Shown: one piece after another, positions 1 through 64,000 of the stretch | Layout of the letters: each line of letters starts with the position of its first letter | How positions within the stretch are numbered: position 1 is the stretch's first letter | From: Heterodontus francisci | Lineage: Eukaryota | Assembly: GCF_036365525.1 (NCBI RefSeq) | Contig: NC_090415.1 | Location: 12,090,001-12,154,000 of the forward strand | DNA length: 64,000 bases | Direction of reading: 5' to 3' | Translations under genes and position numbers: made by a program | The notes under the pieces: model-generated | What the model saw: only the letters and a program-made list of their open reading frames with translations | Database searches by the model: none | Told to the model about the DNA's origin: nothing

Positions 1-672
1 ACATAAAAATTGGTCGTGTGATAGAAAACGAGGAGGATTGCTGTAGGCTGCAGGAAGATGTTGATGGTCTGGACATATGAGCAAAAAATGGCAAATGGAA
101 TTCAACCCGGATAAGTGTGAGGCGATGCATTTTGGGAGGTCAAACAAGGCAAAGGAATACACGATTAATGGGAATATACTGAGTTGTGTCGAGAATGTGA
201 GGGACCTTGGAGTAAATTTCCACTGACCCAGAAGGTCGCAGGACAGGTCGACAAGGTGGTTAAGAAGGCATATGGAATCCTTCCCTTTACTAGCCGAGGT
301 ATAGAATATAATAGCAGGAAGGTTATCCTGGAAATATATCAACCATTGGTTAGGCTACAAATTGAGTACTGTGTGCAGTTCTCGTCACCTCATTACAGAA
401 GTGATGTAATTGCATTACAGAGGGTCCAGAGGAGATTTACGAGGACATTTTCGGGACCTAAAAATGCAGCTATGAGGAAAGATTTAGTGGGTTGGGATGT
501 TCTCCTTGGAACAGAGAAGGGTACATCTGATTGAAATGTATCACATTTTGAGAGGCCTGGATAGAGTGGAGATCAATGGCCCATTTACCTTCATAGAGAG
601 TGACTCGGGGGCAAAGACTTAAAGTGCTTGGTAGAAAGATTAGAGGGGAAATAAGGGAAAGTTTTCCTCACC
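1..672 (+). mobile_element. CR1-clade LINE, degraded 3' ORF2 fragment
   Basis: ORF 184..534 VVKKAYGIL...LEYCVQF-like...RVQRRFTR matches the C-terminus of the CR1 ORF2 at 5201..7339; appears to resume at ~3381 after nested insertions. Confidence 0.85.
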
Positions 673-679
673 TAGCAAT

Positions 680-1265
680 GCAAAACTGGGCATCCATGAG
701 GGTCTGTGGGCCATTCGGATGAATGTATACAGTACTGGTCTCCTTATTTAAGGAAGGGTGTAAATGCGTTGGAGGCAGTACAGAGAAGGTTTACTAGGCT
801 AATGCCTCGAATGGACGGGCTGTCTTAAGAGGAAATATTGGACAAGCAAAGCTTGTATCCGCTGGAACTTAGAAGAGTAAGATGTGACTTGATTGAAACA
901 TATAATATCCTGAGGGGTCTTGACAGGGTGGATGTGGAAAGGATGTTTCCCCTTGTGGGAGAATCTATAACAAGGGGTCACTGTTTAAAAATAAGAGGTT
1001 GCACATTTAAGTCAGAGATGAGGAGAATTTTTTTTTTCAGAGGGTCGTGAGACTTGGGAATTCTCTTCCTCAGAAGGTGAAGGAAGCAGAGACTTTGAAT
1101 ATTTTTCAGGTCCAGGTAAATAGATTCTTGACAAGAAAGGGAGTGTAGAAAACCGGGTCGTGCTGGAAATGTGGAGTAATCAGTTCAGAAATAAACTTAT
1201 TGAATGGCAGAGCAAGCTCGAAGGGCTGAGTGGCCTACTCCTGCTCCTAATTTGTATGTTCGTAT
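680..1265 (+). mobile_element. CR1 LINE 3' fragment with 3' UTR
   Basis: ORF 838..1050 DLIETYNILRGLDRVD..MFP; 3' UTR gggctgagtggcctactcctgctcc. Confidence 0.85.
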
Positions 1266-1269
1266 AAGA

Positions 1270-3373
1270 TGAGCGAGGTACCAACAGCAGCAGAATTGTA
1301 CTCAACCCCAACCTTTAAGCTCATGGCCTGGCATATCCCTCACTCTACAATTAACATCAAACCAGGAGACCAAACGTGATTCAATGAAGATTGCAGCAGG
1401 GCATGCCAGGAGCAGCACCAGGCATACCTCAAAACGAGGTCTCAACCTGGTGAAGCTACAACACAGGATTACTTACATGTCAAACTGCGTATGTAGCATC
1501 CGATAGACAGAGCCAAGCGATTTCATAACCAATGGATCAGATCTAAGTGCTGCAGTCCTGTCACATCCAACCGTGAATGGTTGTAGACAACTAATCAACT
1601 AACTGGAGGAGGTTGCTCCACAAATATCCCCATCTTCAATGATGAGGGAGCCCAGCACATCAGTGCAAAAGATAAGGTTGAAGTTTTTACAACAATCTTC
1701 GCTAGAAGTGCCGAGTTGATGATTCATCTCAGACTATTCCTGGAGGGCCCAGCATCACAGATGCCAGACTTCAGCCAATTCGAATCACTCCATGTGACAT
1801 CAAGTAACGACTAAAGGTGTTGGATACTGCCAAGGCTCTGGGTTCTGACAATGTTATCCAATAGGACTGAAGACCTGTGCTCCAGAACTTGCTGCGCCCA
1901 TAGCCAATCTGTTCCAGTACAGCTACAACACTGGCATGTACCTAGCAATGTGGAATATTCCCCAGGTATGTCTTGGACACCAAAAGCAGGACAAGTCCAA
2001 GCTGGCTAATTAGACCCCATCAGTCTACTCTCAATCATCAATAAAGTGATGGAAGGTGTCATCAACAGTGCCATCAAACGGCAGTTGCTCAGTAATAACC
2101 TGGTCAGTGACGCTCAGTTTGTGTTCCGCCAGTGCCACTCAGCTCCTGACCACATTACAGCCTTGGTTCAAACATGGGCAAAAGAGCTGAACTCAAGAGT
2201 GAGAAGAAAGTGACTGCCCTTGACATCAAGGCAGCATTTGACCAAGTATGGCATCAAGGAACCCGAGCAAAACTGAGGTCAATGGGAATCAGTGGGAAAA
2301 CTCTCTGCTGGTTGGAGTCATACCTAGTGCAAAGGAAGATGGTTGTGGTTGTTCGAAGTCAATCATCTGAACTCCAGGACATCACTGCAGGAGTTCGTCA
2401 GTGTAGTGTCCGAGGCCTAATCATCTTCAGCTGCTTCATCAATGACTTTCCTTCAATCATAAGGTCAGAAGTGGGATGTTCACTGATGATTGCACAATGT
2501 TCAGCACGATTCGTGACTCCTCAGCTACTGATGCAGTCTGTGTAGAAATGCAGCAAGACTTGGACAATATCCAGGCTTGTGCTGATAAGGGGCAAGTAAC
2601 ATTCACGCCACACAAGTGCCAGGCAACTACCATCTCCAACAAGAGGGAATCTAACCATCTCCCCTTAACATCCAATGGCAATTAGCATCGCTGAATCCCC
2701 CACTATCAATATCCTAGGGTCTACCATTGACCAGAAACTGAACTGGAGTAGCCATATAAATACCGTGGCTACCAGAGCAGATCAGAGGATAGGAATCCTG
2801 CGACGAGCAAATAACCTGCTGACTCCCCAAAGCTTGTCCACCATTTACAAGGCGGGAGTCAGGAGTGTGATGGAATACTCTCCACTTGCCTGGATGCGTT
2901 CAGATCCAACAACACTCAAGAAGCTCGACACCATCCTGGACAAAGCAGCCCACTTGATTGCCACCCCATGTACAAACATTCACTCCCTCCACCACCGACA
3001 CACAGTAGCAGCAATGCGTACCATCCACATGATGTACTGCAGCAACACACCAAGGCTTTTTAGACAGCACCTTGAAAACCCGCGAACACTACCAACTAGA
3101 AGCACAAGGGTAGTAGATGCATGGGACCACCATCACCTGCCAGTTCCCCTCCAAATCACACATCATCCTGACTTCGAACTATATTGCCATTCCTTCACTG
3201 TCGCTATGTCAAAATCCTGGAACTCCCTTCCTAACAACACTATGATTGTACCTACCTCACATGGAGTGTGGCAGTTCAAGAAGCCATCTCACTACAACCT
3301 CCTCAAGGGCAGTTATGGATGGGCAATAAATGCTGGCCAAGCCAGCAACACCCACATCATATGAATGAATAAA
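1270..3373 (+). mobile_element. Degraded non-LTR retrotransposon of a second CR1/L2-group family
   Basis: Frameshifted RT pieces ALDIKAAFDQVWH, FTDD, IYKAGVRSVMEYSPLAW (ORFs 2174..3364); ends in an atgaatgaataaa tail. Confidence 0.85.
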
Positions 3374-3380
3374 TCAAACA

Positions 3381-3610
3381 GGGTGGTGGTGGTCTGGAAC
3401 TCACTGCCTGAAAGGGTAGTTGAAGTATAAACCTTCAAATCATTCAAATGAAGTCTGGATATGCATCTCAAGTGCCGTAATCTGCCGGGTTACGGACCAA
3501 ATGCTGGCAGGTGGGATTAGAATAGGTGGACATTTTTTCGGCTGGCACAGATACGATGGGTCAAGTGGTTCCTTTCTGTGCCATAAACGTTCAATGTTTC
3601 TATGATTCTG
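3381..3610 (+). mobile_element. CR1 3' end (continuation of 1..672)
   Basis: gtctggaactcactgcctgaaagggtag (VWNSLP) and tail tttctatgattct; homologous to 10273..10480. Confidence 0.75.
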
Positions 3611-3699
3611 AGTGAATGTATATCTCTCCTTCTCACCATCACCCAAGCCTCTCGCCCACTCCAGATCTTTCTCTCTCTGCCTTTTTTTCGCTATTGATA

Positions 3700-4188
3700 C
3701 TGTCTCTCTCTCTCTGCCTTTGGTGCTGTATCTATGTTGGCGATACAGTTACTGAGTGTTATGTGTATGCATTCTATTGTAGTACTGATAGTCTCTCTCT
3801 CTCTCTCTCTCTCTCTCTGATGATACAGGTGAAGGTGAAATACTGTTGTTTAGTGTGATATGGACACACAGTTGGAAATTATAAAAATAAAAGCAAAATA
3901 CTGCGGATGCTGGAAATCTGAAATAAAAACAAGAAATGCTGAAAATACTCAGCATGTCTGGTAGCATCTGTGGAGAGAGAAGCAGAGTTAACGTTTCGTG
4001 TTAGTGACCTTTCTTCGAACCCCTTCACCCCTATGTCACCTTCACCTGTATCATCAGAGAGAGACACACAGACAGACAGACATCGAGCGAGTGAGAGACT
4101 ATCAGTACTACAATAGAATGCATACATAAAACACTCACTAACTGTATCGCGAACATAGATACAGCACCAAAGGCAGAGGGAGAGACAC
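3700..4188. repeat. Local inverted duplication (3700-3838 vs 4036-4188)
   Basis: ctctgcctttggtgctgtatctatgt...gatgatacaggtgaaggtga reappears reverse-complemented; ORFs 3616+ and 3879- share SLCLWCCIYV..YAFYCSTDSLSL. Confidence 0.9.
3887..4020 (-). mobile_element. Penelope-type terminal repeat (pLTR) relic
   Basis: aaagcaaaatactgcggatgctggaaatctg...gcagagttaacgtttc; same family at 4191, 19825, 34150, 54956; family assignment is inference. Confidence 0.6.
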
Positions 4189-4190
4189 AA

Positions 4191-4258
4191 TTCCGAAGAA
4201 AGAGTCACTGACCCGAAACGTTAACTCTGCTTCTCTCTCCACAGATGCTGCCAGACCT
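4191..4258 (+). mobile_element. Penelope-type pLTR relic with hammerhead-like core
   Basis: ccgaaga-aagagtcactgaccc-gaaacgtta followed by actctgcttctctctccacagatgctgcc; inverted relative to 3887..4020. Confidence 0.6.
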
Positions 4259-5126
4259 TTTGGAAATGTAAGACTGATACACTCTCTCTCTCCCTCTCTC
4301 ACCCCTCTCTCTCTTTCACTCTCCCTCTCTCTGTCCCTCTGTTGCTGTATTTTAAAGGGTAATGGTGTTATTGAGTGTGTTATGGACACGCTGAACAGAC
4401 GTGCAGCACTGCAACAGTGAACTCTCCTCCGGTGCCGCGGGTGAGACGGTCACTTCTCCGCTCGGTACGTTCTAATCTGACGGGGCATTTATCTGTCTTC
4501 AGTCCTGCATCGAAGGACGGAGAGAACCAGCCTGTCACTGCCTGGAACAAAAAAAAAACACAGCGTCTGAATGTGGGATTATTCTGTAACTGGACATCTC
4601 TCCTTGTTGACAATGGGATGTCTGGGACACCTGGAAAAATATGGATAGACTATAGGAAGAGACAGTCGATAATTTGTATTTTCACAGTCAGGAAACATGT
4701 TTCTGTGTGCGATCAATAACATCAAACCGGACAGTAGTTTGAACACATTCAAAGCTGTGATTTGCTCTTGCCGTCGAACCTAATAAACAGACAACATTCG
4801 CAGCGCCAGTCTCAGAGTGTTTAACACTTACTGAGTCTAGAAAATACAAATACCCACCGTGAATCCGCAGCACAGGCCGAGCGGAGGGGAAATCCTGTCC
4901 TGGGAACGCTAAATTGAGCGAACAGTTCGGCCTGAGATTGTGTGGATGTGAATATTGTGGAAGAGAGTGTATTAAAGGGGCGGGCGCGTTAGTCTAATGC
5001 CACTGTGTTTGTGGGTCTGGTCTCATCGTCGGATTTCCGAGTCCCTTTTGTGTAAAATAACAAGATTTTCCAGTCAAAGAAGCACTTTGCTCCCCTTCTA
5101 ATCCTCAAAGTGGGAATTCAGTGTTG

Positions 5127-7320
5127 TTTTTTTTTTAGAATTAGAATATTACAGCGCAGTACAGGCCCTTCGGCCCTCGATGTTGCGCCGATCATCTGAC
5201 CTACACTATTCCATTTACATCCATATGTCTATCCAATGACCACTTAAATGCCCTTAAAGTTGGCGAGTCTACTACTGTTGCAGGCAGGGCGTTCCACGCC
5301 CCTACTACTCTCTGCGTAAAGAAACTACCTCTGACATCTGTCCTATATCTTTCACCCCTCAACTTAAAGCTATGTCCCCTCCTGTTTGCCATCCTCATCC
5401 GAGGAAAAAGACTCTCACTCTCCACCCTATCTAACCCTCTGATTATCTTGTATGTCTCTATTAAGTCACCTCTCCTCCTCCTTCTCTCTAACGAAAACAA
5501 CCCCAAGTCCCTCAGCCTTTCCTCGTAAGACCTTCCTTCCATACCAGGCAACATCCTAGTAAATCTCCTCTGCACCCTTTCCAAAGCTTCGACATCCTTC
5601 CTATAATGCGGTGACCAGAACTGCACGCAATACTCCAGGTGCGGCCTCACCAGAGTTTTGTACAGCTGCATCATGACCCCGTGGCTCTGAAACTCGATCC
5701 CCCTACTAATAAAGGCTAACACACCATATGCCTTCTTAACAGCCCTATTAACCTGGGTAGCAACTTTCAGGGATTTATGTACCTGGATACCAAGATCTCT
5801 CTGCTCATCTACACTACCAAGAATCTTCCCATTAGCCCAGTACTCTGCATTGCTGTTACTCCTTCCAAAGTGAATCACCTCACACTTCTCCGCATTAAAC
5901 TCCATTTGCCATCTCTCAGCCCAGCTCTGCAGCCTATCTATGTCCCTCTGTACCCTACAACACCCTTCGACACTATCCACAACTCCACCGACCTTCGTGT
6001 CATCCGCAAATTTACTAACCCACCCTTCTACACCCTCATCCAGGTCGTTTATAAAAATGACAAACAGCAGTGGCCCCAAAACAGAACCTTGCGGTACACC
6101 ACTAGTAACTAAACTCCAGGATGAACATTTGCCATCAACCACCACCCTCTGTCTTCTTTCAGCTAGCCAATTTCTGATCCAAAGCTCTAAATCACCTTCA
6201 ACCCCATACTTGCGTATTTTCTGCAATAGCCTACCGTGGGGAACCTTATCAAATGCCTTACTGAAATCCATATACACCACATCCACGGCTTTACCCTCAT
6301 CCACCTGTTTGGTCACCTTCTCGAAAAACTCAATAAGGTTTGTGAGGCACGACCTACCTTTCACAAAACCGTGCTGACTATCGCAAATGAACTTATTCTT
6401 TTCAAGATGATTATAAATCCTGTCTCTTATAACCTTTTCCAACATTTTACCCACAACCGAAGTAAGGCTCACAGGTCTATAATTACCAGGGCTGTCTCTA
6501 CTCCCCTTCTTGAACAAGGGGACAACATTTGCTATCCTCCAGTCCTCCGGCACTACTCCTGTCGACAATGACGACTTAAAGATCAACAACAACGGCTCTG
6601 CAATCTCCTCCCTGGCTTCCCAGAGAATCCTAGGATAAATCCCATCTGGCCCAGGGGACTTATCTATTTTCACTCTTTCCAAAATTGCTAACACCTCCTC
6701 CTTGTGAATCTCAATCCCATCTAGCGTAGTAGGCTGTATCTCAGTAATCTCCTCGGCAACATTTTCTTTCTCTACTGTAAATACTGACGAAAAATATTCA
6801 TTTAACGCTTCCCCTATCTCCTCTGATTCCGCACACAACTTCCCACTACTATCCTTGATTGGCCCTGTTCTAACTCTTATCATTCGTTTATTCCTGATAT
6901 ACCTATAGAAAGCCTTAGGGTTTTCTTTGATCCTATCCGCCAATGACTTCTCGTGTCCTCTCCTTGCTCTTCTTAGCCCTCCCTTTAGATCCTTCCTGGC
7001 TAGCTTGTCACTCTCAAGCGCCCTAACTGAGCCTTCACGTCTCATCCTAACATAAGCCGCCCTCTTCCTCTTGACAAGCGCTTCAACTTCTTGAGTAAAC
7101 CATGGCTCCCTTGCTCGACAACTTCCTCCCTGCCTGACAGGTACATACTTATCAAGGACACGCATTAGCTGCTCCTTGAATAAGCTCCACATTTCGTTTG
7201 TGCCCATCCCCTGCAGTTTCCTTCTCCATCCTACACATCCTAAATCTTGCCTAATCGCGTCATAATTTCCTTTCCCCCAGCTATAATTCTTGCCCTGCGG
7301 TATATACCTGTCCCTGCCCT
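5127..7320 (-). mobile_element. Young 5'-truncated CR1 (HER1-like) LINE with uninterrupted RT ORF and no endonuclease
   Basis: ORF 5201..7339: PGPDG, NYRPVSLT, QHGF, YMDFSKAFDKV, GVPQGSVLGP, FADD; 3' UTR ggccgaagggcc hairpin and ttctaa tail. Confidence 0.96.
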
Positions 7321-7550
7321 GTTTGTTTGTCGATTTCAAGATTTTAATCGAAAAGTATGGAACATGTCAGCGATCGGCTGAGAGAGTCATCAGTGCAGCA
7401 ATGAAACGGGTTTCAGTCGAAAATGGAGTCTTTACTTCAAGTGAAACCTTTGTGACAGCAAACATTCTGATGTCAGAGACAGGAAGGATCTCGCCTGGGA
7501 CTCTGGAATACCCGAATTTCAGTGGAATTGGAGAGTTTAGGACCAGAGAG

Positions 7551-7624
7551 AAACACAGAGAGGCAGCAGGAGCCGGGAGCTGACAGCAGGTTGTCTCCGC
7601 CCCGTCCGCTCGCTGCCTTTAAAT
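7551..7624 (+). promoter_or_regulatory. H1 promoter: AC box, GC box, TATA-like element
   Basis: AAACACA 7551-7557 (H1-specific AC box), CTCCGCCCC 7595-7603, TTTAAAT 7618-7624. Confidence 0.7.
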
Positions 7625-7701
7625 TGCTCAGTGCCGCCACCACCAGCTTCATTTCTGACCCAGTTCTGACTGACAGAGAGACTTTGTGCAGAGTCCTGGA
7701 C

Positions 7702-8385
7702 ATGACCGATACTGCAGCCGCCGAAACGGCTCCTGCAGCCGCCGCCGCTACAGTCAAGACTCCGAAGAAGAAGAAGGCGGCTCCCCGGAAGGGGTCAGGC
7801 GGTCCCAAGTTGGGCGAGCTGATCCTCAAGACTGTGGCGGAATGCAGTGTCCGCAGTGGGATGTCACTGCAGGCAATAAAGAAGGCTCTGCTTGTTAAAG
7901 GTGTCGATGTGGAGAAGGGCAAGTTCCAAATCAAGCAAAATATCAAGCGGCTTGTGTCGAACGGCTTCCTGGTGCAGACGAAGGGCACGGGGGCCTCCGG
8001 CAGCTTCAAAATCGCGAAACAGGAAAAGAAGGGAAATGTGGTGAAGAAGATTCAGACAGGAGCAGCCAAGAGATCTTTAGTGAAGAAAACAGCTGCCAAG
8101 AAACTGATCACAAAGAAAACAGCCAAGAAATCCCCAGGGAAGAAAATAGTCACCAAGAAAGTGAGCAGCAAGAAGACGGCAGCCAAGAAAGTGAGCACCA
8201 AGAAGACGGCAACGCCAAAGAAGGCGGTAAAAAAAGCAACGCTTCCAAAAAAATCTCCAGCGAAGAATGCTAATAAAACCAAGAGGGCCACGGGCGGAAA
8301 GCCGCCCAAGAAAGTCCAATCATCAAGGGGCGGGAAGAAGCCGAAAGCAGTAAAGGCTCAGAAAGCAGCCCCTGGAAAGAAGTGA
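7702..8385 (+). CDS. H1: Histone H1, replication-dependent, 227 aa
   Basis: MTDTAAAETAP..., globular domain ending LVQTKGTGASGSFK, K/A/P-rich tail with SP/TP motifs; ATG at 7702 lies downstream of the TATA-like element. Confidence 0.96.
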   Translation: MTDTAAAETAPAAAAATVKTPKKKKAAPRKGSGGPKLGELILKTVAECSVRSGMSLQAIKKALLVKGVDVEKGKFQIKQNIKRLVSNGFLVQTKGTGASGSFKIAKQEKKGNVVKKIQTGAAKRSLVKKTAAKKLITKKTAKKSPGKKIVTKKVSSKKTAAKKVSTKKTATPKKAVKKATLPKKSPAKNANKTKRATGGKPPKKVQSSRGGKKPKAVKAQKAAPGKK

Positions 8386-8421
8386 AACAGCACGGGAAAC
8401 TTGTAGACATCTGAACCCAAA

Positions 8422-8462
8422 GGCTCTTTTCAGAGCCACCCACGTCTCTCAGGAAAGAGCTG
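8422..8462 (+). terminator. Histone 3' stem-loop plus histone downstream element (H1)
   Basis: GGCTCTTTTCAGAGCC 8422-8437, ACCCA, AGGAAAGAGCTG 8451-8462. Confidence 0.95.
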
Positions 8463-9140
8463 ATCCCCGATCAAATGAGCCTGTCCCGCAGTCGTGCGTA
8501 CATTTCACCTAGAAATGATTTGAATTAAATCCAAGTTCCCTGGTGACTCTCAACCCAGCCATTCCTCACTCTCTGCAACAAATCAGGGATGTCCGGGCCT
8601 CACTGTACCCGGGTATATGTTCGGTGAAGTCTCAGTTCATGCTCGTTTCAGGGCGACAGCCTGAAACACAGTAACACGGGCGAGATACCCCGCGTCACAT
8701 CTCAAACTCCAATACGTGATTTTCTATAATTCAGCTGGGGTTCGGTTTCAGTAAACTGCTCAATCCGTCTGGGAGGAGAGGTGTGCCGAAACAGGTTGAC
8801 TTGTGATCGGAAGCACTGCACTTAGGCGGGTGTATTACGAACTTTTAATTGTAACAGATCCTTATTTAAAGCGCTAATTTCTGTTATCTGTGACTATCAA
8901 TGCCGAATCTCCATGTTTTATGCTGAGCTCCAATGTCGAGAACTGTTTTTTTTTGAATTGGCGGTTCGAGCAAGTGGGAGGCGGAGCGAGAGGATCAAAG
9001 ACATTTCTCTGCTCTGTCTGTCACTCAGTTTCCTCCAGACCCGCCTCTGGCTCTCTGACTCTTTCTCAGTCAGGTCGGGGCAGGCTGCATAAAAAGGCAG
9101 CAGAAGCTGCTCGTTTCTCATTCAGAATTGGTTTGTCTGA

Positions 9141-9461
<321 letters not shown>

Positions 9462-9491
9462 ACAAATCGACCTTGTCCACCAAAAACAAAA

Positions 9492-9507
9492 GGCTCTTTT
9501 AAGAGCC
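9492..9507 (+). terminator. Histone stem-loop (H4)
   Basis: GGCTCTTTTAAGAGCC followed by ACCCA. Confidence 0.95.
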
Positions 9508-9677
9508 ACCCACAACCTCATATAGAGATAAGTGACCTTGAAATTGCAGCGGGTATGTCTTGGGATGTGAAATTGTTGTCGCTCATCCAATGTTATGTGG
9601 ACTTTATCAGATCAGTTTTGCATTCTCTTATAGTCACTTTACGTCTCGCACATTTTTTCACTGTCTTCTTCTGTTCC

Positions 9678-10014
9678 ATGTTTAATAACCGCGTCATGAA
9701 TTAAAAGATTACATTTGATAATGTCCATTGCCGACCTGAACTGCCGGTAAAGATGTCGAAAAGGATTTACTGCCGTTAGAGTAAGAAATGGCCGGAGCTT
9801 TATTCCCGCCAGAGACCGAACAGGCAATGAATCCCTATTCAAACCGTGTTGGAAGACACAGAGGGGGATCTAGGGCGGAAAAAAATGACGCTAAAAGCAC
9901 TGAGATTTTATAATCGTTCCCGCCAAATTAGGTTTTCTTTCATCTTTGCGTCGTTTACTAATTTGAAAATGGCGGGCTTTTTGAAATTGATTCAATTTCA
10001 GTTGCATTTCAACC
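9678..10014 (+). repeat. Gene-less diverged duplicate of the H3 upstream region
   Basis: Aligns to 10997..11326 (cgcgtcatgaattaa...gttgca-ttcaacc); cut off by CR1 sequence just before the first CCAAT. Confidence 0.85.
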
Positions 10015-10996
10015 GGATGTTGCCGGGACTGGAAAAAATGCAGCTCTGAGGAAAGATTGAATGGTCCGTGGTTGTTCTCTGTGGCACAGAGAATGCTGAG
10101 GAGAGATCTGATTGAATTGGATAACATTTTGAGAGGCCTGGATAGAGTGTAGGTGAAGGGCCAATTTACCTTCATACAGAGGTCACTGACTAGGGATCAA
10201 AGACTTAAAGCGTTTGGTAGAATTATTAGAGGGAAGATGAGGACAAGGTTTTTTTTCCCTCTCATCTAGAGGATGGTGGGGGTCTGGAACTCAATGCCTG
10301 AAAGGGTAGTTGAGGCAGAAATCTTCAAATCATTCAAAAGAAGTCTGGATATGCACCTCAAGTGCATATTCTACAGGGTTACAGACCAAATGCTGGCAGG
10401 TGGGATTAGAATGGGTGGAGAGCTTTCCGGCTGGCACAGACACGATGGTCCAAGTGGCTTCTTTCTGTGCCATAAACTTTCAATTATTTTCAGAAAAGAG
10501 AAGGCTGAGGGGGGACATGATTGAGGTATCCAAAATTATGAAGGTCATTGATAGGTTAGACAGGAGGAAACTTTTTGTTTTCCCTCAGCGAACGGATCGA
10601 TCAGTCGGTCAGGGGCAGGAGGTTTAATGGAGATGTGAGGGGGGAAAAAACACTCATCATGTGGTTGGAATCTGGAACACACTGCCTGAATAGGTGGCAG
10701 AGGCAGGAACCCTCACAACATTTAAGAGGTATTTAGATGAGCACTTGAAACGCCATAGCATACAAGAATACGGGTCAAGTGCTGGAAAATGGGATTAGAA
10801 TAGTTAGATGCTTGAAGAAATACTTGCAGGTTTATAGGTAAATTGCCCCTAGTGTAGGTAAATGGGAGGAGAATGGTGGGGATGCCGGAGGGAATATGGG
10901 ATTAATGTCGGATTAGTATAAATGGGTGGTTGTTGGTCGGCACAGACTCGGTGGGCCGAAGGGCCTGTTTCTGTGCTGCTTAAATCCATGACTCTA
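10015..10996 (+). mobile_element. Two CR1 3' fragments plus the 3' half of an HE1-type SINE
   Basis: RMLPGLE, VGVWNSMP, RLRGDMIEV; SINE tail gtcggcacagactcggtgggccgaagggcctgttt ~10828-10996. Confidence 0.8.
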
Positions 10997-11221
10997 TGTT
11001 TAGTTATCGCGTCATGAATTAAACGGTTGCATTTGATAAAGTCCATTGACGACCTGAACTGCCGGTGAAGATGGTCGATTTATTCCCGTTAGAGTAAGCA
11101 ATGACCGGACCTTTATTCCCGCCTGAGACCGAACAAGGAATGAACCCCAATTCAAACCGTATTGGAAGAAACGGAGGTGGAATCGAGGGCCGAAAGATGA
11201 AGCTCCAAGCAATGAGATTTT

Positions 11222-11435
11222 ATAATTGTTCCCGCCGAATTAGGTTTTATTTAATCTTTGAGTAGTTTGCTAATTTGAAATTGGCGGGCTTTTTGAATTT
11301 GATGAAATTTCAGTTGCAGTTCAACCAATCAGGGAGCAGCAATTCCCACCGCCCTTATCAATCGTTTCAAATTGGATGATGGACGGGGCTTCATCCAATC
11401 ACAACATTAGGGCGGTCCTTCGACTGTCTTAAATA
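11222..11435 (+). promoter_or_regulatory. H3 promoter: E2F/CDE-CHR-like module, CCAAT boxes, TATA-like element
   Basis: TTCCCGCC, TGGCGG-GCTT-TTTGAA 11282-11297, CCAAT at ~11325 and ~11395, CTTAAATA ~11428. Confidence 0.7.
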
Positions 11436-11490
11436 GGCAGTTCCTGAGCAGCTTCAGCATTAAACGCGACATTGTGCAAGGTCTCCGTAG

Positions 11491-11904
<414 letters not shown>

Positions 11905-11947
11905 ACTGACCCTGCCCGGAACTGAGTTCGGCATCAAATACCACAAC

Positions 11948-11988
11948 GGCTCTTTTAAGAGCCACCAAATCGACAAAAGAAAGAGTTG
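11948..11988 (+). terminator. Histone stem-loop plus HDE (H3)
   Basis: GGCTCTTTTAAGAGCC 11948-11963; AAAGAAAGAGTTG downstream. Confidence 0.95.
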
Positions 11989-12379
11989 TGATCTCTTGTT
12001 CATTCCAGCACATAAACGTCTCAAGGTTTTGACCACTTATTTACTCAAAGCCGGGAAACACAAATACTTTTGTCTGCATCCGGCAGCTGGAGATTTCATG
12101 ACGTGTCAGTTGTAAGATCGAGAGTAGCGATACCAATGTGCACAGCGCATTTTAATAGACCGGCGATCGTTTTAGGACTGAACAAATGTTTGTGGTACAT
12201 AAAGGGTAGAATGGTAAAAGTGCCTTTCCAATAGGGTCTGAGGGAATTAGAATGTATTTCATCTGATGAGCAACTAAATGCCAAAATCCAGTACACTTCA
12301 TTCCAACACAAAACAATGATAACAGTATAATATTACAGTCTTTCAGACAGTAACCAGCCCTTTCACAGATAAAGTGGGT

Positions 12380-12395
12380 GGCTCTGAAAAGAGCC
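12380..12395 (-). terminator. Histone stem-loop (H2A copy 1)
   Basis: GGCTCTTTTCAGAGCC on the minus strand. Confidence 0.95.
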
Positions 12396-12425
12396 TTTGG
12401 GTTCACAGATTCAAGTCCGGCCGCT

Positions 12426-13040
<615 letters not shown>

Positions 13041-13757
13041 TCAAATTTGAAAAGCCCGCCAATATATTGGGGCGGCTTCAATATAGAATATCAAATTTAT
13101 AGTTCTTTTTGTACGGTTAAATAAATAAAACCTTTTCCATATTGTGTTATTCTACATTTGGTAACAAGTTCCAGATTGGCTTTTACATTCTGACATCTAT
13201 TCGGGTTTACTCTCTGTCCTTTTTAAAACCAGCGAGCAGAAAGTCTCTTTCACAACATTCTCCAACCGGGCACATTTCATGTCAATTTTCATAATAATAC
13301 CGCATTACTGATGAACGATTGTTTGTTATTCGTGGGAGACAACAGCGGAGTGTAGATTTTCAGTGTCAGGTGTCAGCGTGTGAGACGGAGGGTTCCGACA
13401 CCACCCGGGGTTCTAGATAATGTAATTATTAATTTCTGAGGTCAAACTTGAACTAGGGAAATAAGTGACTGCGAACTGATGTATGTGCGTTAAATCAGCT
13501 TTTATTGTCGAAATACAGAAAAGGGGCCGAATATGAACACGTCCGAGAACAAACCTCACAAATGGTCAGTGGTCAGTAATTTATGTACGGGACATTATTA
13601 GTTAGAGACAGAAAGATCGCACGGGCAGTGAAACTGCATTAACCAGAATCTATGGGAGTAAAACAGAGATCACAAAGGCAAGGACACTTGATATATAAAT
13701 CAATATAAGTCGATACTATACAGACTATGTTGTAGCTTTTTCAGAGAAGTTGTGGGT

Positions 13758-13773
13758 GGCTCTTAAAAGAGCC
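13758..13773 (-). terminator. Histone stem-loop (H2B copy 1)
   Basis: GGCTCTTTTAAGAGCC on the minus strand. Confidence 0.95.
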
Positions 13774-13812
13774 TTTTTGTGTTTTGGGTGTGTTTCAGTA
13801 CATTGCGGATAT

Positions 13813-14193
13813 TTACTTGGAGCTGGTGTACTTGGTGACCGCCTTTGTACCTTCCGACACGGCGTGTTTGGCCAGCTCCCCGGGCAGCAGCAGGCGCACG
13901 GCGGTCTGGATCTCCCGGGAGCTGATGGTGCTGCGTTTGTTGTAATGGGCCAGGCGGGAAGCCTCACGCGCGATTCGCTCGAAAATATCATTCACAAACG
14001 AATTCATGATGCTCATGGCCTTGGAGGAGATGCCGGTGTCAGGGTGAACCTGCTTCATCACTTTGTACACGTAGATGGAGTAACTTTCTTTCCTGGATTT
14101 TCTCCGTTTCTTGCTGCCCTTTGCTGGCCACTTCTTCAGAACTTTCTTGGCGCCCTTCTTGGAAGGTGCTGCAGTTTTCTTCTCGTCAACCAT
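13813..14193 (-). CDS. H2B: Histone H2B copy 1, 126 aa, divergent
   Basis: [14 protein letters not shown]...[21 protein letters not shown]...KYTSSK; TATAAAA at 14247-14253 on minus. Confidence 0.97.
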
Positions 14194-14744
14194 GATCACG
14201 ATCAACTTCAGACACAGAATAACAGAAATTTCGCTCCAAGCTCGCATTTTATAGACATCCCCTGAACCCTATGCTGATGAAGGATGGGAGAAGGCCATGT
14301 TCATGATTGGCTGGTTTACAATGATGTCACTGCCTGATGTTCTGTATCTATCTGATTGGGTATCTAAAGTAACCAATCACATTTTGTGCTTCTCACAGCC
14401 ACTAACTGTCGCAGCAGTCAGATCGTCCAAACCCCTTTGCCCGCCCTTATCCATCTCCATCAGTGACTTTCTGAGTCCCTCTTCCTCATCAACCATTTCT
14501 ATTTTGCTAGTACGAACTCGTCTCTTTTTTCACTCTACGTATAATTTCTCTATAGTTCCCTTCCTTATCAGGATGTAGCGCCCCTCTGTACTTCCGTCCA
14601 TCAACAGGACCGAATCGTCCAGTATAGTGGGGGTCAGAGTGGGGCAAATGCGAGCATTGAAGTGCAAGTCCTTATCTCCATGTAGCGTGCCAAATAAGGT
14701 TGGTCAGCTGCAGTCACAAGTAACCACATGAAAGATTTATATGA

Positions 14745-15152
14745 CAGCGCTTCTGATATGTCTTCCTTTTTCCTCAACCGAGGATACCCTTGTCCTCACT
14801 TTCCACCCCATCAGCCTCCACATCCAAAGAATCATCCTCCGCCATTTCTGCCACCTCCAGCGAGATGCCATTACTAAATGCATCTTCCCCTCCCTTCCCC
14901 TGTCAGCATTCCGAAGGGATCATTCTCTCCGCAACACCCTGGTCCACTCCTCCATTACCCCCACCACCTTGTACCCTTCCCACGGCACCTTCCCCTGCAA
15001 TCGCAGGAGGTGTAATACCTGCCCCTTTACCTCCTCTCTCCTCACAATCCCAGGCCCCAAACACTCCTTTTGAGTGAAGCAGCGATTTACTTGGACTTCT
15101 TTCAATATGTTATACTGTATTCACTGCTCACAAAGTGGTCTCCGCTACATAG
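14745..15152 (+). mobile_element. Penelope-like element, GIY-YIG endonuclease fragment
   Basis: LVLTFHP..IILRHF..AFRRDHSLRNTLVHS..CNRRRCNTCPF, then YCIHC..GLRYIG. Confidence 0.8.
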
Positions 15153-17870
15153 GCCCTTTGGCCCACTGTGTCTCTGCCTCCCATCAAGTATGAATCTATT
15201 CGAATCACATTTTCCAGCACTTGGCCCCTAGTCTTGTATGCTATGACATTTCACGTGTTCATCTAAATCCTTCTCAAATGCTATGAGGGGTCCTGCCTCT
15301 ACCAGCTCTTCAGGTAGTGTGTTCCAGATTCCAACCACACTCTGCGTGAAATATTTTCTCCTCAAGTCCCCTCTAAACCTGCTGCCCATTACTTAAATCT
15401 ATCTCCCCTAGTTATTGATCCCTCCACTGAGGGAAATGTTTTCTTCCTATCTATACGATCAATGTCCCATGTAATTTTGTATACCTCAATCAGTTCCCCC
15501 CTCAGCCTTCTCTGCTCCAAGGAAAACAACCCAAGCCTATCCAGTCTCTCTTCATAACTGAAATGCCACAGCCCAGGAAACATCCTGATGAATCTCCTCT
15601 GCATGCTCTCCATTGAAATCACGTCCTTCCTTTGGTGAGTTAACCAGAACTGTACACAGTACTCCAGCTGTGGCCTAACTAGCATTTTATTCAGCTCCCT
15701 CATAACCTCCCAGCTCTTATATTCTATGCCTCGGCTAATAAAGACAAGTATCCCATATGCCTTCCTAACCACCTTATCTACCCGTGCTTCTGCCTTCAGT
15801 GATCTATGGACAAGTACACCAAGGTCCCTCAGTACATCTTAGGATCTGACCATTCATTGTATATTCCCTTGCCTTGTTGGGCCTCCCAAAATGCATCACC
15901 TCATATTTTCGCACTTCTCTGGATTAAATTCCATTTGCCACTGCTCCACCCATCTTACCAGACCATCTATATCATCCTGTAATCTAAGGCTTTCCTCCTC
16001 ACCATTTCTGACACCAATCTTCATGTCATCTGTGAACTTACTGATCATATCTACTACATTCACGTCTAAATCATTCATGTACACTACAAACAGCAATGGT
16101 CCCAGCATCAATCACTGTGGTAGACCACTGATCACAAACTTCAACTAACAAAAACAACGCTCGACCATCACCCTCTGCCTCCTGCCACTAAGCCAATTTT
16201 GTATCCAATTTACCAAATTGCCCTGGATCCCATGGGCTCTTACCTTCTTAACCAATCTCACATGTGGGTCTTTATCTAAAGCCTTACTGAAGTCCATGTA
16301 GATAACATCAACTGCCTTACCCTCATCTACACATCTAGTCATCTCCTCAAAAAATTCAATCAAGTTTGTTAGACACGATTTTTTTTTCAAGTCACCTCCT
16401 CACTCTGCTTATTATTCTTATATATTTTTATTTAATTACCACCTCCCCCCCCCACCCCCCCCCCCACCCCCACTCCCCGACATTTTCTATACTCCTCTAG
16501 GGCCTCCGCTGTTTTCTGCCCTAAGCCTCTTTTTTTTTCCGTTATCCAATCCTCTATATCCCTTGACATCCAGGGTTCCCTGGATTTGTTCATCCTACGC
16601 TTCACCTTTATGGGAACATGTTGGACCTGAATTCTCATTATTTCCTTTTTGAATGACTCCCACTAGTCGGATGTAGACTTTCCTATAAGTAGCTTCTCGC
16701 AGTCCACTTTGGCCAGATCCTGTTTTATCATTTTGAAATCGGTCTTACCAAATTGAGTACATTTATTTCTGGTCCCTCTTTGTCCTTTTCCATAACTACC
16801 TTAAATATTACTGAGTTATGGCCACTATCCCCGAAATGCTCCCCCACTGACACTCCTACCACTTGTCCGGCTTCACTCCCTAGGATTAGGTCGAGCACGG
16901 CTCCTTCTTTTATAGGACTTTCTACCTGCTGGCTCAAAAAGATCTCCTGTGTGCACCTAAAGAACTCTGCCTCCTTTAAGCCATTTGCACTAAGACGATC
17001 CCAGTTGATATTGGGTCAGTTGAAATCCGCTACAATTATTACCCCATTATTTTAACAACTATCTGAGATTTGCCTACATATCTGCTCTTCTATCTCTCAC
17101 TGACTGTTTGGAGGTCTGTAGTACACTCCCAGCCAAGTGATTGCCCCCCTTTTTGTATTTATGTTCTACCCATATGGCCTCATTTGAGGAATGTTCGAAG
17201 ATATCATCCCTCCTTATACAGTAATTGACTCCTTGATCAACTGTGCACTGCCACCTCCTATTTTATACCCTCCCCTGTCATGCCTGAAGATTCTATACCC
17301 TGGAATATTGAGCTACCAGTCCTGCCCTTCCCTCAACCATGTCTCCGTGAAAACAATAATATTATATTTCCATGTGTTAATAAATGGCCTCAATTCATCT
17401 GCCTTACTCGTAAGATTCCTTGCATTAAAATAGATGCAATCCAGCCTTGCATTGTTAGCTTGTGTCTTAACATGTCTGCATTTTCTCTGCCTTCCAGACT
17501 GACTCAGTTTCTCTTCTATATTTGACTGTGCATCAGCCCTTACTGTACATCCCCTCTATATCCCACCCCCTTGCCAAATTAGTTTGCAACCACCACCCCC
17601 CCGCCCCCCTCCCCCAAATTCACGTGCAAACCTCCCAGCAAGGCTGTTGGTCCTGATCCAGTTCAGGTGCAATCTGTCCAACTTGTACAATTCCCACCTT
17701 GGCCAGAAACAGACCCAGTGATCCAGGAAATTAAAGCCCTCCCTCCTGCACTATCTCTTCAGCCACACATTCATCTCCTCTATCCTCCTATTCCTATACT
17801 CACCTGCACGTGGCAGCGGGGGTAATCCAGCGATTACAACCTTTGTGGACCCCTTTTCTTTAATCTGCTA
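15153..17870 (-). mobile_element. Old CR1 LINE, heavily disrupted, from end of ORF1 to 3' UTR
   Basis: Minus ORFs 16728 (LDLIL..GDSGHN), 16432 (REPW), 16145 (YMDFSKA), 15896 (FTDD), 15389. Confidence 0.9.
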
Positions 17871-17899
17871 CCTTGCTTTTGATGTTCATGTTGCATGAC

Positions 17900-18660
17900 C
17901 TCATCCCTCTTTGTACCTGTCAGTTTCTGGTATGGAATAAAGATCTTTACTCTGTACCTGCTAGTTGCTGGCAAGTGATTGTGGCATCACTCCATGTCTG
18001 TCAGAGTGTGATGTTACTTCAGATTTTACTCTTCAGCAGTCAGTCTCTGACATGTGAATATGGATTTTCCTCATTCTGGTCACTTACTGCAATGTAAGTC
18101 ACTCCTTTATTCTGTGCCTGTCAGTTTCAGGTCTGGAAGAAAGATTTTTTTCATTACCTTTTATAATCTGGCAAGTGAATGTGAGATCACCCTGTATCTG
18201 TCAGTTTGTGACATATTACTGTGACTTTTACTCTTCATTTGTCAGTTTCTGATACGTGAATGTGTATTTTATTCTGGGTACCTGTCAGATACTAAAATGC
18301 AAGTATGTATTCTATTCTGTTCTTGTTTGTTACTTGTAATTAATTGGAGTGTTTACTCTTGATCTGTCAGTCTCTGGAATGTGAATGTGGCTCTTACTCT
18401 GTGTCTGTCTGTATTGGATTTGCCAGCAAGTGTTTTTCTTTGCCTTTCTGTTCCTGACATGTGAATGCGAATTTTACTATGGACCTCTCAGTTACTGGTA
18501 TGTGATTGTGGTTTTATTCTGTCTCCACGAACCTATGATTAGTGATTGCAGCTAGTGTCCAAGGCATGTCAGTATCTTGTTTGCACATGCCCATTCTTAT
18601 GTGCATGTTGCTTTATGGGAAATGACTTTAGGATTTACTCTTTTTTCTGCCATATTACTT
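17900..18660 (+). repeat. Degenerate ~41-bp tandem repeat
   Basis: Consensus ~CTGTACCTGTCAGTTTCTGRTATGTGAATGTGGRTTTTAYT; in-phase starts at 18192, 18233, 18274. Confidence 0.75.
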
Positions 18661-18721
18661 CTATGGCTTCAAGGGCTGGTCAGAGACTGGGAATTCTATG
18701 ATGAGCAACTCATGTCCTAAC

Positions 18722-18982
18722 TTAGTTTAGTTTAGAGATACAGCACTGAAACAGGCCCTTCGGCCCACCGAGTCTGTGCCAACCATCAACCACCCATTTA
18801 TACTAATCCTACACTAATTCCATGTTCCTACCACATCCCCACCTGTCCCTATATTTCCCTACCATCTACCTATACTAGGGGCAATTTATAATGGCCAATT
18901 TACCTATCAACCTGCAAGTCATTGGCATGTGGGAGGAAACCGGAGCACCCGGAGAAAACCCACGCAGACACAGGGAGAACTT
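18722..18982 (-). mobile_element. HE1-type SINE, 5'-truncated, inserted in an L2/CR1-group LINE fragment (18672-19383)
   Basis: (ttagt)n tail, acaggcccttcggcccaccgagtctgtgcc; flanks match the 3' part of 1270..3373. Confidence 0.8.
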
Positions 18983-19399
18983 CCCAAAGTCTTTCCACCA
19001 CCTACAAGCCACATGTCAGAATTCTGATGAATACTCTCCAATTGCTTGGTTGAGTGCAGCTCTAAAAACACTGAAGAAGCTTGATACCATCCAGGACAAA
19101 TCAGCAGGCTTGATTATCTTACCATTCACCAGGTTATGCATTTACTCCCTCCACCACCAGTGCACACTGTGTCCTATCCAAAAGATGTACTGCATCAACC
19201 TGAGGAAGTACCGTACAACAGCACCTTCCAAACCCATGACATCTGCTACTGACTGGAACATGGGCAGCAAGCTTATAAGAACATTACCACTTGCAATTTC
19301 ATCTCCAGTTTGCACAACATCCTGACTTCAAAAATATAACACCATTCCTTCATCATCACTCAGCCCAAATTCTGGAACTCCCACTTTTATGAATGACAT

Positions 19400-20935
19400 T
19401 CATTCTGTAGCTGTTCATCAATGGTACAGTCTGAGTGTAGAACTTATTCTGCATCTGCCACTCTGAAAGACAGGATCTGTTTGTTTATATTTAAGGAACA
19501 ATGAAGGATCTCTTACACACCTAGATCTGTCCAAATATCTGACCCTCTTTGTATGGTATGTGTGTGAGGGATTCATTCTTTATCTCAGAATGTGGAATGT
19601 GACTATATTTATCTCTGTCACTTACTGATAAGTGCATGTGCACTTTTCACTCTACCTGCCAGCTTCTGATGTGAGTGGATTTTTTAATGCACCTGTCATT
19701 TACTGATGAATTGAACGGTGGTTTTGGTTTGAATCGCTCACTTTCTGTTTACATGAATATGAATATTCCTTCGTACTTGTCAATTACTGGTATTGAAGTA
19801 AGATCTTTAAACTGAACCTAATACAAAGCAAAATACTGTTAATGCTGGAATTTGGAAATAAAAGCAGAAAATTCTGTAAATACACAGCAGGACTGCCAGC
19901 ATCTGTGGAGACAGAAACAGAGTTAGCCTTTCAGGTCAATGACCTTTCATCAGAAAGGTCTGTCCTGATCAAAGGTCATTGACCTGAAATGTGAACTGAA
20001 TTTCTCTCTCCACAGGTGCTGCCAGACTTGCAGAGTATTTCCAGCATTTTCCATTTTCATTTACACTGTACATGGAGATGTACATTTTCTGGCAAGTGAA
20101 TGTGGGATCAATATTTAACCTTTCAGTTCTGATACGCAAATGAGGATTTTACCCAACATGTTGTCAGTTCCTGCAGTGCAATTATCTGATTGATTCTGTA
20201 ACTTTATGATTGTGGTAATTGATTGTGGGTTTGACCCGACATCTACCAGTCTCTGTCATGTGAATGTGGCTATTACTCTGTATTTATCTGTGCACAATTT
20301 GTGAGTGTTTGTTTTCCTCTCTGTGTCTGTTTCTGACATGTAAATGTGGATTTTGCTATGTACCTCAGTTACTTTATGTGTATGTGTTTTATTCTGTTTC
20401 TGTGAATCTGTTGTGAGTGTAATATTTTCCCTGTACCTATCAGCATCACACTTCTTTGTATGGCCATTATTCTGCACTTGTTGGTTTATGGTACTGCTTG
20501 AATTACTCTTTCCCTCTCATTCCCTGATATGCTACTGTAAATTGTCCTCTTCACTTGTCAGATTCCACTCTGTGATAATGTTGTTTCACTGTCTGTCTCC
20601 GTCTGGTATGCTATTGTAAGATTTACTGTGTGCCCATCAGGTTCTGGTAATTAGTTATGGAGTTCACATTGTAACATTCAATTTGATCTGTGTGAATCTG
20701 CTTCTGCCTTGAACTGAGAGTTTCTATTCTGTGAGTGTACATTTACAAGTGCGCTTGTTAATTTCTGCTAAATAACTGTTTGTTTTACTCTGTGCATGTC
20801 AGTTGCTGCAATGGGAAGATGGGAAAGGTTTTTAATTCTGAAAATGGCTATTACTGACAAGTGAGTGTGGGTTTTACTCTGTAACCCTCATTCTCTGGTA
20901 TTTGAGTTTGTGTCTTTTTATTCCGGTTAGCTGTT
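19400..20935 (+). repeat. Degenerate 41-bp repeat tract; paralogous to ~34150..35075
   Basis: Recurrent ctgt.cctgtcagt / gtgaatgtgg motifs; colinear alignment with 34150-35075. Confidence 0.7.
19825..20060. mobile_element. Palindromic pair of Penelope-type pLTRs with hammerhead-like cores
   Basis: Minus 19929-19953 CTGATGA-A-AGGTCATTGACCT-GAAA; plus 19965-19989 CTGATCA-AAGGTCATTGACCT-GAAA. Confidence 0.6.
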
Positions 20936-20949
20936 ACGCTCACTTCTCT

Positions 20950-21303
20950 GAAGTAAACCTCCTTTGAACTGCCTCCAACACATTTACTTCCTTCCTTAAA
21001 GAAGGAGACCAAAACTGCACACAGTATTCTAGATGTGGTCTCACCAATGACCTGTATAATTGAAGTATAACAGGCTTATTGTCATTTTCAATTCCTCTCA
21101 TAATAATGGATAACATTCCATTTGCCTTCTTCATGTCTTGCTGTAACTGCACACTAACTTTTTTGACTCATGCACTAGAACACCTAGATCCCTCTGCACC
21201 CCAGAATTCTGCAGTCACGCTACACTAATGTATCTTTTGATCTCTCTGACAAAGTGAACAACTTCACATTTTCTCACATTGTACATCATCTGCCAGATTT
21301 CTG
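20950..21303 (-). mobile_element. CR1 fragment cut by the duplication breakpoint
   Basis: ORF 20940..21152 LYRSLVRPHLEYCVQFWSP. Confidence 0.85.
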
Positions 21304-22082
21304 TATTTTAAAGGGTAATGGTGTTATTGAGTGTGTTATGGACACGCTGAACAGACGTGCAGCACTGCAACAGTGAACTCTCCTCCGGTGCCGCGGGTGA
21401 GACGGTCACTTCTCCGCTCGGTACGTTCTAATCTGACGGGGCATTTATCTGTCTTCAGTCCTGCATCGAAGGACGGAGAGAACCAGCCTGTCACTGCCTG
21501 GAACAAAAAAAAAACACAGCGTCTGAATGTGGGATTATTCTGTAACTGGACATCTCTCCTTGTTGACAATGGGATGTCTGGGACACCTGGAAAAATATGG
21601 ATAGACTATAGGAAGAGACAGTCGATCATTTGTATTTTCACAGTCAGGAAACATGTTTCTGTGTGCGATCAATAACATCAAACCGGACAGTAGTTTGAAC
21701 ACATTCAAAGCTGTGATTTGCTCTTGCCGTCGAACCTAATAAACAGACAACATTCGCAGCGCCAGTCTCAGAGTGTTTAACACTTACTGAGTCTAGAAAA
21801 TACAAATACCCACCGTGAATCCGCAGCACAGGCCGAGCGGAGGGGAAATCCTGTCCTGGGAACGCTAAATTGAGCGAACAGTTCGGCCTGAGATTGTGTG
21901 GATGTGAATATTGTGGAAGAGAGTGTATTAAAGGGGCGGGCGCGTTAGTCTAATGCCACTGTGTTTGTGGGTCTGGTCTCATCGTCGGATTTCCGAGTCC
22001 CTTTTGTGTAAAATAACAAGATTTTCCAGTCAAAGAAGCACTTTGCTCCCCTTCTAATCCTCAAAGTGGGAATTCAGTGTTG

Positions 22083-24276
22083 TTTTTTTTTTAGAATTAG
22101 AATATTACAGCGCAGTACAGGCCCTTCGGCCCTCGATGTTGCGCCGATCATCTGACCTACACTATTCCATTTACATCCATATGTCTATCCAATGACCACT
22201 TAAATGCCCTTAAAGTTGGCGAGTCTACTACTGTTGCAGGCAGGGCGTTCCACGCCCCTACTACTCTCTGCGTAAAGAAACTACCTCTGACATCTGTCCT
22301 ATATCTTTCACCCCTCAACTTAAAGCTATGTCCCCTCCTGTTTGCCATCCTCATCCGAGGAAAAAGACTCTCACTCTCCACCCTATCTAACCCTCTGATT
22401 ATCTTGTATGTCTCTATTAAGTCACCTCTCCTCCTCCTTCTCTCTAACGAAAACAACCCCAAGTCCCTCAGCCTTTCCTCGTAAGACCTTCCTTCCATAC
22501 CAGGCAACATCCTAGTAAATCTCCTCTGCACCCTTTCCAAAGCTTCGACATCCTTCCTATAATGCGGTGACCAGAACTGCACGCAATACTCCAGGTGCGG
22601 CCTCACCAGAGTTTTGTACAGCTGCATCATGACCCCGTGGCTCTGAAACTCGATCCCCCTACTAATAAAGGCTAACACACCATATGCCTTCTTAACAGCC
22701 CTATTAACCTGGGTAGCAACTTTCAGGGATTTATGTACCTGGATACCAAGATCTCTCTGCTCATCTACACTACCAAGAATCTTCCCATTAGCCCAGTACT
22801 CTGCATTGCTGTTACTCCTTCCAAAGTGAATCACCTCACACTTCTCCGCATTAAACTCCATTTGCCATCTCTCAGCCCAGCTCTGCAGCCTATCTATGTC
22901 CCTCTGTACCCTACAACACCCTTCGACACTATCCACAACTCCACCGACCTTCGTGTCATCCGCAAATTTACTAACCCACCCTTCTACACCCTCATCCAGG
23001 TCGTTTATAAAAATGACAAACAGCAGTGGCCCCAAAACAGAACCTTGCGGTACACCACTAGTAACTAAACTCCAGGATGAACATTTGCCATCAACCACCA
23101 CCCTCTGTCTTCTTTCAGCTAGCCAATTTCTGATCCAAAGCTCTAAATCACCTTCAACCCCATACTTGCGTATTTTCTGCAATAGCCTACCGTGGGGAAC
23201 CTTATCAAATGCCTTACTGAAATCCATATACACCACATCCACGGCTTTACCCTCATCCACCTGTTTGGTCACCTTCTCGAAAAACTCAATAAGGTTTGTG
23301 AGGCACGACCTACCTTTCACAAAACCGTGCTGACTATCGCAAATGAACTTATTCTTTTCAAGATGATTATAAATCCTGTCTCTTATAACCTTTTCCAACA
23401 TTTTACCCACAACCGAAGTAAGGCTCACAGGTCTATAATTACCAGGGCTGTCTCTACTCCCCTTCTTGAACAAGGGGACAACATTTGCTATCCTCCAGTC
23501 CTCCGGCACTACTCCTGTCGACAATGACGACTTAAAGATCAACAACAACGGCTCTGCAATCTCCTCCCTGGCTTCCCAGAGAATCCTAGGATAAATCCCA
23601 TCTGGCCCAGGGGACTTATCTATTTTCACTCTTTCCAAAATTGCTAACACCTCCTCCTTGTGAATCTCAATCCCATCTAGCGTAGTAGGCTGTATCTCAG
23701 TAATCTCCTCGGCAACATTTTCTTTCTCTACTGTAAATACTGACGAAAAATATTCATTTAACGCTTCCCCTATCTCCTCTGATTCCGCACACAACTTCCC
23801 ACTACTATCCTTGATTGGCCCTGTTCTAACTCTTATCATTCGTTTATTCCTGATATACCTATAGAAAGCCTTAGGGTTTTCTTTGATCCTATCCGCCAAT
23901 GACTTCTCGTGTCCTCTCCTTGCTCTTCTTAGCCCTCCCTTTAGATCCTTCCTGGCTAGCTTGTCACTCTCAAGCGCCCTAACTGAGCCTTCACGTCTCA
24001 TCCTAACATAAGCCGCCCTCTTCCTCTTGACAAGCGCTTCAACTTCTTGAGTAAACCATGGCTCCCTTGCTCGACAACTTCCTCCCTGCCTGACAGGTAC
24101 ATACTTATCAAGGACACGCATTAGCTGCTCCTTGAATAAGCTCCACATTTCGTTTGTGCCCATCCCCTGCAGTTTCCTTCTCCATCCTACACATCCTAAA
24201 TCTTGCCTAATCGCGTCATAATTTCCTTTCCCCCAGCTATAATTCTTGCCCTGCGGTATATACCTGTCCCTGCCCT
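22083..24276 (-). mobile_element. CR1 with intact RT ORF (duplicate)
   Basis: ORF 22157..24295 identical in translation to 5201..7339. Confidence 0.96.
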
Positions 24277-24657
24277 GTTTGTTTGTCGATTTCAAGATTT
24301 TAATCGAAAAGTATGGAACATGTCAGCGATCGGCTGAGAGAGTCATCAGTGCAGCAATGAAACGGGTTTCAGTCGAAAATGGAGTCTTTACTTCAAGTGA
24401 AACCTTTGTGACAGCAAACATTCTGATGTCAGAGACAGGAAGGATCTCGCCTGGGACTCTGGAATACCCGAATTTCAGTGGAATTGGAGAGTTTAGGACC
24501 AGAGAGAAACACAGAGAGGCAGCAGGAGCCGGGAGCTGACAGCAGGTTGTCTCCGCCCCGTCCGCTCGCTGCCTTTAAATTGCTCAGTGCCGCCACCACC
24601 AGCTTCATTTCTGACCCAGTTCTGACTGACAGAGAGACTTTGTGCAGAGTCCTGGAC

Positions 24658-25341
24658 ATGACCGATACTGCAGCCGCCGAAACGGCTCCTGCAGCCGCCG
24701 CCGCTACAGTCAAGACTCCGAAGAAGAAGAAGGCGGCTCCCCGGAAGGGGTCAGGCGGTCCCAAGTTGGGCGAGCTGATCCTCAAGACTGTGGCGGAATG
24801 CAGTGTCCGCAGTGGGATGTCACTGCAGGCAATAAAGAAGGCTCTGCTTGTTAAAGGTGTCGATGTGGAGAAGGGCAAGTTCCAAATCAAGCAAAATATC
24901 AAGCGGCTTGTGTCGAACGGCTTCCTGGTGCAGACGAAGGGCACGGGGGCCTCCGGCAGCTTCAAAATCGCGAAACAGGAAAAGAAGGGAAATGTGGTGA
25001 AGAAGATTCAGACAGGAGCAGCCAAGAGATCTTTAGTGAAGAAAACAGCTGCCAAGAAACTGATCACAAAGAAAACAGCCAAGAAATCCCCAGGGAAGAA
25101 AATAGTCACCAAGAAAGTGAGCAGCAAGAAGACGGCAGCCAAGAAAGTGAGCACCAAGAAGACGGCAACGCCAAAGAAGGCGGTAAAAAAAGCAACGCTT
25201 CCAAAAAAATCTCCAGCGAAGAATGCTAATAAAACCAAGAGGGCCACGGGCGGAAAGCCGCCCAAGAAAGTCCAATCATCAAGGGGCGGGAAGAAGCCGA
25301 AAGCAGTAAAGGCTCAGAAAGCAGCCCCTGGAAAGAAGTGA
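24658..25341 (+). CDS. H1: Histone H1 copy 2
   Basis: Identical protein to copy 1; stem-loop 25378-25393. Confidence 0.96.
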   Translation: MTDTAAAETAPAAAAATVKTPKKKKAAPRKGSGGPKLGELILKTVAECSVRSGMSLQAIKKALLVKGVDVEKGKFQIKQNIKRLVSNGFLVQTKGTGASGSFKIAKQEKKGNVVKKIQTGAAKRSLVKKTAAKKLITKKTAKKSPGKKIVTKKVSSKKTAAKKVSTKKTATPKKAVKKATLPKKSPAKNANKTKRATGGKPPKKVQSSRGGKKPKAVKAQKAAPGKK

Positions 25342-26096
25342 AACAGCACGGGAAACTTGTAGACATCTGAACCCAAAGGCTCTTTTCAGAGCCACCCACG
25401 TCTCTCAGGAAAGAGCTGATCCCCGATCAAATGAGCCTGTCCCGCAGTCGTGCGTACATTTCACCTAGAAATGATTTGAATTAAATCCAAGTTCCCTGGT
25501 GACTCTCAACCCAGCCATTCCTCACTCTCTGCAACAAATCAGGGATGTCCGGGCCTCACTGTACCCGGGTATATGTTCGGTGAAGTCTCAGTTCATGCTC
25601 GTTTCAGGGCGACAGCCTGAAACACAGTAACACGGGCGAGATACCCCGCGTCACATCTCAAACTCCAATACGTGATTTTCTATAATTCAGCTGGGGTTCG
25701 GTTTCAGTAAACTGCTCAATCCGTCTGGGAGGAGAGGTGTGCCGAAACAGGTTGACTTGTGATCGGAAGCACTGCACTTAGGCGGGTGTATTACGAACTT
25801 TTAATTGTAACAGATCCTTATTTAAAGCGCTAATTTCTGTTATCTGTGACTATCAATGCCGAATCTCCATGTTTTATGCTGAGCTCCAATGTCGAGAACT
25901 GTTTTTTTTTGAATTGGCGGTTCGAGCAAGTGGGAGGCGGAGCGAGAGGATCAAAGACATTTCTCTGCTCTGTCTGTCACTCAGTTTCCTCCAGACCCGC
26001 CTCTGGCTCTCTGACTCTTTCTCAGTCAGGTCGGGGCAGGCTGCATAAAAAGGCAGCAGAAGCTGCTCGTTTCTCATTCAGAATTGGTTTGTCTGA

Positions 26097-26417
<321 letters not shown>

Positions 26418-26970
26418 ACAAATCGACCTTGTCCACCAAAAACAAAAGGCTCTTTTAAGAGCCACCCACAACCTCATATAGAGATAAGTGACCTTGAAAT
26501 TGCAGCGGGTATGTCTTGGGATGTGAAATTGTTGTCGCTCATCCAATGTTATGTGGACTTTATCAGATCAGTTTTGCATTCTCTTATAGTCACTTTACGT
26601 CTCGCACATTTTTTCACTGTCTTCTTCTGTTCCATGTTTAATAACCGCGTCATGAATTAAAAGATTACATTTGATAATGTCCATTGCCGACCTGAACTGC
26701 CGGTAAAGATGTCGAAAAGGATTTACTGCCGTTAGAGTAAGAAATGGCCGGAGCTTTATTCCCGCCAGAGACCGAACAGGCAATGAATCCCTATTCAAAC
26801 CGTGTTGGAAGACACAGAGGGGGATCTAGGGCGGAAAAAAATGACGCTAAAAGCACTGAGATTTTATAATCGTTCCCGCCAAATTAGGTTTTCTTTCATC
26901 TTTGCGTCGTTTACTAATTTGAAAATGGCGGGCTTTTTGAAATTGATTCAATTTCAGTTGCATTTCAACC

Positions 26971-27952
26971 GGATGTTGCCGGGACTGGAAAAAATGCAGC
27001 TCTGAGGAAAGATTGAATGGTCCGTGGTTGTTCTCTGTGGCACAGAGAATGCTGAGGAGAGATCTGATTGAATTGGATAACATTTTGAGAGGCCTGGATA
27101 GAGTGTAGGTGAAGGGCCAATTTACCTTCATACAGAGGTCACTGACTAGGGATCAAAGACTTAAAGCGTTTGGTAGAATTATTAGAGGGAAGATGAGGAC
27201 AAGGTTTTTTTTCCCTCTCATCTAGAGGATGGTGGGGGTCTGGAACTCAATGCCTGAAAGGGTAGTTGAGGCAGAAATCTTCAAATCATTCAAAAGAAGT
27301 CTGGATATGCACCTCAAGTGCATATTCTACAGGGTTACAGACCAAATGCTGGCAGGTGGGATTAGAATGGGTGGAGAGCTTTCCGGCTGGCACAGACACG
27401 ATGGTCCAAGTGGCTTCTTTCTGTGCCATAAACTTTCAATTATTTTCAGAAAAGAGAAGGCTGAGGGGGGACATGATTGAGGTATCCAAAATTATGAAGG
27501 TCATTGATAGGTTAGACAGGAGGAAACTTTTTGTTTTCCCTCAGCGAACGGATCGATCAGTCGGTCAGGGGCAGGAGGTTTAATGGAGATGTGAGGGGGG
27601 AAAAAACACTCATCATGTGGTTGGAATCTGGAACACACTGCCTGAATAGGTGGCAGAGGCAGGAACCCTCACAACATTTAAGAGGTATTTAGATGAGCAC
27701 TTGAAACGCCATAGCATACAAGAATACGGGTCAAGTGCTGGAAAATGGGATTAGAATAGTTAGATGCTTGAAGAAATACTTGCAGGTTTATAGGTAAATT
27801 GCCCCTAGTGTAGGTAAATGGGAGGAGAATGGTGGGGATGCCGGAGGGAATATGGGATTAATGTCGGATTAGTATAAATGGGTGGTTGTTGGTCGGCACA
27901 GACTCGGTGGGCCGAAGGGCCTGTTTCTGTGCTGCTTAAATCCATGACTCTA
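26971..27952 (+). mobile_element. CR1 fragments plus SINE tail (duplicate of 10015..10996)
   Basis: Identical ORF track at +16,956. Confidence 0.8.
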
Positions 27953-28446
27953 TGTTTAGTTATCGCGTCATGAATTAAACGGTTGCATTTGATAAAGTCC
28001 ATTGACGACCTGAACTGCCGGTGAAGATGGTCGATTTATTCCCGTTAGAGTAAGCAATGACCGGACCTTTATTCCCGCCTGAGACCGAACAAGGAATGAA
28101 CCCCAATTCAAACCGTATTGGAAGAAACGGAGGTGGAATCGAGGGCCGAAAGATGAAGCTCCAAGCAATGAGATTTTATAATTGTTCCCGCCGAATTAGG
28201 TTTTATTTAATCTTTGAGTAGTTTGCTAATTTGAAATTGGCGGGCTTTTTGAATTTGATGAAATTTCAGTTGCAGTTCAACCAATCAGGGAGCAGCAATT
28301 CCCACCGCCCTTATCAATCGTTTCAAATTGGATGATGGACGGGGCTTCATCCAATCACAACATTAGGACGGTCCTTCGACTGTCTTAAATAGGCAGTTCC
28401 TGAGCAGCTTCAGCATTAAACGCGACATTGTGCAAGGTCTCCGTAG

Positions 28447-28860
<414 letters not shown>

Positions 28861-29381
28861 ACTGACCCTGCCCGGAACTGAGTTCGGCATCAAATACCAC
28901 AACGGCTCTTTTAAGAGCCACCAAATCGACAAAAGAAAGAGTTGTGATCTCTTGTTCATTCCAGCACATAAACGTCTCAAGGTTTTGACCACTTATTTAC
29001 TCAAAGCCGGGAAACACAAATACTTTTGTCTGCATCCGGCAGCTGGAGATTTCATGACGTGTCAGTTGTAAGATCGAGAGTAGCGATACCAATGTGCACA
29101 GCGCATTTTAATAGACCGGCGATCGTTTTAGGACTGAACAAATGTTTGTGGTACATAAAGGGTAGAATGGTAAAAGTGCCTTTCCAATAGGGTCTGAGGG
29201 AATTAGAATGTATTTCATCTGATGAGCAACTAAATGCCAAAATCCAGTACACTTCATTCCAACACAAAACAATGATAACAGTATAATATTACAGTCTTTC
29301 AGACAGTAACCAGCCCTTTCACAGATAAAGTGGGTGGCTCTGAAAAGAGCCTTTGGGTTCACAGATTCAAGTCCGGCCGCT

Positions 29382-29891
<510 letters not shown>

Positions 29892-30687
29892 TCATTGTGC
29901 TGTACATGTAACCAATCAGAGAGCTGCTCAATTCACCAATCACAAGAAGACAGTGAGTTGAGAGCGGAAAATAAGAGCGCGAAATGGTCAGGCTCCCAAC
30001 GATATTTCACATTTGAAAAGCCCGCCAATATATTTGTAAAACAAGGGGCGGCTTCAATATAGAATATCACATTTATAGGTTATATTGTTTTACAGAAAAC
30101 ATTGCAAAAACGTGTTCATTTTTTAATTCCACATTTTGTCCCAGATTCGCTTTTGTAATCCGCCATGTATTCTGCTTTATTCTTTTTCATGATACAGTCT
30201 AACCAGCGGCTGAAAGACTCATTCACAGCATTTTGTAACCGGACACATTTCAGGTCAATCTTCGTAATTATACTGTATCACTGATTCTAGATTGATCCCT
30301 TTTCGTGGGAGACAAAAGCGGAGTATAGATTTTCAGTGTCACGGGTTAGAGACTGAGGGTGCCTAAACCAACGGGGTTTCTTAACAATGTACTTATTCAT
30401 AAAGATAGCCAAACTTTAACACGGCAACCAAGTAACTGAGAACATCTTTAAATCATGCGTTAAATCAGCTTTCATTTTCGAAATATAGCAAAGGGGCCAA
30501 AATGAATCTGCATTAACCTGACCGGATTTAAACAGAGAATACAACCGCCATCAAAAATTTGCAGAGTATTCGTATTAACATAAAAAGAAATCGATAATTA
30601 TGATGTTGTAGCTATTTCAGAGAAATTGTGGGTGGCTCTTAAAAGAGCCTTTTTTGTATATTGTGTTTTTCAGTCCATGGTGGCGAT

Positions 30688-31068
30688 TTACTTGGAGCTG
30701 GTGTACTTGGTGACCGCCTTTGTACCTTCCGACACGGCGTGTTTGGCCAGCTCCCCGGGCAGCAGCAGGCGCACGGCGGTCTGGATCTCCCGGGAGCTGA
30801 TGGTGCTGCGTTTGTTGTAATGGGCCAGGCGGGAAGCCTCACCCGCGATTCGCTCGAAAATATCATTCACAAACGAATTCATGATACTCATGGCCTTGGA
30901 GGAGATGCCGGTGTCAGGGTGAACCTGCTTCATCACTTTGTACACGTAGATGGAGTAACTTTCTCTCCTGGATCTTCTACGTTTCTTGCTGCCCTTCGTT
31001 GGCGCCTTCTTCTGAGTTTTCTTGGCGCCCTTCTTGGAAGGTGCTGCAGTTTTCTTCTCGTCAACCAT
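30688..31068 (-). CDS. H2B: Histone H2B copy 2
   Basis: Canonical IAGEASRL core; stem-loop 30634-30649. Confidence 0.98.
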
Positions 31069-31121
31069 GATCACGATCAACTTCAGACGCAGAATAACCG
31101 AAATTTCGCTCGGAGCTTGAA

Positions 31122-31185
31122 TTTTATAGACATCCCCAGAACCCTATGCAAATGAAGGATGGGAGATGACCATGTTCATGATTGG
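31122..31185 (-). promoter_or_regulatory. H2B promoter: TATA, Oct-1 octamer, CCAAT
   Basis: TATAAAA ~31122-31128, ATTTGCAT 31146-31153, CCAAT 31181-31185, all on minus. Confidence 0.85.
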
Positions 31186-31216
31186 CTGGTTTACAATGAT
31201 GTCACTGCCTGATGTT

Positions 31217-31551
31217 GAGTGGCGCAGCGGTTCGCACCGCAGCCTCACAGCTCCAGCGACCGGGGTTCAATTCTGGGTGCTGCCTGTGTGGAGTTTGCAA
31301 GTTCTCCTTGTGTCTGCGTGGGTTTGCTCCGGGTGCTCCGGTTTCCTCCCACATGCCAAAGACTTGCTGGTTTATAGGTTAATTGCCCATGATAAAATTG
31401 CCCCTAGTATAGGTAGGTGGTCGGGAAATATAGGGACAGGTAGGAATATGGAATTCGTGTCGAGTTAGGATAAATGGGTGGTTGATGGTCGGCACAGACT
31501 CGGTGGGCCTGCTTCAGTGCTGCATCTCTAAAACTAAAACTAAAAGCTAAA
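31217..31551 (+). mobile_element. HE1-type tRNA-derived SINE in the H2B promoter
   Basis: A box TGGCGCAGCGG, B box GGTTCAATTC, (ctaaaa)n tail; absent from the paralogous site ~14340. Confidence 0.9.
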
Positions 31552-32179
31552 TCTGTCTGATTGGATATCTAAATTAATCAATCACACTTCATGCCTATCA
31601 CAGCCACAAACTGACGCAGCAGTCAGATCGTCCAACCCCCTTTGCCCGAACTTAACCATGACTTTCTGAGTCCCTCTGTCTCTTCAAACATTTCCATTTT
31701 GCTGGTATGAACACATCTATTTTTTCACTCTGTACATATAATTTCTCGACACTTCCATTCCTTATCAGGATGTACCGCCCTGCTGCACTTCCCTCCATCA
31801 CCAGGACGGAACCGTCCAGTATAGTTGGGGTCAGACATGGGCAAATGCAAGCATTGAAGTGCAAGTCTTTAAATCTATGTTGCGTGCCAAATAAGTTTGG
31901 TCAGCTGCAGCCACAAGTAACCACATGAAAGATTTATATAGTGGCAATTACATAATTCTGGCTGAAACTAGGCGAGGCATGGGAACTTATTATTACTGGC
32001 TACAAATATTCAGCAAGACAGGTCTGAAAAAATATGGAGGGTTGTGGAGTGGAAAGAGTTGATCAAATATAATATGATAACACTGGCAGCGATGATGTTT
32101 TTGAGTTGTTAACAAAATAATCGATTTGGTCATATATACGGAATATGGCAGGAGGAAATGCATGGACATTCTGGGTCGT

Positions 32180-33170
32180 GTCATGTTTGTCTTTCCCTGC
32201 AGGACATGTGAATGTGGGTTTCATTCTGTGCCTGTCAGTATGTGATATTTAACTGTGGCTTTTACTCCGTATTGGTCAATGATTTTGTGATTTAATTCAG
32301 TAATTTCAATCTTCAATAGGTGATTCTGTTTTTTCTTTCCCTGGAACATTCAGTTTCTAAGTGGGTGATTATGGGTTTTGTTCTGTACCTATGAGCTTCT
32401 GCTGAGTGAGTGTGGGTTTTGTTATGTATCTGTTAATCTCTGCTTTTGGAGTCTGGGCATTTCTCTTTATCTGTCAATTTCTGAATTGTGAATTTGGATT
32501 TTAATCTGCACCTGTCAGTTTCTGGTATGAAAGGTTGTTTGATTTTGTCTCTGTATCTGTTAGTAAGTGACATTTTTGTGTAGCTTTACACAGCACATGT
32601 TAATTGATGACACATCAGCATTGTTTTCACTCTACATGTCAGTCTCTGGTTTGGAGGCCTCACCTGTGTTCTGTACCCATCAGACGTCTTCATATAAGGA
32701 TGGGTTTTAACCTGTTCCTTTCAATCTGTTGTATGTAAGTACTGTTTATTATCTGTATCTGTAAGTTTCTGATGAATGAATGTGGTCTGTATCACGTCCC
32801 TGTCAGTGGTTCATTAAGAGATATTTTTCACTGTACCTGCCCGTTCTGATATGTGAGTGTGGGTTGTGATCTACGGCTGGCCGTTTCTGGTATGAGACAT
32901 GAGCATTGTTTTTACTCTGTGCATGTTAGCCTCAAGTGTCAGAAGCTGGGTTTAATAGTACAGCTCACTCTCTGCTGTATGATTATGGATTTTCATCTGG
33001 ACAAGTTAATTTCTGGTACGGGCATGTGAATTTTATTCTCTATGCCAATTTATGGTATGTGATTATGTGTTCTTTCTGTTCTGTCAGTTTCTGCTGAACT
33101 GTATGGTGGGTTGCTTTCAATCTGCCAAGTTCTGCGATGTGAATGTTGGTTTTACTTTGTATTTGTCATC
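32180..33170 (+). repeat. Degenerate 41-bp tandem repeat
   Basis: In-phase unit starts at 32383, 32424, 32465, 32506. Confidence 0.8.
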
Positions 33171-33174
33171 GAGA

Positions 33175-34148
33175 GATAGAGTCATAGAGTTATACAGCAC
33201 AGAAACAGGCCCTTAGACACATTGATGGCCGGCACAGGCACAATCAGTGATCTATTCTAATCCCATTTTCCAGCACTTGGCCCATAGCCTTGTATGCTAT
33301 GGCCTTTCAAATGTATATCTAAATACTTCTTAAATGTTGTGTGGGGTCCTGCCTCTACCACCCCTTTCAGGTAATGTGTTCCAGATTCCAACCACCATCT
33401 GGGTGAAAATGAAAAAAAAACAATCCTCAAATCCACTCTAAACCTCCTGCTTCTTACATTAAATCATGGCTGATCTGTTTCTGACTTGAATTCCACACTC
33501 ATATCTCCTCCCAATAATCTTTGATTCCCTTGCCTAACAAGAATCAATCAAGACCTGACTGAAAAATAATATATTCATTGACACCGCCTCCACCACCTTC
33601 TAAAGCACTGAATTCCAAAGTCTCACAAACCTCAGAGGGAAACAAAATCTCCTCATCTCGGTCCTAAAAGTGTGACCCATACTTTTAAAGCAGTGCCCCC
33701 GATTTCTGAACTCATCCACAAGAGGAAACATCCTTTCCCCATCCACCTTGTCAAGACCATTCAGGATCTTATACATTACAATCAAGTCTCCCCTCACTCT
33801 TCTAAACTCCAGTGAAAACTAACCCAGTCTGTCCAACCTTTCCTCATAAGACATCCACTCATTCCAGGTATCAATCTAATAAACCTCCTCTGAAACACCT
33901 CCAACACATTTACTTCCTTCCTTAAATATGGAGACCAAAACTGCACACAGTATTCGAGCTGTGGTCTCACCAAAGCCCCGTATAACTGAAGCATAACATC
34001 CTTAGATTAATTTTCAATTCCTGTTGGAATAAAGGATAACTTTCCAATTGCCTTTGTGATTTGCCATACCTGCATACTAACGTTTTATGACTCAAGCACA
34101 AGAACACCTGGATCCCTCTGCACCTCAGAATTCTGCAGTCATTCTCCA
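33175..34148 (-). mobile_element. Two CR1 3' fragments
   Basis: ORFs 33600.., 33794.. LVRPQLEYCVQFWSP; 3' tail at 33175. Confidence 0.85.
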
Positions 34149-34149
34149 C

Positions 34150-34335
34150 AGATACTCAGCAGGCCTGCCAGCATCTGTGGAGACAGAAACAGAGATAACC
34201 ATTCTGGTCAATGGTCTTTCATCAGAAAGGTCTGTTCTGATCGAAGGTCATTGACCTGAAATGTTAACTCACTTTCTCTCTCTACAGGTGCTGCCAGATT
34301 TGCAGATTATTTCCAGCATTTTCTGTTTTTATTTC
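34150..34335. mobile_element. Palindromic pLTR pair (paralog of 19825..20060)
   Basis: tttcatcagaaaggtctgttctgatcgaaggtcattgacctgaaatgttaac. Confidence 0.6.
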
Positions 34336-35109
34336 CACTGTACATCGTATATTCTGGCAAATGAATGTGGAATTAATCTTTAACCTTTGGTTTCTGATAT
34401 GCAAATGTGGATTTTACCTAGCATGTTGTCAGTTACTGCAATGCAAATATCTGTTTTATTCTGTAACATTTTGTTTGTGGTAATTGATTGTGGGTTTTAC
34501 TCTGCATCTGCCAGTCTCTGTAATGTGAATGTGGCTTTTGTCTGTGCATGATTTGTGAGTATGTGTTTTACTTTCCCTGTCTGTTTCTCAATGTGGATTT
34601 TGCTATGTACCTCAGTAACTTTATGTGTATATGTTGTATTCTGTTTCTATGCATGTATGGTGAGTGTAACATTTCCCCTGTATCTATCAGAATCACTCTT
34701 GTGAGGATGGTCATTATTCTGTACATGTTGGTTTATGGTAGTGCTTGATTTACACTTTTACGGTCATTCTCTGATATGCTACTATACAGTTTACTCTGCA
34801 CTTGTCAGATTCTGCTATGTGATATTATCTTTTATCTATCTGTCTGTGTCTGGTATCCTATTGCAAGTTTTACGGTATACCCATCAGCTTCTGGTATTTA
34901 AGTATGAGGTTCACATTGTATCTTTCATCTTGTTCTGTGTGAATCTGCTTCTGCCTTGAACTGACAGTTTCTACTCTGTGAGTGTACATTTGAAGGGTGC
35001 TTGTGAATTTCTGCTAAATAGATGATAGTTTTACTCTGTGCATGTCAGTCACTGCAATGGGAAGTTGGGATTCATGCTGTATCTGCCATTTGATTTATTG
35101 ATCTATTCT

Positions 35110-36157
35110 GGTTTTTGGCTGGCCCATAGAAGACAGAGGGTGGTAGTAGATGGAAAGTATTCAGCATGGAGCTCGGTGACCAGTGGTGTTCCGCAGGGAT
35201 CTGTTCTGGGACCTCTGCTCTTTGTGATTTTTATAAATGACTTGGATGAGGAAGTGGAAGGCTGGGTTAGCAAGTTTGCCGATGACACGAAGATTGCTGG
35301 AGTTGTGGATAGTGTGGAAAGCTGTTGCAGGTTGCAATGGGACATTGACAGGATGCAGAGCTGGGCTGAGAAGTGGCAGATGGAGTTCAACCTGGAAAAG
35401 TGTGAAGTGATTCATTTTGGAAGGTCGAATTTGAATGCAGAATACAGGCTTAAAGACAGGATTCTTGGTAGTGTGGAGGAACAGAGGGATCTTGGGGTCC
35501 ATGTCCATAGATCGCTCCAAGTTGCCACCCAAGTTGACAAGGGTTGTTAAAAGGCGTATGGTGTGTTGGCTTTCATTAACTGGGGGATTGAGTTTTAAGA
35601 GCCGCGAGGTTATGCTGCAGCTCTATAAAGCCCTGGTTAGACCACACTTGGAATATTGTGTTCAGTTCTGATCGCCTCATTATAGGAAGGATGTGGAAGC
35701 TTTAGAGAGGGTGCAGAAGAGATTTACCAGGATGCTGCCTGGACTGGAGGGCATGTCTTACGAAGAAAGGTTGAGGGAGCTAGGGCTTTTCTCATTGGAG
35801 CAAAGAAGGATGAGAGGTGACTTGATAGAGGGGTACAAGATGATGAGAGGTATAGATAGAGTGGATAGCCAGAGACTTTTTCCCAGGGTGGAAAAGGCTA
35901 TCACTAGGGGGCACAATTTTAAGGTGATTGGAGGAAGGTTTCGGGGAGATGTCAGAGGTCGGGTCTTTACACAGAGATTGGTGGGTGCGTGGAATGCACT
36001 GCCAGTGCTGGGAGTAGAAGCAGATACATTAGGAACATTTAAGCGACTCTTGGATAGGTACATGGATGATAGTAGAAAGAAGGGTATGCAGGTAGTTTGA
36101 TCTTAGAGTAGGTTAAAGGTTCGGCACAACATCGTGGGCCGAAGGGCCTGTACTGTT
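35110..36157 (+). mobile_element. CR1 (HER1-like) 3' fragment
   Basis: GVPQGSVLGP, FADD, then frameshifts; 3' UTR ggcacaacatcgtgggccgaagggcctgtactg. Confidence 0.92.
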
Positions 36158-36502
36158 TAGTTTAGTTCAGAGATACAGCACTGAAACAGGCCCTTCGGCC
36201 CACGGAGACTGTGCCGACCATCAACCACCCATTTATACTAATCCTACACGAATCCCATATTCCTACCACATCCCCACCTGTCCCTATATTTCCCTACCAC
36301 CTCCCTATACTAGGGGCAATTTATAATGGCCAATTAACCGATCAACCTGCAAGTCTTTGGCATGTGGGAGGAAACCAGAGCACCCGGAGGAAACCCACGC
36401 AGACACAGGGAGAACTTGCAAACTCCACACAGGCAGTACCCAGAATTGAACCCGGGTCGCTGGAGCTGTGAGGCTGCGGTGCTAACCACTGCGCCACTGT
36501 GC
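36158..36502 (-). mobile_element. Full-length HE1-type SINE with ~9-bp TSD
   Basis: A box TGGCGCAGTGG, B box GGTTCAATTC; TGTACTGTT at 36149-36157 and 36503-36511. Confidence 0.9.
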
Positions 36503-36761
36503 TGTACTGTTCTATACCCCGTATCCTGAGACTGTGAGCCCTGGTTCTGGACTCCCCAGCCATCGGGAACATCCTCCCTGCATTCAGCATGAATCCTGTT
36601 AGAATTTTATTGGTTTCTGTGAGATCCCCTCTCATTCTTCTAAACCAAAGTAAATGTAGGCCTACTTGACCCAATCTCTCCTCATACATCAACCCTGCCA
36701 TCCCAGGAACCAAGGCGAGAACAAAATTCCTAAGATAAATAGACCAAAACTACACACAATA

Positions 36762-37140
36762 CGGTGGCACAGTGGTTAGCACCACAGCCTCACAGCTCCA
36801 GCGACATGGGTTTGGTTCTGGGGACTGCCTGTGCGGAGTTTGCAAGTTCTTCCTGTGACCATGTGGGTTTCCGCCGGGCGATCTGATTTTCTCCCACAGC
36901 CAAAGACTTGCAGGTTGATAGGTAAATTGCCCATTGTAAATTGCCCCTAGTATAGGTTGGTGGTAGGGAAGGTGGGTAGAGGTAGGGAATATGGGATTAA
37001 TGTAGGATTAGTATAAATAGGTGGTTGTTGGTCGGATGGGGTTAATTTAGGATTAGTCTAAAAATGGGTGGTTGTTAGTCAGCACAGACTCGGTTGCCCA
37101 AAGGGCCTTGTTCAGTGCTGGATCACTCTTTGACTCTAAA
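36762..37140 (+). mobile_element. HE1-type SINE
   Basis: ggtggcacagtggttagcacc...; tail gactcta; aatac on both sides. Confidence 0.85.
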
Positions 37141-37348
37141 TACTCCAGATGAGTCTCACCAAGGCCTTGTATAACTGCAGTAAGACATCTGTGCTCCTGC
37201 CCTCAAATCCTCTTGCAACGAAGGCCAACATACCATTTTCCTTCCTAATTGCTTGCTGCACCTGAATGCTTGCTTTCAGCGACTGATGTACAAGGACACC
37301 CAGGTCTCGTTGCACCTCCCCCTTTCCCTATCTATCACTATTCAGATA

Positions 37349-39141
37349 GGAAAGGGCTCTGATGAGGAGCCACCATGTTGAATTGTACCTTTCATATTGT
37401 CATGGAATGAGGTGATGATACTTAGTAGCTTTGGTGGACATCCGATCTTTTCTAGTAGTCTGAAGAGACCACGTCTGCTGACGAGGTCAAAGGCTTTGGT
37501 GAGATCAATGAAAGCAATGTAGAGGGGCATCTGTTGTTCACGGCATTTCTCCTGTATCTGACGAAGGGAGAACAGCATGTCAATAGTCGATCTCTCTGCA
37601 CGAAAGCCACACTGTGCCTCAGGGTAGACGCGCTCGGCCAGCTTCTGGAGCCTGTTCAGAGCGACTCGAGCAAAGACTTTCCCCACTATGCTGAGCAGGG
37701 AGATTCCACGGTAGTTGTTGCAGTCACCGCGGTCACCTTTGTTTTTATAGAGGGTGATGATGTTGGCATCGCGCATGTCCTGGGGTACTGCTCCCTCGTC
37801 CCAGCACAGGCATAGCAGTTCATGTAGTGCTGAGAGTATAGCAGGCTTGGCACTCTTGATTATTTCAGGGGTAATGCTGTCCTTCCCAGGGGCTTTTCCG
37901 CTGGCTAGAGAATCAATGGCATCACTGAGTTCTGATTTGGTTGGCTGTATGTCCAGCTCATCCATGACTGGTAGAGGCTGGGCTGCATTGAGGGCAGTCT
38001 CAGTGACAGCATTCTCCCTGGAGTACAGTTCTAGGTAGTGCTCAACCCAGCGGTCCATTTGTTTGCGTTGGTCAGTGATTATGTCCCCCGATTTAGATTT
38101 GAGGGGGGTGATCTTCTTGATGGTTGGCCCAAGAGCTCTCTTCATGCCATCATACATTCCTCTGATGTTTCCGGTGTCTGAGGCCAGCTGAATATGACTG
38201 CAAAGGTGTTGCCAGTAGTCGTTTGCGCAACGCCTAGCTGTTCTTTGTGCAGTACTTCTGGCTGCTTTAAGTGCTGCGGATGTTAAATCGCTCGGGGCTT
38301 TCTTGTAGTTCAAAAGTGCAATGCGCTTAGCGGCTATGACAGGTTCCAGCTCTTCATTATGAGATTGAAACCAGTCTGCATTTCTCTTCGCACTTTTGCC
38401 GTAGGTGGTCAAAGCTGACTCATAGATGGCGTCTCTGATGTGGGCCCACTTGGTCTCAGCATCCCCTGTGGGAGTGTTTTGAAGGGCTGTTACAAGTGAA
38501 TTTAGAAATTTTTGTAACAGCTGTGGGTGAGAAATTCTGCTCGTGTTGATGCGCGGGTGGCCCTTCTGCTTGGAATGATGCAACTTCTTTGGTCTGAGTC
38601 TAACCTTGCTGCACACCAGGGAGTGGTCGGTGTCGCAGTCCGCACTGTGGAAGCTGCGTGTGATTTGAACACTGTTTAAGGCGGCTCGCCTTGTGACAAT
38701 GAGGTCTAGCTGGTGCCAACGACGTGATCTTGGGTGCCTCCATGAAACCTGGTGACAGGGTTTAGTGTGAAAGAACGAGTTGGTGATGCAGAGGTTATGA
38801 TAGGTACACAACTCAAGCAGTCTCTGCCCGTTCTCATTCATCCTTCCAACGCCATAGCGCCCAAGGCAGGAGGGCCATGAGTCATGGTCGGCCCCAACCC
38901 TGGCATTAAAGTCCCCCAGCAGGAATAGGTGTTCGGTGTTGGGGATGCTGCTAATGATGTTATGGAGTTGTTCATAGAACTGGTCTTTAGCTTCAGGTGC
39001 GGAGCAGAGTGTTGGAGCATAGATGCTGAGTAGGTGTACTGGACCAGAGGTGGTGAGCAGTCGGATGGACAGTATGCGTTCCGAGCCATTTGAGGGAGGC
39101 TCTATCATGCTGAGCAAGGAGTTTCTGATGGCGAAGCCATG
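37349..39141 (-). mobile_element. RTE-clade LINE, inverted 5' segment (APE endonuclease plus first half of RT)
   Basis: ORF 37342..39165: SIYAPT, LLGDFNARVG, QLDLI, DTDH, KAPGKD, NYRGISLL, QCGFR, FIDLTKAFD; no stops. Confidence 0.95.
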
Positions 39142-40284
39142 TTTTCTTCTCCCTGCTGCTTTCACATGCGTTCAAATCCTCTGAAGAAGGAATTTTCCTC
39201 CACACAAGATCAGGGGGCAGGTTGTTCAACCTTGCCCGTCTAAGAGCGAAGTCCAAAGTACGGAAAGTCCTCATCAGAGAACTCCTCTTTGCTGACGATG
39301 CTGCTTTAACATCTCACACTGAAGAATGCCTGCAGAGTCTCATCGACAGGTTTGCGTCTGCCTGCAATGAATTTGGCCTAACCATCAGCCTCAAGAAAAC
39401 GAACATCATGGGGCAGGATGTCAGAAATGCTCCATCCATCAATATTGGCGACCACGCTCTGGAAGTGGTTCAAGAGTTCACCTACCTAGGCTCAACTATC
39501 ACCAGTAACCTGTCTCTAGATGCAGAAATCAACAAGCACATGGGTAAGGCTTCCACTGCTATGTCCAGACTGGCCAAGAGAGTGTGGGAAAATGGCGCAC
39601 TGACACGGAACACAAAAGTCCGAGTGTATCAGGCCTGTGTCCTCAGTACCTTGCTCTACGGCAGCGAGGCCTGGACAACGTATGCCAGCCAAGAGCGACG
39701 TCTCAATTCATTCCATCTTCGCTGCCTTCGGAGAATACTTGGCATCAGGTGGCAGGACTATATCTCCAACACAGAAGTCCTTGAAGCGGCCAACACCCCC
39801 AGCTTATACACACTACTGAGTCAGCGGCGCTTGAGATGGCTTGGCCATGTGAGCCGCATGGAAGATGGCAGGATCCCCAAAGACACATTGTACAGCGAGC
39901 TCGCCACTGGTATCAGACCCACCGGCCGTCCATGTCTCCGTTATAAAGACGTCTGCAAACGCGACATGAAATCGTGTGACATTGATCACAAGTCGTGGGA
40001 GTCAGTTGCCAGCATTCGCCAGAGCTGGCGGGCAGCCATAAAGACAGGGCTAAATTGTGGCGAGTCGAAGAGACTTAGTAGTTGGCAGGAAAAAAGACAG
40101 AGGCGCAAGGGGAGAGCCAACTGTGCAACAGCCCCAACAAACAAATTTCTCTGCAGCACCTGTGGAAGAGCCTGTCACTCCAGAATTGGCCTTTATAGCC
40201 ATGCCAGGCGCTGCATCACAAACCACTGACCACCTCCAGGCGCGTATCCATTGTCTCTCGAGATAAGGAGGCCCAAAAGAAAGA
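39142..40284 (+). mobile_element. RTE-clade LINE, non-inverted 3' segment
   Basis: ORF 39222..40229: LLFADD, FTYLGS, LLYGSEAW, RLRWLGHV, C-terminal CxxC...HxxxC; aaaagaaaga tail; TSD ACTATTCAGATA. Confidence 0.95.
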
Positions 40285-41619
40285 ACTATTCAGATAATAA
40301 TCTGCTTTACTGTTTTAAAACCAAAGTGGATAACTTCACTTTTATCCAATTTATATTTCATCTGCCACACAGTTGCCGACTCACCCAACTTGTCCAAATC
40401 ACATTGGAGCCTTTTGCATCCTCCTCACAGCTCACAATCCCCCCCCCAACAAACCCCACCCCCAGCTCTGTGTCATCTGCAAACCTGGAAATGTTACATT
40501 TACTTCCCTCACCCAAGTCTGTAAGATATATTGTGAATAGCTGGGGCTCAAGCACAGTATCTAGCAGTACCCCACTGGACCCTGCCTGCCACCCAGAAAT
40601 ATACCCATTTATTCCTATTCTGTTTCCTGTCTGTCAACTAATTCCCAAACCCTGCCAGTATATTACCCCCAATCCCATGTGCTTTAATTTTGCACACTAA
40701 CCTCTTATGTGGGACCTTGTCAAAAGCCTTCTGAAAATCCAAATGCACCACATGCACTAGTTCTTCATTATCGAGTCTGCTAGTTACATCCTCAAAAAAC
40801 TCCAGTGGATTTGTTAAGCATGACTTCTCTTTCGTAAAACTATCACATCCCTTATAATAGACTCCAGCATTTTCCCCACTACTGATGTAAGGTTCACTCG
40901 TCTGTAATTCCTTTTTTTTCTCTCCCTCCTTGTTTTAAATAGTGAGGTTACATTTTCCACCCTCCAATCTGTACGAACTGCTCCAGAGTCTACAGAATTT
41001 TGGAATATCCGGTACTTCATATGTATCTCAGGCATTGTGGTGACAACTCTTTGTTTCACACGTTAATGTATCAATATGTGTTTACTTGTGTTTAATTTAA
41101 AATATGGATTAACGATGTTTTATTGCTGTAGGTTTTATTCAATTCTTGTTTGTGAGTTTTGGCTTTTTATCCAATTTGTATCTCTGCAAAAGCAATTGTG
41201 AATGACAATCTTTCAATTTTAGAGTATGACCTGACATGTAATGTTAAATTCCATCAGTTTGTAGTAAATGAACTAATCCTGTATGTTTTTGTCTGACCCT
41301 TAGTGACATGTTTACACTGGTGTGTAATTTGTAGCTCAGTTTATATTGTGGGGTATGTTATTGGGATTCATTCTGAAGCTTTCAATCAGGTACATTTTGT
41401 CTGTTCTGTTTAAGATCTGGTATTTGAATTGTAGCCAAGGCGACACAGTGTATTTAAATCAGATAATGTGTGTGTTTTTGGACTGTGATTCATGTATCTA
41501 CCAGTCAGTTGGAGAGAAATAGAAACAAATACGATCTCTATGCTCTGTTTGACTATTGGATTGATAATGTGTCTCTTTGGGATCAGTGTGGGTCTGACTA
41601 CTTCTTTTGTTTGTTACAG

Positions 41620-41793
41620 TGGAAATGATGACCTGACCGTGTCACTGTGCTTTGTGACTGATACTGTACCTAATATGTGTTGGAACGAGCTGGAGGTACT
41701 TTTCCATCTATTGATGAGTCATGACTTTCGTTCTGGTTCCTTTGAGTGTTTGCCTGGCAGATAAAAAAGGTAAGTCTTACACTTGAAGTACAG
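41620..41793 (+). pseudogene. Putative 174-nt exon A of an unidentified pseudogene
   Basis: tttgttacag acceptor, AG|gtgagt donor, phase 2-2; copies at 54337-54510, 60426-60599 and partially 43147-43302. Confidence 0.45.
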
Positions 41794-42214
41794 GTGAGTG
41801 AGAAGACACAAAAGTGATCAATGTAATATTTTCAGTAAGACGGGAGACATAAATACTTTTGTCTGCATCCGGCAGCTGCAGATTTCATGACGTGGCAGTT
41901 GTAAGATCTGGAGTAGCGATACCAATGTGCACAGCGCATTTTAATAGACTGGCGATCGTTTTCGGACTGAACAAATGTTTGTGGTACATAAAGGGTAGAA
42001 TGGTAAAAGTGCCTTTCCAATAGGGTCTGAGAGAATTAGAATGCATTTCATCTGATGAGCAACTAAATGCCAAAATCCAGTACACTTCATTCCAACACAA
42101 AACAATAATAACAGTATAATATTACAGTCTTTCAGACAGTAGCCAGCCCTTTTACAGATAAAGTGGGTGGCTCTGAAAAGAGCCTTTGGGTTCACAGATT
42201 CAAGTCAGGCCGCG

Positions 42215-42724
<510 letters not shown>

Positions 42725-43333
42725 TCATTGTACTGTACATGTTACCAATCAGAGAGCTGCTCAATTCACCAATCACAAGAAGACAGTGAGTTGAGAGCGG
42801 AAAATAAGAGCGCGAAATGGTCAGGCTCCCAACGATATTTCACATTTGAAAAGCCCGCCAATATATTTGTAAAACAAGGGGCGGCTTCAATATAGAATAT
42901 CGCATTTATAGGTTATATTGTTTTACAGAAAACATTGCAAAAACATTTTCATTTTTTTATTCCACATTTTGTCCCAGATTCGCTTTTGTAATCCGCCATG
43001 TATTCTGCTTTATTCTTTTTCATGATGCAGTCTAACCAGCGGCTGAAAGACTCATTCACAGCATTTTGTAACCGGACACATTTCAGGTCAATCTTCGTAA
43101 TTATACTGTCTCACTGATTCTAGATTGATCCCTTTTCGTGGGAGACCATGTCACTGTGCTTTGTGACTGATACTGTACCTAGTTTGAGTTGGAACGAGCT
43201 GGATGCAGGTTTCCTTCTGTCGAGGAGTCATGCCTTTCCATCTGGTTCCTTCAAGTGTTTGCCTGGCAGAAAAAAAAGGTAACTCTTACACTTGAAGAAC
43301 AGGTGAGTGAGAAGACACAAAAGTAATCAATGT

Positions 43334-44763
43334 CTTTTCTTTTTTCTTTTTCTTTTGGGCCTCCTTATCTCGAGAGACAATGGATACGCGCCTGGAGGTG
43401 GTCAGTGGTTTGTGAAGCAGCGCCTGGAGTGGCTATAAAGGCCAATTCTGGAGTGACAGGCTCTTCCACAGGTGCTGCAGAGAAATTTGTTTGTTGGGGC
43501 TGTTGCACAGTTGGCTCTCCCCTTGCGCCTCTGTCTTTTTTCCTGCCAACTACTAAGTCTCTTCGACTCGCCACAATTTAGCCCTGTCTTTATGGCTGCC
43601 CGCCAGCTCTGGCGAATGCTGGCAACTGACTCCCACGACTTGTGATCAATGTCACACGATTTCATGTCGCGTTTGCAGACGTCTTTATAACGGAGACATG
43701 GACGGCCGGTGGGTCTGATACCAGTGGCGAGCTCGCTGTACAATGTGTCTTTGGGGATCCTGCCATCTTCCATGCGGCTCACATGGCCAAGCCATCTCAA
43801 GCGCCGCTGACTCAGTAGTGTGTATAAGCTGGGGATGTTGGCCGCTTCAAGGACTTCTGTGTTGGAGATATAGTCCTGCCACCTGATGCCAAGTATTCTC
43901 CGAAGGCAGCGAAGATGGAATGAATTGAGACGTCGCTCTTGGCTGGCATACGGTGTCCAGGCCTCGCTGCCGTAGAGCAAGGTACTGAGGACACAGGCCT
44001 GATACACTCGGACTTTTGTGTTCCGTGTCAGTGCGCCATTTTCCCACACTCTCTTGGCCAGTCTGAACATAGCAGTGGAAGCCTTACCCATGCGCTTGTT
44101 GATTTCTGCATCTAGAGACAGGTTACTGGTGATAGTTGAGCCTAGGTAGGTGAACTCTTGAACCACTTCCAGAGCGTGGTCGCCAATATTGATGGATGGA
44201 GCATTTCTGACATCCTGCCCCATGATGTTCGTTTTCTTGAGGCTGATGGTTAGGCCAAATTCATTGCAGGCAGACGCAAACCTGTCAATGAGACTCTGCA
44301 GGCATTCTTCAGTGTGAGATGTTAAAGCAGCATCGTCAGCAAAGAGGAGTTCTCTGATGAGGACTTTCCGTACTTTGGACTTCGCTCTTAGACGGGCAAG
44401 GTTGAACAACCTGCCCCCTGATCTTGTGTGGAGGAAAATTCCTTCTTCAGAGGATTTGAACGCATGTGAAAGCAGCAGGGAGAAGAAAATCCCAAAAAGT
44501 GTGGGTGCGAGAACACAGCCCTGTTTCACACCACTCAGGATAGGAAAGGGCTCTGATGAGGAGCCACCATGTTGAATTGTGCCTTTCATATTGTCATGGA
44601 ATGAGGTGATGATACTTAGTAGCTTTGGTGGACATCCGATCTTTTCTAGTAGTCTGAAGAGACCACGTCTGCTGACGAGGTCAAAGGCTTTGGTGAGATC
44701 AATGAAAGCAATGTAGAGGGGCATCTGTTGTTCACGGCATTTCTCCTGTATCTGACGAAGGGA
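43334..44763 (-). mobile_element. RTE-clade LINE, 5'-truncated second copy
   Basis: ORF 43402..44772 includes SGVKQGCVLAP and FADD; nearly identical to the first copy; A-rich (aaaag)n tail. Confidence 0.95.
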
Positions 44764-44873
44764 TATTTTCAATAATAATCATTCTGAGCAATCACAAAAG
44801 GAAAGTTCACACATAAGCAGTGTCAGTGTCTGAGTCCACTGCAGTACTGCAGCACTCTGCTTCTGTTTCCCAG

Positions 44874-45021
44874 GTATTTGGAGCAGTTTTACAGCAATTT
44901 TGTGACATTCAGAAACAACCCATGCCCCGCAGTGCTCAATGACATGGACGACTCAATGGAGAAGTGATATTTGCAAAAGCCAGAGTTCTATTTCCATGTC
45001 CAATTATTCAATGGACAAGAA
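44874..45021 (+). pseudogene. Putative 148-nt exon B of the unidentified pseudogene
   Basis: tttcccag acceptor; YLEQFYSNFVTFRNNPCPAVLNDMDDSMEK*YLQKPEFYFHVQLFNGQE; paralog 54655-54802. Confidence 0.45.
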
Positions 45022-45134
45022 GTAATAACTGTTTAAAAAAGTGTCCTTAATTTCCTCACCTGATCCTGCAATAGACAGTCTTTGAAAATCTGCCATGTCT
45101 TCATTATTTAGTAATTTTTCCCCCACCATTCATC

Positions 45135-45480
45135 GAGAGATACAATACCAAAACAAGCTCTTCAGCCCATCGAGTCCATGCTGACCACCAACCACCTATA
45201 TTAATTCTAATATAATCCTATGTTAATTCCATTTTTCCCTCTCACGTCCCCACTATTCTCCGACAACATTCCTGCACTAGGGGCATTTTGTTTTTACAAT
45301 GGCTAATTTGCCTATCAACTTGCAAGTCTTTGGCATGTGGAAGGAAACCAGAGCACCCAGCGGAAACCCATGCAGTCACAGGGAAAACTTGCAAAATCCA
45401 CACAAGCAGGGTGAAGAACCGGACCAATGTCACTGGAGCTGTGAGGCTGCGGTGCTAGTCACTGTGCCACTCTGCCACCC
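45135..45480 (-). mobile_element. Diverged HE1-type SINE
   Basis: ggagctgtgaggctgcggtgctagtcactgtgccac head; absent from the paralog near 54890. Confidence 0.8.
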
Positions 45481-45724
45481 AATTCACTATCCAACAACAA
45501 CAAACAGTGAGATATTGAATCCAAACCAGGAACATTCATTACAGTTTGGAGAGAGAAATCAGCAATGATTTTGAAAAGCGAGTTCATCATATTCTGTCTC
45601 TCTCTCCCTGTCTAGACACTGCCTGAGATAGACCTCTCCCTTTCCCCTGGCTCACTCCATGTTCCGGGACCAGTTCCTGCTTCACAGTGCATATTACAAA
45701 CAGTCCCCCAGTCCTGCTGAATTA

Positions 45725-48700
45725 GCAGAAGTAGACCATTCAGCCGCTCGAGCTTGCTCCGCTATTCAATTTGTTCATGGCTGATCAATTTCTGAGTTGA
45801 ATTCCACACTCCCATCTATGCCTGATAATCTTTGATTCCCTTGCCTAACAAGAATCTATCTACCCCTGCCTTAAAAATATTCAATTACCCCACCTCCACC
45901 ACCTTCTGAGGCAGAGAATTCCAAAGTTGCACAACCCTCGGAGAGAAAACAAATCTCATCTCATCCCTAAAATGGCGATCCCTAATTCGAAAACAGCATC
46001 CCCAAGTTCTGAACTCATCCACAAGAGGAAACATCCTTTCCCCATCCACTTGTCAAGACCATTCAGGATGTTATACACTTCAATCAAGTCTCCCCTCACT
46101 CTTCTAAACTCCAGTGAAGAAAAGCCCAGTCTGTCCAACCTTTCCTCATAAGACAACCCACTCATTCCAGGTATCAATCTAATAAACCTCCTGTGAAACG
46201 CCTCCAACACATTTACTTCCTTCCTGAAATATGGAGACTAAAACTGCATGCAGTATTCAAGATGTGGTCACACCAATGCCCTGTATAACTGAAGCATAAC
46301 ATTCTTACATTTATTTTCAATTCCTCTCATGATAAAGGATAGTATTCCATTTTCCTTCTTGATGACTTGCTGTACCTGCATACTAACTTTTCATGACTCA
46401 TGCACCAGAACACCTAGATCCCTCTGTACCTCGGAATTATGCAGTTGTTCTCCATTTAAGTAATACTTTCTTTTTTTAATCTTCCAGACAAAGTGAACAA
46501 CTTCACATTTTTTCACATTACACTTCATCTGCCAGATTTCTGACCATTCACTCAACCATCTATCAAGGTCTGCAACCTCCTTATGTCCTCTTCACAACAC
46601 ACTTTCCTACCGATCTGTGTGTCATCTGCAAATTTAACTGCCATGCCATTGCTCTCCTCATCTAGGTTATGGATATAAAGTGTAAAATGTTGTGGGCCCA
46701 GCACAGACCCCTGTGTTACTCCACTTATCACATCCTCCCGATCAGAATGTTTTCTGTCAGCCAGCCAATCTTCTATCCATGCTAATTAAGTTACCCACTA
46801 CACCATGAACTCCTGCTTTGCACAATAACCTTTCATGTGACACCTTGACAAAGGCCTTCTTGAAAACCAAATACTGTATGTCAATGGGCTCCCCTTTATC
46901 CCCAGTGCATTTTCCTCCTTGAAAGAACTCTAACACTTTGGTTAACCATGATTTCCCTTTCACATAGCCATGCTGAACATTTCCAATGACCTTGTGTTTT
47001 TCTAAAGGCCCAGCCATAGCCTCCTTACTGATCAATTCTAATGCCTTCCCGACTCTGGGGTCAAGCTAACTGGCCTATAGTTACCCAATTTCTGCCTCCC
47101 CACCTTCTTGAATAGAAGGGTTATATTTACTACTTTCCAGTCTGATGGAACCTTTCTAGAATCTAGCGAATCTTGAAAAAATAACGAATCAACTATTTCA
47201 GCAGCCATAACTTTAAGGACCCTAGGATGAAGCCCATCAGGACCAAGAGACTTGTCAGCCAGCAGCTCCATCAGTTTATTCAGTACCACTTCCCTGGTGA
47301 TTGTAACCTCACCAAGTTCCTCTCTTCCTTCCACCTCCTGATTTACTGCTATTACTGAAATATTTTGTGTATCGTCTAGTGAAGACAGAAGCCAAATAAT
47401 TGTTCATTTCAACCACCATTTCCATATTATCTGCTATTAACTCCCCATTCTCATTCTCTAAAGGACCAACACTCACTTTACTTACACTTTTCCTTTTTAA
47501 ATACCTATGGAAACTCTTGCTATCCGTTTTTACATTTCTAACTAATCTTTCAGTCATTCTCTGCATTCACGACATTCTAACCAATCATCTGACCTGCCAC
47601 TCGTCTTTGCACAATTATATGCTTTTTCCTTAAGGTTGAGGCTATCCTTAACTTCTTTCGTTAACAATGGATGGTGGGTCCTCCCCTTAGAATTTTACTT
47701 TACTGTAGGAATATATTTCCTTTGAGCATTCAGAAATATCGCCTTCAATGTCTGCTACTGCTTCTCTATTGATTTATCTCCTCGCCTAGTAACCCAGTTC
47801 AATTCAGCTAGCTCAGATTTCATGCCCACATAGTTGTCCTTATTTAAGTTTAAAATACTCGTCTTAGACCCACTCCTCTCAATTTCAAACTGGATGCAAA
47901 ATTCAGTCATATTGTGGTTGCTGCTACCTAGAGGTGCCTTTACACTGAGGTCATTAATTAATCCTGTCAAATTACACAATACCAAATCTAATATAACCTG
48001 GTTCCAGAATGTACTGCTCAAAGAAACTATCTCAAAAGCATTCTATGAACTCCTCGTCCAGGCTGCTATAACCAATCTCATTTTTCCAGTTTATATGTTG
48101 AATAAAATCCCCATTATTATTTCCATCCCTTTATCACAAGCACCCAAAATTTGTTCTTGTATACTTCACCCTACATTGTCATTATTACTCAGTGGCCAGG
48201 ACACAACTCCTACTAGTGACTTCTTTCCCCGACTATTCCTCATCGTCAACCAAACTGATTCTACATCCTGATCTCCTGAACCAAGGTCATCTCTAACTAT
48301 TGCACCAATGCCATCCTTGATTAACAGTGCAACCCCTTCACCTTTATCTAACTTCCTATTCTTCTTGAATGCTGTATATCCCTCAATATTCAGGACCCAA
48401 CCATTGTTATCTTGCAACCATGTCTCTGTAATGGCTATTATATCATATTGATTTACTTCAATGTGCACTATCTGTTCCTCTACCTTGTTTTGAATGCTAT
48501 GTGCATTCACAGACAGAGCCTTATATTTTTGTTATCTTTGTAACACCTCGTGTTGACTGTTGCTGTGTTCTTAGGTTTTTTTCTCTCTGTCCCTTCCGCC
48601 ATTCACTGGTCTTCATTTCCCATGTTACTATTCTGCTCTCTTCCCTTGACTCTACACCTTGATTTGTTGCACCTACCCAAGCTTGATCCCTCTACCCCTT

Positions 48701-48770
48701 TGTTTCATTCAAAGCCCTCTCTACTTCCCTAGTTATGCAGTTTGCCAGAAAACTGGTCCCAGCACGTTTA
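45725..48770 (-). mobile_element. Old near full-length CR1 ORF2
   Basis: Minus ORFs: NAHSI..AITETWL, LDLVL..SSNHN, GPDGLHPRVLK, NYRPVSLT, RVRGDLIEVY. Confidence 0.9.
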
Positions 48771-48789
48771 CCTCTCAATTCCCTAGTCT

Positions 48790-50260
48790 ACAATTTATGT
48801 CTGTCAGTTTCTGATTTTGAGTGTGAGTATATCTGTACCTGTTTTATGTGAGAACCGTCTTATTCTGTATCTTTCAGATTTTGATGTGTCTGTGTGTCTG
48901 GCTTGCACTTGGTCCCCATCAGTTTAGGGTATGTGAGTGTGGATTTGACTGTTAATATTACATTCTTGGGAATATGAGTGGGGGTTCACACTTCATCTTT
49001 GAGTGTCTAGTCGGCCAACTTAAGGTTTAACCTGTGCCCTTAAATTTCTAATGTGTAGCTGTGGTTTTTATCCTGTCGCAGTCACTATCTGTTATAAGAG
49101 TAAAGGGTAAATTCTGGTTTTTGATTGTGGATTTTTCACCACATCTCTACATTGTCTCTGATGTGAATGTGATTTTTAATCTCTACATGCCAGTTTCTGA
49201 CATATGTCTCTGAGGTTTAATTTGTACATGTCATTCTCAGGTATGTGACTGCCAATTTTATTCTGAACCTCTCAGTTTCCTTTACCTGTGTGCGAGTTTT
49301 AGTCGGTATCTGTCAGTATCTGGTATATGAATCTTCTTCCTTATGTGTATGTTTTGTTTTGTATTTGTTAGTGTCTGAAGTGCCAATTGTCAGGTTTTCT
49401 TTGTACCTGTCACTCTCTGTTATGCATCACAGACTTTCCCGCTCTAACTGTAAATTTCTTGCAATTCACTATGGATTTCACTCTGTGTCTGTCAGTCTCT
49501 GGTAGTTAAGTGTGGTTTTTATACTTCATCTCCTAATTTCTGATATGTGAATGGAGATTTTAATCTGTACCTTTTGGCTTCTAGTGTGCGAGTCTGTGTT
49601 TCAATCTGTATCTACCAGTTTCTCAAATGTGAGGGTGGCATTTATTCTGTACCAGTTACTTTCTGAAATGTGTGAAGGTTTCAATCTTTCCCTGTCAGTT
49701 TCTGGGATGTGAATGTGGGTTTATTCTGGATCTTTCAATCTTTGGAACTTGAGTACATTCTTTGTCCGATACCTTTTTGCTTCTGTTAAGTGAATGAAGG
49801 ATTAGATCTGTACCTGTGCATTGATAGTAAATGAGTATCTGTTTTAGTCTGTACCTGGCAGTTTATGGCAAAGTAAGGTGGTTTATTTCTCTGCCTGCCA
49901 GATTCTGATCTGTGACTGTTGTTTTATTCTGTACCTGTTATTTTCTGTGATATGATTCTGGTTTTTGATCTGTACCTGTCAGTTGCTGTTACTTGACTGA
50001 GTTTCACTTTGTACCAGTTGGTTTCTGGTATGTGAGTGTCAGTTTTAAGTTGTACCTGTAAAGTTAAGGTATGACAGTGTGGGTTTATTCTGTATCTTTC
50101 AAACTCTGGTGTGTGATATGGGTTTTTTTTTCTCTGAATCTTGCAATTTCTGGTCTGTAAGTTTGTGTTCTTATCTGCATCTTACAGTTACTTATCGGTG
50201 TCTGTGTGCACATTTCCTTTTTCTGCAGCTATTAACGTCTGCTGCGTGAGTATGTGTAAT
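48790..50260 (+). repeat. Degenerate 41-bp tandem repeat
   Basis: Unit starts at 49565, 49606, 49647, 49686, 49726. Confidence 0.8.
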
Positions 50261-50261
50261 G

Positions 50262-51450
50262 TGTGAAGACCAAGGCAAAATATTGGTATAAATTATTTGC
50301 CATTTCCCTGTTCCCCATTATCAGTTCTCCAGTTGCATCCTCTGAGGTCCCCTCACTCAGTTTAGCTACTCTCGTTCTTTTTATATACCCGGAGAAGCTC
50401 TCACTGTTTGTTTATATATTTCTTGTAAATTTACTGTCAGAATCAATGTTCCCCCTCTTTATTAACTTTTTAGTCATCCGTTGCTGATTCCTAAAATATT
50501 CCCATTCCCCTGGCCCACCACTAGTTTTTGCCTCTTTGTATGCCTTAGTTTTTGATTGGATATTCTCCTTGGCAGCATTTATTAACCACAGATGGTTCAT
50601 CCTTCTCTTTTTGACAGGGATAAATTTTTGCTCAGCATTATGAAATATCTGTTTAAATGTCTGCCACTGCTCATCCACTGACCAACCCTTAGTCCATTTT
50701 CCCAGCCCGCTTTAGACAACTCTTTCTTCATACCACAGCTATTGCCCTTGTTTAAGTTGAGGACACTGGTTTGAGACCAGAGTTGCTCGCCCTCAAACTG
50801 AAATTGATATTCTACCATGTTGTGATCACTACCCCATAGAGGATCCTTAACTACAATATCTCTTGTTAATCCTATCACATTACACATTACTAGATCCAAA
50901 ATAGCCTGTTCCCGGGTATGTTCTGCAATGTATTGATCGAAGTAACAGTCCCTGATGTACTCAACAAATTCACCTTCCATATTACCTCTGCCAATCTGAT
51001 TTGTCCAGTCAATATGTTTACCTCTATAATCTTATTTACCCTTCGCAAATTTGCACATTGCTCTGGTAGCATTCTGGAGAGTATTACCTTTCTGGTTCTG
51101 CTTTTTAATTTAGCCCCGAGCTGCTCATAGGCCCTCAGCAGAAACGGATTCCTTGTCCGACCGATGTGGACCAAGACAGCTGGATCCTTTCCCTCCCACT
51201 CCAAGTTACTCTGCAGTCAAGAAGAGATGTCGTTAATCTTGGCACCAGGTCGGCAACACAGCCTTTGGGACTCCCTGTTATTGATGCCAGAAAATGGAAT
51301 CTATTCCCCTAAATCTGCAATCCCCTATTACTAATCCCACCATTGAATAGCACTCTGAACCACACTGCTGTGGACAGTTTGCTCATCCTTCCTGCAGCCT
51401 GTGCCCTCGTCCACACAGGGAGCAAGAAGCTCATACCTATTGGATAAGGG
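50262..51450 (-). mobile_element. CR1 fragment (ORF1 esterase remnant plus endonuclease)
   Basis: VLVHIG..LGAKLKSRT; LDLVMCN..GSDHNM. Confidence 0.85.
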
Positions 51451-51664
51451 CTAATGATATGTATATGAATGTGGGCCACATTCTGGACTTTCAGTCTCTG
51501 GTCCTGTGTGTGAATGTAGGGTTTATTCTGAAGTTACTAATACTGTGTTTTTATACTGTGATTCATTCTCAATCTCTGAGACTCTGGTTCTATTTAAGTG
51601 TAGGATTCATTCTGCATCTATGTGTCTACGTGCTGGATGTGAGTGTGGGATCTTGCTGTATTCA

Positions 51665-53720
51665 GAAACATAGAATCTTGGAGCAGGAGTAGGTCATTTG
51701 ACCCTGTGGGCCTGCTCCACCATTCAAATAGGGATCATGGCTGTTTGTCTAATTCAGTGCCCTGTTCCCACATTCTCCCCATATCAGTTGATCCCTTTGG
51801 CATTAAGAAATATATCTATTTCCTTCTTGAATATATCTAATAACTTGGCCTCCACTGCCTTTTGCGGTAGAGAATTCCACAGGTTCACCACCCTCTGAGT
51901 GAAGAAATTTCTCCTCAACTCAGTTCTAAATTGCATACCCCATCTCCTGAGACTGTGACCCCTGGCTCTGGACTCCCCAGCCATCGGGAACATCCTCCCT
52001 GCATCCAGCATGATTAGTCCTGTTAGAATTTATAGGTTTCTATGAGATCCCCTCTCATTCTTCTGAACTAAAGTGAATATAGGCCTACTTGACCCAATCT
52101 CTCCTCATATGTCAATCCTGCCATCCCAGAAAACAAGGCGAGAACAACCTTCCAAAGACAAAGAGACCAAAACAGCACACAATACTCCAGATGAGTCTCA
52201 CCAAGGCCCTGGATAACTGCAGTAAAACATTCTTGCTCCTGTACTCAAATCCTCTTGCAATGAAGGCCAACATACCATTCGAATTCCAAATTGCTTGCTG
52301 CACCCAAATGCTTACTTTCACCCAGATCTCGTTGCATCTCCCCCTTTCCCAATCTATCACCATTCAGATAATAATCTGATTTTCTGATTTTAAAACCAAA
52401 GTGTATAACCTCATTTTTATCCACTTTATATTTCATCAGCGACGCATTTGCCTAGTCACCTACCTTGTCCAAATCACATTGGGGGTCTCTTTGCATCCAC
52501 CTCACAATCCCACCCAAACCCCACCCCCAGCTCTGTCATCTGCAAACCTTGAAATGTTACTTTTATTTCCCTCACCCAAGTCATTCAGATATATTGTGAA
52601 TAGTTGGGGCCCAAACACAGATCCCTGCAGTACCCCACTGGTCCCTGCCTGCCACCCAGAAAAAGACCCATTTATTCCTACTGTCTGCTTCCTGTCTGTC
52701 AACTAATTCCCAATCCCTGCCAGTAGTCTGCTGGTTACATCCTCAAAAAATCCAGTGGATTTGTTAAGCATGACTTCCCTTTCGTAAAACCCATGCTGAC
52801 TTTGCCCAAACCCATTTATGCTTTCTAGGTGTTCTGCCATCACATCCTTTATAATAGACTCTAGGTGTTCTGCTATCACATCCTTTATAATAGACTCTAG
52901 GTGTTCTGCCATCACATCCTTTATAATAGACTCTAGGTGTTCTGCTATCACATCCTTTATAATAGACTCTAGGTGTTCTGCCATCACATCCTTTATAATA
53001 GACTCTCGGTGTTCTGCCATCACATCCTTTATAATAGACTCTAGGTGTTCTGCTATCACATCCTTTATAATAGACTCCAGGTGTTCTGCTATCACATCCT
53101 TTATAATAGACTCTAGGTGTTCTGCTATCGCAGCCTTTATAATCGACTCTAGGTGTTCTGCCATCACATCCTTTATAATAGACTCTAGGTGTTCTGCCAT
53201 CACATCCTTTATAATAGACTCTCGGTGTTCTGCCATCACATCCTTTATAATAGACTCTAGGTGTTCTGCTATCACATCCTTTATAATAGACTCCAGGTGT
53301 TCTGCTATCACATCCTTTATAATAGACTCTAGGTGTTCTGCTATCACATCCTTTATAATAGACTCTAGGTGTTCTGCTATCACATCCTTTATAATAGACT
53401 CTCGGTGTTCTGCCATCACATCCTTTATAATAGACTCTAGGTGTTCTGCTATCACATCCTTTATAATCGACTCTAGGTGTTCTGCCATCACATCCTTTAT
53501 AATAGACTCTAGGTGTTCTGCCATCACATCCTTTATAATAGACTCTCGGTGTTCTGCCATCACATCCTTTATAATAGACTCCAGCAGTTTCCCCACTACC
53601 AATGTCAGGCTCACTGGTCTGCAGTTCCCTGTGTTTTCTCTCCCTCCTTGTTTTAAATAGTGGGGTTACATTTTCCACCCTCCAATCTGTACGAACTGCT
53701 CCAGAGACTACAGAATTTTG
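51665..53720 (-). mobile_element. CR1 fragment containing the VNTR; paralog of 36515..41000
   Basis: SGVLQGSVFGP, FADD, NFFTQRVVNLWNSLP. Confidence 0.85.
52824..53579. repeat. 36-bp minisatellite, 21 copies
   Basis: TCTAGGTGTTCTGCYATCACATCCTTTATAATAGAC, unit starts 52824 to 53544 in steps of 36. Confidence 0.98.
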
Positions 53721-54336
53721 GAATATCCGGTACTTCATATGTATCGCAGGCATTATGTTGGCAACTCTTTGTTTCACACGTTAATGTATCAATATGTGTT
53801 TACTTGTGTTTAATTTAAAATATGGATTAACAATATTTTATTGCTGTAGGTTTTATTCAATTCTTGTTTGTGAGTTGCAGCTTGGTACCCAATTTGTAGC
53901 TCTGCAAAAGCAATTGTGAATGATGAACTTTCAATTTTAGAGTATGACCTGATATGTAATGTCAAATTCCATCTGCTTGTAGAAAATGAATTAATCCTGT
54001 ATGTTGTTGTCTGATCCTTAGTGACATGTTTGAACTGGTGTGTAATTTGTAGCTCAGTTTGTATTGTGGGCTGTGTTATTGGGATTCATTCTGTCGCTTT
54101 CAATCAGGTACATTTTGCCTGTTCTGTTTAAGATTTGGTATTTGAATTGTAGCCAAGGTGACACAGTGTATTTAAATCAGATAATGTGTGTGTTTTTGAA
54201 CTGTAATTGATATCCAACCAGTCAGTTGGAGTGAAATAGAAACGACTACTATCTCTAATGCTCTGTTTGACTATTGAATTGATAATGTGTCTCTTGGAAT
54301 CAGTGTGGGTCTGACTACTTCTTCTGTTTGTTACAG

Positions 54337-54802
54337 TGGAAATGACGACCTGACCATGTCAGTGTGCTTTGTGAGTGATACTGTACCTAATGTGTATTGG
54401 AACGAGCTGGATGCACGTTTTCTTCTGTCGAGGAATCACGACTTTCATTCTGGTTCCTTCAAGTGTTTGCCTGCAGGAAAAGAAAGGCAACTCTTATACT
54501 TGAATAACAGCTGAGTGAGAAGACAGAAAAGTGATCAAAGTAATCTTTTCAATAATAAACATTCTGAACAATCACAAAAGGAAAGTTAACAACACAAGTA
54601 GTGTCAGTGTCTGAGTCCACTGCAGTACTGCAGAACTCTGCTTCTACTTGCCAGGTATTTGGACCGGTTTTATAACAATTTTGTGACATTCAGAAACACC
54701 CCAAGCCCCGCACTGCTCCATGAATTGGAAGACCCGATCGAGTAGTGACATTTGCGTAAGCCAGATTTCTATTTCCATGTCCCATTGTTCAACGGACAAC
54801 AA
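54337..54802 (+). pseudogene. Exons A and B of the unidentified pseudogene with a 144-nt intron
   Basis: Exon A frame fully open here but donor mutated to CT; exon B has TAG TGA and ends CAA|gtaagc. Confidence 0.45.
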
Positions 54803-54955
54803 GTAAGCACTGTTTAAAAAAGTGTCTTTAATCTTCTCACCTGGTCCCTTCAAATCTGCCGCATCTTTATTGTTCAGACATTTTTTTCTGCTATTCACTA
54901 TCCAATAACAATAAATAGTGAGATACTGGATCTGAACCAGGAACATTCATTACTG

Positions 54956-55088
54956 AAAAAGGGTCACTGACCTGAAACGTTAACTCTGCTTCTCTCTCCA
55001 AAGATGCAAACAGACCTGCTGAGTATTTACATGATTTCTTGTTTTTATTTCAGATTTCCAGCATCCGCAGTATTTTGCTTTTTATTAT
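54956..55088 (+). mobile_element. 133-bp Penelope-type mini-insertion with 14-bp TSD
   Basis: AACATTCATTACTG at 54942-54955 and 55089-55102; empty site at 45531-45544. Confidence 0.8.
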
Positions 55089-55439
55089 AACATTCATTAC
55101 TGTTTGGAGAGAGAAATCAGCAATGATTTTCAATAGTGAGTTCATCATATTCTGTCTCTCTCTCCCTGTCCAGACACTGCCTGAGAAAGACCTCTCCCTT
55201 CCCCCCCCGGCTCACTCCATCTTCCAGGACCAGTTCCTGCTCCACAATGTACATTACAAACTGTCCCCCACTCCCGCTGAATGTACCCGGTAATCAATGC
55301 TAATCTATGAGCACATCGGCAGACACGGGCCCAAATCTGTTGTACTGCTGTGAGCAGATACTGTTTGTTCACTTACCCCAGGCTTGTAATGTCTCCATTT
55401 GCAGCTGATTTAAACAATCATAGTGAATGGTGCTCAGAG

Positions 55440-55620
55440 GCAGTGCTGGGGGATGGGGTGCGCATGCGCTCTTCTCCGCGTTATGACGTCATATTCGACA
55501 GGCCTATATCGCGCGTGAGCAGATCTCTGCAGCGAGAGCGGGAACAGGCGAGAGGAGCCGGGAGATAAAAGAAGCCGAAGCCAGAGACCAGAAGCAGCAG
55601 CGAGAGCCGCTCGGTTCTGT
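55440..55620. promoter_or_regulatory. CpG-rich promoter-like patch
   Basis: TGCGCATGCGC (NRF1-like) 55459-55469, TGACGTCA (CRE) 55484-55491. Confidence 0.5.
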
Positions 55621-55699
55621 TCTGTGGACCTGCTTGACCAGCAAAAGGTGAAGTGTGATGTCACAGGAGAGCTGCTCAGTGATTGGTGGGTATTTCTTT

Positions 55700-56050
55700 C
55701 TTCCATTTGAGCAGTGGGAGTGGTGAGAGTGCGAGCCAGGGGGCAGCCGGGAAGGTAAGTTTCACTAGAAAGTACTTACCTCGTGATTGGGCGGACGCGG
55801 ACACGGGGACTGCTGGGTAAGTGAACTTATATATTCAGGCAGTGGTTAAACCTGAAACACTACACGTGTAGTGTCTCCCACCCATCCTCCTCCTCTAACC
55901 AAAAAAAAAGGACTCTTGTGTGGAGGGTTCGTTGAGGTAAGTTTTTTCCTTTATTTTTTTAAATCTCTTTTGTCAATTTAGAGCGGAGGGGATGGAAGCT
56001 CGGGTAGTTGCATGCTCCTCTTACACGATGTGGGAGGTAAGGGTCACCAC
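55700..56050 (+). mobile_element. 5' UTR and ORF1 start of another CR1 family
   Basis: Shares motif blocks with 60687..60978; MEARVVACSSYTMWEVR at ~55992 resembles MAGDLRPVSCSSCSMWELR. Confidence 0.75.
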
Positions 56051-56059
56051 TTGTTTAAT

Positions 56060-56590
56060 ATAGGCAGGCATCAAGATCGGCGCAGGCTTGGAGGGCCGAA
56101 TGGCCTGTTCCTGTGCTGTGCTGTACTGTTCTTTGTTCTTTGAGACAGTTCAGAGGAGGTTCACTGGACTGATTCCAGAGATGAAAGGTTTGTCTTATGA
56201 AGAGAGATTGAGCAGTTTAGGCCTTTGCTCTCTAGTGTTTAGAAGAATGAGGGTAGATCTAATTGAGGGATATACAAGATGATTAAGGGGATTGACAAAG
56301 TGGACAGAGAGGATGTTTCCTCATGTGAGGCAATCTAGAACGAGAGGCCATAGTTTCAGAATAAGGGGGAGCAGATTAAAAACAGAGATGAGGAGAAATT
56401 ACTTCTCTCAAAGGGTCGTGAGACTGTGGAATTCACTACCCCACATTGTGCTGGATGATGGGACGTTGAGTAAGGTTAAGGAGGAGATGGTCAGATTTTC
56501 AATTAATAATGGGGTGAATGGTTATGGAGAACGGGAAGGAAAGTGGAGTTGAGGACGAAATGAGATCAGCCATGGTTGTATTGAATGGCT
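56060..56590 (+). mobile_element. CR1 3' fragments
   Basis: VQRRFTGLIP..SYEERL; NYFSQRVVRLWNSLP. Confidence 0.85.
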
Positions 56591-56594
56591 GAAT

Positions 56595-56855
56595 TCTTCC
56601 TCCATTTCTCACCATCTCTTGCTCTCTCACTCTCTCCCTCTCACCTATTTTCTCTCAGTCTCTCCATCACTCTCCATCTCTGTCCAATTGAGATTCTGCC
56701 TCCATTTCTCACCATCTCTTGCTCTCTCACTCTCACCTATTATCTCTCAGTCTCTCCATCTCTCTATGATTCTTTCAAGCTCAGTTCTTCCTCTCTCTCT
56801 TTTCTATTTCCGTCTCTATTGCTTGCTCTCCAACTGTCTTGCTCTGTCTGTCCAT
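56595..56855. repeat. CT-rich low-complexity tract with internal duplication
   Basis: cctccatttctcaccatctcttgctctctcactctc occurs twice about 100 bp apart. Confidence 0.8.
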
Positions 56856-56959
56856 GTTGGGTCCCTTTAACAGTTTGGGACAGTTCTGGTGGTGCAGGGT
56901 CCCTTTAAGAGTCTGGTGCTGACCCCCTCCCCCATCCCATGGGGGATGGGGGTCACAAG

Positions 56960-57345
56960 ACGCCCAAACCGCGGCTGCGCGGAGGCTGGAGGCAGCTTTT
57001 GACCCCTTGACCTCCAGACACGTGGGGCGAGGCAGCCAATGAGACCTCATTGACGCCTGAGCGGGAGGGAGGGGTCATCAGCCGCCATGTTTGCCTGACG
57101 TCAACCGCCGGCCACTAATTTCCGCAAACAGCAGCTGAAAGGAAAAGGAGAAGCGGCTTCAGCTTTCGATCTCAAGGGAGGAAAGTTGAACGTCTGAGCT
57201 GGGGGAGAATATAAAAAAGCTGCGGTTAACGCTCTTGTGGAGATGCGCATGTGCGGAGCATCATCCCAGAGTGCAGCGCGGCCTGTTCCGCAGAAAGGGG
57301 CCGTTCCCCATCGCACGGCATTGTGGGAACCGCAGGACGCCATTG
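56960..57345. promoter_or_regulatory. CpG-island-like patch with housekeeping promoter motifs
   Basis: CCGCCATGTT (YY1) 57082-57091, TGACGTCA 57096-57103, CCAAT ~57036, TGCGCATGTGC ~57244. Confidence 0.5.
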
Positions 57346-57662
57346 CCCCCTCATTAACTCAGTAAAAATTAACTCATTCCCTTTCAGCTCTCTATCCCTT
57401 CTTTTCATATTGCAGGCTGACATGGGCTTTTTTGGCATCCATTACACCATCCCGGGTCTGATCAGATAGTCTGTCCCTTCGTAATCGATTTCCCGTCCCT
57501 CCAACAGCTTGTGCTTGTTATTGGCTTTTCTCTTACTGAAATGGTTGCTGAATTTGTTGGTCTTTTTCTCCTGGCTTCATAGCTAACCCTCTCTCCCTCT
57601 GTCTCTCTCCTAGTGTCAGAGATAGCAGGAGGGAGAGAGAGAGGAAGACGAAGAAAGACACA

Positions 57663-57980
57663 AAGAACAACCCCAGCTTCTCCAATCTATCTACGTAACT
57701 GAAGTCCCTCATCCCTGGAACCTTGCTCGTGAATCTTTTATGTATCCTCTCTAAAGCCCCCACATCCTTCCTAAAGTATGGTGTCCAAAATTGGACACAA
57801 TACTAGATGAGGATGAAGCAGTGTTTTATAAAGCTTCATCATAACCTCCTTGCTTTTGTACTCTCAGTGTCTATTTACAAAGCCTGTATCCCATATGCCT
57901 TTTAACCACTTTCTCAACTCGCCCTGCCACCTTCAATTTGTGCACAGACATCCCCAGGTCTCTCTGTTCCTGCACCCACT
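57663..57980 (-). mobile_element. CR1 fragment
   Basis: ALERIHKRFT..SYVDRLEKLGLF. Confidence 0.8.
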
Positions 57981-58077
57981 TCCTTCTCTTCTGAGGTTCC
58001 CATGACAGAGAGGGACAGAAGGACAGGGAGGTCTAGAAATAAGGAGGGAGAGAGAGAGCAAACAAACAGGAAACACA

Positions 58078-58320
58078 TATGGGAACACCACCACCTGCAA
58101 GTTTCCCTTCCAGTCTCACACCATCCTGACTTGGAACTATATCACCATTCCTTCACTGTCACTAGGTCAAAATCCTGGATCTCACTTCCTAACAGCACTG
58201 TGGGTGTATCTACCCCACATGGACTGCAGCGGTTCAAGAAGGTTCAACAGCAATTCGTGATGGACAATAAAATGCTGGCATAGCCAATAATGCACACATC
58301 CAACAAATGAATAAAAAATA
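58078..58320 (+). mobile_element. 3' end of the L2/CR1-group family seen at 1270..3373
   Basis: WEHHHLQV..HHPDLELYHHSFTV; aatgaataaa tail. Confidence 0.8.
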
Positions 58321-58359
58321 ATAACAATTTAGCACCAAGTCACTAAAGGGGAGACCACT

Positions 58360-58860
58360 GGAGGGACAGAGACAGAGAGAGAAGGAGAGAGATGGAGTGA
58401 CAGGGAGGGAAGGACAGATGGAGGGATACAGAGAGAGAGGCAGAGACAGAGATAGAAGGAGAAAGACGGAGAGACAGAGAGGGAAAGACAGATGGAGGGA
58501 GAGAGAGAGAGAGAGACAGAGATAGAAGGAGAGAGAGGGAGTGTCAGGAAGGGAAAGACAGATGGAGGGACAGAGTGAGAGACAGACAGAGAAGGAGAGA
58601 GATGGAGTGTCAGGGAGGGAAAGACAGATGGAGGGATAGAGAGAGAGAGAGAGAGGCAGAGATAGAAGAAGAGAGAGGGAAAGACAGAGAGACACAGATA
58701 GATGGACAGAGAGGGAAAGACAGATGGAGGAACAGAGAGAGATACAGAGATAGGAGAGAGAAGGAGTGTCAGGGAGGGAAAGACAGATGGAGGGACAGAG
58801 TGAGAGACAGAGAGAGAAGGAGAGAGAGGGACTGTCAGGGAGGAAAAGACAGATGAAGGG
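58360..58860. repeat. GA-rich compound micro/minisatellite
   Basis: Recurrent gggaaagacagatggaggga and ggagtgtcagggaggg units. Confidence 0.85.
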
Positions 58861-58864
58861 TCAG

Positions 58865-60686
58865 AGTGTTCGGTGCTGTATCACTCTGTGACTCTAAGTA
58901 CTCCAGATGAGCCTCACCAAGGCCTTGTATAACTGCAGTAAGACATCTGTGCTCCTGTACTCAAATCCTCTTGCAACGAAGGCCAACATACCATTTTCCT
59001 TCCTAATTGCTTGCTGCACCTGAATGCTTGCTTTCAGCGACTGATGTACAAGGACACCCAGGTCTCGTTGCACCTCCCCCTTTCCCTATCTATCACTATT
59101 CAGATAATAATCTGCTTTACTGTTTTAAAACCAAAGTGGATAACTTTCACTTTTATCCTATTTATATTTCATCTGCCACACAGTTGCCTACTCACCCAAC
59201 TTGTCCAAATCACATTGGAGCCTTTTGCATCCTCCTCACAGCTCACAATCCCCCCCCCAAACCCCACCCCCAGCTCTGTGTCATCTGCAAACCTGGAAAT
59301 GTTACATTTACTTCCCTCACCCAAGTCTGTAAGATATATTGTGAATAGCTGGGGCTCAAGCACAGTTTCCTGCAGTACCCCACTGGACCCTGCCTGCCAC
59401 CCAGAAATATACCCATTTATTCCTGCTCTGTTTCCTGTCTGTCAACTAATTCCCAATCCCTGCCAGTATATTACCCCCAATCCCATGTGCTTCAATTTTG
59501 CACACTAACCTCTTATGTGGGACCTTGTCAAAAGCCTTCTGAAAATCTAAATGCACCACATCCACTAGTTCTCCATTATTGAGTCTGCTAGTTACATCCT
59601 CAAAAAATTCCAGTGGATTTGATAAGCATGACTTCCCTTTCGTAAAACTATCACATCCTTTATAATCGACTCCAGCATTTTCCCGACGACTGATGTAAGG
59701 TTCTGTCTGTAATTCCTTTTTTTTTCTCTCCCTCCTTGTTTTAAATAGTGGGGTTACATTTTCCACCCTCCAATCTGTACGAACTGCTCCAGAGTCTACA
59801 GAATTTTGGAATATCCGGTACTTCATATGTATCTCAGGCATTGTGGTGACAACTCTTTGTTTCACACGATAATGTATCAATATGTGTTTACTTGTGTTTA
59901 ATTTAAAATATGGATTAACAATGTTTTATTGCTGTAGGTTTTATTCAATTCTTGTTTGTGAGTTGTGGCTTTTTATCCAATTTGTATCTCTGCAAAAGCA
60001 ATTGTGAATGACAATCTTTCAATTTTAGAGTATGACCTGACATGTAATGTTAAATTCCATCAGTTTGTAGTAAATGAACTAATCCTGTATGTTTTTGTCT
60101 GACCCTTAGTGACATGTTTACACTGGTGTGTAATTTGTAGCTCAGTTTATATTGTGGGGTATGTTATTGGGATTCATTCTGTAGCTTTCAATCAGGTACA
60201 TTTTGTCTGTTCTGTTTAAGATTTGGTATTTGAATTGTAGCCAAGGTGACACAGTGTATTTAAATCAGATAATGTGTGTGTTTTTGGACTGTGATTCATG
60301 TATCTATCAGTCAGTTGGAGAGAAATAGAAACAAATACTATCTCGATGCTTTGTTTGACTATTGGATTGATAATGTGTCTCTTTGGGATCAGTGTGGGTC
60401 TGACTACTTCTTTTGTTTTTTACAGTGGAAATGATGACCTGACCGTGTCACTGTGCTTTGTGACTGATACTGTACCTAATATGTGTTGGAACGAGCTGGA
60501 GGTACTTTTCCATCTATTGATGAGTCATGCCTTTCCTTCTGGTTCCTTCAAGTGTTTGCCTGGCAGTAAAAAAAGGTAACTCTTACACTTGAAGAACAGG
60601 TGAGTGAGAAGACACAAAAGTGATCAATGTAATATTTTCAATAATAATCATTCTGAACAATCACAAAAGGAAAGTTCACACATAAG
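58865..60686. repeat. Duplicated segment paralogous to ~37105-37348 plus 40297-41833 and, more distantly, ~52180-54600
   Basis: Colinear CR1 fragment, unique AT-rich DNA and exon A; lacks the RTE and the VNTR. Confidence 0.9.
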
Positions 60687-60978
60687 TGAGCGAGTGAGCA
60701 GCTGGGAAGGTCAGTTTGAAAGTAAACTTAATTTCCTTTTGTTTTCGGCGGAGGCCAGGGTGCTGCTGGGTAAGTAAAACACTATATATTTGGGTGGTTT
60801 CTGAACCCGAGACACCACACTTGTAGTGTCTCCCACCCGCCCTCCTCCTCTAACCAAAAAAAAAGGACTCGGTGGGGTGTATATAAGGTAAGGCTTTTTC
60901 TATTTCTCTGGTTTTATCGTGATTGGTAAAAACTTTTCGTTCCTTTTTCATTTAACTAAGTTAAGCTTAAGATTAAAA

Positions 60979-61926
60979 ATGGCAGGAGATCTCAGACCCG
61001 TGTCATGCTCCTCTTGCTCAATGTGGGAGCTCAGGGACATGACTGATGTCCCTGACCCCTTCACGTGCAGGAAGTGTGTCCAACTGCAGCTCTTGTTAGA
61101 CCGCATGATGGCTCTCGAGCTGCGGATGGACTCACTTTGGAGCATGCGCGATGCTGAGGAGGTCGTGGATAGCACGTTTAGTGAATTGGTCACACCGCAG
61201 ATTAGGATTGCTGAGGGAGAAAGGGAATGGGTGACCAAAAGGCAGAGAAAGAGCAGGAAGGCAGCGCAGGAGTCCCCTGCGGTCATCTCCCTCCAAAACA
61301 AGTATACCGTTTTGGATACTGTTGAGGGAGATGGCTCACCAGGGGAAGGCAGCAGTAGCCAGGTCCATGGCACCGTGGCTGGCTCTGCTGTTCAGAAGGG
61401 CGGGAAAAAGAGTGGAAGGGCTATAGTCGTAGGGGATTCGATTGTAAGGGGAGTAGATAGGCGGTTCTGTGGTCGAAAACGAGGCTCCCGAATGTTATGT
61501 TGCCTCTCAGGTGCACGGGTCAGGGATGTCTCAGATCGGCTGCAGAACATTCTAAAGGGGGAGGGTGAACAGCCAGTTGTCATTGTGCACATAGGCACCA
61601 ATGATATAGGTAAAAAACGGGATGAGGTCCTACAAGCAGAGTTTAGGGAGTTAGGAGCCAAGTTAAAAAGCAGGACCTCAGAGGTAGTAATCTCAGGATT
61701 GCTACCAGTGCCACGTGATAGTCAGAGTAAAAATGAAAGAATAGTCAGGATGAACGCGTGGCTTGAGAGATGGTGCAGGAAGGAGGGGTTCAGATTTTTG
61801 GGACATTGGGACCGGTTCTGGGGGAGGTGGGACTATTACAAATTGGACGGTCTACACCTGGGCCGGACTGGAACCAATGTCCTTGGGGGTGCTTTTGCTA
61901 ACGCTGTTGGGGAGGGTTTAAACTAA
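60979..61926 (+). CDS. CR1 ORF1p: zinc finger/leucine zipper plus SGNH esterase, 315 aa
   Basis: CxxC..CxxC, coiled coil, VGDSIV, VHIGTNDI, DGLHL. Confidence 0.92.
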   Translation: MAGDLRPVSCSSCSMWELRDMTDVPDPFTCRKCVQLQLLLDRMMALELRMDSLWSMRDAEEVVDSTFSELVTPQIRIAEGEREWVTKRQRKSRKAAQESPAVISLQNKYTVLDTVEGDGSPGEGSSSQVHGTVAGSAVQKGGKKSGRAIVVGDSIVRGVDRRFCGRKRGSRMLCCLSGARVRDVSDRLQNILKGEGEQPVVIVHIGTNDIGKKRDEVLQAEFRELGAKLKSRTSEVVISGLLPVPRDSQSKNERIVRMNAWLERWCRKEGFRFLGHWDRFWGRWDYYKLDGLHLGRTGTNVLGGAFANAVGEGLN

Positions 61927-64000
61927 TGTGGCAGGGGGATGGGAACCAATTGAGGTCAGTTGACAGTAAGGAGGTAGTAACAAAAGCCTGTAAGGAACTA
62001 GATAATGAAATCAGTGTGACTAAGGGGAAGAACAGGCAGGGAGCAGATGATGAATATAAAGGGACTGGTGGTCTGAGGTGCATTTGTTTTAATGCAAGAA
62101 GTGTAATAGGTAAGGCAGATGAACTTAGGGCTTGGATTAGTACCTGGGAGTATGATGTTATTGCTATTACTGAGACTTGGTTAAGGGAAGGGCATGATTG
62201 GCAACTAAATAACCCAGGATACCGATGCTTCAGGCGGGATAGAGAGGGAGGTAAAAGGGGTGGAGGAGTTGCATTACTGGTCAAAGAGGATATCACAGCT
62301 GTGCTGAAGGAGGGCACTATGGAGGACTCGAGCAGTGAGGCAATATGGACAGAACTCAGAAATAGGAAGGGTGCGGTAACAATGTTGGGGCTGTACTACA
62401 GGCCTCCCATAAGCGAGCGTGAGATAGAGGTACAAATATGTAAACAGATTATGGAAAGATGTAGGAGCAACAGGGTGGTGGTGATAGGAGATTTTAATTT
62501 TCCCAACATTGACTGGGATTCGCTTAGTGTTAGAGGTCCAGATGGAGCAGAATTTGTAAGGAGCATCCAGGAGGGTTTTCTAGAGCAGTATGTAAATAGT
62601 CCAACTCGGGAAGGGGCCATACTGGACCTGGTGTTGGGGAATGAGCCCGGCCAGGTTGTTGAAGTTTCAGTAGGGGACTACTTTGGGAATAGTGATCACA
62701 ATTCCGTAAGCTTTAAAATACTCATGGACAAAGACGAGAGTGATCCTAAAGGAAGAGTGCTAAATTGGGGGAAGGCCAACTATACCAAAATTCGGCAGGA
62801 GCTGGGGAATGTAGATTGGGAGCAGCTGTTTGAAGGTAAATCCACATGTGATATGTAGGAGGCTTTTAAAGAGAGGTTGATTAGCGTGCAGGAGAGACAT
62901 GTTCCTGTGAAAATGAGGGATAGAAATGGCAAGATTAGGGAACCATGGATGACAGGTGAAATTGTGAGACTAGCTCAGAGGAAAAAGGAAGCATACATAA
63001 GGTCTAGGCGGCTGATGAAAGACGAAGCTTTGAAAGAATATCGGGAATGTAGGACCAATCTGAAACGAGGAATTAAGAGGGCTAAAAGGGGTCATGAAAT
63101 ATCTTTAGCATACAGGGTTAAGGAAAATCCCAAAGCCTTTTATTCATATATAAGGAGAAAGAGGGTAACTAGAGAAAGGATTGGCCCACTAAAGGACAAA
63201 GGAGGAATGTTATGCTTGGACTCAGAGAAAATGGGTGAGATTCTAAACGAGTACTTTGCATCGGTATTCACCGAGGAGAGGGACATGACGGATGTTGAGG
63301 TTAGGAACAGATGTTTGATTACTCGAGGTCAAGTCGGCATAAGGAGGGAGGAAGTGTTGGGTATTCTAAAGGGCATTAAGGTGGACAAGTCCCCAGGTCC
63401 GGATGGGATCTATCCCAGGTTACTGAGGGAAGCGAGAGAGGAAATAGCTGGGGCCTTAACAGATATCTTTGCAGCATCCTTAAACACGGGTGAGGTCCCG
63501 GAGGACTGGAGAATTGCTAATGTTGTCCCCTTATTTAAGAAGGGTAGCAGGGATAATCCAGGTAATTATAGACCGGTGAGCCTGACGTCAGTGGTAGGGA
63601 AGCTGCTGGAGAAGATACTGAGGGATAGGATCTATTCCCATTTGGAAGAAAATGGGCTTATCAGTGATAGGCAACATGGTTTTGTGCAGGGGAGGTCATG
63701 TCTTACCAACTTAATAGAATTCTTTGAGGAAGTGACAAAGTTGATTGATGAGGGAAGGGCTGTCGATGTCATATACATGGACTTCAGTAAGGCGTTTGAT
63801 AAGGTTCCCCATGGCAGGCTGATGGAGAAAGTGAAGACGCATGGGGTCCAAGGTGTACTAGCTAGATGGATAAAGAACTGGCTGGGCAACAGGAGACAGA
63901 GAGTAGCAGTAGAAGGGAGTTTCTCAAAATGGAGACGTGTGACCAGTGGTGTTCCACAGGGATCCGTGCTGGGACCACTGTTGTTTGTGATATACATTAA
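61926..64000 (+). pseudogene. CR1 ORF2 (APE plus RT) with one premature stop
   Basis: NARS, ITETWL, GGGVA, YYRPP, GDFN, SDHN; TAG at 62856-62858 where the homolog has W; RT motifs continue downstream to VPQGSVLGP. Confidence 0.9.

What the first reader, a model, noticed from the sequence alone, without database searches (positions are those of the whole stretch)
37337..40296. Twin-priming-type 5' inversion in an RTE-clade LINE
Seen: TSD ACTATTCAGATA (37337-37348, 40285-40296; single at the empty paralog 59095-59106), then 1.8 kb inverted, then 1.14 kb direct plus tail. The outer end of the inverted part maps next to the start of the direct part with ~49 nt missing (LSGVKQGCVLAPTLFG, present in the second copy at ~44490-44538), and the TSD's terminal GATA matches the element at the internal priming point. 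Known: this is the twin-priming signature described for mammalian L1; I know of little documentation for RTE.
Basis: partly seen in the sequence, partly recalled or inferred. Interest (0 to 1): 0.7.

Follow-up and report, generated by a model that had tools for sequence, protein, structure and literature searches.

The report
Front-flipped RTE retrotransposon, twin-primed
A broken 2.9-kb jumping-gene copy, likely of the RTE type, sits between two copies of a 12-base target word with its front 1.8 kb turned backwards, most likely because both cut DNA ends started copying the same RNA, a slip described mainly for mammalian L1, and 14 of 100 long copies sampled from one chromosome of this genome are flipped in the same way.

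Summary
Confirmed. Window 37337-40296 is one young LINE insertion: 12-nt TSD, 1790 nt inverted, 3 extra nt, 1140 nt direct, tail, TSD. Empty paralogous sites hold the 12-mer once. Against a natural full-length copy, 49 nt are missing between the outer end and the direct start, and the TSD's terminal GATA matches the element there.

It recurs in the family (28,020 exact 3'-end hits): 3 of 100 sampled 3' ends and 14 of 100 long copies are inverted. Of 18 inverted copies, 16 have TSDs and 14 have breakpoints within 50 nt. They share the Tn-TA target signature of normal copies. Twin priming is the best reading (0.88).

Limits: no short-read contig spanning this copy's junction was listed. 5' microhomology is as common in plain truncated copies. 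RTE membership rests on anatomy and target signature, not a labelled tree.

Ten paper searches found no report for RTE, but two key papers were not held. This scan noted the same phenomenon before (20 findings in at least 8 genomes, and twice more in this genome). Known mechanism, new clade and host.

The parts
37323..37325 (+). TTT at -14..-12 before the TSD, part of the family's Tn-TA target signature (the -1 base here is C, not the usual T)
   Evidence: sequence; family profile
37337..37348 (+). Left copy of the 12-nt target site duplication; its last 4 nt (37345-37348) match the element antisense at R3488-3485, the inferred internal priming site
37349..39138 (-). Inverted segment, R1695-3484: most of the APE endonuclease and the first half of the RT, open frame
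39139..39141 (+). Three extra bases (ATG) at the inversion junction; possibly copied from 6 nt further along the template after a slip (inferred)
39142..40274 (+). Direct segment from R3538: rest of the RT, C-terminal Cys/His motif, stop at 40227-40229, short 3' UTR
40275..40284 (+). A/G-rich microsatellite-like tail
40285..40296 (+). Right copy of the target site duplication
43345..44763 (-). Second, ordinary 5'-truncated copy of the same family (R3264-4677); holds the missing 49 nt at 44490-44538
59095..59106 (+). Empty paralogous site with a single copy of the 12-mer

Best explanation
This is a single insertion of a young, likely RTE-clade LINE whose front part is inverted, most likely made at the moment of insertion by twin priming. 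Inferred steps: the element's endonuclease nicked the bottom strand at a Tn-TA-type site and reverse transcription began on the RNA's 3' tail, copying 1140 nt back to R3538. The top strand was cut 12 nt away before this finished. Its freed 3' end (...GATA) paired with the same RNA at R3485-3488 and primed a second cDNA that ran 1790 nt to R1695. The two cDNA ends were joined with 3 extra bases, and fill-in left the 12-nt duplication. The 49 nt between the two priming tracks were never copied. Shown: the TSD, the empty sites, the breakpoints, the 4-nt match and the recurrence in the family. Inferred: the order of events and the use of RNA as template.
For: (1) Intact TSD around the whole structure, with empty paralogs. 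(2) Recurrence: 3 of 100 copies taken as the first exact 3'-end hits on C1 and 14 of 100 copies taken by an internal word at R1948-1971; one copy (L114) is in both counts. (3) Of 18 inverted copies analysed, 16 have an 8-14-nt TSD whose left copy adjoins the inverted part. (4) In 14 of 18 the outer end lies within 50 nt of the direct start, against 2.1% per copy by chance; median deletion 17 nt and duplication 19 nt, close to 14.5 and 22 nt for human L1. (5) Outer microhomology sums to 23 nt over the 10 copies at least 98% identical to the reference, against 6.7 expected, p=7.5e-5; p=5e-4 without this copy (two values read by eye). (6) Inverted copies share the target signature of normal copies: no G or C at -12 in 16 of 16 inverted and 35 of 35 truncated copies; T at -1 in 14 of 16 and 31 of 35. 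(7) The marker alleles in both parts of this copy fit one subfamily haplotype seen in 5 of 65 scored copies, apart from one extra allele at R3446, consistent with one template. (8) Short-read contigs of one sample show 5 antisense-to-sense joints among 15 listed, at depth 5-14, which look like other copies' inversion junctions (sides only 21-30 nt, library type not on record).
Against: 5' microhomology is not specific. Plain truncated copies show it too: 20 of 29 anchored cases have 1 nt or more, mean 2.1, so it shows annealing at the 5' junction but not priming on RNA. This copy's inner junction has no exact microhomology, although the model expects annealing there. Three of 18 inverted copies have gaps of 379-1797 nt, one has no TSD, and one has an interrupted 3' end. 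Duplications are 9 of 18 here against 17% in tumour L1 (Fisher p=0.005), so the match to L1 is not exact. All evidence is from sequence footprints; no assay was run.
Confidence: 0.88

Rival explanations
1. An ordinary 5'-truncated copy inserted first, and its front 1.8 kb was inverted later by recombination or break repair.
For: Rearrangement after insertion does occur in this cluster: L002, 613 kb away, shares this copy's inner junction and right flank but has a different left flank and different subfamily alleles. The inner junction has non-matching extra bases, as end-joining can leave.
Against: One break would have to fall exactly at the TSD/element boundary and leave the TSD intact, in 16 of 18 copies. 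In 9 of 18 copies the two parts overlap by about 5-154 nt, which a simple flip of existing DNA does not produce. No inverted repeats bound the segment in the reference alignment.
Confidence: 0.04
2. The structure formed at insertion, but the top-strand end copied a DNA template (another genomic copy or a cDNA duplex) or a second RNA molecule rather than the same RNA.
For: Microhomology is equally present at plain truncated junctions. The family has tens of thousands of near-identical copies. The three copies with gaps of 379-1797 nt would fit a second template.
Against: An independent template gives no reason for the outer end to lie within 50 nt of the direct start in 14 of 18 copies. The markers in both parts of this copy fit one haplotype.
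Confidence: 0.06
3. The inversion is an assembly error between near-identical repeat copies.
For: Copies are 99.3-99.6% identical and the region is a segmentally duplicated histone cluster.
Against: A misjoin would not create a 12-nt TSD matching empty paralogs, 3 extra bases and a 49-nt gap. The same inner junction stands twice in the assembly with different neighbouring variants. Seventeen other copies show the same logic with different breakpoints.
Confidence: 0.02

Closest known systems
5'-inverted (twin-primed) human and chimpanzee L1 insertions; model of Ostertag and Kazazian 2001 (not held; seen through PMC2912911 passages and section 8, and bioRxiv 2024.08.27.596794 passages and section 4 part 1)
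   Same: TSD, inverted 5' part, direct 3' part with tail, TSD; microhomology at the 5' junction; short deletion or duplication at the inversion point (medians 17 and 19 nt here, 14.5 and 22 nt for L1); inverted copies enriched among long insertions.
   Different: Non-L1 element with one APE+RT ORF, no recognised ORF1 and an A/G repeat tail. TSD 8-14 nt instead of about 15. Lower frequency: 3 of 100 here against 30.9% in primate germ line and 51% in tumours. Duplications are 9 of 18 against 17%, on a small and partly selected sample.
One 5'-inverted Nimb-2_DR (zebrafish LINE) insert in chicken DT40 cells, PMC4245944 (passages)
   Same: A non-L1 LINE with a TSD peak near 12 bp giving a 5' inversion outside mammals.
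   Different: A single cultured-cell event. The authors concluded that inversion depends on L1 features and host factors and that a 5-nt overhang may be too short. Here inversions recur in an inherited genome.
[quoted passage not shown]
   Same: TSD of 10-12 nt starting with A, T just before it, T-rich patch about one helical turn upstream, microsatellite-like A-rich tail.
   Different: PMC13295347 does not contain 'inversion', 'inverted' or 'twin', and PMC6007223 has them only in its reference list. The T patch here peaks at -13/-12. The 5' leader is 1.4 kb, not short. PMC13295347 says the signature in fish remains to be elucidated.

Membership tests
Twin-primed 5'-inverted LINE insertion | One TSD encloses inverted and direct parts | tested here: met
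   12-nt TSD with empty paralogs; 16 of 18 inverted copies
Twin-primed 5'-inverted LINE insertion | Inverted part starts at the 3' end of the left TSD with microhomology to the element | tested here: met
   4 nt here; 23 nt over 10 young copies against 6.7 expected; not specific, since truncated copies average 2.1 nt
Twin-primed 5'-inverted LINE insertion | Outer end maps next to the start of the direct part, with a short deletion or duplication | tested here: met
   49-nt deletion here; 14 of 18 within 50 nt
Twin-primed 5'-inverted LINE insertion | Microhomology at the inner junction | tested here: inconclusive
   None exact in this copy (3 extra nt). By eye, 1-6 nt in 10 of 18 and blunt or extra bases in the rest. 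PMC2912911 says inner junctions lack it more often than 5' junctions.
Twin-primed 5'-inverted LINE insertion | Both parts reverse-transcribed from one RNA | not testable with these tools
   Only indirect: one haplotype in both parts and adjacent breakpoints
RTE-clade non-LTR retrotransposon | Single long ORF with APE endonuclease and RT, no ORF1 | tested here: met
   1063-aa ORF with PF03372 and PF00078. The 1.4-kb leader has only ATG frames of at most 123 aa; the one scanned has no Pfam hit. Single ORF as an RTE trait is from a passage of PMC13174262.
RTE-clade non-LTR retrotransposon | Short 5' UTR | tested here: not met
   1433 nt before the first ATG of the long ORF. The trait comes from one passage of PMC13174262; I do not treat it as decisive, but it lowers strict membership.
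RTE-clade non-LTR retrotransposon | TSD peak at 10-12 nt and Tn-TA target signature | tested here: met
   38 of 42 called TSDs are 8-13 nt; A at +1 and T at -1 in 31 of 35, only A/T at -13 and -12; compare
RTE-clade non-LTR retrotransposon | Microsatellite-like 3' tail instead of poly(A) | tested here: met
   A/G repeats of variable length
RTE-clade non-LTR retrotransposon | RT groups with labelled RTE elements in a phylogeny | not testable with these tools
   The 120 listed homologs (60-70% identical) carry no clade names; the Atlas was unavailable. That the RT and C-terminal motifs look RTE-like is recalled, from no call.
Mammalian L1 | ORF1, poly(A) tail and close ORF2p similarity | tested here: not met
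   Human ORF2p matches only residues 429-715 at E about 1e-28; no ORF1 found, no poly(A)

The most novel reading that the evidence does not exclude
Twin priming is a routine outcome for an ORF1-less RTE LINE in a non-mammalian germ line: about 3% of all young copies and 14% of long ones, or several hundred insertions. It would then need neither L1 proteins nor mammalian host factors, only a target overhang of about 9-14 nt. Its junctions may favour short duplications over deletions, unlike L1, and such copies may seed deletions in the histone cluster.
Probability: 0.65. Interest if true: 0.55.

Novelty: new member of a known kind. Interest (0 to 1): 0.42.

Why it matters
PMC4245944 found 5' inversions almost only for L1 in human cells. 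It proposed that they depend on L1 features and host factors, and that the 3' overhang must be long enough to prime. A family with 9-14-nt TSDs, no ORF1 and hundreds of predicted inverted copies in one genome is a ready data set to test the overhang-length idea against the L1-specific one. A within-genome comparison with short-TSD CR1 or L2 families would do it. The same data add a host group to the RTE Tn-TA target signature. For the organism itself this is one dead repeat copy.

Tried and rejected
Read support for this copy: contigs of two runs of one sample, laid on 39060-39225 at 100% identity, gave no listed piece spanning 39141/39142; the longest listed pieces were 31-34 nt and 1559 were not shown. 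The sample holds 81-83% of the stretch's words and may be another individual, so this is no evidence either way. The wider lay showed the empty-site joint 37336 to 40285 at depth about 400-580.

A direct genome-wide count with a wide-gap pattern was not possible, so frequencies come from samples on C1 only.

Breakpoint hotspot: an independent, older copy (L244, C19) has the same direct start, R3538, and an inverted end about 12 nt from this copy's. But 5' ends are only weakly enriched at R1670-1700 (4 of 31, p=0.04 for that window, 0.96 for any window), and RNA pairing between the two regions ranks 23 of 186. I kept it as a lead only.

A common inverted master for this copy, L002 and L244 was rejected: they differ in subfamily alleles and tail type, and L002 shares this copy's right flank. 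An intact parent of L002's left half was not found among 40 scored candidates.

Clade naming by homolog names or the Atlas failed.

Literature: searches gave no paper reporting 5' inversions in RTE elements in the listings or passages I saw. One search was probably blind, because apostrophes cannot be searched. Ichiyanagi and Okada 2008, which examined RTE junctions, and Ostertag and Kazazian 2001 were not held; either may mention this. Supplements were not read; those of the bioRxiv preprint are closed.

Full report
Setting. The window is G000:C45:12090001-12154000 of a 6.0-Gb assembly, in a segmentally duplicated region with histone genes. That the host is a cartilaginous fish is my recalled reading of its repeats, and earlier scan notes say the same; I did not test it.

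Observation. The 12-mer ACTATTCAGATA occurs at 37337, 40285 and 59095 only. The 59095 site and L234 are empty paralogs with 96-97% identical flanks, and 39 of 40 scored hits to the left junction match only the flank plus the 12-mer. I used one natural full-length copy as reference (L131, 4677 nt, R; one 1063-aa ORF with APE and RT). On it, 37349-39138 is antisense R3484-1695, then come 3 extra bases, then sense R3538-4677, the tail and the TSD. The TSD's last four bases equal antisense R3488-3485, leaving R3489-3537 (49 nt) absent; the second copy has them at 44490-44538.

Family and frequency. A 3'-end 25-mer has 28,020 exact hits and an internal 24-mer 9,008, with controls at 0. Sample 1 was the first 100 3'-end hits on C1: 22 resolved in 3-kb loci and 78 in 5.9-kb fetches. 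It includes 11 copies matching 70 nt or less and one likely duplicate pair. Three were inverted (L074, L099, L114; 95% interval 0.6-8.5%). Scaled up, that is about 170-2,400 copies, if C1 is typical.

Sample 2 was the first 100 internal-word hits, 85 newly fetched and 15 already held. Fourteen were inverted (13 new plus L114; interval 7.9-22.4%). One locus gave no hit at 85% identity or more and about seven were fragments without a 3' end; all were counted as not inverted. Inversions shorter than about 20 nt would be missed. L030 was found earlier among 30 loci.

Junction anatomy of 18 copies (this one, L030, 3 from sample 1, 13 from sample 2). Sixteen have an 8-14-nt TSD adjoining the inverted part; L189 is interrupted at its 3' end and L183 has none. 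The outer end is within 50 nt of the direct start in 14 of 18 (chance 2.1% each). Nine have deletions (median 17 nt, three of 379-1797 nt) and nine have duplications (median 19 nt). Outer microhomology in the ten youngest is 4, 2, 3, 1, 1, 0, 3, 3, 4, 2 nt, sum 23 against 6.7 by simulation (p=7.5e-5; two values read by eye). Against over-reading this: 42 of 85 young truncated copies gave a TSD, and 20 of the 29 that could be anchored also have microhomology (mean 2.1). A 19th copy, L244, found by the junction search, has its own 12-nt TSD (by eye), 3-nt microhomology and a 19-nt gap.

Target signature. In 35 non-inverted copies with 9-16-nt TSDs, positions -13 and -12 are only A or T, -1 is T in 31 and +1 is A in 31. 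Sixteen inverted copies show the same: -12 only A/T, -1 T in 14, +1 A in 11. This resembles the Tn-TA signature of Bov-B and other RTE elements (PMC13295347 section 13; PMC6007223 passages). It ties inverted copies to the same endonuclease-cut sites as normal ones, and it supports the RTE label. A labelled tree was not possible, and the 1.4-kb leader is longer than the 'short 5' UTR' quoted for RTE.

Mechanism. The top strand next to the left TSD is antisense to the element, so it must have been copied from a sense template starting at the target's own 3' end (follows from the sequence). The nearness of that start to the end of the first cDNA points to the same RNA (inferred). The marker alleles of both parts fit one subfamily haplotype. 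The extra ATG also lies 6 nt further along the template behind a CC repeat, so it may come from a slip (inferred). Later inversion cannot easily keep the TSD intact or create overlaps. An assembly error cannot easily create a TSD, a gap and extra bases. This copy's own junctions were not seen in the short-read contigs laid (see Tried and rejected), while five joints of the inverted-to-direct type were listed for other breakpoints.

A related hybrid. L002, 613 kb downstream, has the identical inner junction and right flank (98.0% over 1.5 kb) but a different left flank, no TSD, and an inverted part reaching R3781 with a 5-nt match to its own flank. At R2900 and R2924 it carries the alleles of another subfamily. 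The simplest reading is recombination between a duplicate of this copy and a second insertion, deleting what lay between. A misjoin is not excluded.

Comparison with what is known. It works like twin-primed L1: 30.9% of 2,068 primate L1 insertions are inverted (PMC2912911 section 8), and tumour L1 show median deletions of 14.5 and duplications of 22 nt (bioRxiv 2024.08.27.596794 section 4 part 1). PMC4245944 (passages) saw inversions only for L1 in human cells plus one Nimb-2_DR insert, so non-L1 inversion has a precedent. PMC4476161 (passages) reports only template-switch U6 chimeras for L2 and RTE. PMC13174262 and PMC5389967 (passages) add nothing on RTE inversions. Ten searches showed no RTE report, but the two most relevant papers were not held and no supplements were read. 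This scan has noted RTE-type 5' inversions in 20 findings from at least 8 genomes and twice elsewhere in this genome. These are unchecked notes; my reading was formed before I saw them.

Verdict. Real feature, known mechanism, clade and host where I found it undocumented. The added value here is the counted frequency, the junction statistics with controls and the shared target signature. Best explanation 0.88; new member of a known kind; interest 0.42.

Noticed in passing
L002 (G000:C45:12738802-12744737), junction at 1204-1208: Hybrid copy: same inner junction and right flank as the finding, different left flank (paralog of window 15151-16100), no TSD, other subfamily alleles in its outer part. 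Likely a recombination deletion in the histone cluster, or a misjoin.
   Followed up: partly
L244 (G000:C19:55372500-55378700), 2386-5353: Independent, older inverted copy with exactly the same direct start (R3538) and an inverted end about 12 nt away; possible breakpoint hotspot, weakly supported.
   Followed up: partly
L110, L113, L143 (C1 sample): Internally deleted derivatives joining the 5' leader (to about R1170-1220) to the last 55-65 nt, each with a different junction; 11 of 100 sampled 3' ends match the reference for 70 nt or less, many at about 58 nt.
   Followed up: partly
L114, L154, L155: Inverted copies whose second cDNA reached the element's extreme 5' end, so nearly the whole element is present in two opposed pieces.
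   Followed up: partly
L131, first 12 nt and first 1433 nt of the element: The element starts with a CAAGATGGC word resembling the YY1 site at the L1 5' end (recalled, not tested) and has an unusually long 1.4-kb leader with no identified protein.
   Followed up: no
window 36800-40800: Runs labelled as six other organisms and some soil and marine metagenomes hold 24-59% of the sampled 31-mers; near-identical relatives of the element may be shared across species.
   Followed up: no
window 4342-13537 and 21298-30506; 42201-42605: A 9.2-kb segmental duplication (97.7% identical) and histone H2A-like genes in repeated units; the finding's target site is itself repeated dozens of times along C45.
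   Followed up: no
window 52824-53584: Tandem array with a period of about 36/72 nt inserted in another paralog of the flanking unit.
   Followed up: no

What the first reader, a model, noticed from the sequence alone, without database searches (positions are those of the whole stretch)
60789..60870. Covarying multi-hairpin, possibly pseudoknotted RNA motif shared by two divergent CR1 5' UTRs
Seen at 60789-60870 and 55834-55913: hairpin 1 TTGGGT/ACCCGA versus TTCAGG/CCTGAA (compensatory) with GGTT in the loop; hairpin 2 GAGACACCAC-ACTT-GTAGTGTCTC versus GAAACACTAC-ACGT-GTAGTGTCTC; then a TCCT/AGGA stem around TAACC-A-run, whose AACC could pair with the GGTT loop. Flanks and ORF1 starts are much more diverged. 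Known: other non-LTR clades (R2, some RTE and L1Tc) carry 5' ribozymes. I cannot match this to a known class; candidate novel ribozyme, IRES-like or packaging element. Only two copies, so support is thin.
Basis: partly seen in the sequence, partly recalled or inferred. Interest (0 to 1): 0.7.

Follow-up and report, generated by a model that had tools for sequence, protein, structure and literature searches.

The report
Conserved tether module in shark LINEs
Several distantly related families of a shark-type jumping gene share a nearly unchanged 65-letter module just behind their repeated front-end units, and it is likely a transcription-control element rather than the self-cutting RNA proposed, because its pairings do not co-vary and most copies begin well upstream of it.

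Summary
The shared sequence is real. The covarying pseudoknotted ribozyme is not supported. A 65-nt block occurs in at least 6,265 CR1 copies (control 1). It is 91-97% identical between lineages whose monomers are 63-83% alike and whose ORF1 starts are as low as 62-66% alike, and it appears in contigs of five other coded organisms. The 'compensatory' pair is double CpG decay in a dead, locally amplified copy (A-T in 0 of 82 dispersed copies). GGTT lies in the loop in only 26 of 82. Only hairpin 2, a palindrome, folds reliably, and its family-level stem changes are unrepaired. Copies start about 30 nt behind a TATA box in upstream 161-nt monomers (62 of 84); only 5 of 90 start in the block, so it is not a 5'-processing ribozyme. 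The architecture matches mouse L1 monomers plus tether. Lineage D, closest to A in coding sequence, has a CRE/CCAAT module instead. Best reading: promoter-proximal cis-element (0.5); RNA hairpin plus C-rich protein site (0.3). Function is untested. The scan noted this module before in other genomes (e1-9856610, e1-8622030).

The parts
60685..60782 (+). Copy A: 3' part of the last 5' UTR monomer (copy is 5'-truncated at about 60685); ends with a GG|GTAAGT donor-like site (GT at 60770)
   Evidence: (161-nt period in L169)
60783..60790 (+). TATA-like box that ends every monomer; element 5' ends cluster 30-32 nt after its first T in upstream monomers
60789..60811 (+).
60805..60869 (+). Conserved 65-nt block (tether core) of copy A
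60809..60832 (+). Hairpin 2 / 24-bp palindrome (perfect in C, E and A2-type copies; central CACGTG only in some families)
60817..60817 (+). Minor 5'-end peak inside the block (14 of 60 flank-type ends, 12 of 14 preceded by G): candidate weak capped start site
60833..60851 (+). Near-invariant C-rich tract (CACCC/GC-box-like on DNA; poly(C)-binding-site-like on RNA; both labels recalled)
60852..60869 (+). AACC, 9-A run, GGACT; partly lost in other organisms
60885..60893 (+). Conserved AAG|GTAAG splice-donor consensus closing the block (GT at 60888); three contigs of run X1 leave the element exactly after 60887
   Evidence: (table 7)
60888..60978 (+). Lineage-specific, T-rich donor-to-ATG segment with a reverse CCAAT box at 60921
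60979..61926 (+). ORF1, 315 aa, SGNH/GDSL esterase (PF13472)
61902..64000 (+). ORF2 (APE + RT), one in-frame stop at 62856, runs off the window
55650..55686 (+). Copy B: decayed D-type CRE/CCAAT module upstream of the B monomer
   Evidence: 9 differences to the D motif
55828..55835 (+). Copy B TATA-like box
55850..55914 (+). Conserved block of copy B (hairpin 2 at 55854-55877, C-rich tract 55878-55896)
55934..56052 (+). Copy B donor (GT at 55937), ATG at 55992, ORF1 broken off after about 20 codons; dead fragment amplified on contig C45

Best explanation
The block is the conserved core of the segment between a tandem array of TATA-bearing 5' UTR monomers and ORF1 in several shark-type CR1 lineages, and it likely acts as a promoter-proximal transcription element (sequence-specific factor sites, a predicted weak start site and a following splice donor) rather than as a catalytic RNA. 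Shown: the monomer array, the clustering of element 5' ends 30-32 nt behind a monomer TATA, the block's conservation, its lack of covariation, and its replacement in lineage D. Inferred: that monomers are Pol II promoters, that the C-rich tract binds Sp/KLF-type factors, that the last TATA fires weakly at 60817, and that the donor supports transcription through U1. Lineages also likely exchange these 5' modules by recombination, as mouse L1 does.
For: 5' ends: 62 of 84 mapped A-type copies fall at monomer positions 28-43, with 31 at 30-32; in the unbiased subset 27 of 44, p 1e-16. A G precedes 13 of 20 ends at positions 30-31 (p 0.001, window chosen after looking), as expected of capped RNA (recalled). 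Minor peak at block position 35: 14 of 60, 12 of 14 preceded by G. No covariation. The four in-genome family-level stem changes of hairpin 2 (G29A, C31A, T34C, A43C) all break a pair. The repairing variant is no commoner than a non-pairing one (6 against 7). None of the 74 element-derived G46 variants among 77 matches shows the compensating partner (read by eye). The unpaired-looking C-rich tract is as invariant as the stem. A TATA-like or AT-rich box keeps the same 21-22 nt spacing in loose ends from organisms A, C, D and E although the spacer differs (one organism-B end lacks it). Lineage D is closest to A in coding DNA (75-80%, against 67-70% for A to B or C). It carries a TGACGTCA + GATTGG module in this slot in 24 of 30 loci and a loose block match in 1 of 30. 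Analogy: chicken CR1-B 5' UTR drives a reporter and holds E-box/USF/Sp1 sites (PMC2734521, passages); mouse L1 tethers are conserved across monomer families and modulate promoter output (PMC9022269, passages).
Against: No promoter assay or binding data. The central E-box is destroyed in A-type families (52 of 90 sampled copies were tagged A, one of them a mis-tagged C copy). In organisms C and E the hairpin top is shortened while the basal 5 bp can still pair, which suits an RNA hairpin better than a spaced dimer site. Over all monomer ends the G excess is not significant (20 of 59 against 17.3 expected, p 0.26). The G before position 35 can also arise by ACAC slippage with truncation at G29. 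Starts inside the block are rare (about 2% of copies by my scaling), so the block is at most a weak initiator. Variation is so low that absence of covariation has limited power. The D module also contains a 7-bp inverted repeat (seen in the sequence). No precisely spliced genomic copy was found for the donor in A (0 of 3 matches).
Confidence: 0.5

Rival explanations
1. The block works on the RNA: one hairpin followed by a single-stranded C-rich/A-rich tract that would bind host proteins (poly(C)- or poly(A)-binding proteins) or ORF1p, for stability, translation or RNP assembly.
For: It lies inside the full-length transcript, at least 165 nt behind the main start. Hairpin 2 is stable (block z -3.3 to -5.9 in 7 of 7 copies). 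Family-level changes concentrate in the 4-nt loop (positions 37, 39, 40). Shortened hairpins in organisms C and E keep the basal stem. B-type changes improve hairpin 1 on one side at two pairs.
Against: No two-sided change in any active family; four unrepaired stem changes, including a C-C mismatch in an expanded young subfamily. Hairpin 2 is a palindrome, so it folds regardless of selection. Lineage D has intact ORF1s without the block. One organism-E family lacks the CCTCC-TAACC-A part.
Confidence: 0.3
2. The block has no special function; it is kept alike by repeated 5' UTR exchange (template switching) among co-active lineages.
For: Module swaps are visible: E and C are 96% alike in coding DNA but differ in the donor-to-ATG segment; 4 of 30 D loci carry B-type monomers; window copy B carries a D-type module; A shares its 5' UTR with B and C although D is closer in coding DNA. 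Such exchange is reported for mouse L1 (PMC3600994, abstract).
Against: The block is also kept in contigs of five coded organisms, with flanks below the 80% laying threshold in organisms C, D and E. Within-genome exchange alone cannot hold it constant between species.
Confidence: 0.1
3. The functional structure is on the antisense strand: two adjacent hairpins in an antisense RNA.
For: The antisense strand folds better as RNA in 7 of 7 copies by energy and in 4 of 7 by z-score (block z -4.2 to -6.0); the U-run would pair with the purine tract over 11-13 bp. Two of four family-level stem changes are G-U wobbles on that strand.
Against: The 3' hairpin alone has z only -1.4 to -2.7 and rests on low-complexity U/G pairing. 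It is not predicted with DNA parameters, so a cDNA role is unlikely. The A-run and AGGA vary in other organisms. No stranded RNA data.
Confidence: 0.05
4. A new self-cleaving ribozyme that processes the element's 5' end.
For: Known for other non-LTR elements, e.g. twister variants at the 5' end of all 113 full-length Perere-3 copies (PMC8501958, passages). A small peak of 5' ends exists at 60817.
Against: 83 of 90 copies extend upstream of the block and its TATA/spacer; only 5 start inside the block. Efficient cleavage here would discard the promoter array. The pseudoknot is not conserved. No Rfam match over the block. No HDV, hammerhead, twister or pistol core over the block with rough recalled descriptors. 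The ends at 60817 carry an extra G, which points to a cap rather than a 5'-OH (recalled logic).
Confidence: 0.04

Closest known systems
Mouse L1 5' UTR: tandem monomers plus tether (Tf, A, Gf; PMC9022269, passages read; PMC3600994, abstract)
   Same: Tandem monomer array, 5' ends clustered at set monomer positions, a conserved non-repeated segment before ORF1 shared by families with different monomers, frequent exchange of 5' UTRs.
   Different: CR1 clade with esterase ORF1, not L1. Monomers end in a TATA-like box and hold donor sites. The conserved core is 65 nt at 91-97% identity (Tf and A tethers 76.6%). Promoter activity is untested here.
Vertebrate canonical CR1 with esterase ORF1 (PMC13343379, passages and section 15); chicken CR1-B 5' UTR promoter (PMC2734521, passages)
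   Same: ORF1 SGNH esterase, APE-RT ORF2; E-box and Sp1-like sites; direct repeats reported in turtle and pufferfish CR1 5' UTRs.
   Different: The passages read describe no palindrome/C-rich/A-run block shared across lineages. PMC13343379 mentions 5' repeat arrays only for ORF1-less elements, whereas these have ORF1.
5' ribozymes of non-LTR elements: twister variants of Perere-3 (PMC8501958, abstract and passages); HDV-like ribozymes of R2/RTE/L1Tc (recalled)
   Same: Structured-looking motif in a LINE 5' region.
   Different: Those sit at the element's 5' terminus next to the target-site duplication. This block lies 165 nt or more inside, lacks their cores and shows no covariation.

Membership tests
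Canonical CR1 LINE | Esterase (SGNH) ORF1 | tested here: met
   PF13472, E 2e-14; named relatives are shark, ray and chimaera proteins
Canonical CR1 LINE | ORF2 with APE and RT domains | tested here: met
   PF03372, PF00078
Canonical CR1 LINE | Placement in the CR1 clade by an RT tree; 3' stem-loop and microsatellite tail | not tested
   No RT tree with reference elements was built and 3' ends were not examined; clade assigned from ORF1 type and relatives
L1-type monomer + tether 5' UTR (works like) | Tandem monomers of variable number | tested here: met
   161-nt period in L169; less than one to six or more monomers in 90 copies
L1-type monomer + tether 5' UTR (works like) | 5' ends clustered at a set monomer position | tested here: met
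   62 of 84 at positions 28-43
L1-type monomer + tether 5' UTR (works like) | Conserved tether shared by families with different monomers | tested here: met
   block 91-97% against monomers 63-83%; absent in lineage D
L1-type monomer + tether 5' UTR (works like) | Promoter activity rising with monomer number | not testable with these tools
   needs reporter assay or CAGE
5'-processing self-cleaving ribozyme of a non-LTR element | Element 5' ends coincide with the motif's cleavage site | tested here: not met
   5 of 90 copies start inside the block; main ends lie about 130 nt upstream of the last TATA or whole monomers further
5'-processing self-cleaving ribozyme of a non-LTR element | Covarying helices and pseudoknot | tested here: not met
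   power limited by low variation
Known ribozyme classes (HDV-like, twister, hammerhead, pistol and other Rfam families) | Match to family model or catalytic core | tested here: not met
   Rfam: no match over the block in the window or six other copies; rough recalled descriptors negative over the block
Known ribozyme classes (HDV-like, twister, hammerhead, pistol and other Rfam families) | Self-cleavage in vitro | not testable with these tools
   bench assay
IRES or packaging signal | Cap-independent translation or RNP enrichment | not testable with these tools
   no positive evidence; main transcripts look capped (partly)

The most novel reading that the evidence does not exclude
A CR1 leader element under stronger constraint than the coding sequence, kept across deeply split lineages and several species, that is a dedicated RNA signal (hairpin plus C-rich/A-rich tail, closed by a U1 site) which licenses full-length RNA for ORF1 translation or RNP assembly: a TAR-like 5' cis-element in a LINE clade believed to need only its 3' end.
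Probability: 0.15. Interest if true: 0.7.

Novelty: new variant of a known kind. Interest (0 to 1): 0.36.

Why it matters
CR1-group elements cover 22-34% of elasmobranch genomes (PMC13343379, passage), yet their 5' regulation is little described in the papers I could search. Mouse L1 tethers are conserved for an unknown reason (PMC9022269). Here an independent LINE clade shows the same monomer-plus-tether layout with the conserved part narrowed to 65 nt, a natural replacement (lineage D) and natural variants, so the tether question is cheap to test. It is not evidence for a new ribozyme.

Tried and rejected
Rfam at E up to 10 on window 50-64 kb and on six copies: only weak chance matches, none over the block. 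ORF1-alignment scans: metagenomes gave 4 loci at 26-33% identity; two (L091, L092) were read by eye without seeing the block, two were not read; viral contigs gave none. Motif scans of viral (12) and prokaryotic (31) contigs were taken as chance matches from their short length and titles and were not opened. No RNA holder was listed as such; all eight runs laid are contigs whose RNA status is a guess, so expression, strand and starts were not shown. Searches had mis-set gaps and are uninformative (78 was redone). The first counter had an offset error and was redone. Two variants seen in other organisms were not found in this genome. A teleost and a ray ORF1 query returned only A and B copies, so no deeper-diverged block was found in this genome. 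In-element splicing from the 60888 donor to the A ATG region: 0 precise copies among 3 matches. The ORF1 tree was the quick tree and left the base unresolved; lineage relations rest on BLAST identities. U12 branch-point, telomerase-template, tRNA-like and histone stem-loop readings were considered from recall and dropped because their defining partners are missing. No paper on the extra-G cap signature was found, so that point is recalled. No covariance model was built.

Full report
Context. The window is G000:C45:12090001-12154000 of a 6.0-Gb genome. Copy A (60685-64000) is a CR1-type LINE: ORF1 at 60979-61926 is an SGNH esterase, and ORF2 has APE and RT domains with one stop at 62856. Named ORF1 relatives are from sharks, rays, a chimaera and a bony fish, so I call the genome shark-like by inference. 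Copy B (about 55450-56050) is a fragment that breaks off after about 20 codons; 38 of its 40 best matches lie on contig C45, and 26 of the 29 matched copies of that set share its break. Positions below count from the first T of the last TATA (1 = 60783).

The observation. The letters are as described. A pattern for the C-rich/TAACC part has 6,265 matches against 1 for the control. I took 90 of the first 100 listed matches (contig C1; 10 were not fetched) as a sample not selected for hairpins 1 or 2. They fall into three ORF1 lineages (A, B, C) and a chimeric E. Between single representative copies the block is 91-97% identical, the upstream 100 nt 63-83%, the donor-to-ATG segment 20-57% between lineages (87% within C), and the first 300 nt of ORF1 62-66% for A against B, C1 and C2. 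Over long coding stretches A is 67-70% identical to B and C and 75-80% to lineage D. The block was covered in all 8 of the 22 listed runs that I laid, from five coded organisms; in organisms C, D and E cover starts at about 60790-60805 and falls after about 60865. The conservation is real.

The proposed structure. Eight of 90 copies were out of register (truncated or with indels) and left out. In the other 82, the 'compensatory' pair is G-C 78, G-T 3, A-C 1, A-T 0; A-T is confined to the C45 set (28 of 29), and both changes are CpG transitions in a dead copy. GGTT is in the loop in 26 of 82. On 14 representative sequences the only two-sided change comes from window copy B, and 123-136 of 500 shuffles reach it; the pseudoknot is 71% or 52% paired by register; the RNAalifold covariation term is -0.17. 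Hairpins 1 and 2 overlap by 2-3 nt. In nine copies folded with context, hairpin 2 is probable in eight, hairpin 1 reaches 0.4-0.6 in two, and TCCT/AGGA stays at or below 0.43. Hairpin 2 is a 24-bp palindrome. Its four family-level stem changes all break pairs. In the youngest family the repairing base occurs in 6 copies and a non-pairing one in 7, while a C-C mismatch subfamily is expanded. Of 77 matches with a change at position 46, 74 are element copies and none has the matching partner (read by eye). In favour of an RNA hairpin: changes concentrate in the loop, and contigs of organisms C and E show a shortened top with the basal 5 bp still able to pair. In other contigs AGGA is missing, and one family lacks the whole third part. 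Variation is low, so the covariation test has limited power.

Where copies begin. The 5' UTR is an array of monomers (161 nt in L169), each ending in a donor-like site and a TATA-like box. Of 84 non-duplicate A-type copies with a mapped end (17 more ran off the locus), 62 begin at monomer positions 28-43 and 31 at 30-32; in the unbiased subset 27 of 44 (p 1e-16). In the 90-copy sample 5 begin inside the block and 2 at the TATA/spacer. Genome-wide, 51 and 131 copies have lost the sequence just before or at the start of hairpin 2. Of the first 100 of the 131, 35 are internal deletions, 5 duplicates and 60 true ends; these peak mildly at position 35 (14 of 60; 12 of 14 preceded by G). At monomer positions 30-31 a G precedes 13 of 20 ends, but over all monomer ends only 20 of 59 (expected 17.3). 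I read the G as a reverse-transcribed cap; that is recalled (searches found no paper), the windows were chosen after looking, and slippage is an alternative at position 35. This pattern is the opposite of Perere-3, where the twister cleavage site abuts the target-site duplication (PMC8501958, abstract and passages).

Modularity. Lineage D has intact ORF1s and monomers but a CRE/CCAAT module where A, B and C have the block (24 of 30 loci; loose block match in 1; B-type monomers in 4). E and C share 96% coding identity but not the segment before the ATG. So 5' modules are likely exchanged, as reported for mouse L1 (PMC3600994, abstract), and the block is not needed by every CR1 lineage. A donor consensus closes the block in all 14 aligned sequences. 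Three contigs of run X1 leave the element exactly there, but that run's RNA status is a guess, and no precisely spliced genomic copy was found.

Mechanism. Shown: array, end clustering, conservation, no covariation, replacement in D. Inferred: monomers are Pol II promoters and the block is a promoter-proximal element (0.5). Rivals: sense-RNA hairpin with protein-binding tail (0.3), homogenisation without function (0.1), antisense structure (0.05; better energy in 7 of 7), ribozyme (0.04). Factor names (Sp/KLF, poly(C)-binding proteins, U1 stimulation) are recalled, not tested.

Relation to what is known. It works like the mouse L1 monomer-plus-tether 5' UTR (PMC9022269, passages). Chicken CR1-B has a promoter-active 5' UTR with E-box and Sp1 sites, and repeats are reported for turtle and pufferfish CR1 (PMC2734521, passages). 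A 2026 survey mentions 5' arrays only for ORF1-less elements (PMC13343379, passages and section 15). Searches gave no description of this block (listings only, apart from the papers named); Repbase, the 1990s papers and supplements were not seen. Earlier scan notes describe the same kind of module and monomers in other genomes and in this one. They are unchecked AI notes and not support; my first reading was recorded before them, and the analyses up to preceded them.

Verdict. A real, strongly conserved tether core in shark-type CR1 elements; not a covarying pseudoknot and very probably not a ribozyme; new variant of a known kind; interest 0.36.

Noticed in passing
window 55754-55780; D monomers in L138-L153: The monomer's GGTAAG donor is followed by its own complement ACTTACC, forming a hairpin that would hide the donor; ACTTACC also resembles the U1 snRNA 5' end (recalled). 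Seen in B and D monomers.
   Followed up: no
window about 4300-14100 and 21300-31000: Tandem segmental duplication with spacing 16,956 nt and 100% identity in the listed pieces; possibly recent or an assembly artefact.
   Followed up: no
window 39142-40282 and 43349-44489: 1,141-nt inverted repeat, 99% complementary, 3,066 nt apart.
   Followed up: no
window 52680-53735: 36-bp tandem array that lies in a decayed RT region and keeps several frames open.
   Followed up: no
window 55450-56050 and contig C45 8.7-14.0 Mb: The truncated B fragment is amplified at least 38 times on C45. Upstream lie GCGCATGCGC (55460) and TGACGTCA (55484), which may belong to a promoter in the amplified unit.
   Followed up: partly
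block positions 34 and 43 (window 60816, 60825): T>G at 34 recurs in 6 of 82 copies from different families; A>C at 43 is the same change on the other strand of the palindrome. Possibly a context-dependent mutation hot spot.
   Followed up: partly
L085, L230, L327: Family E is chimeric: C-type coding DNA (96%) with a different donor-to-ATG segment and ORF1 start.
   Followed up: partly
protein P0008: An ORF1 relative labelled Pseudomonas aeruginosa is 59% identical to this LINE ORF1 and groups with the B/C clade: likely fish DNA contamination in that record.
   Followed up: no
window 17900-20900, 32200-34800, 49200-50100: Degenerate 41-bp repeat family in three patches (family D3).
   Followed up: no
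window 51016-51447 and 50262-51031 (minus strand): Old, decayed CR1 with ORF1 33% identical to copy A; its 5' UTR is replaced by other repeats.
   Followed up: partly
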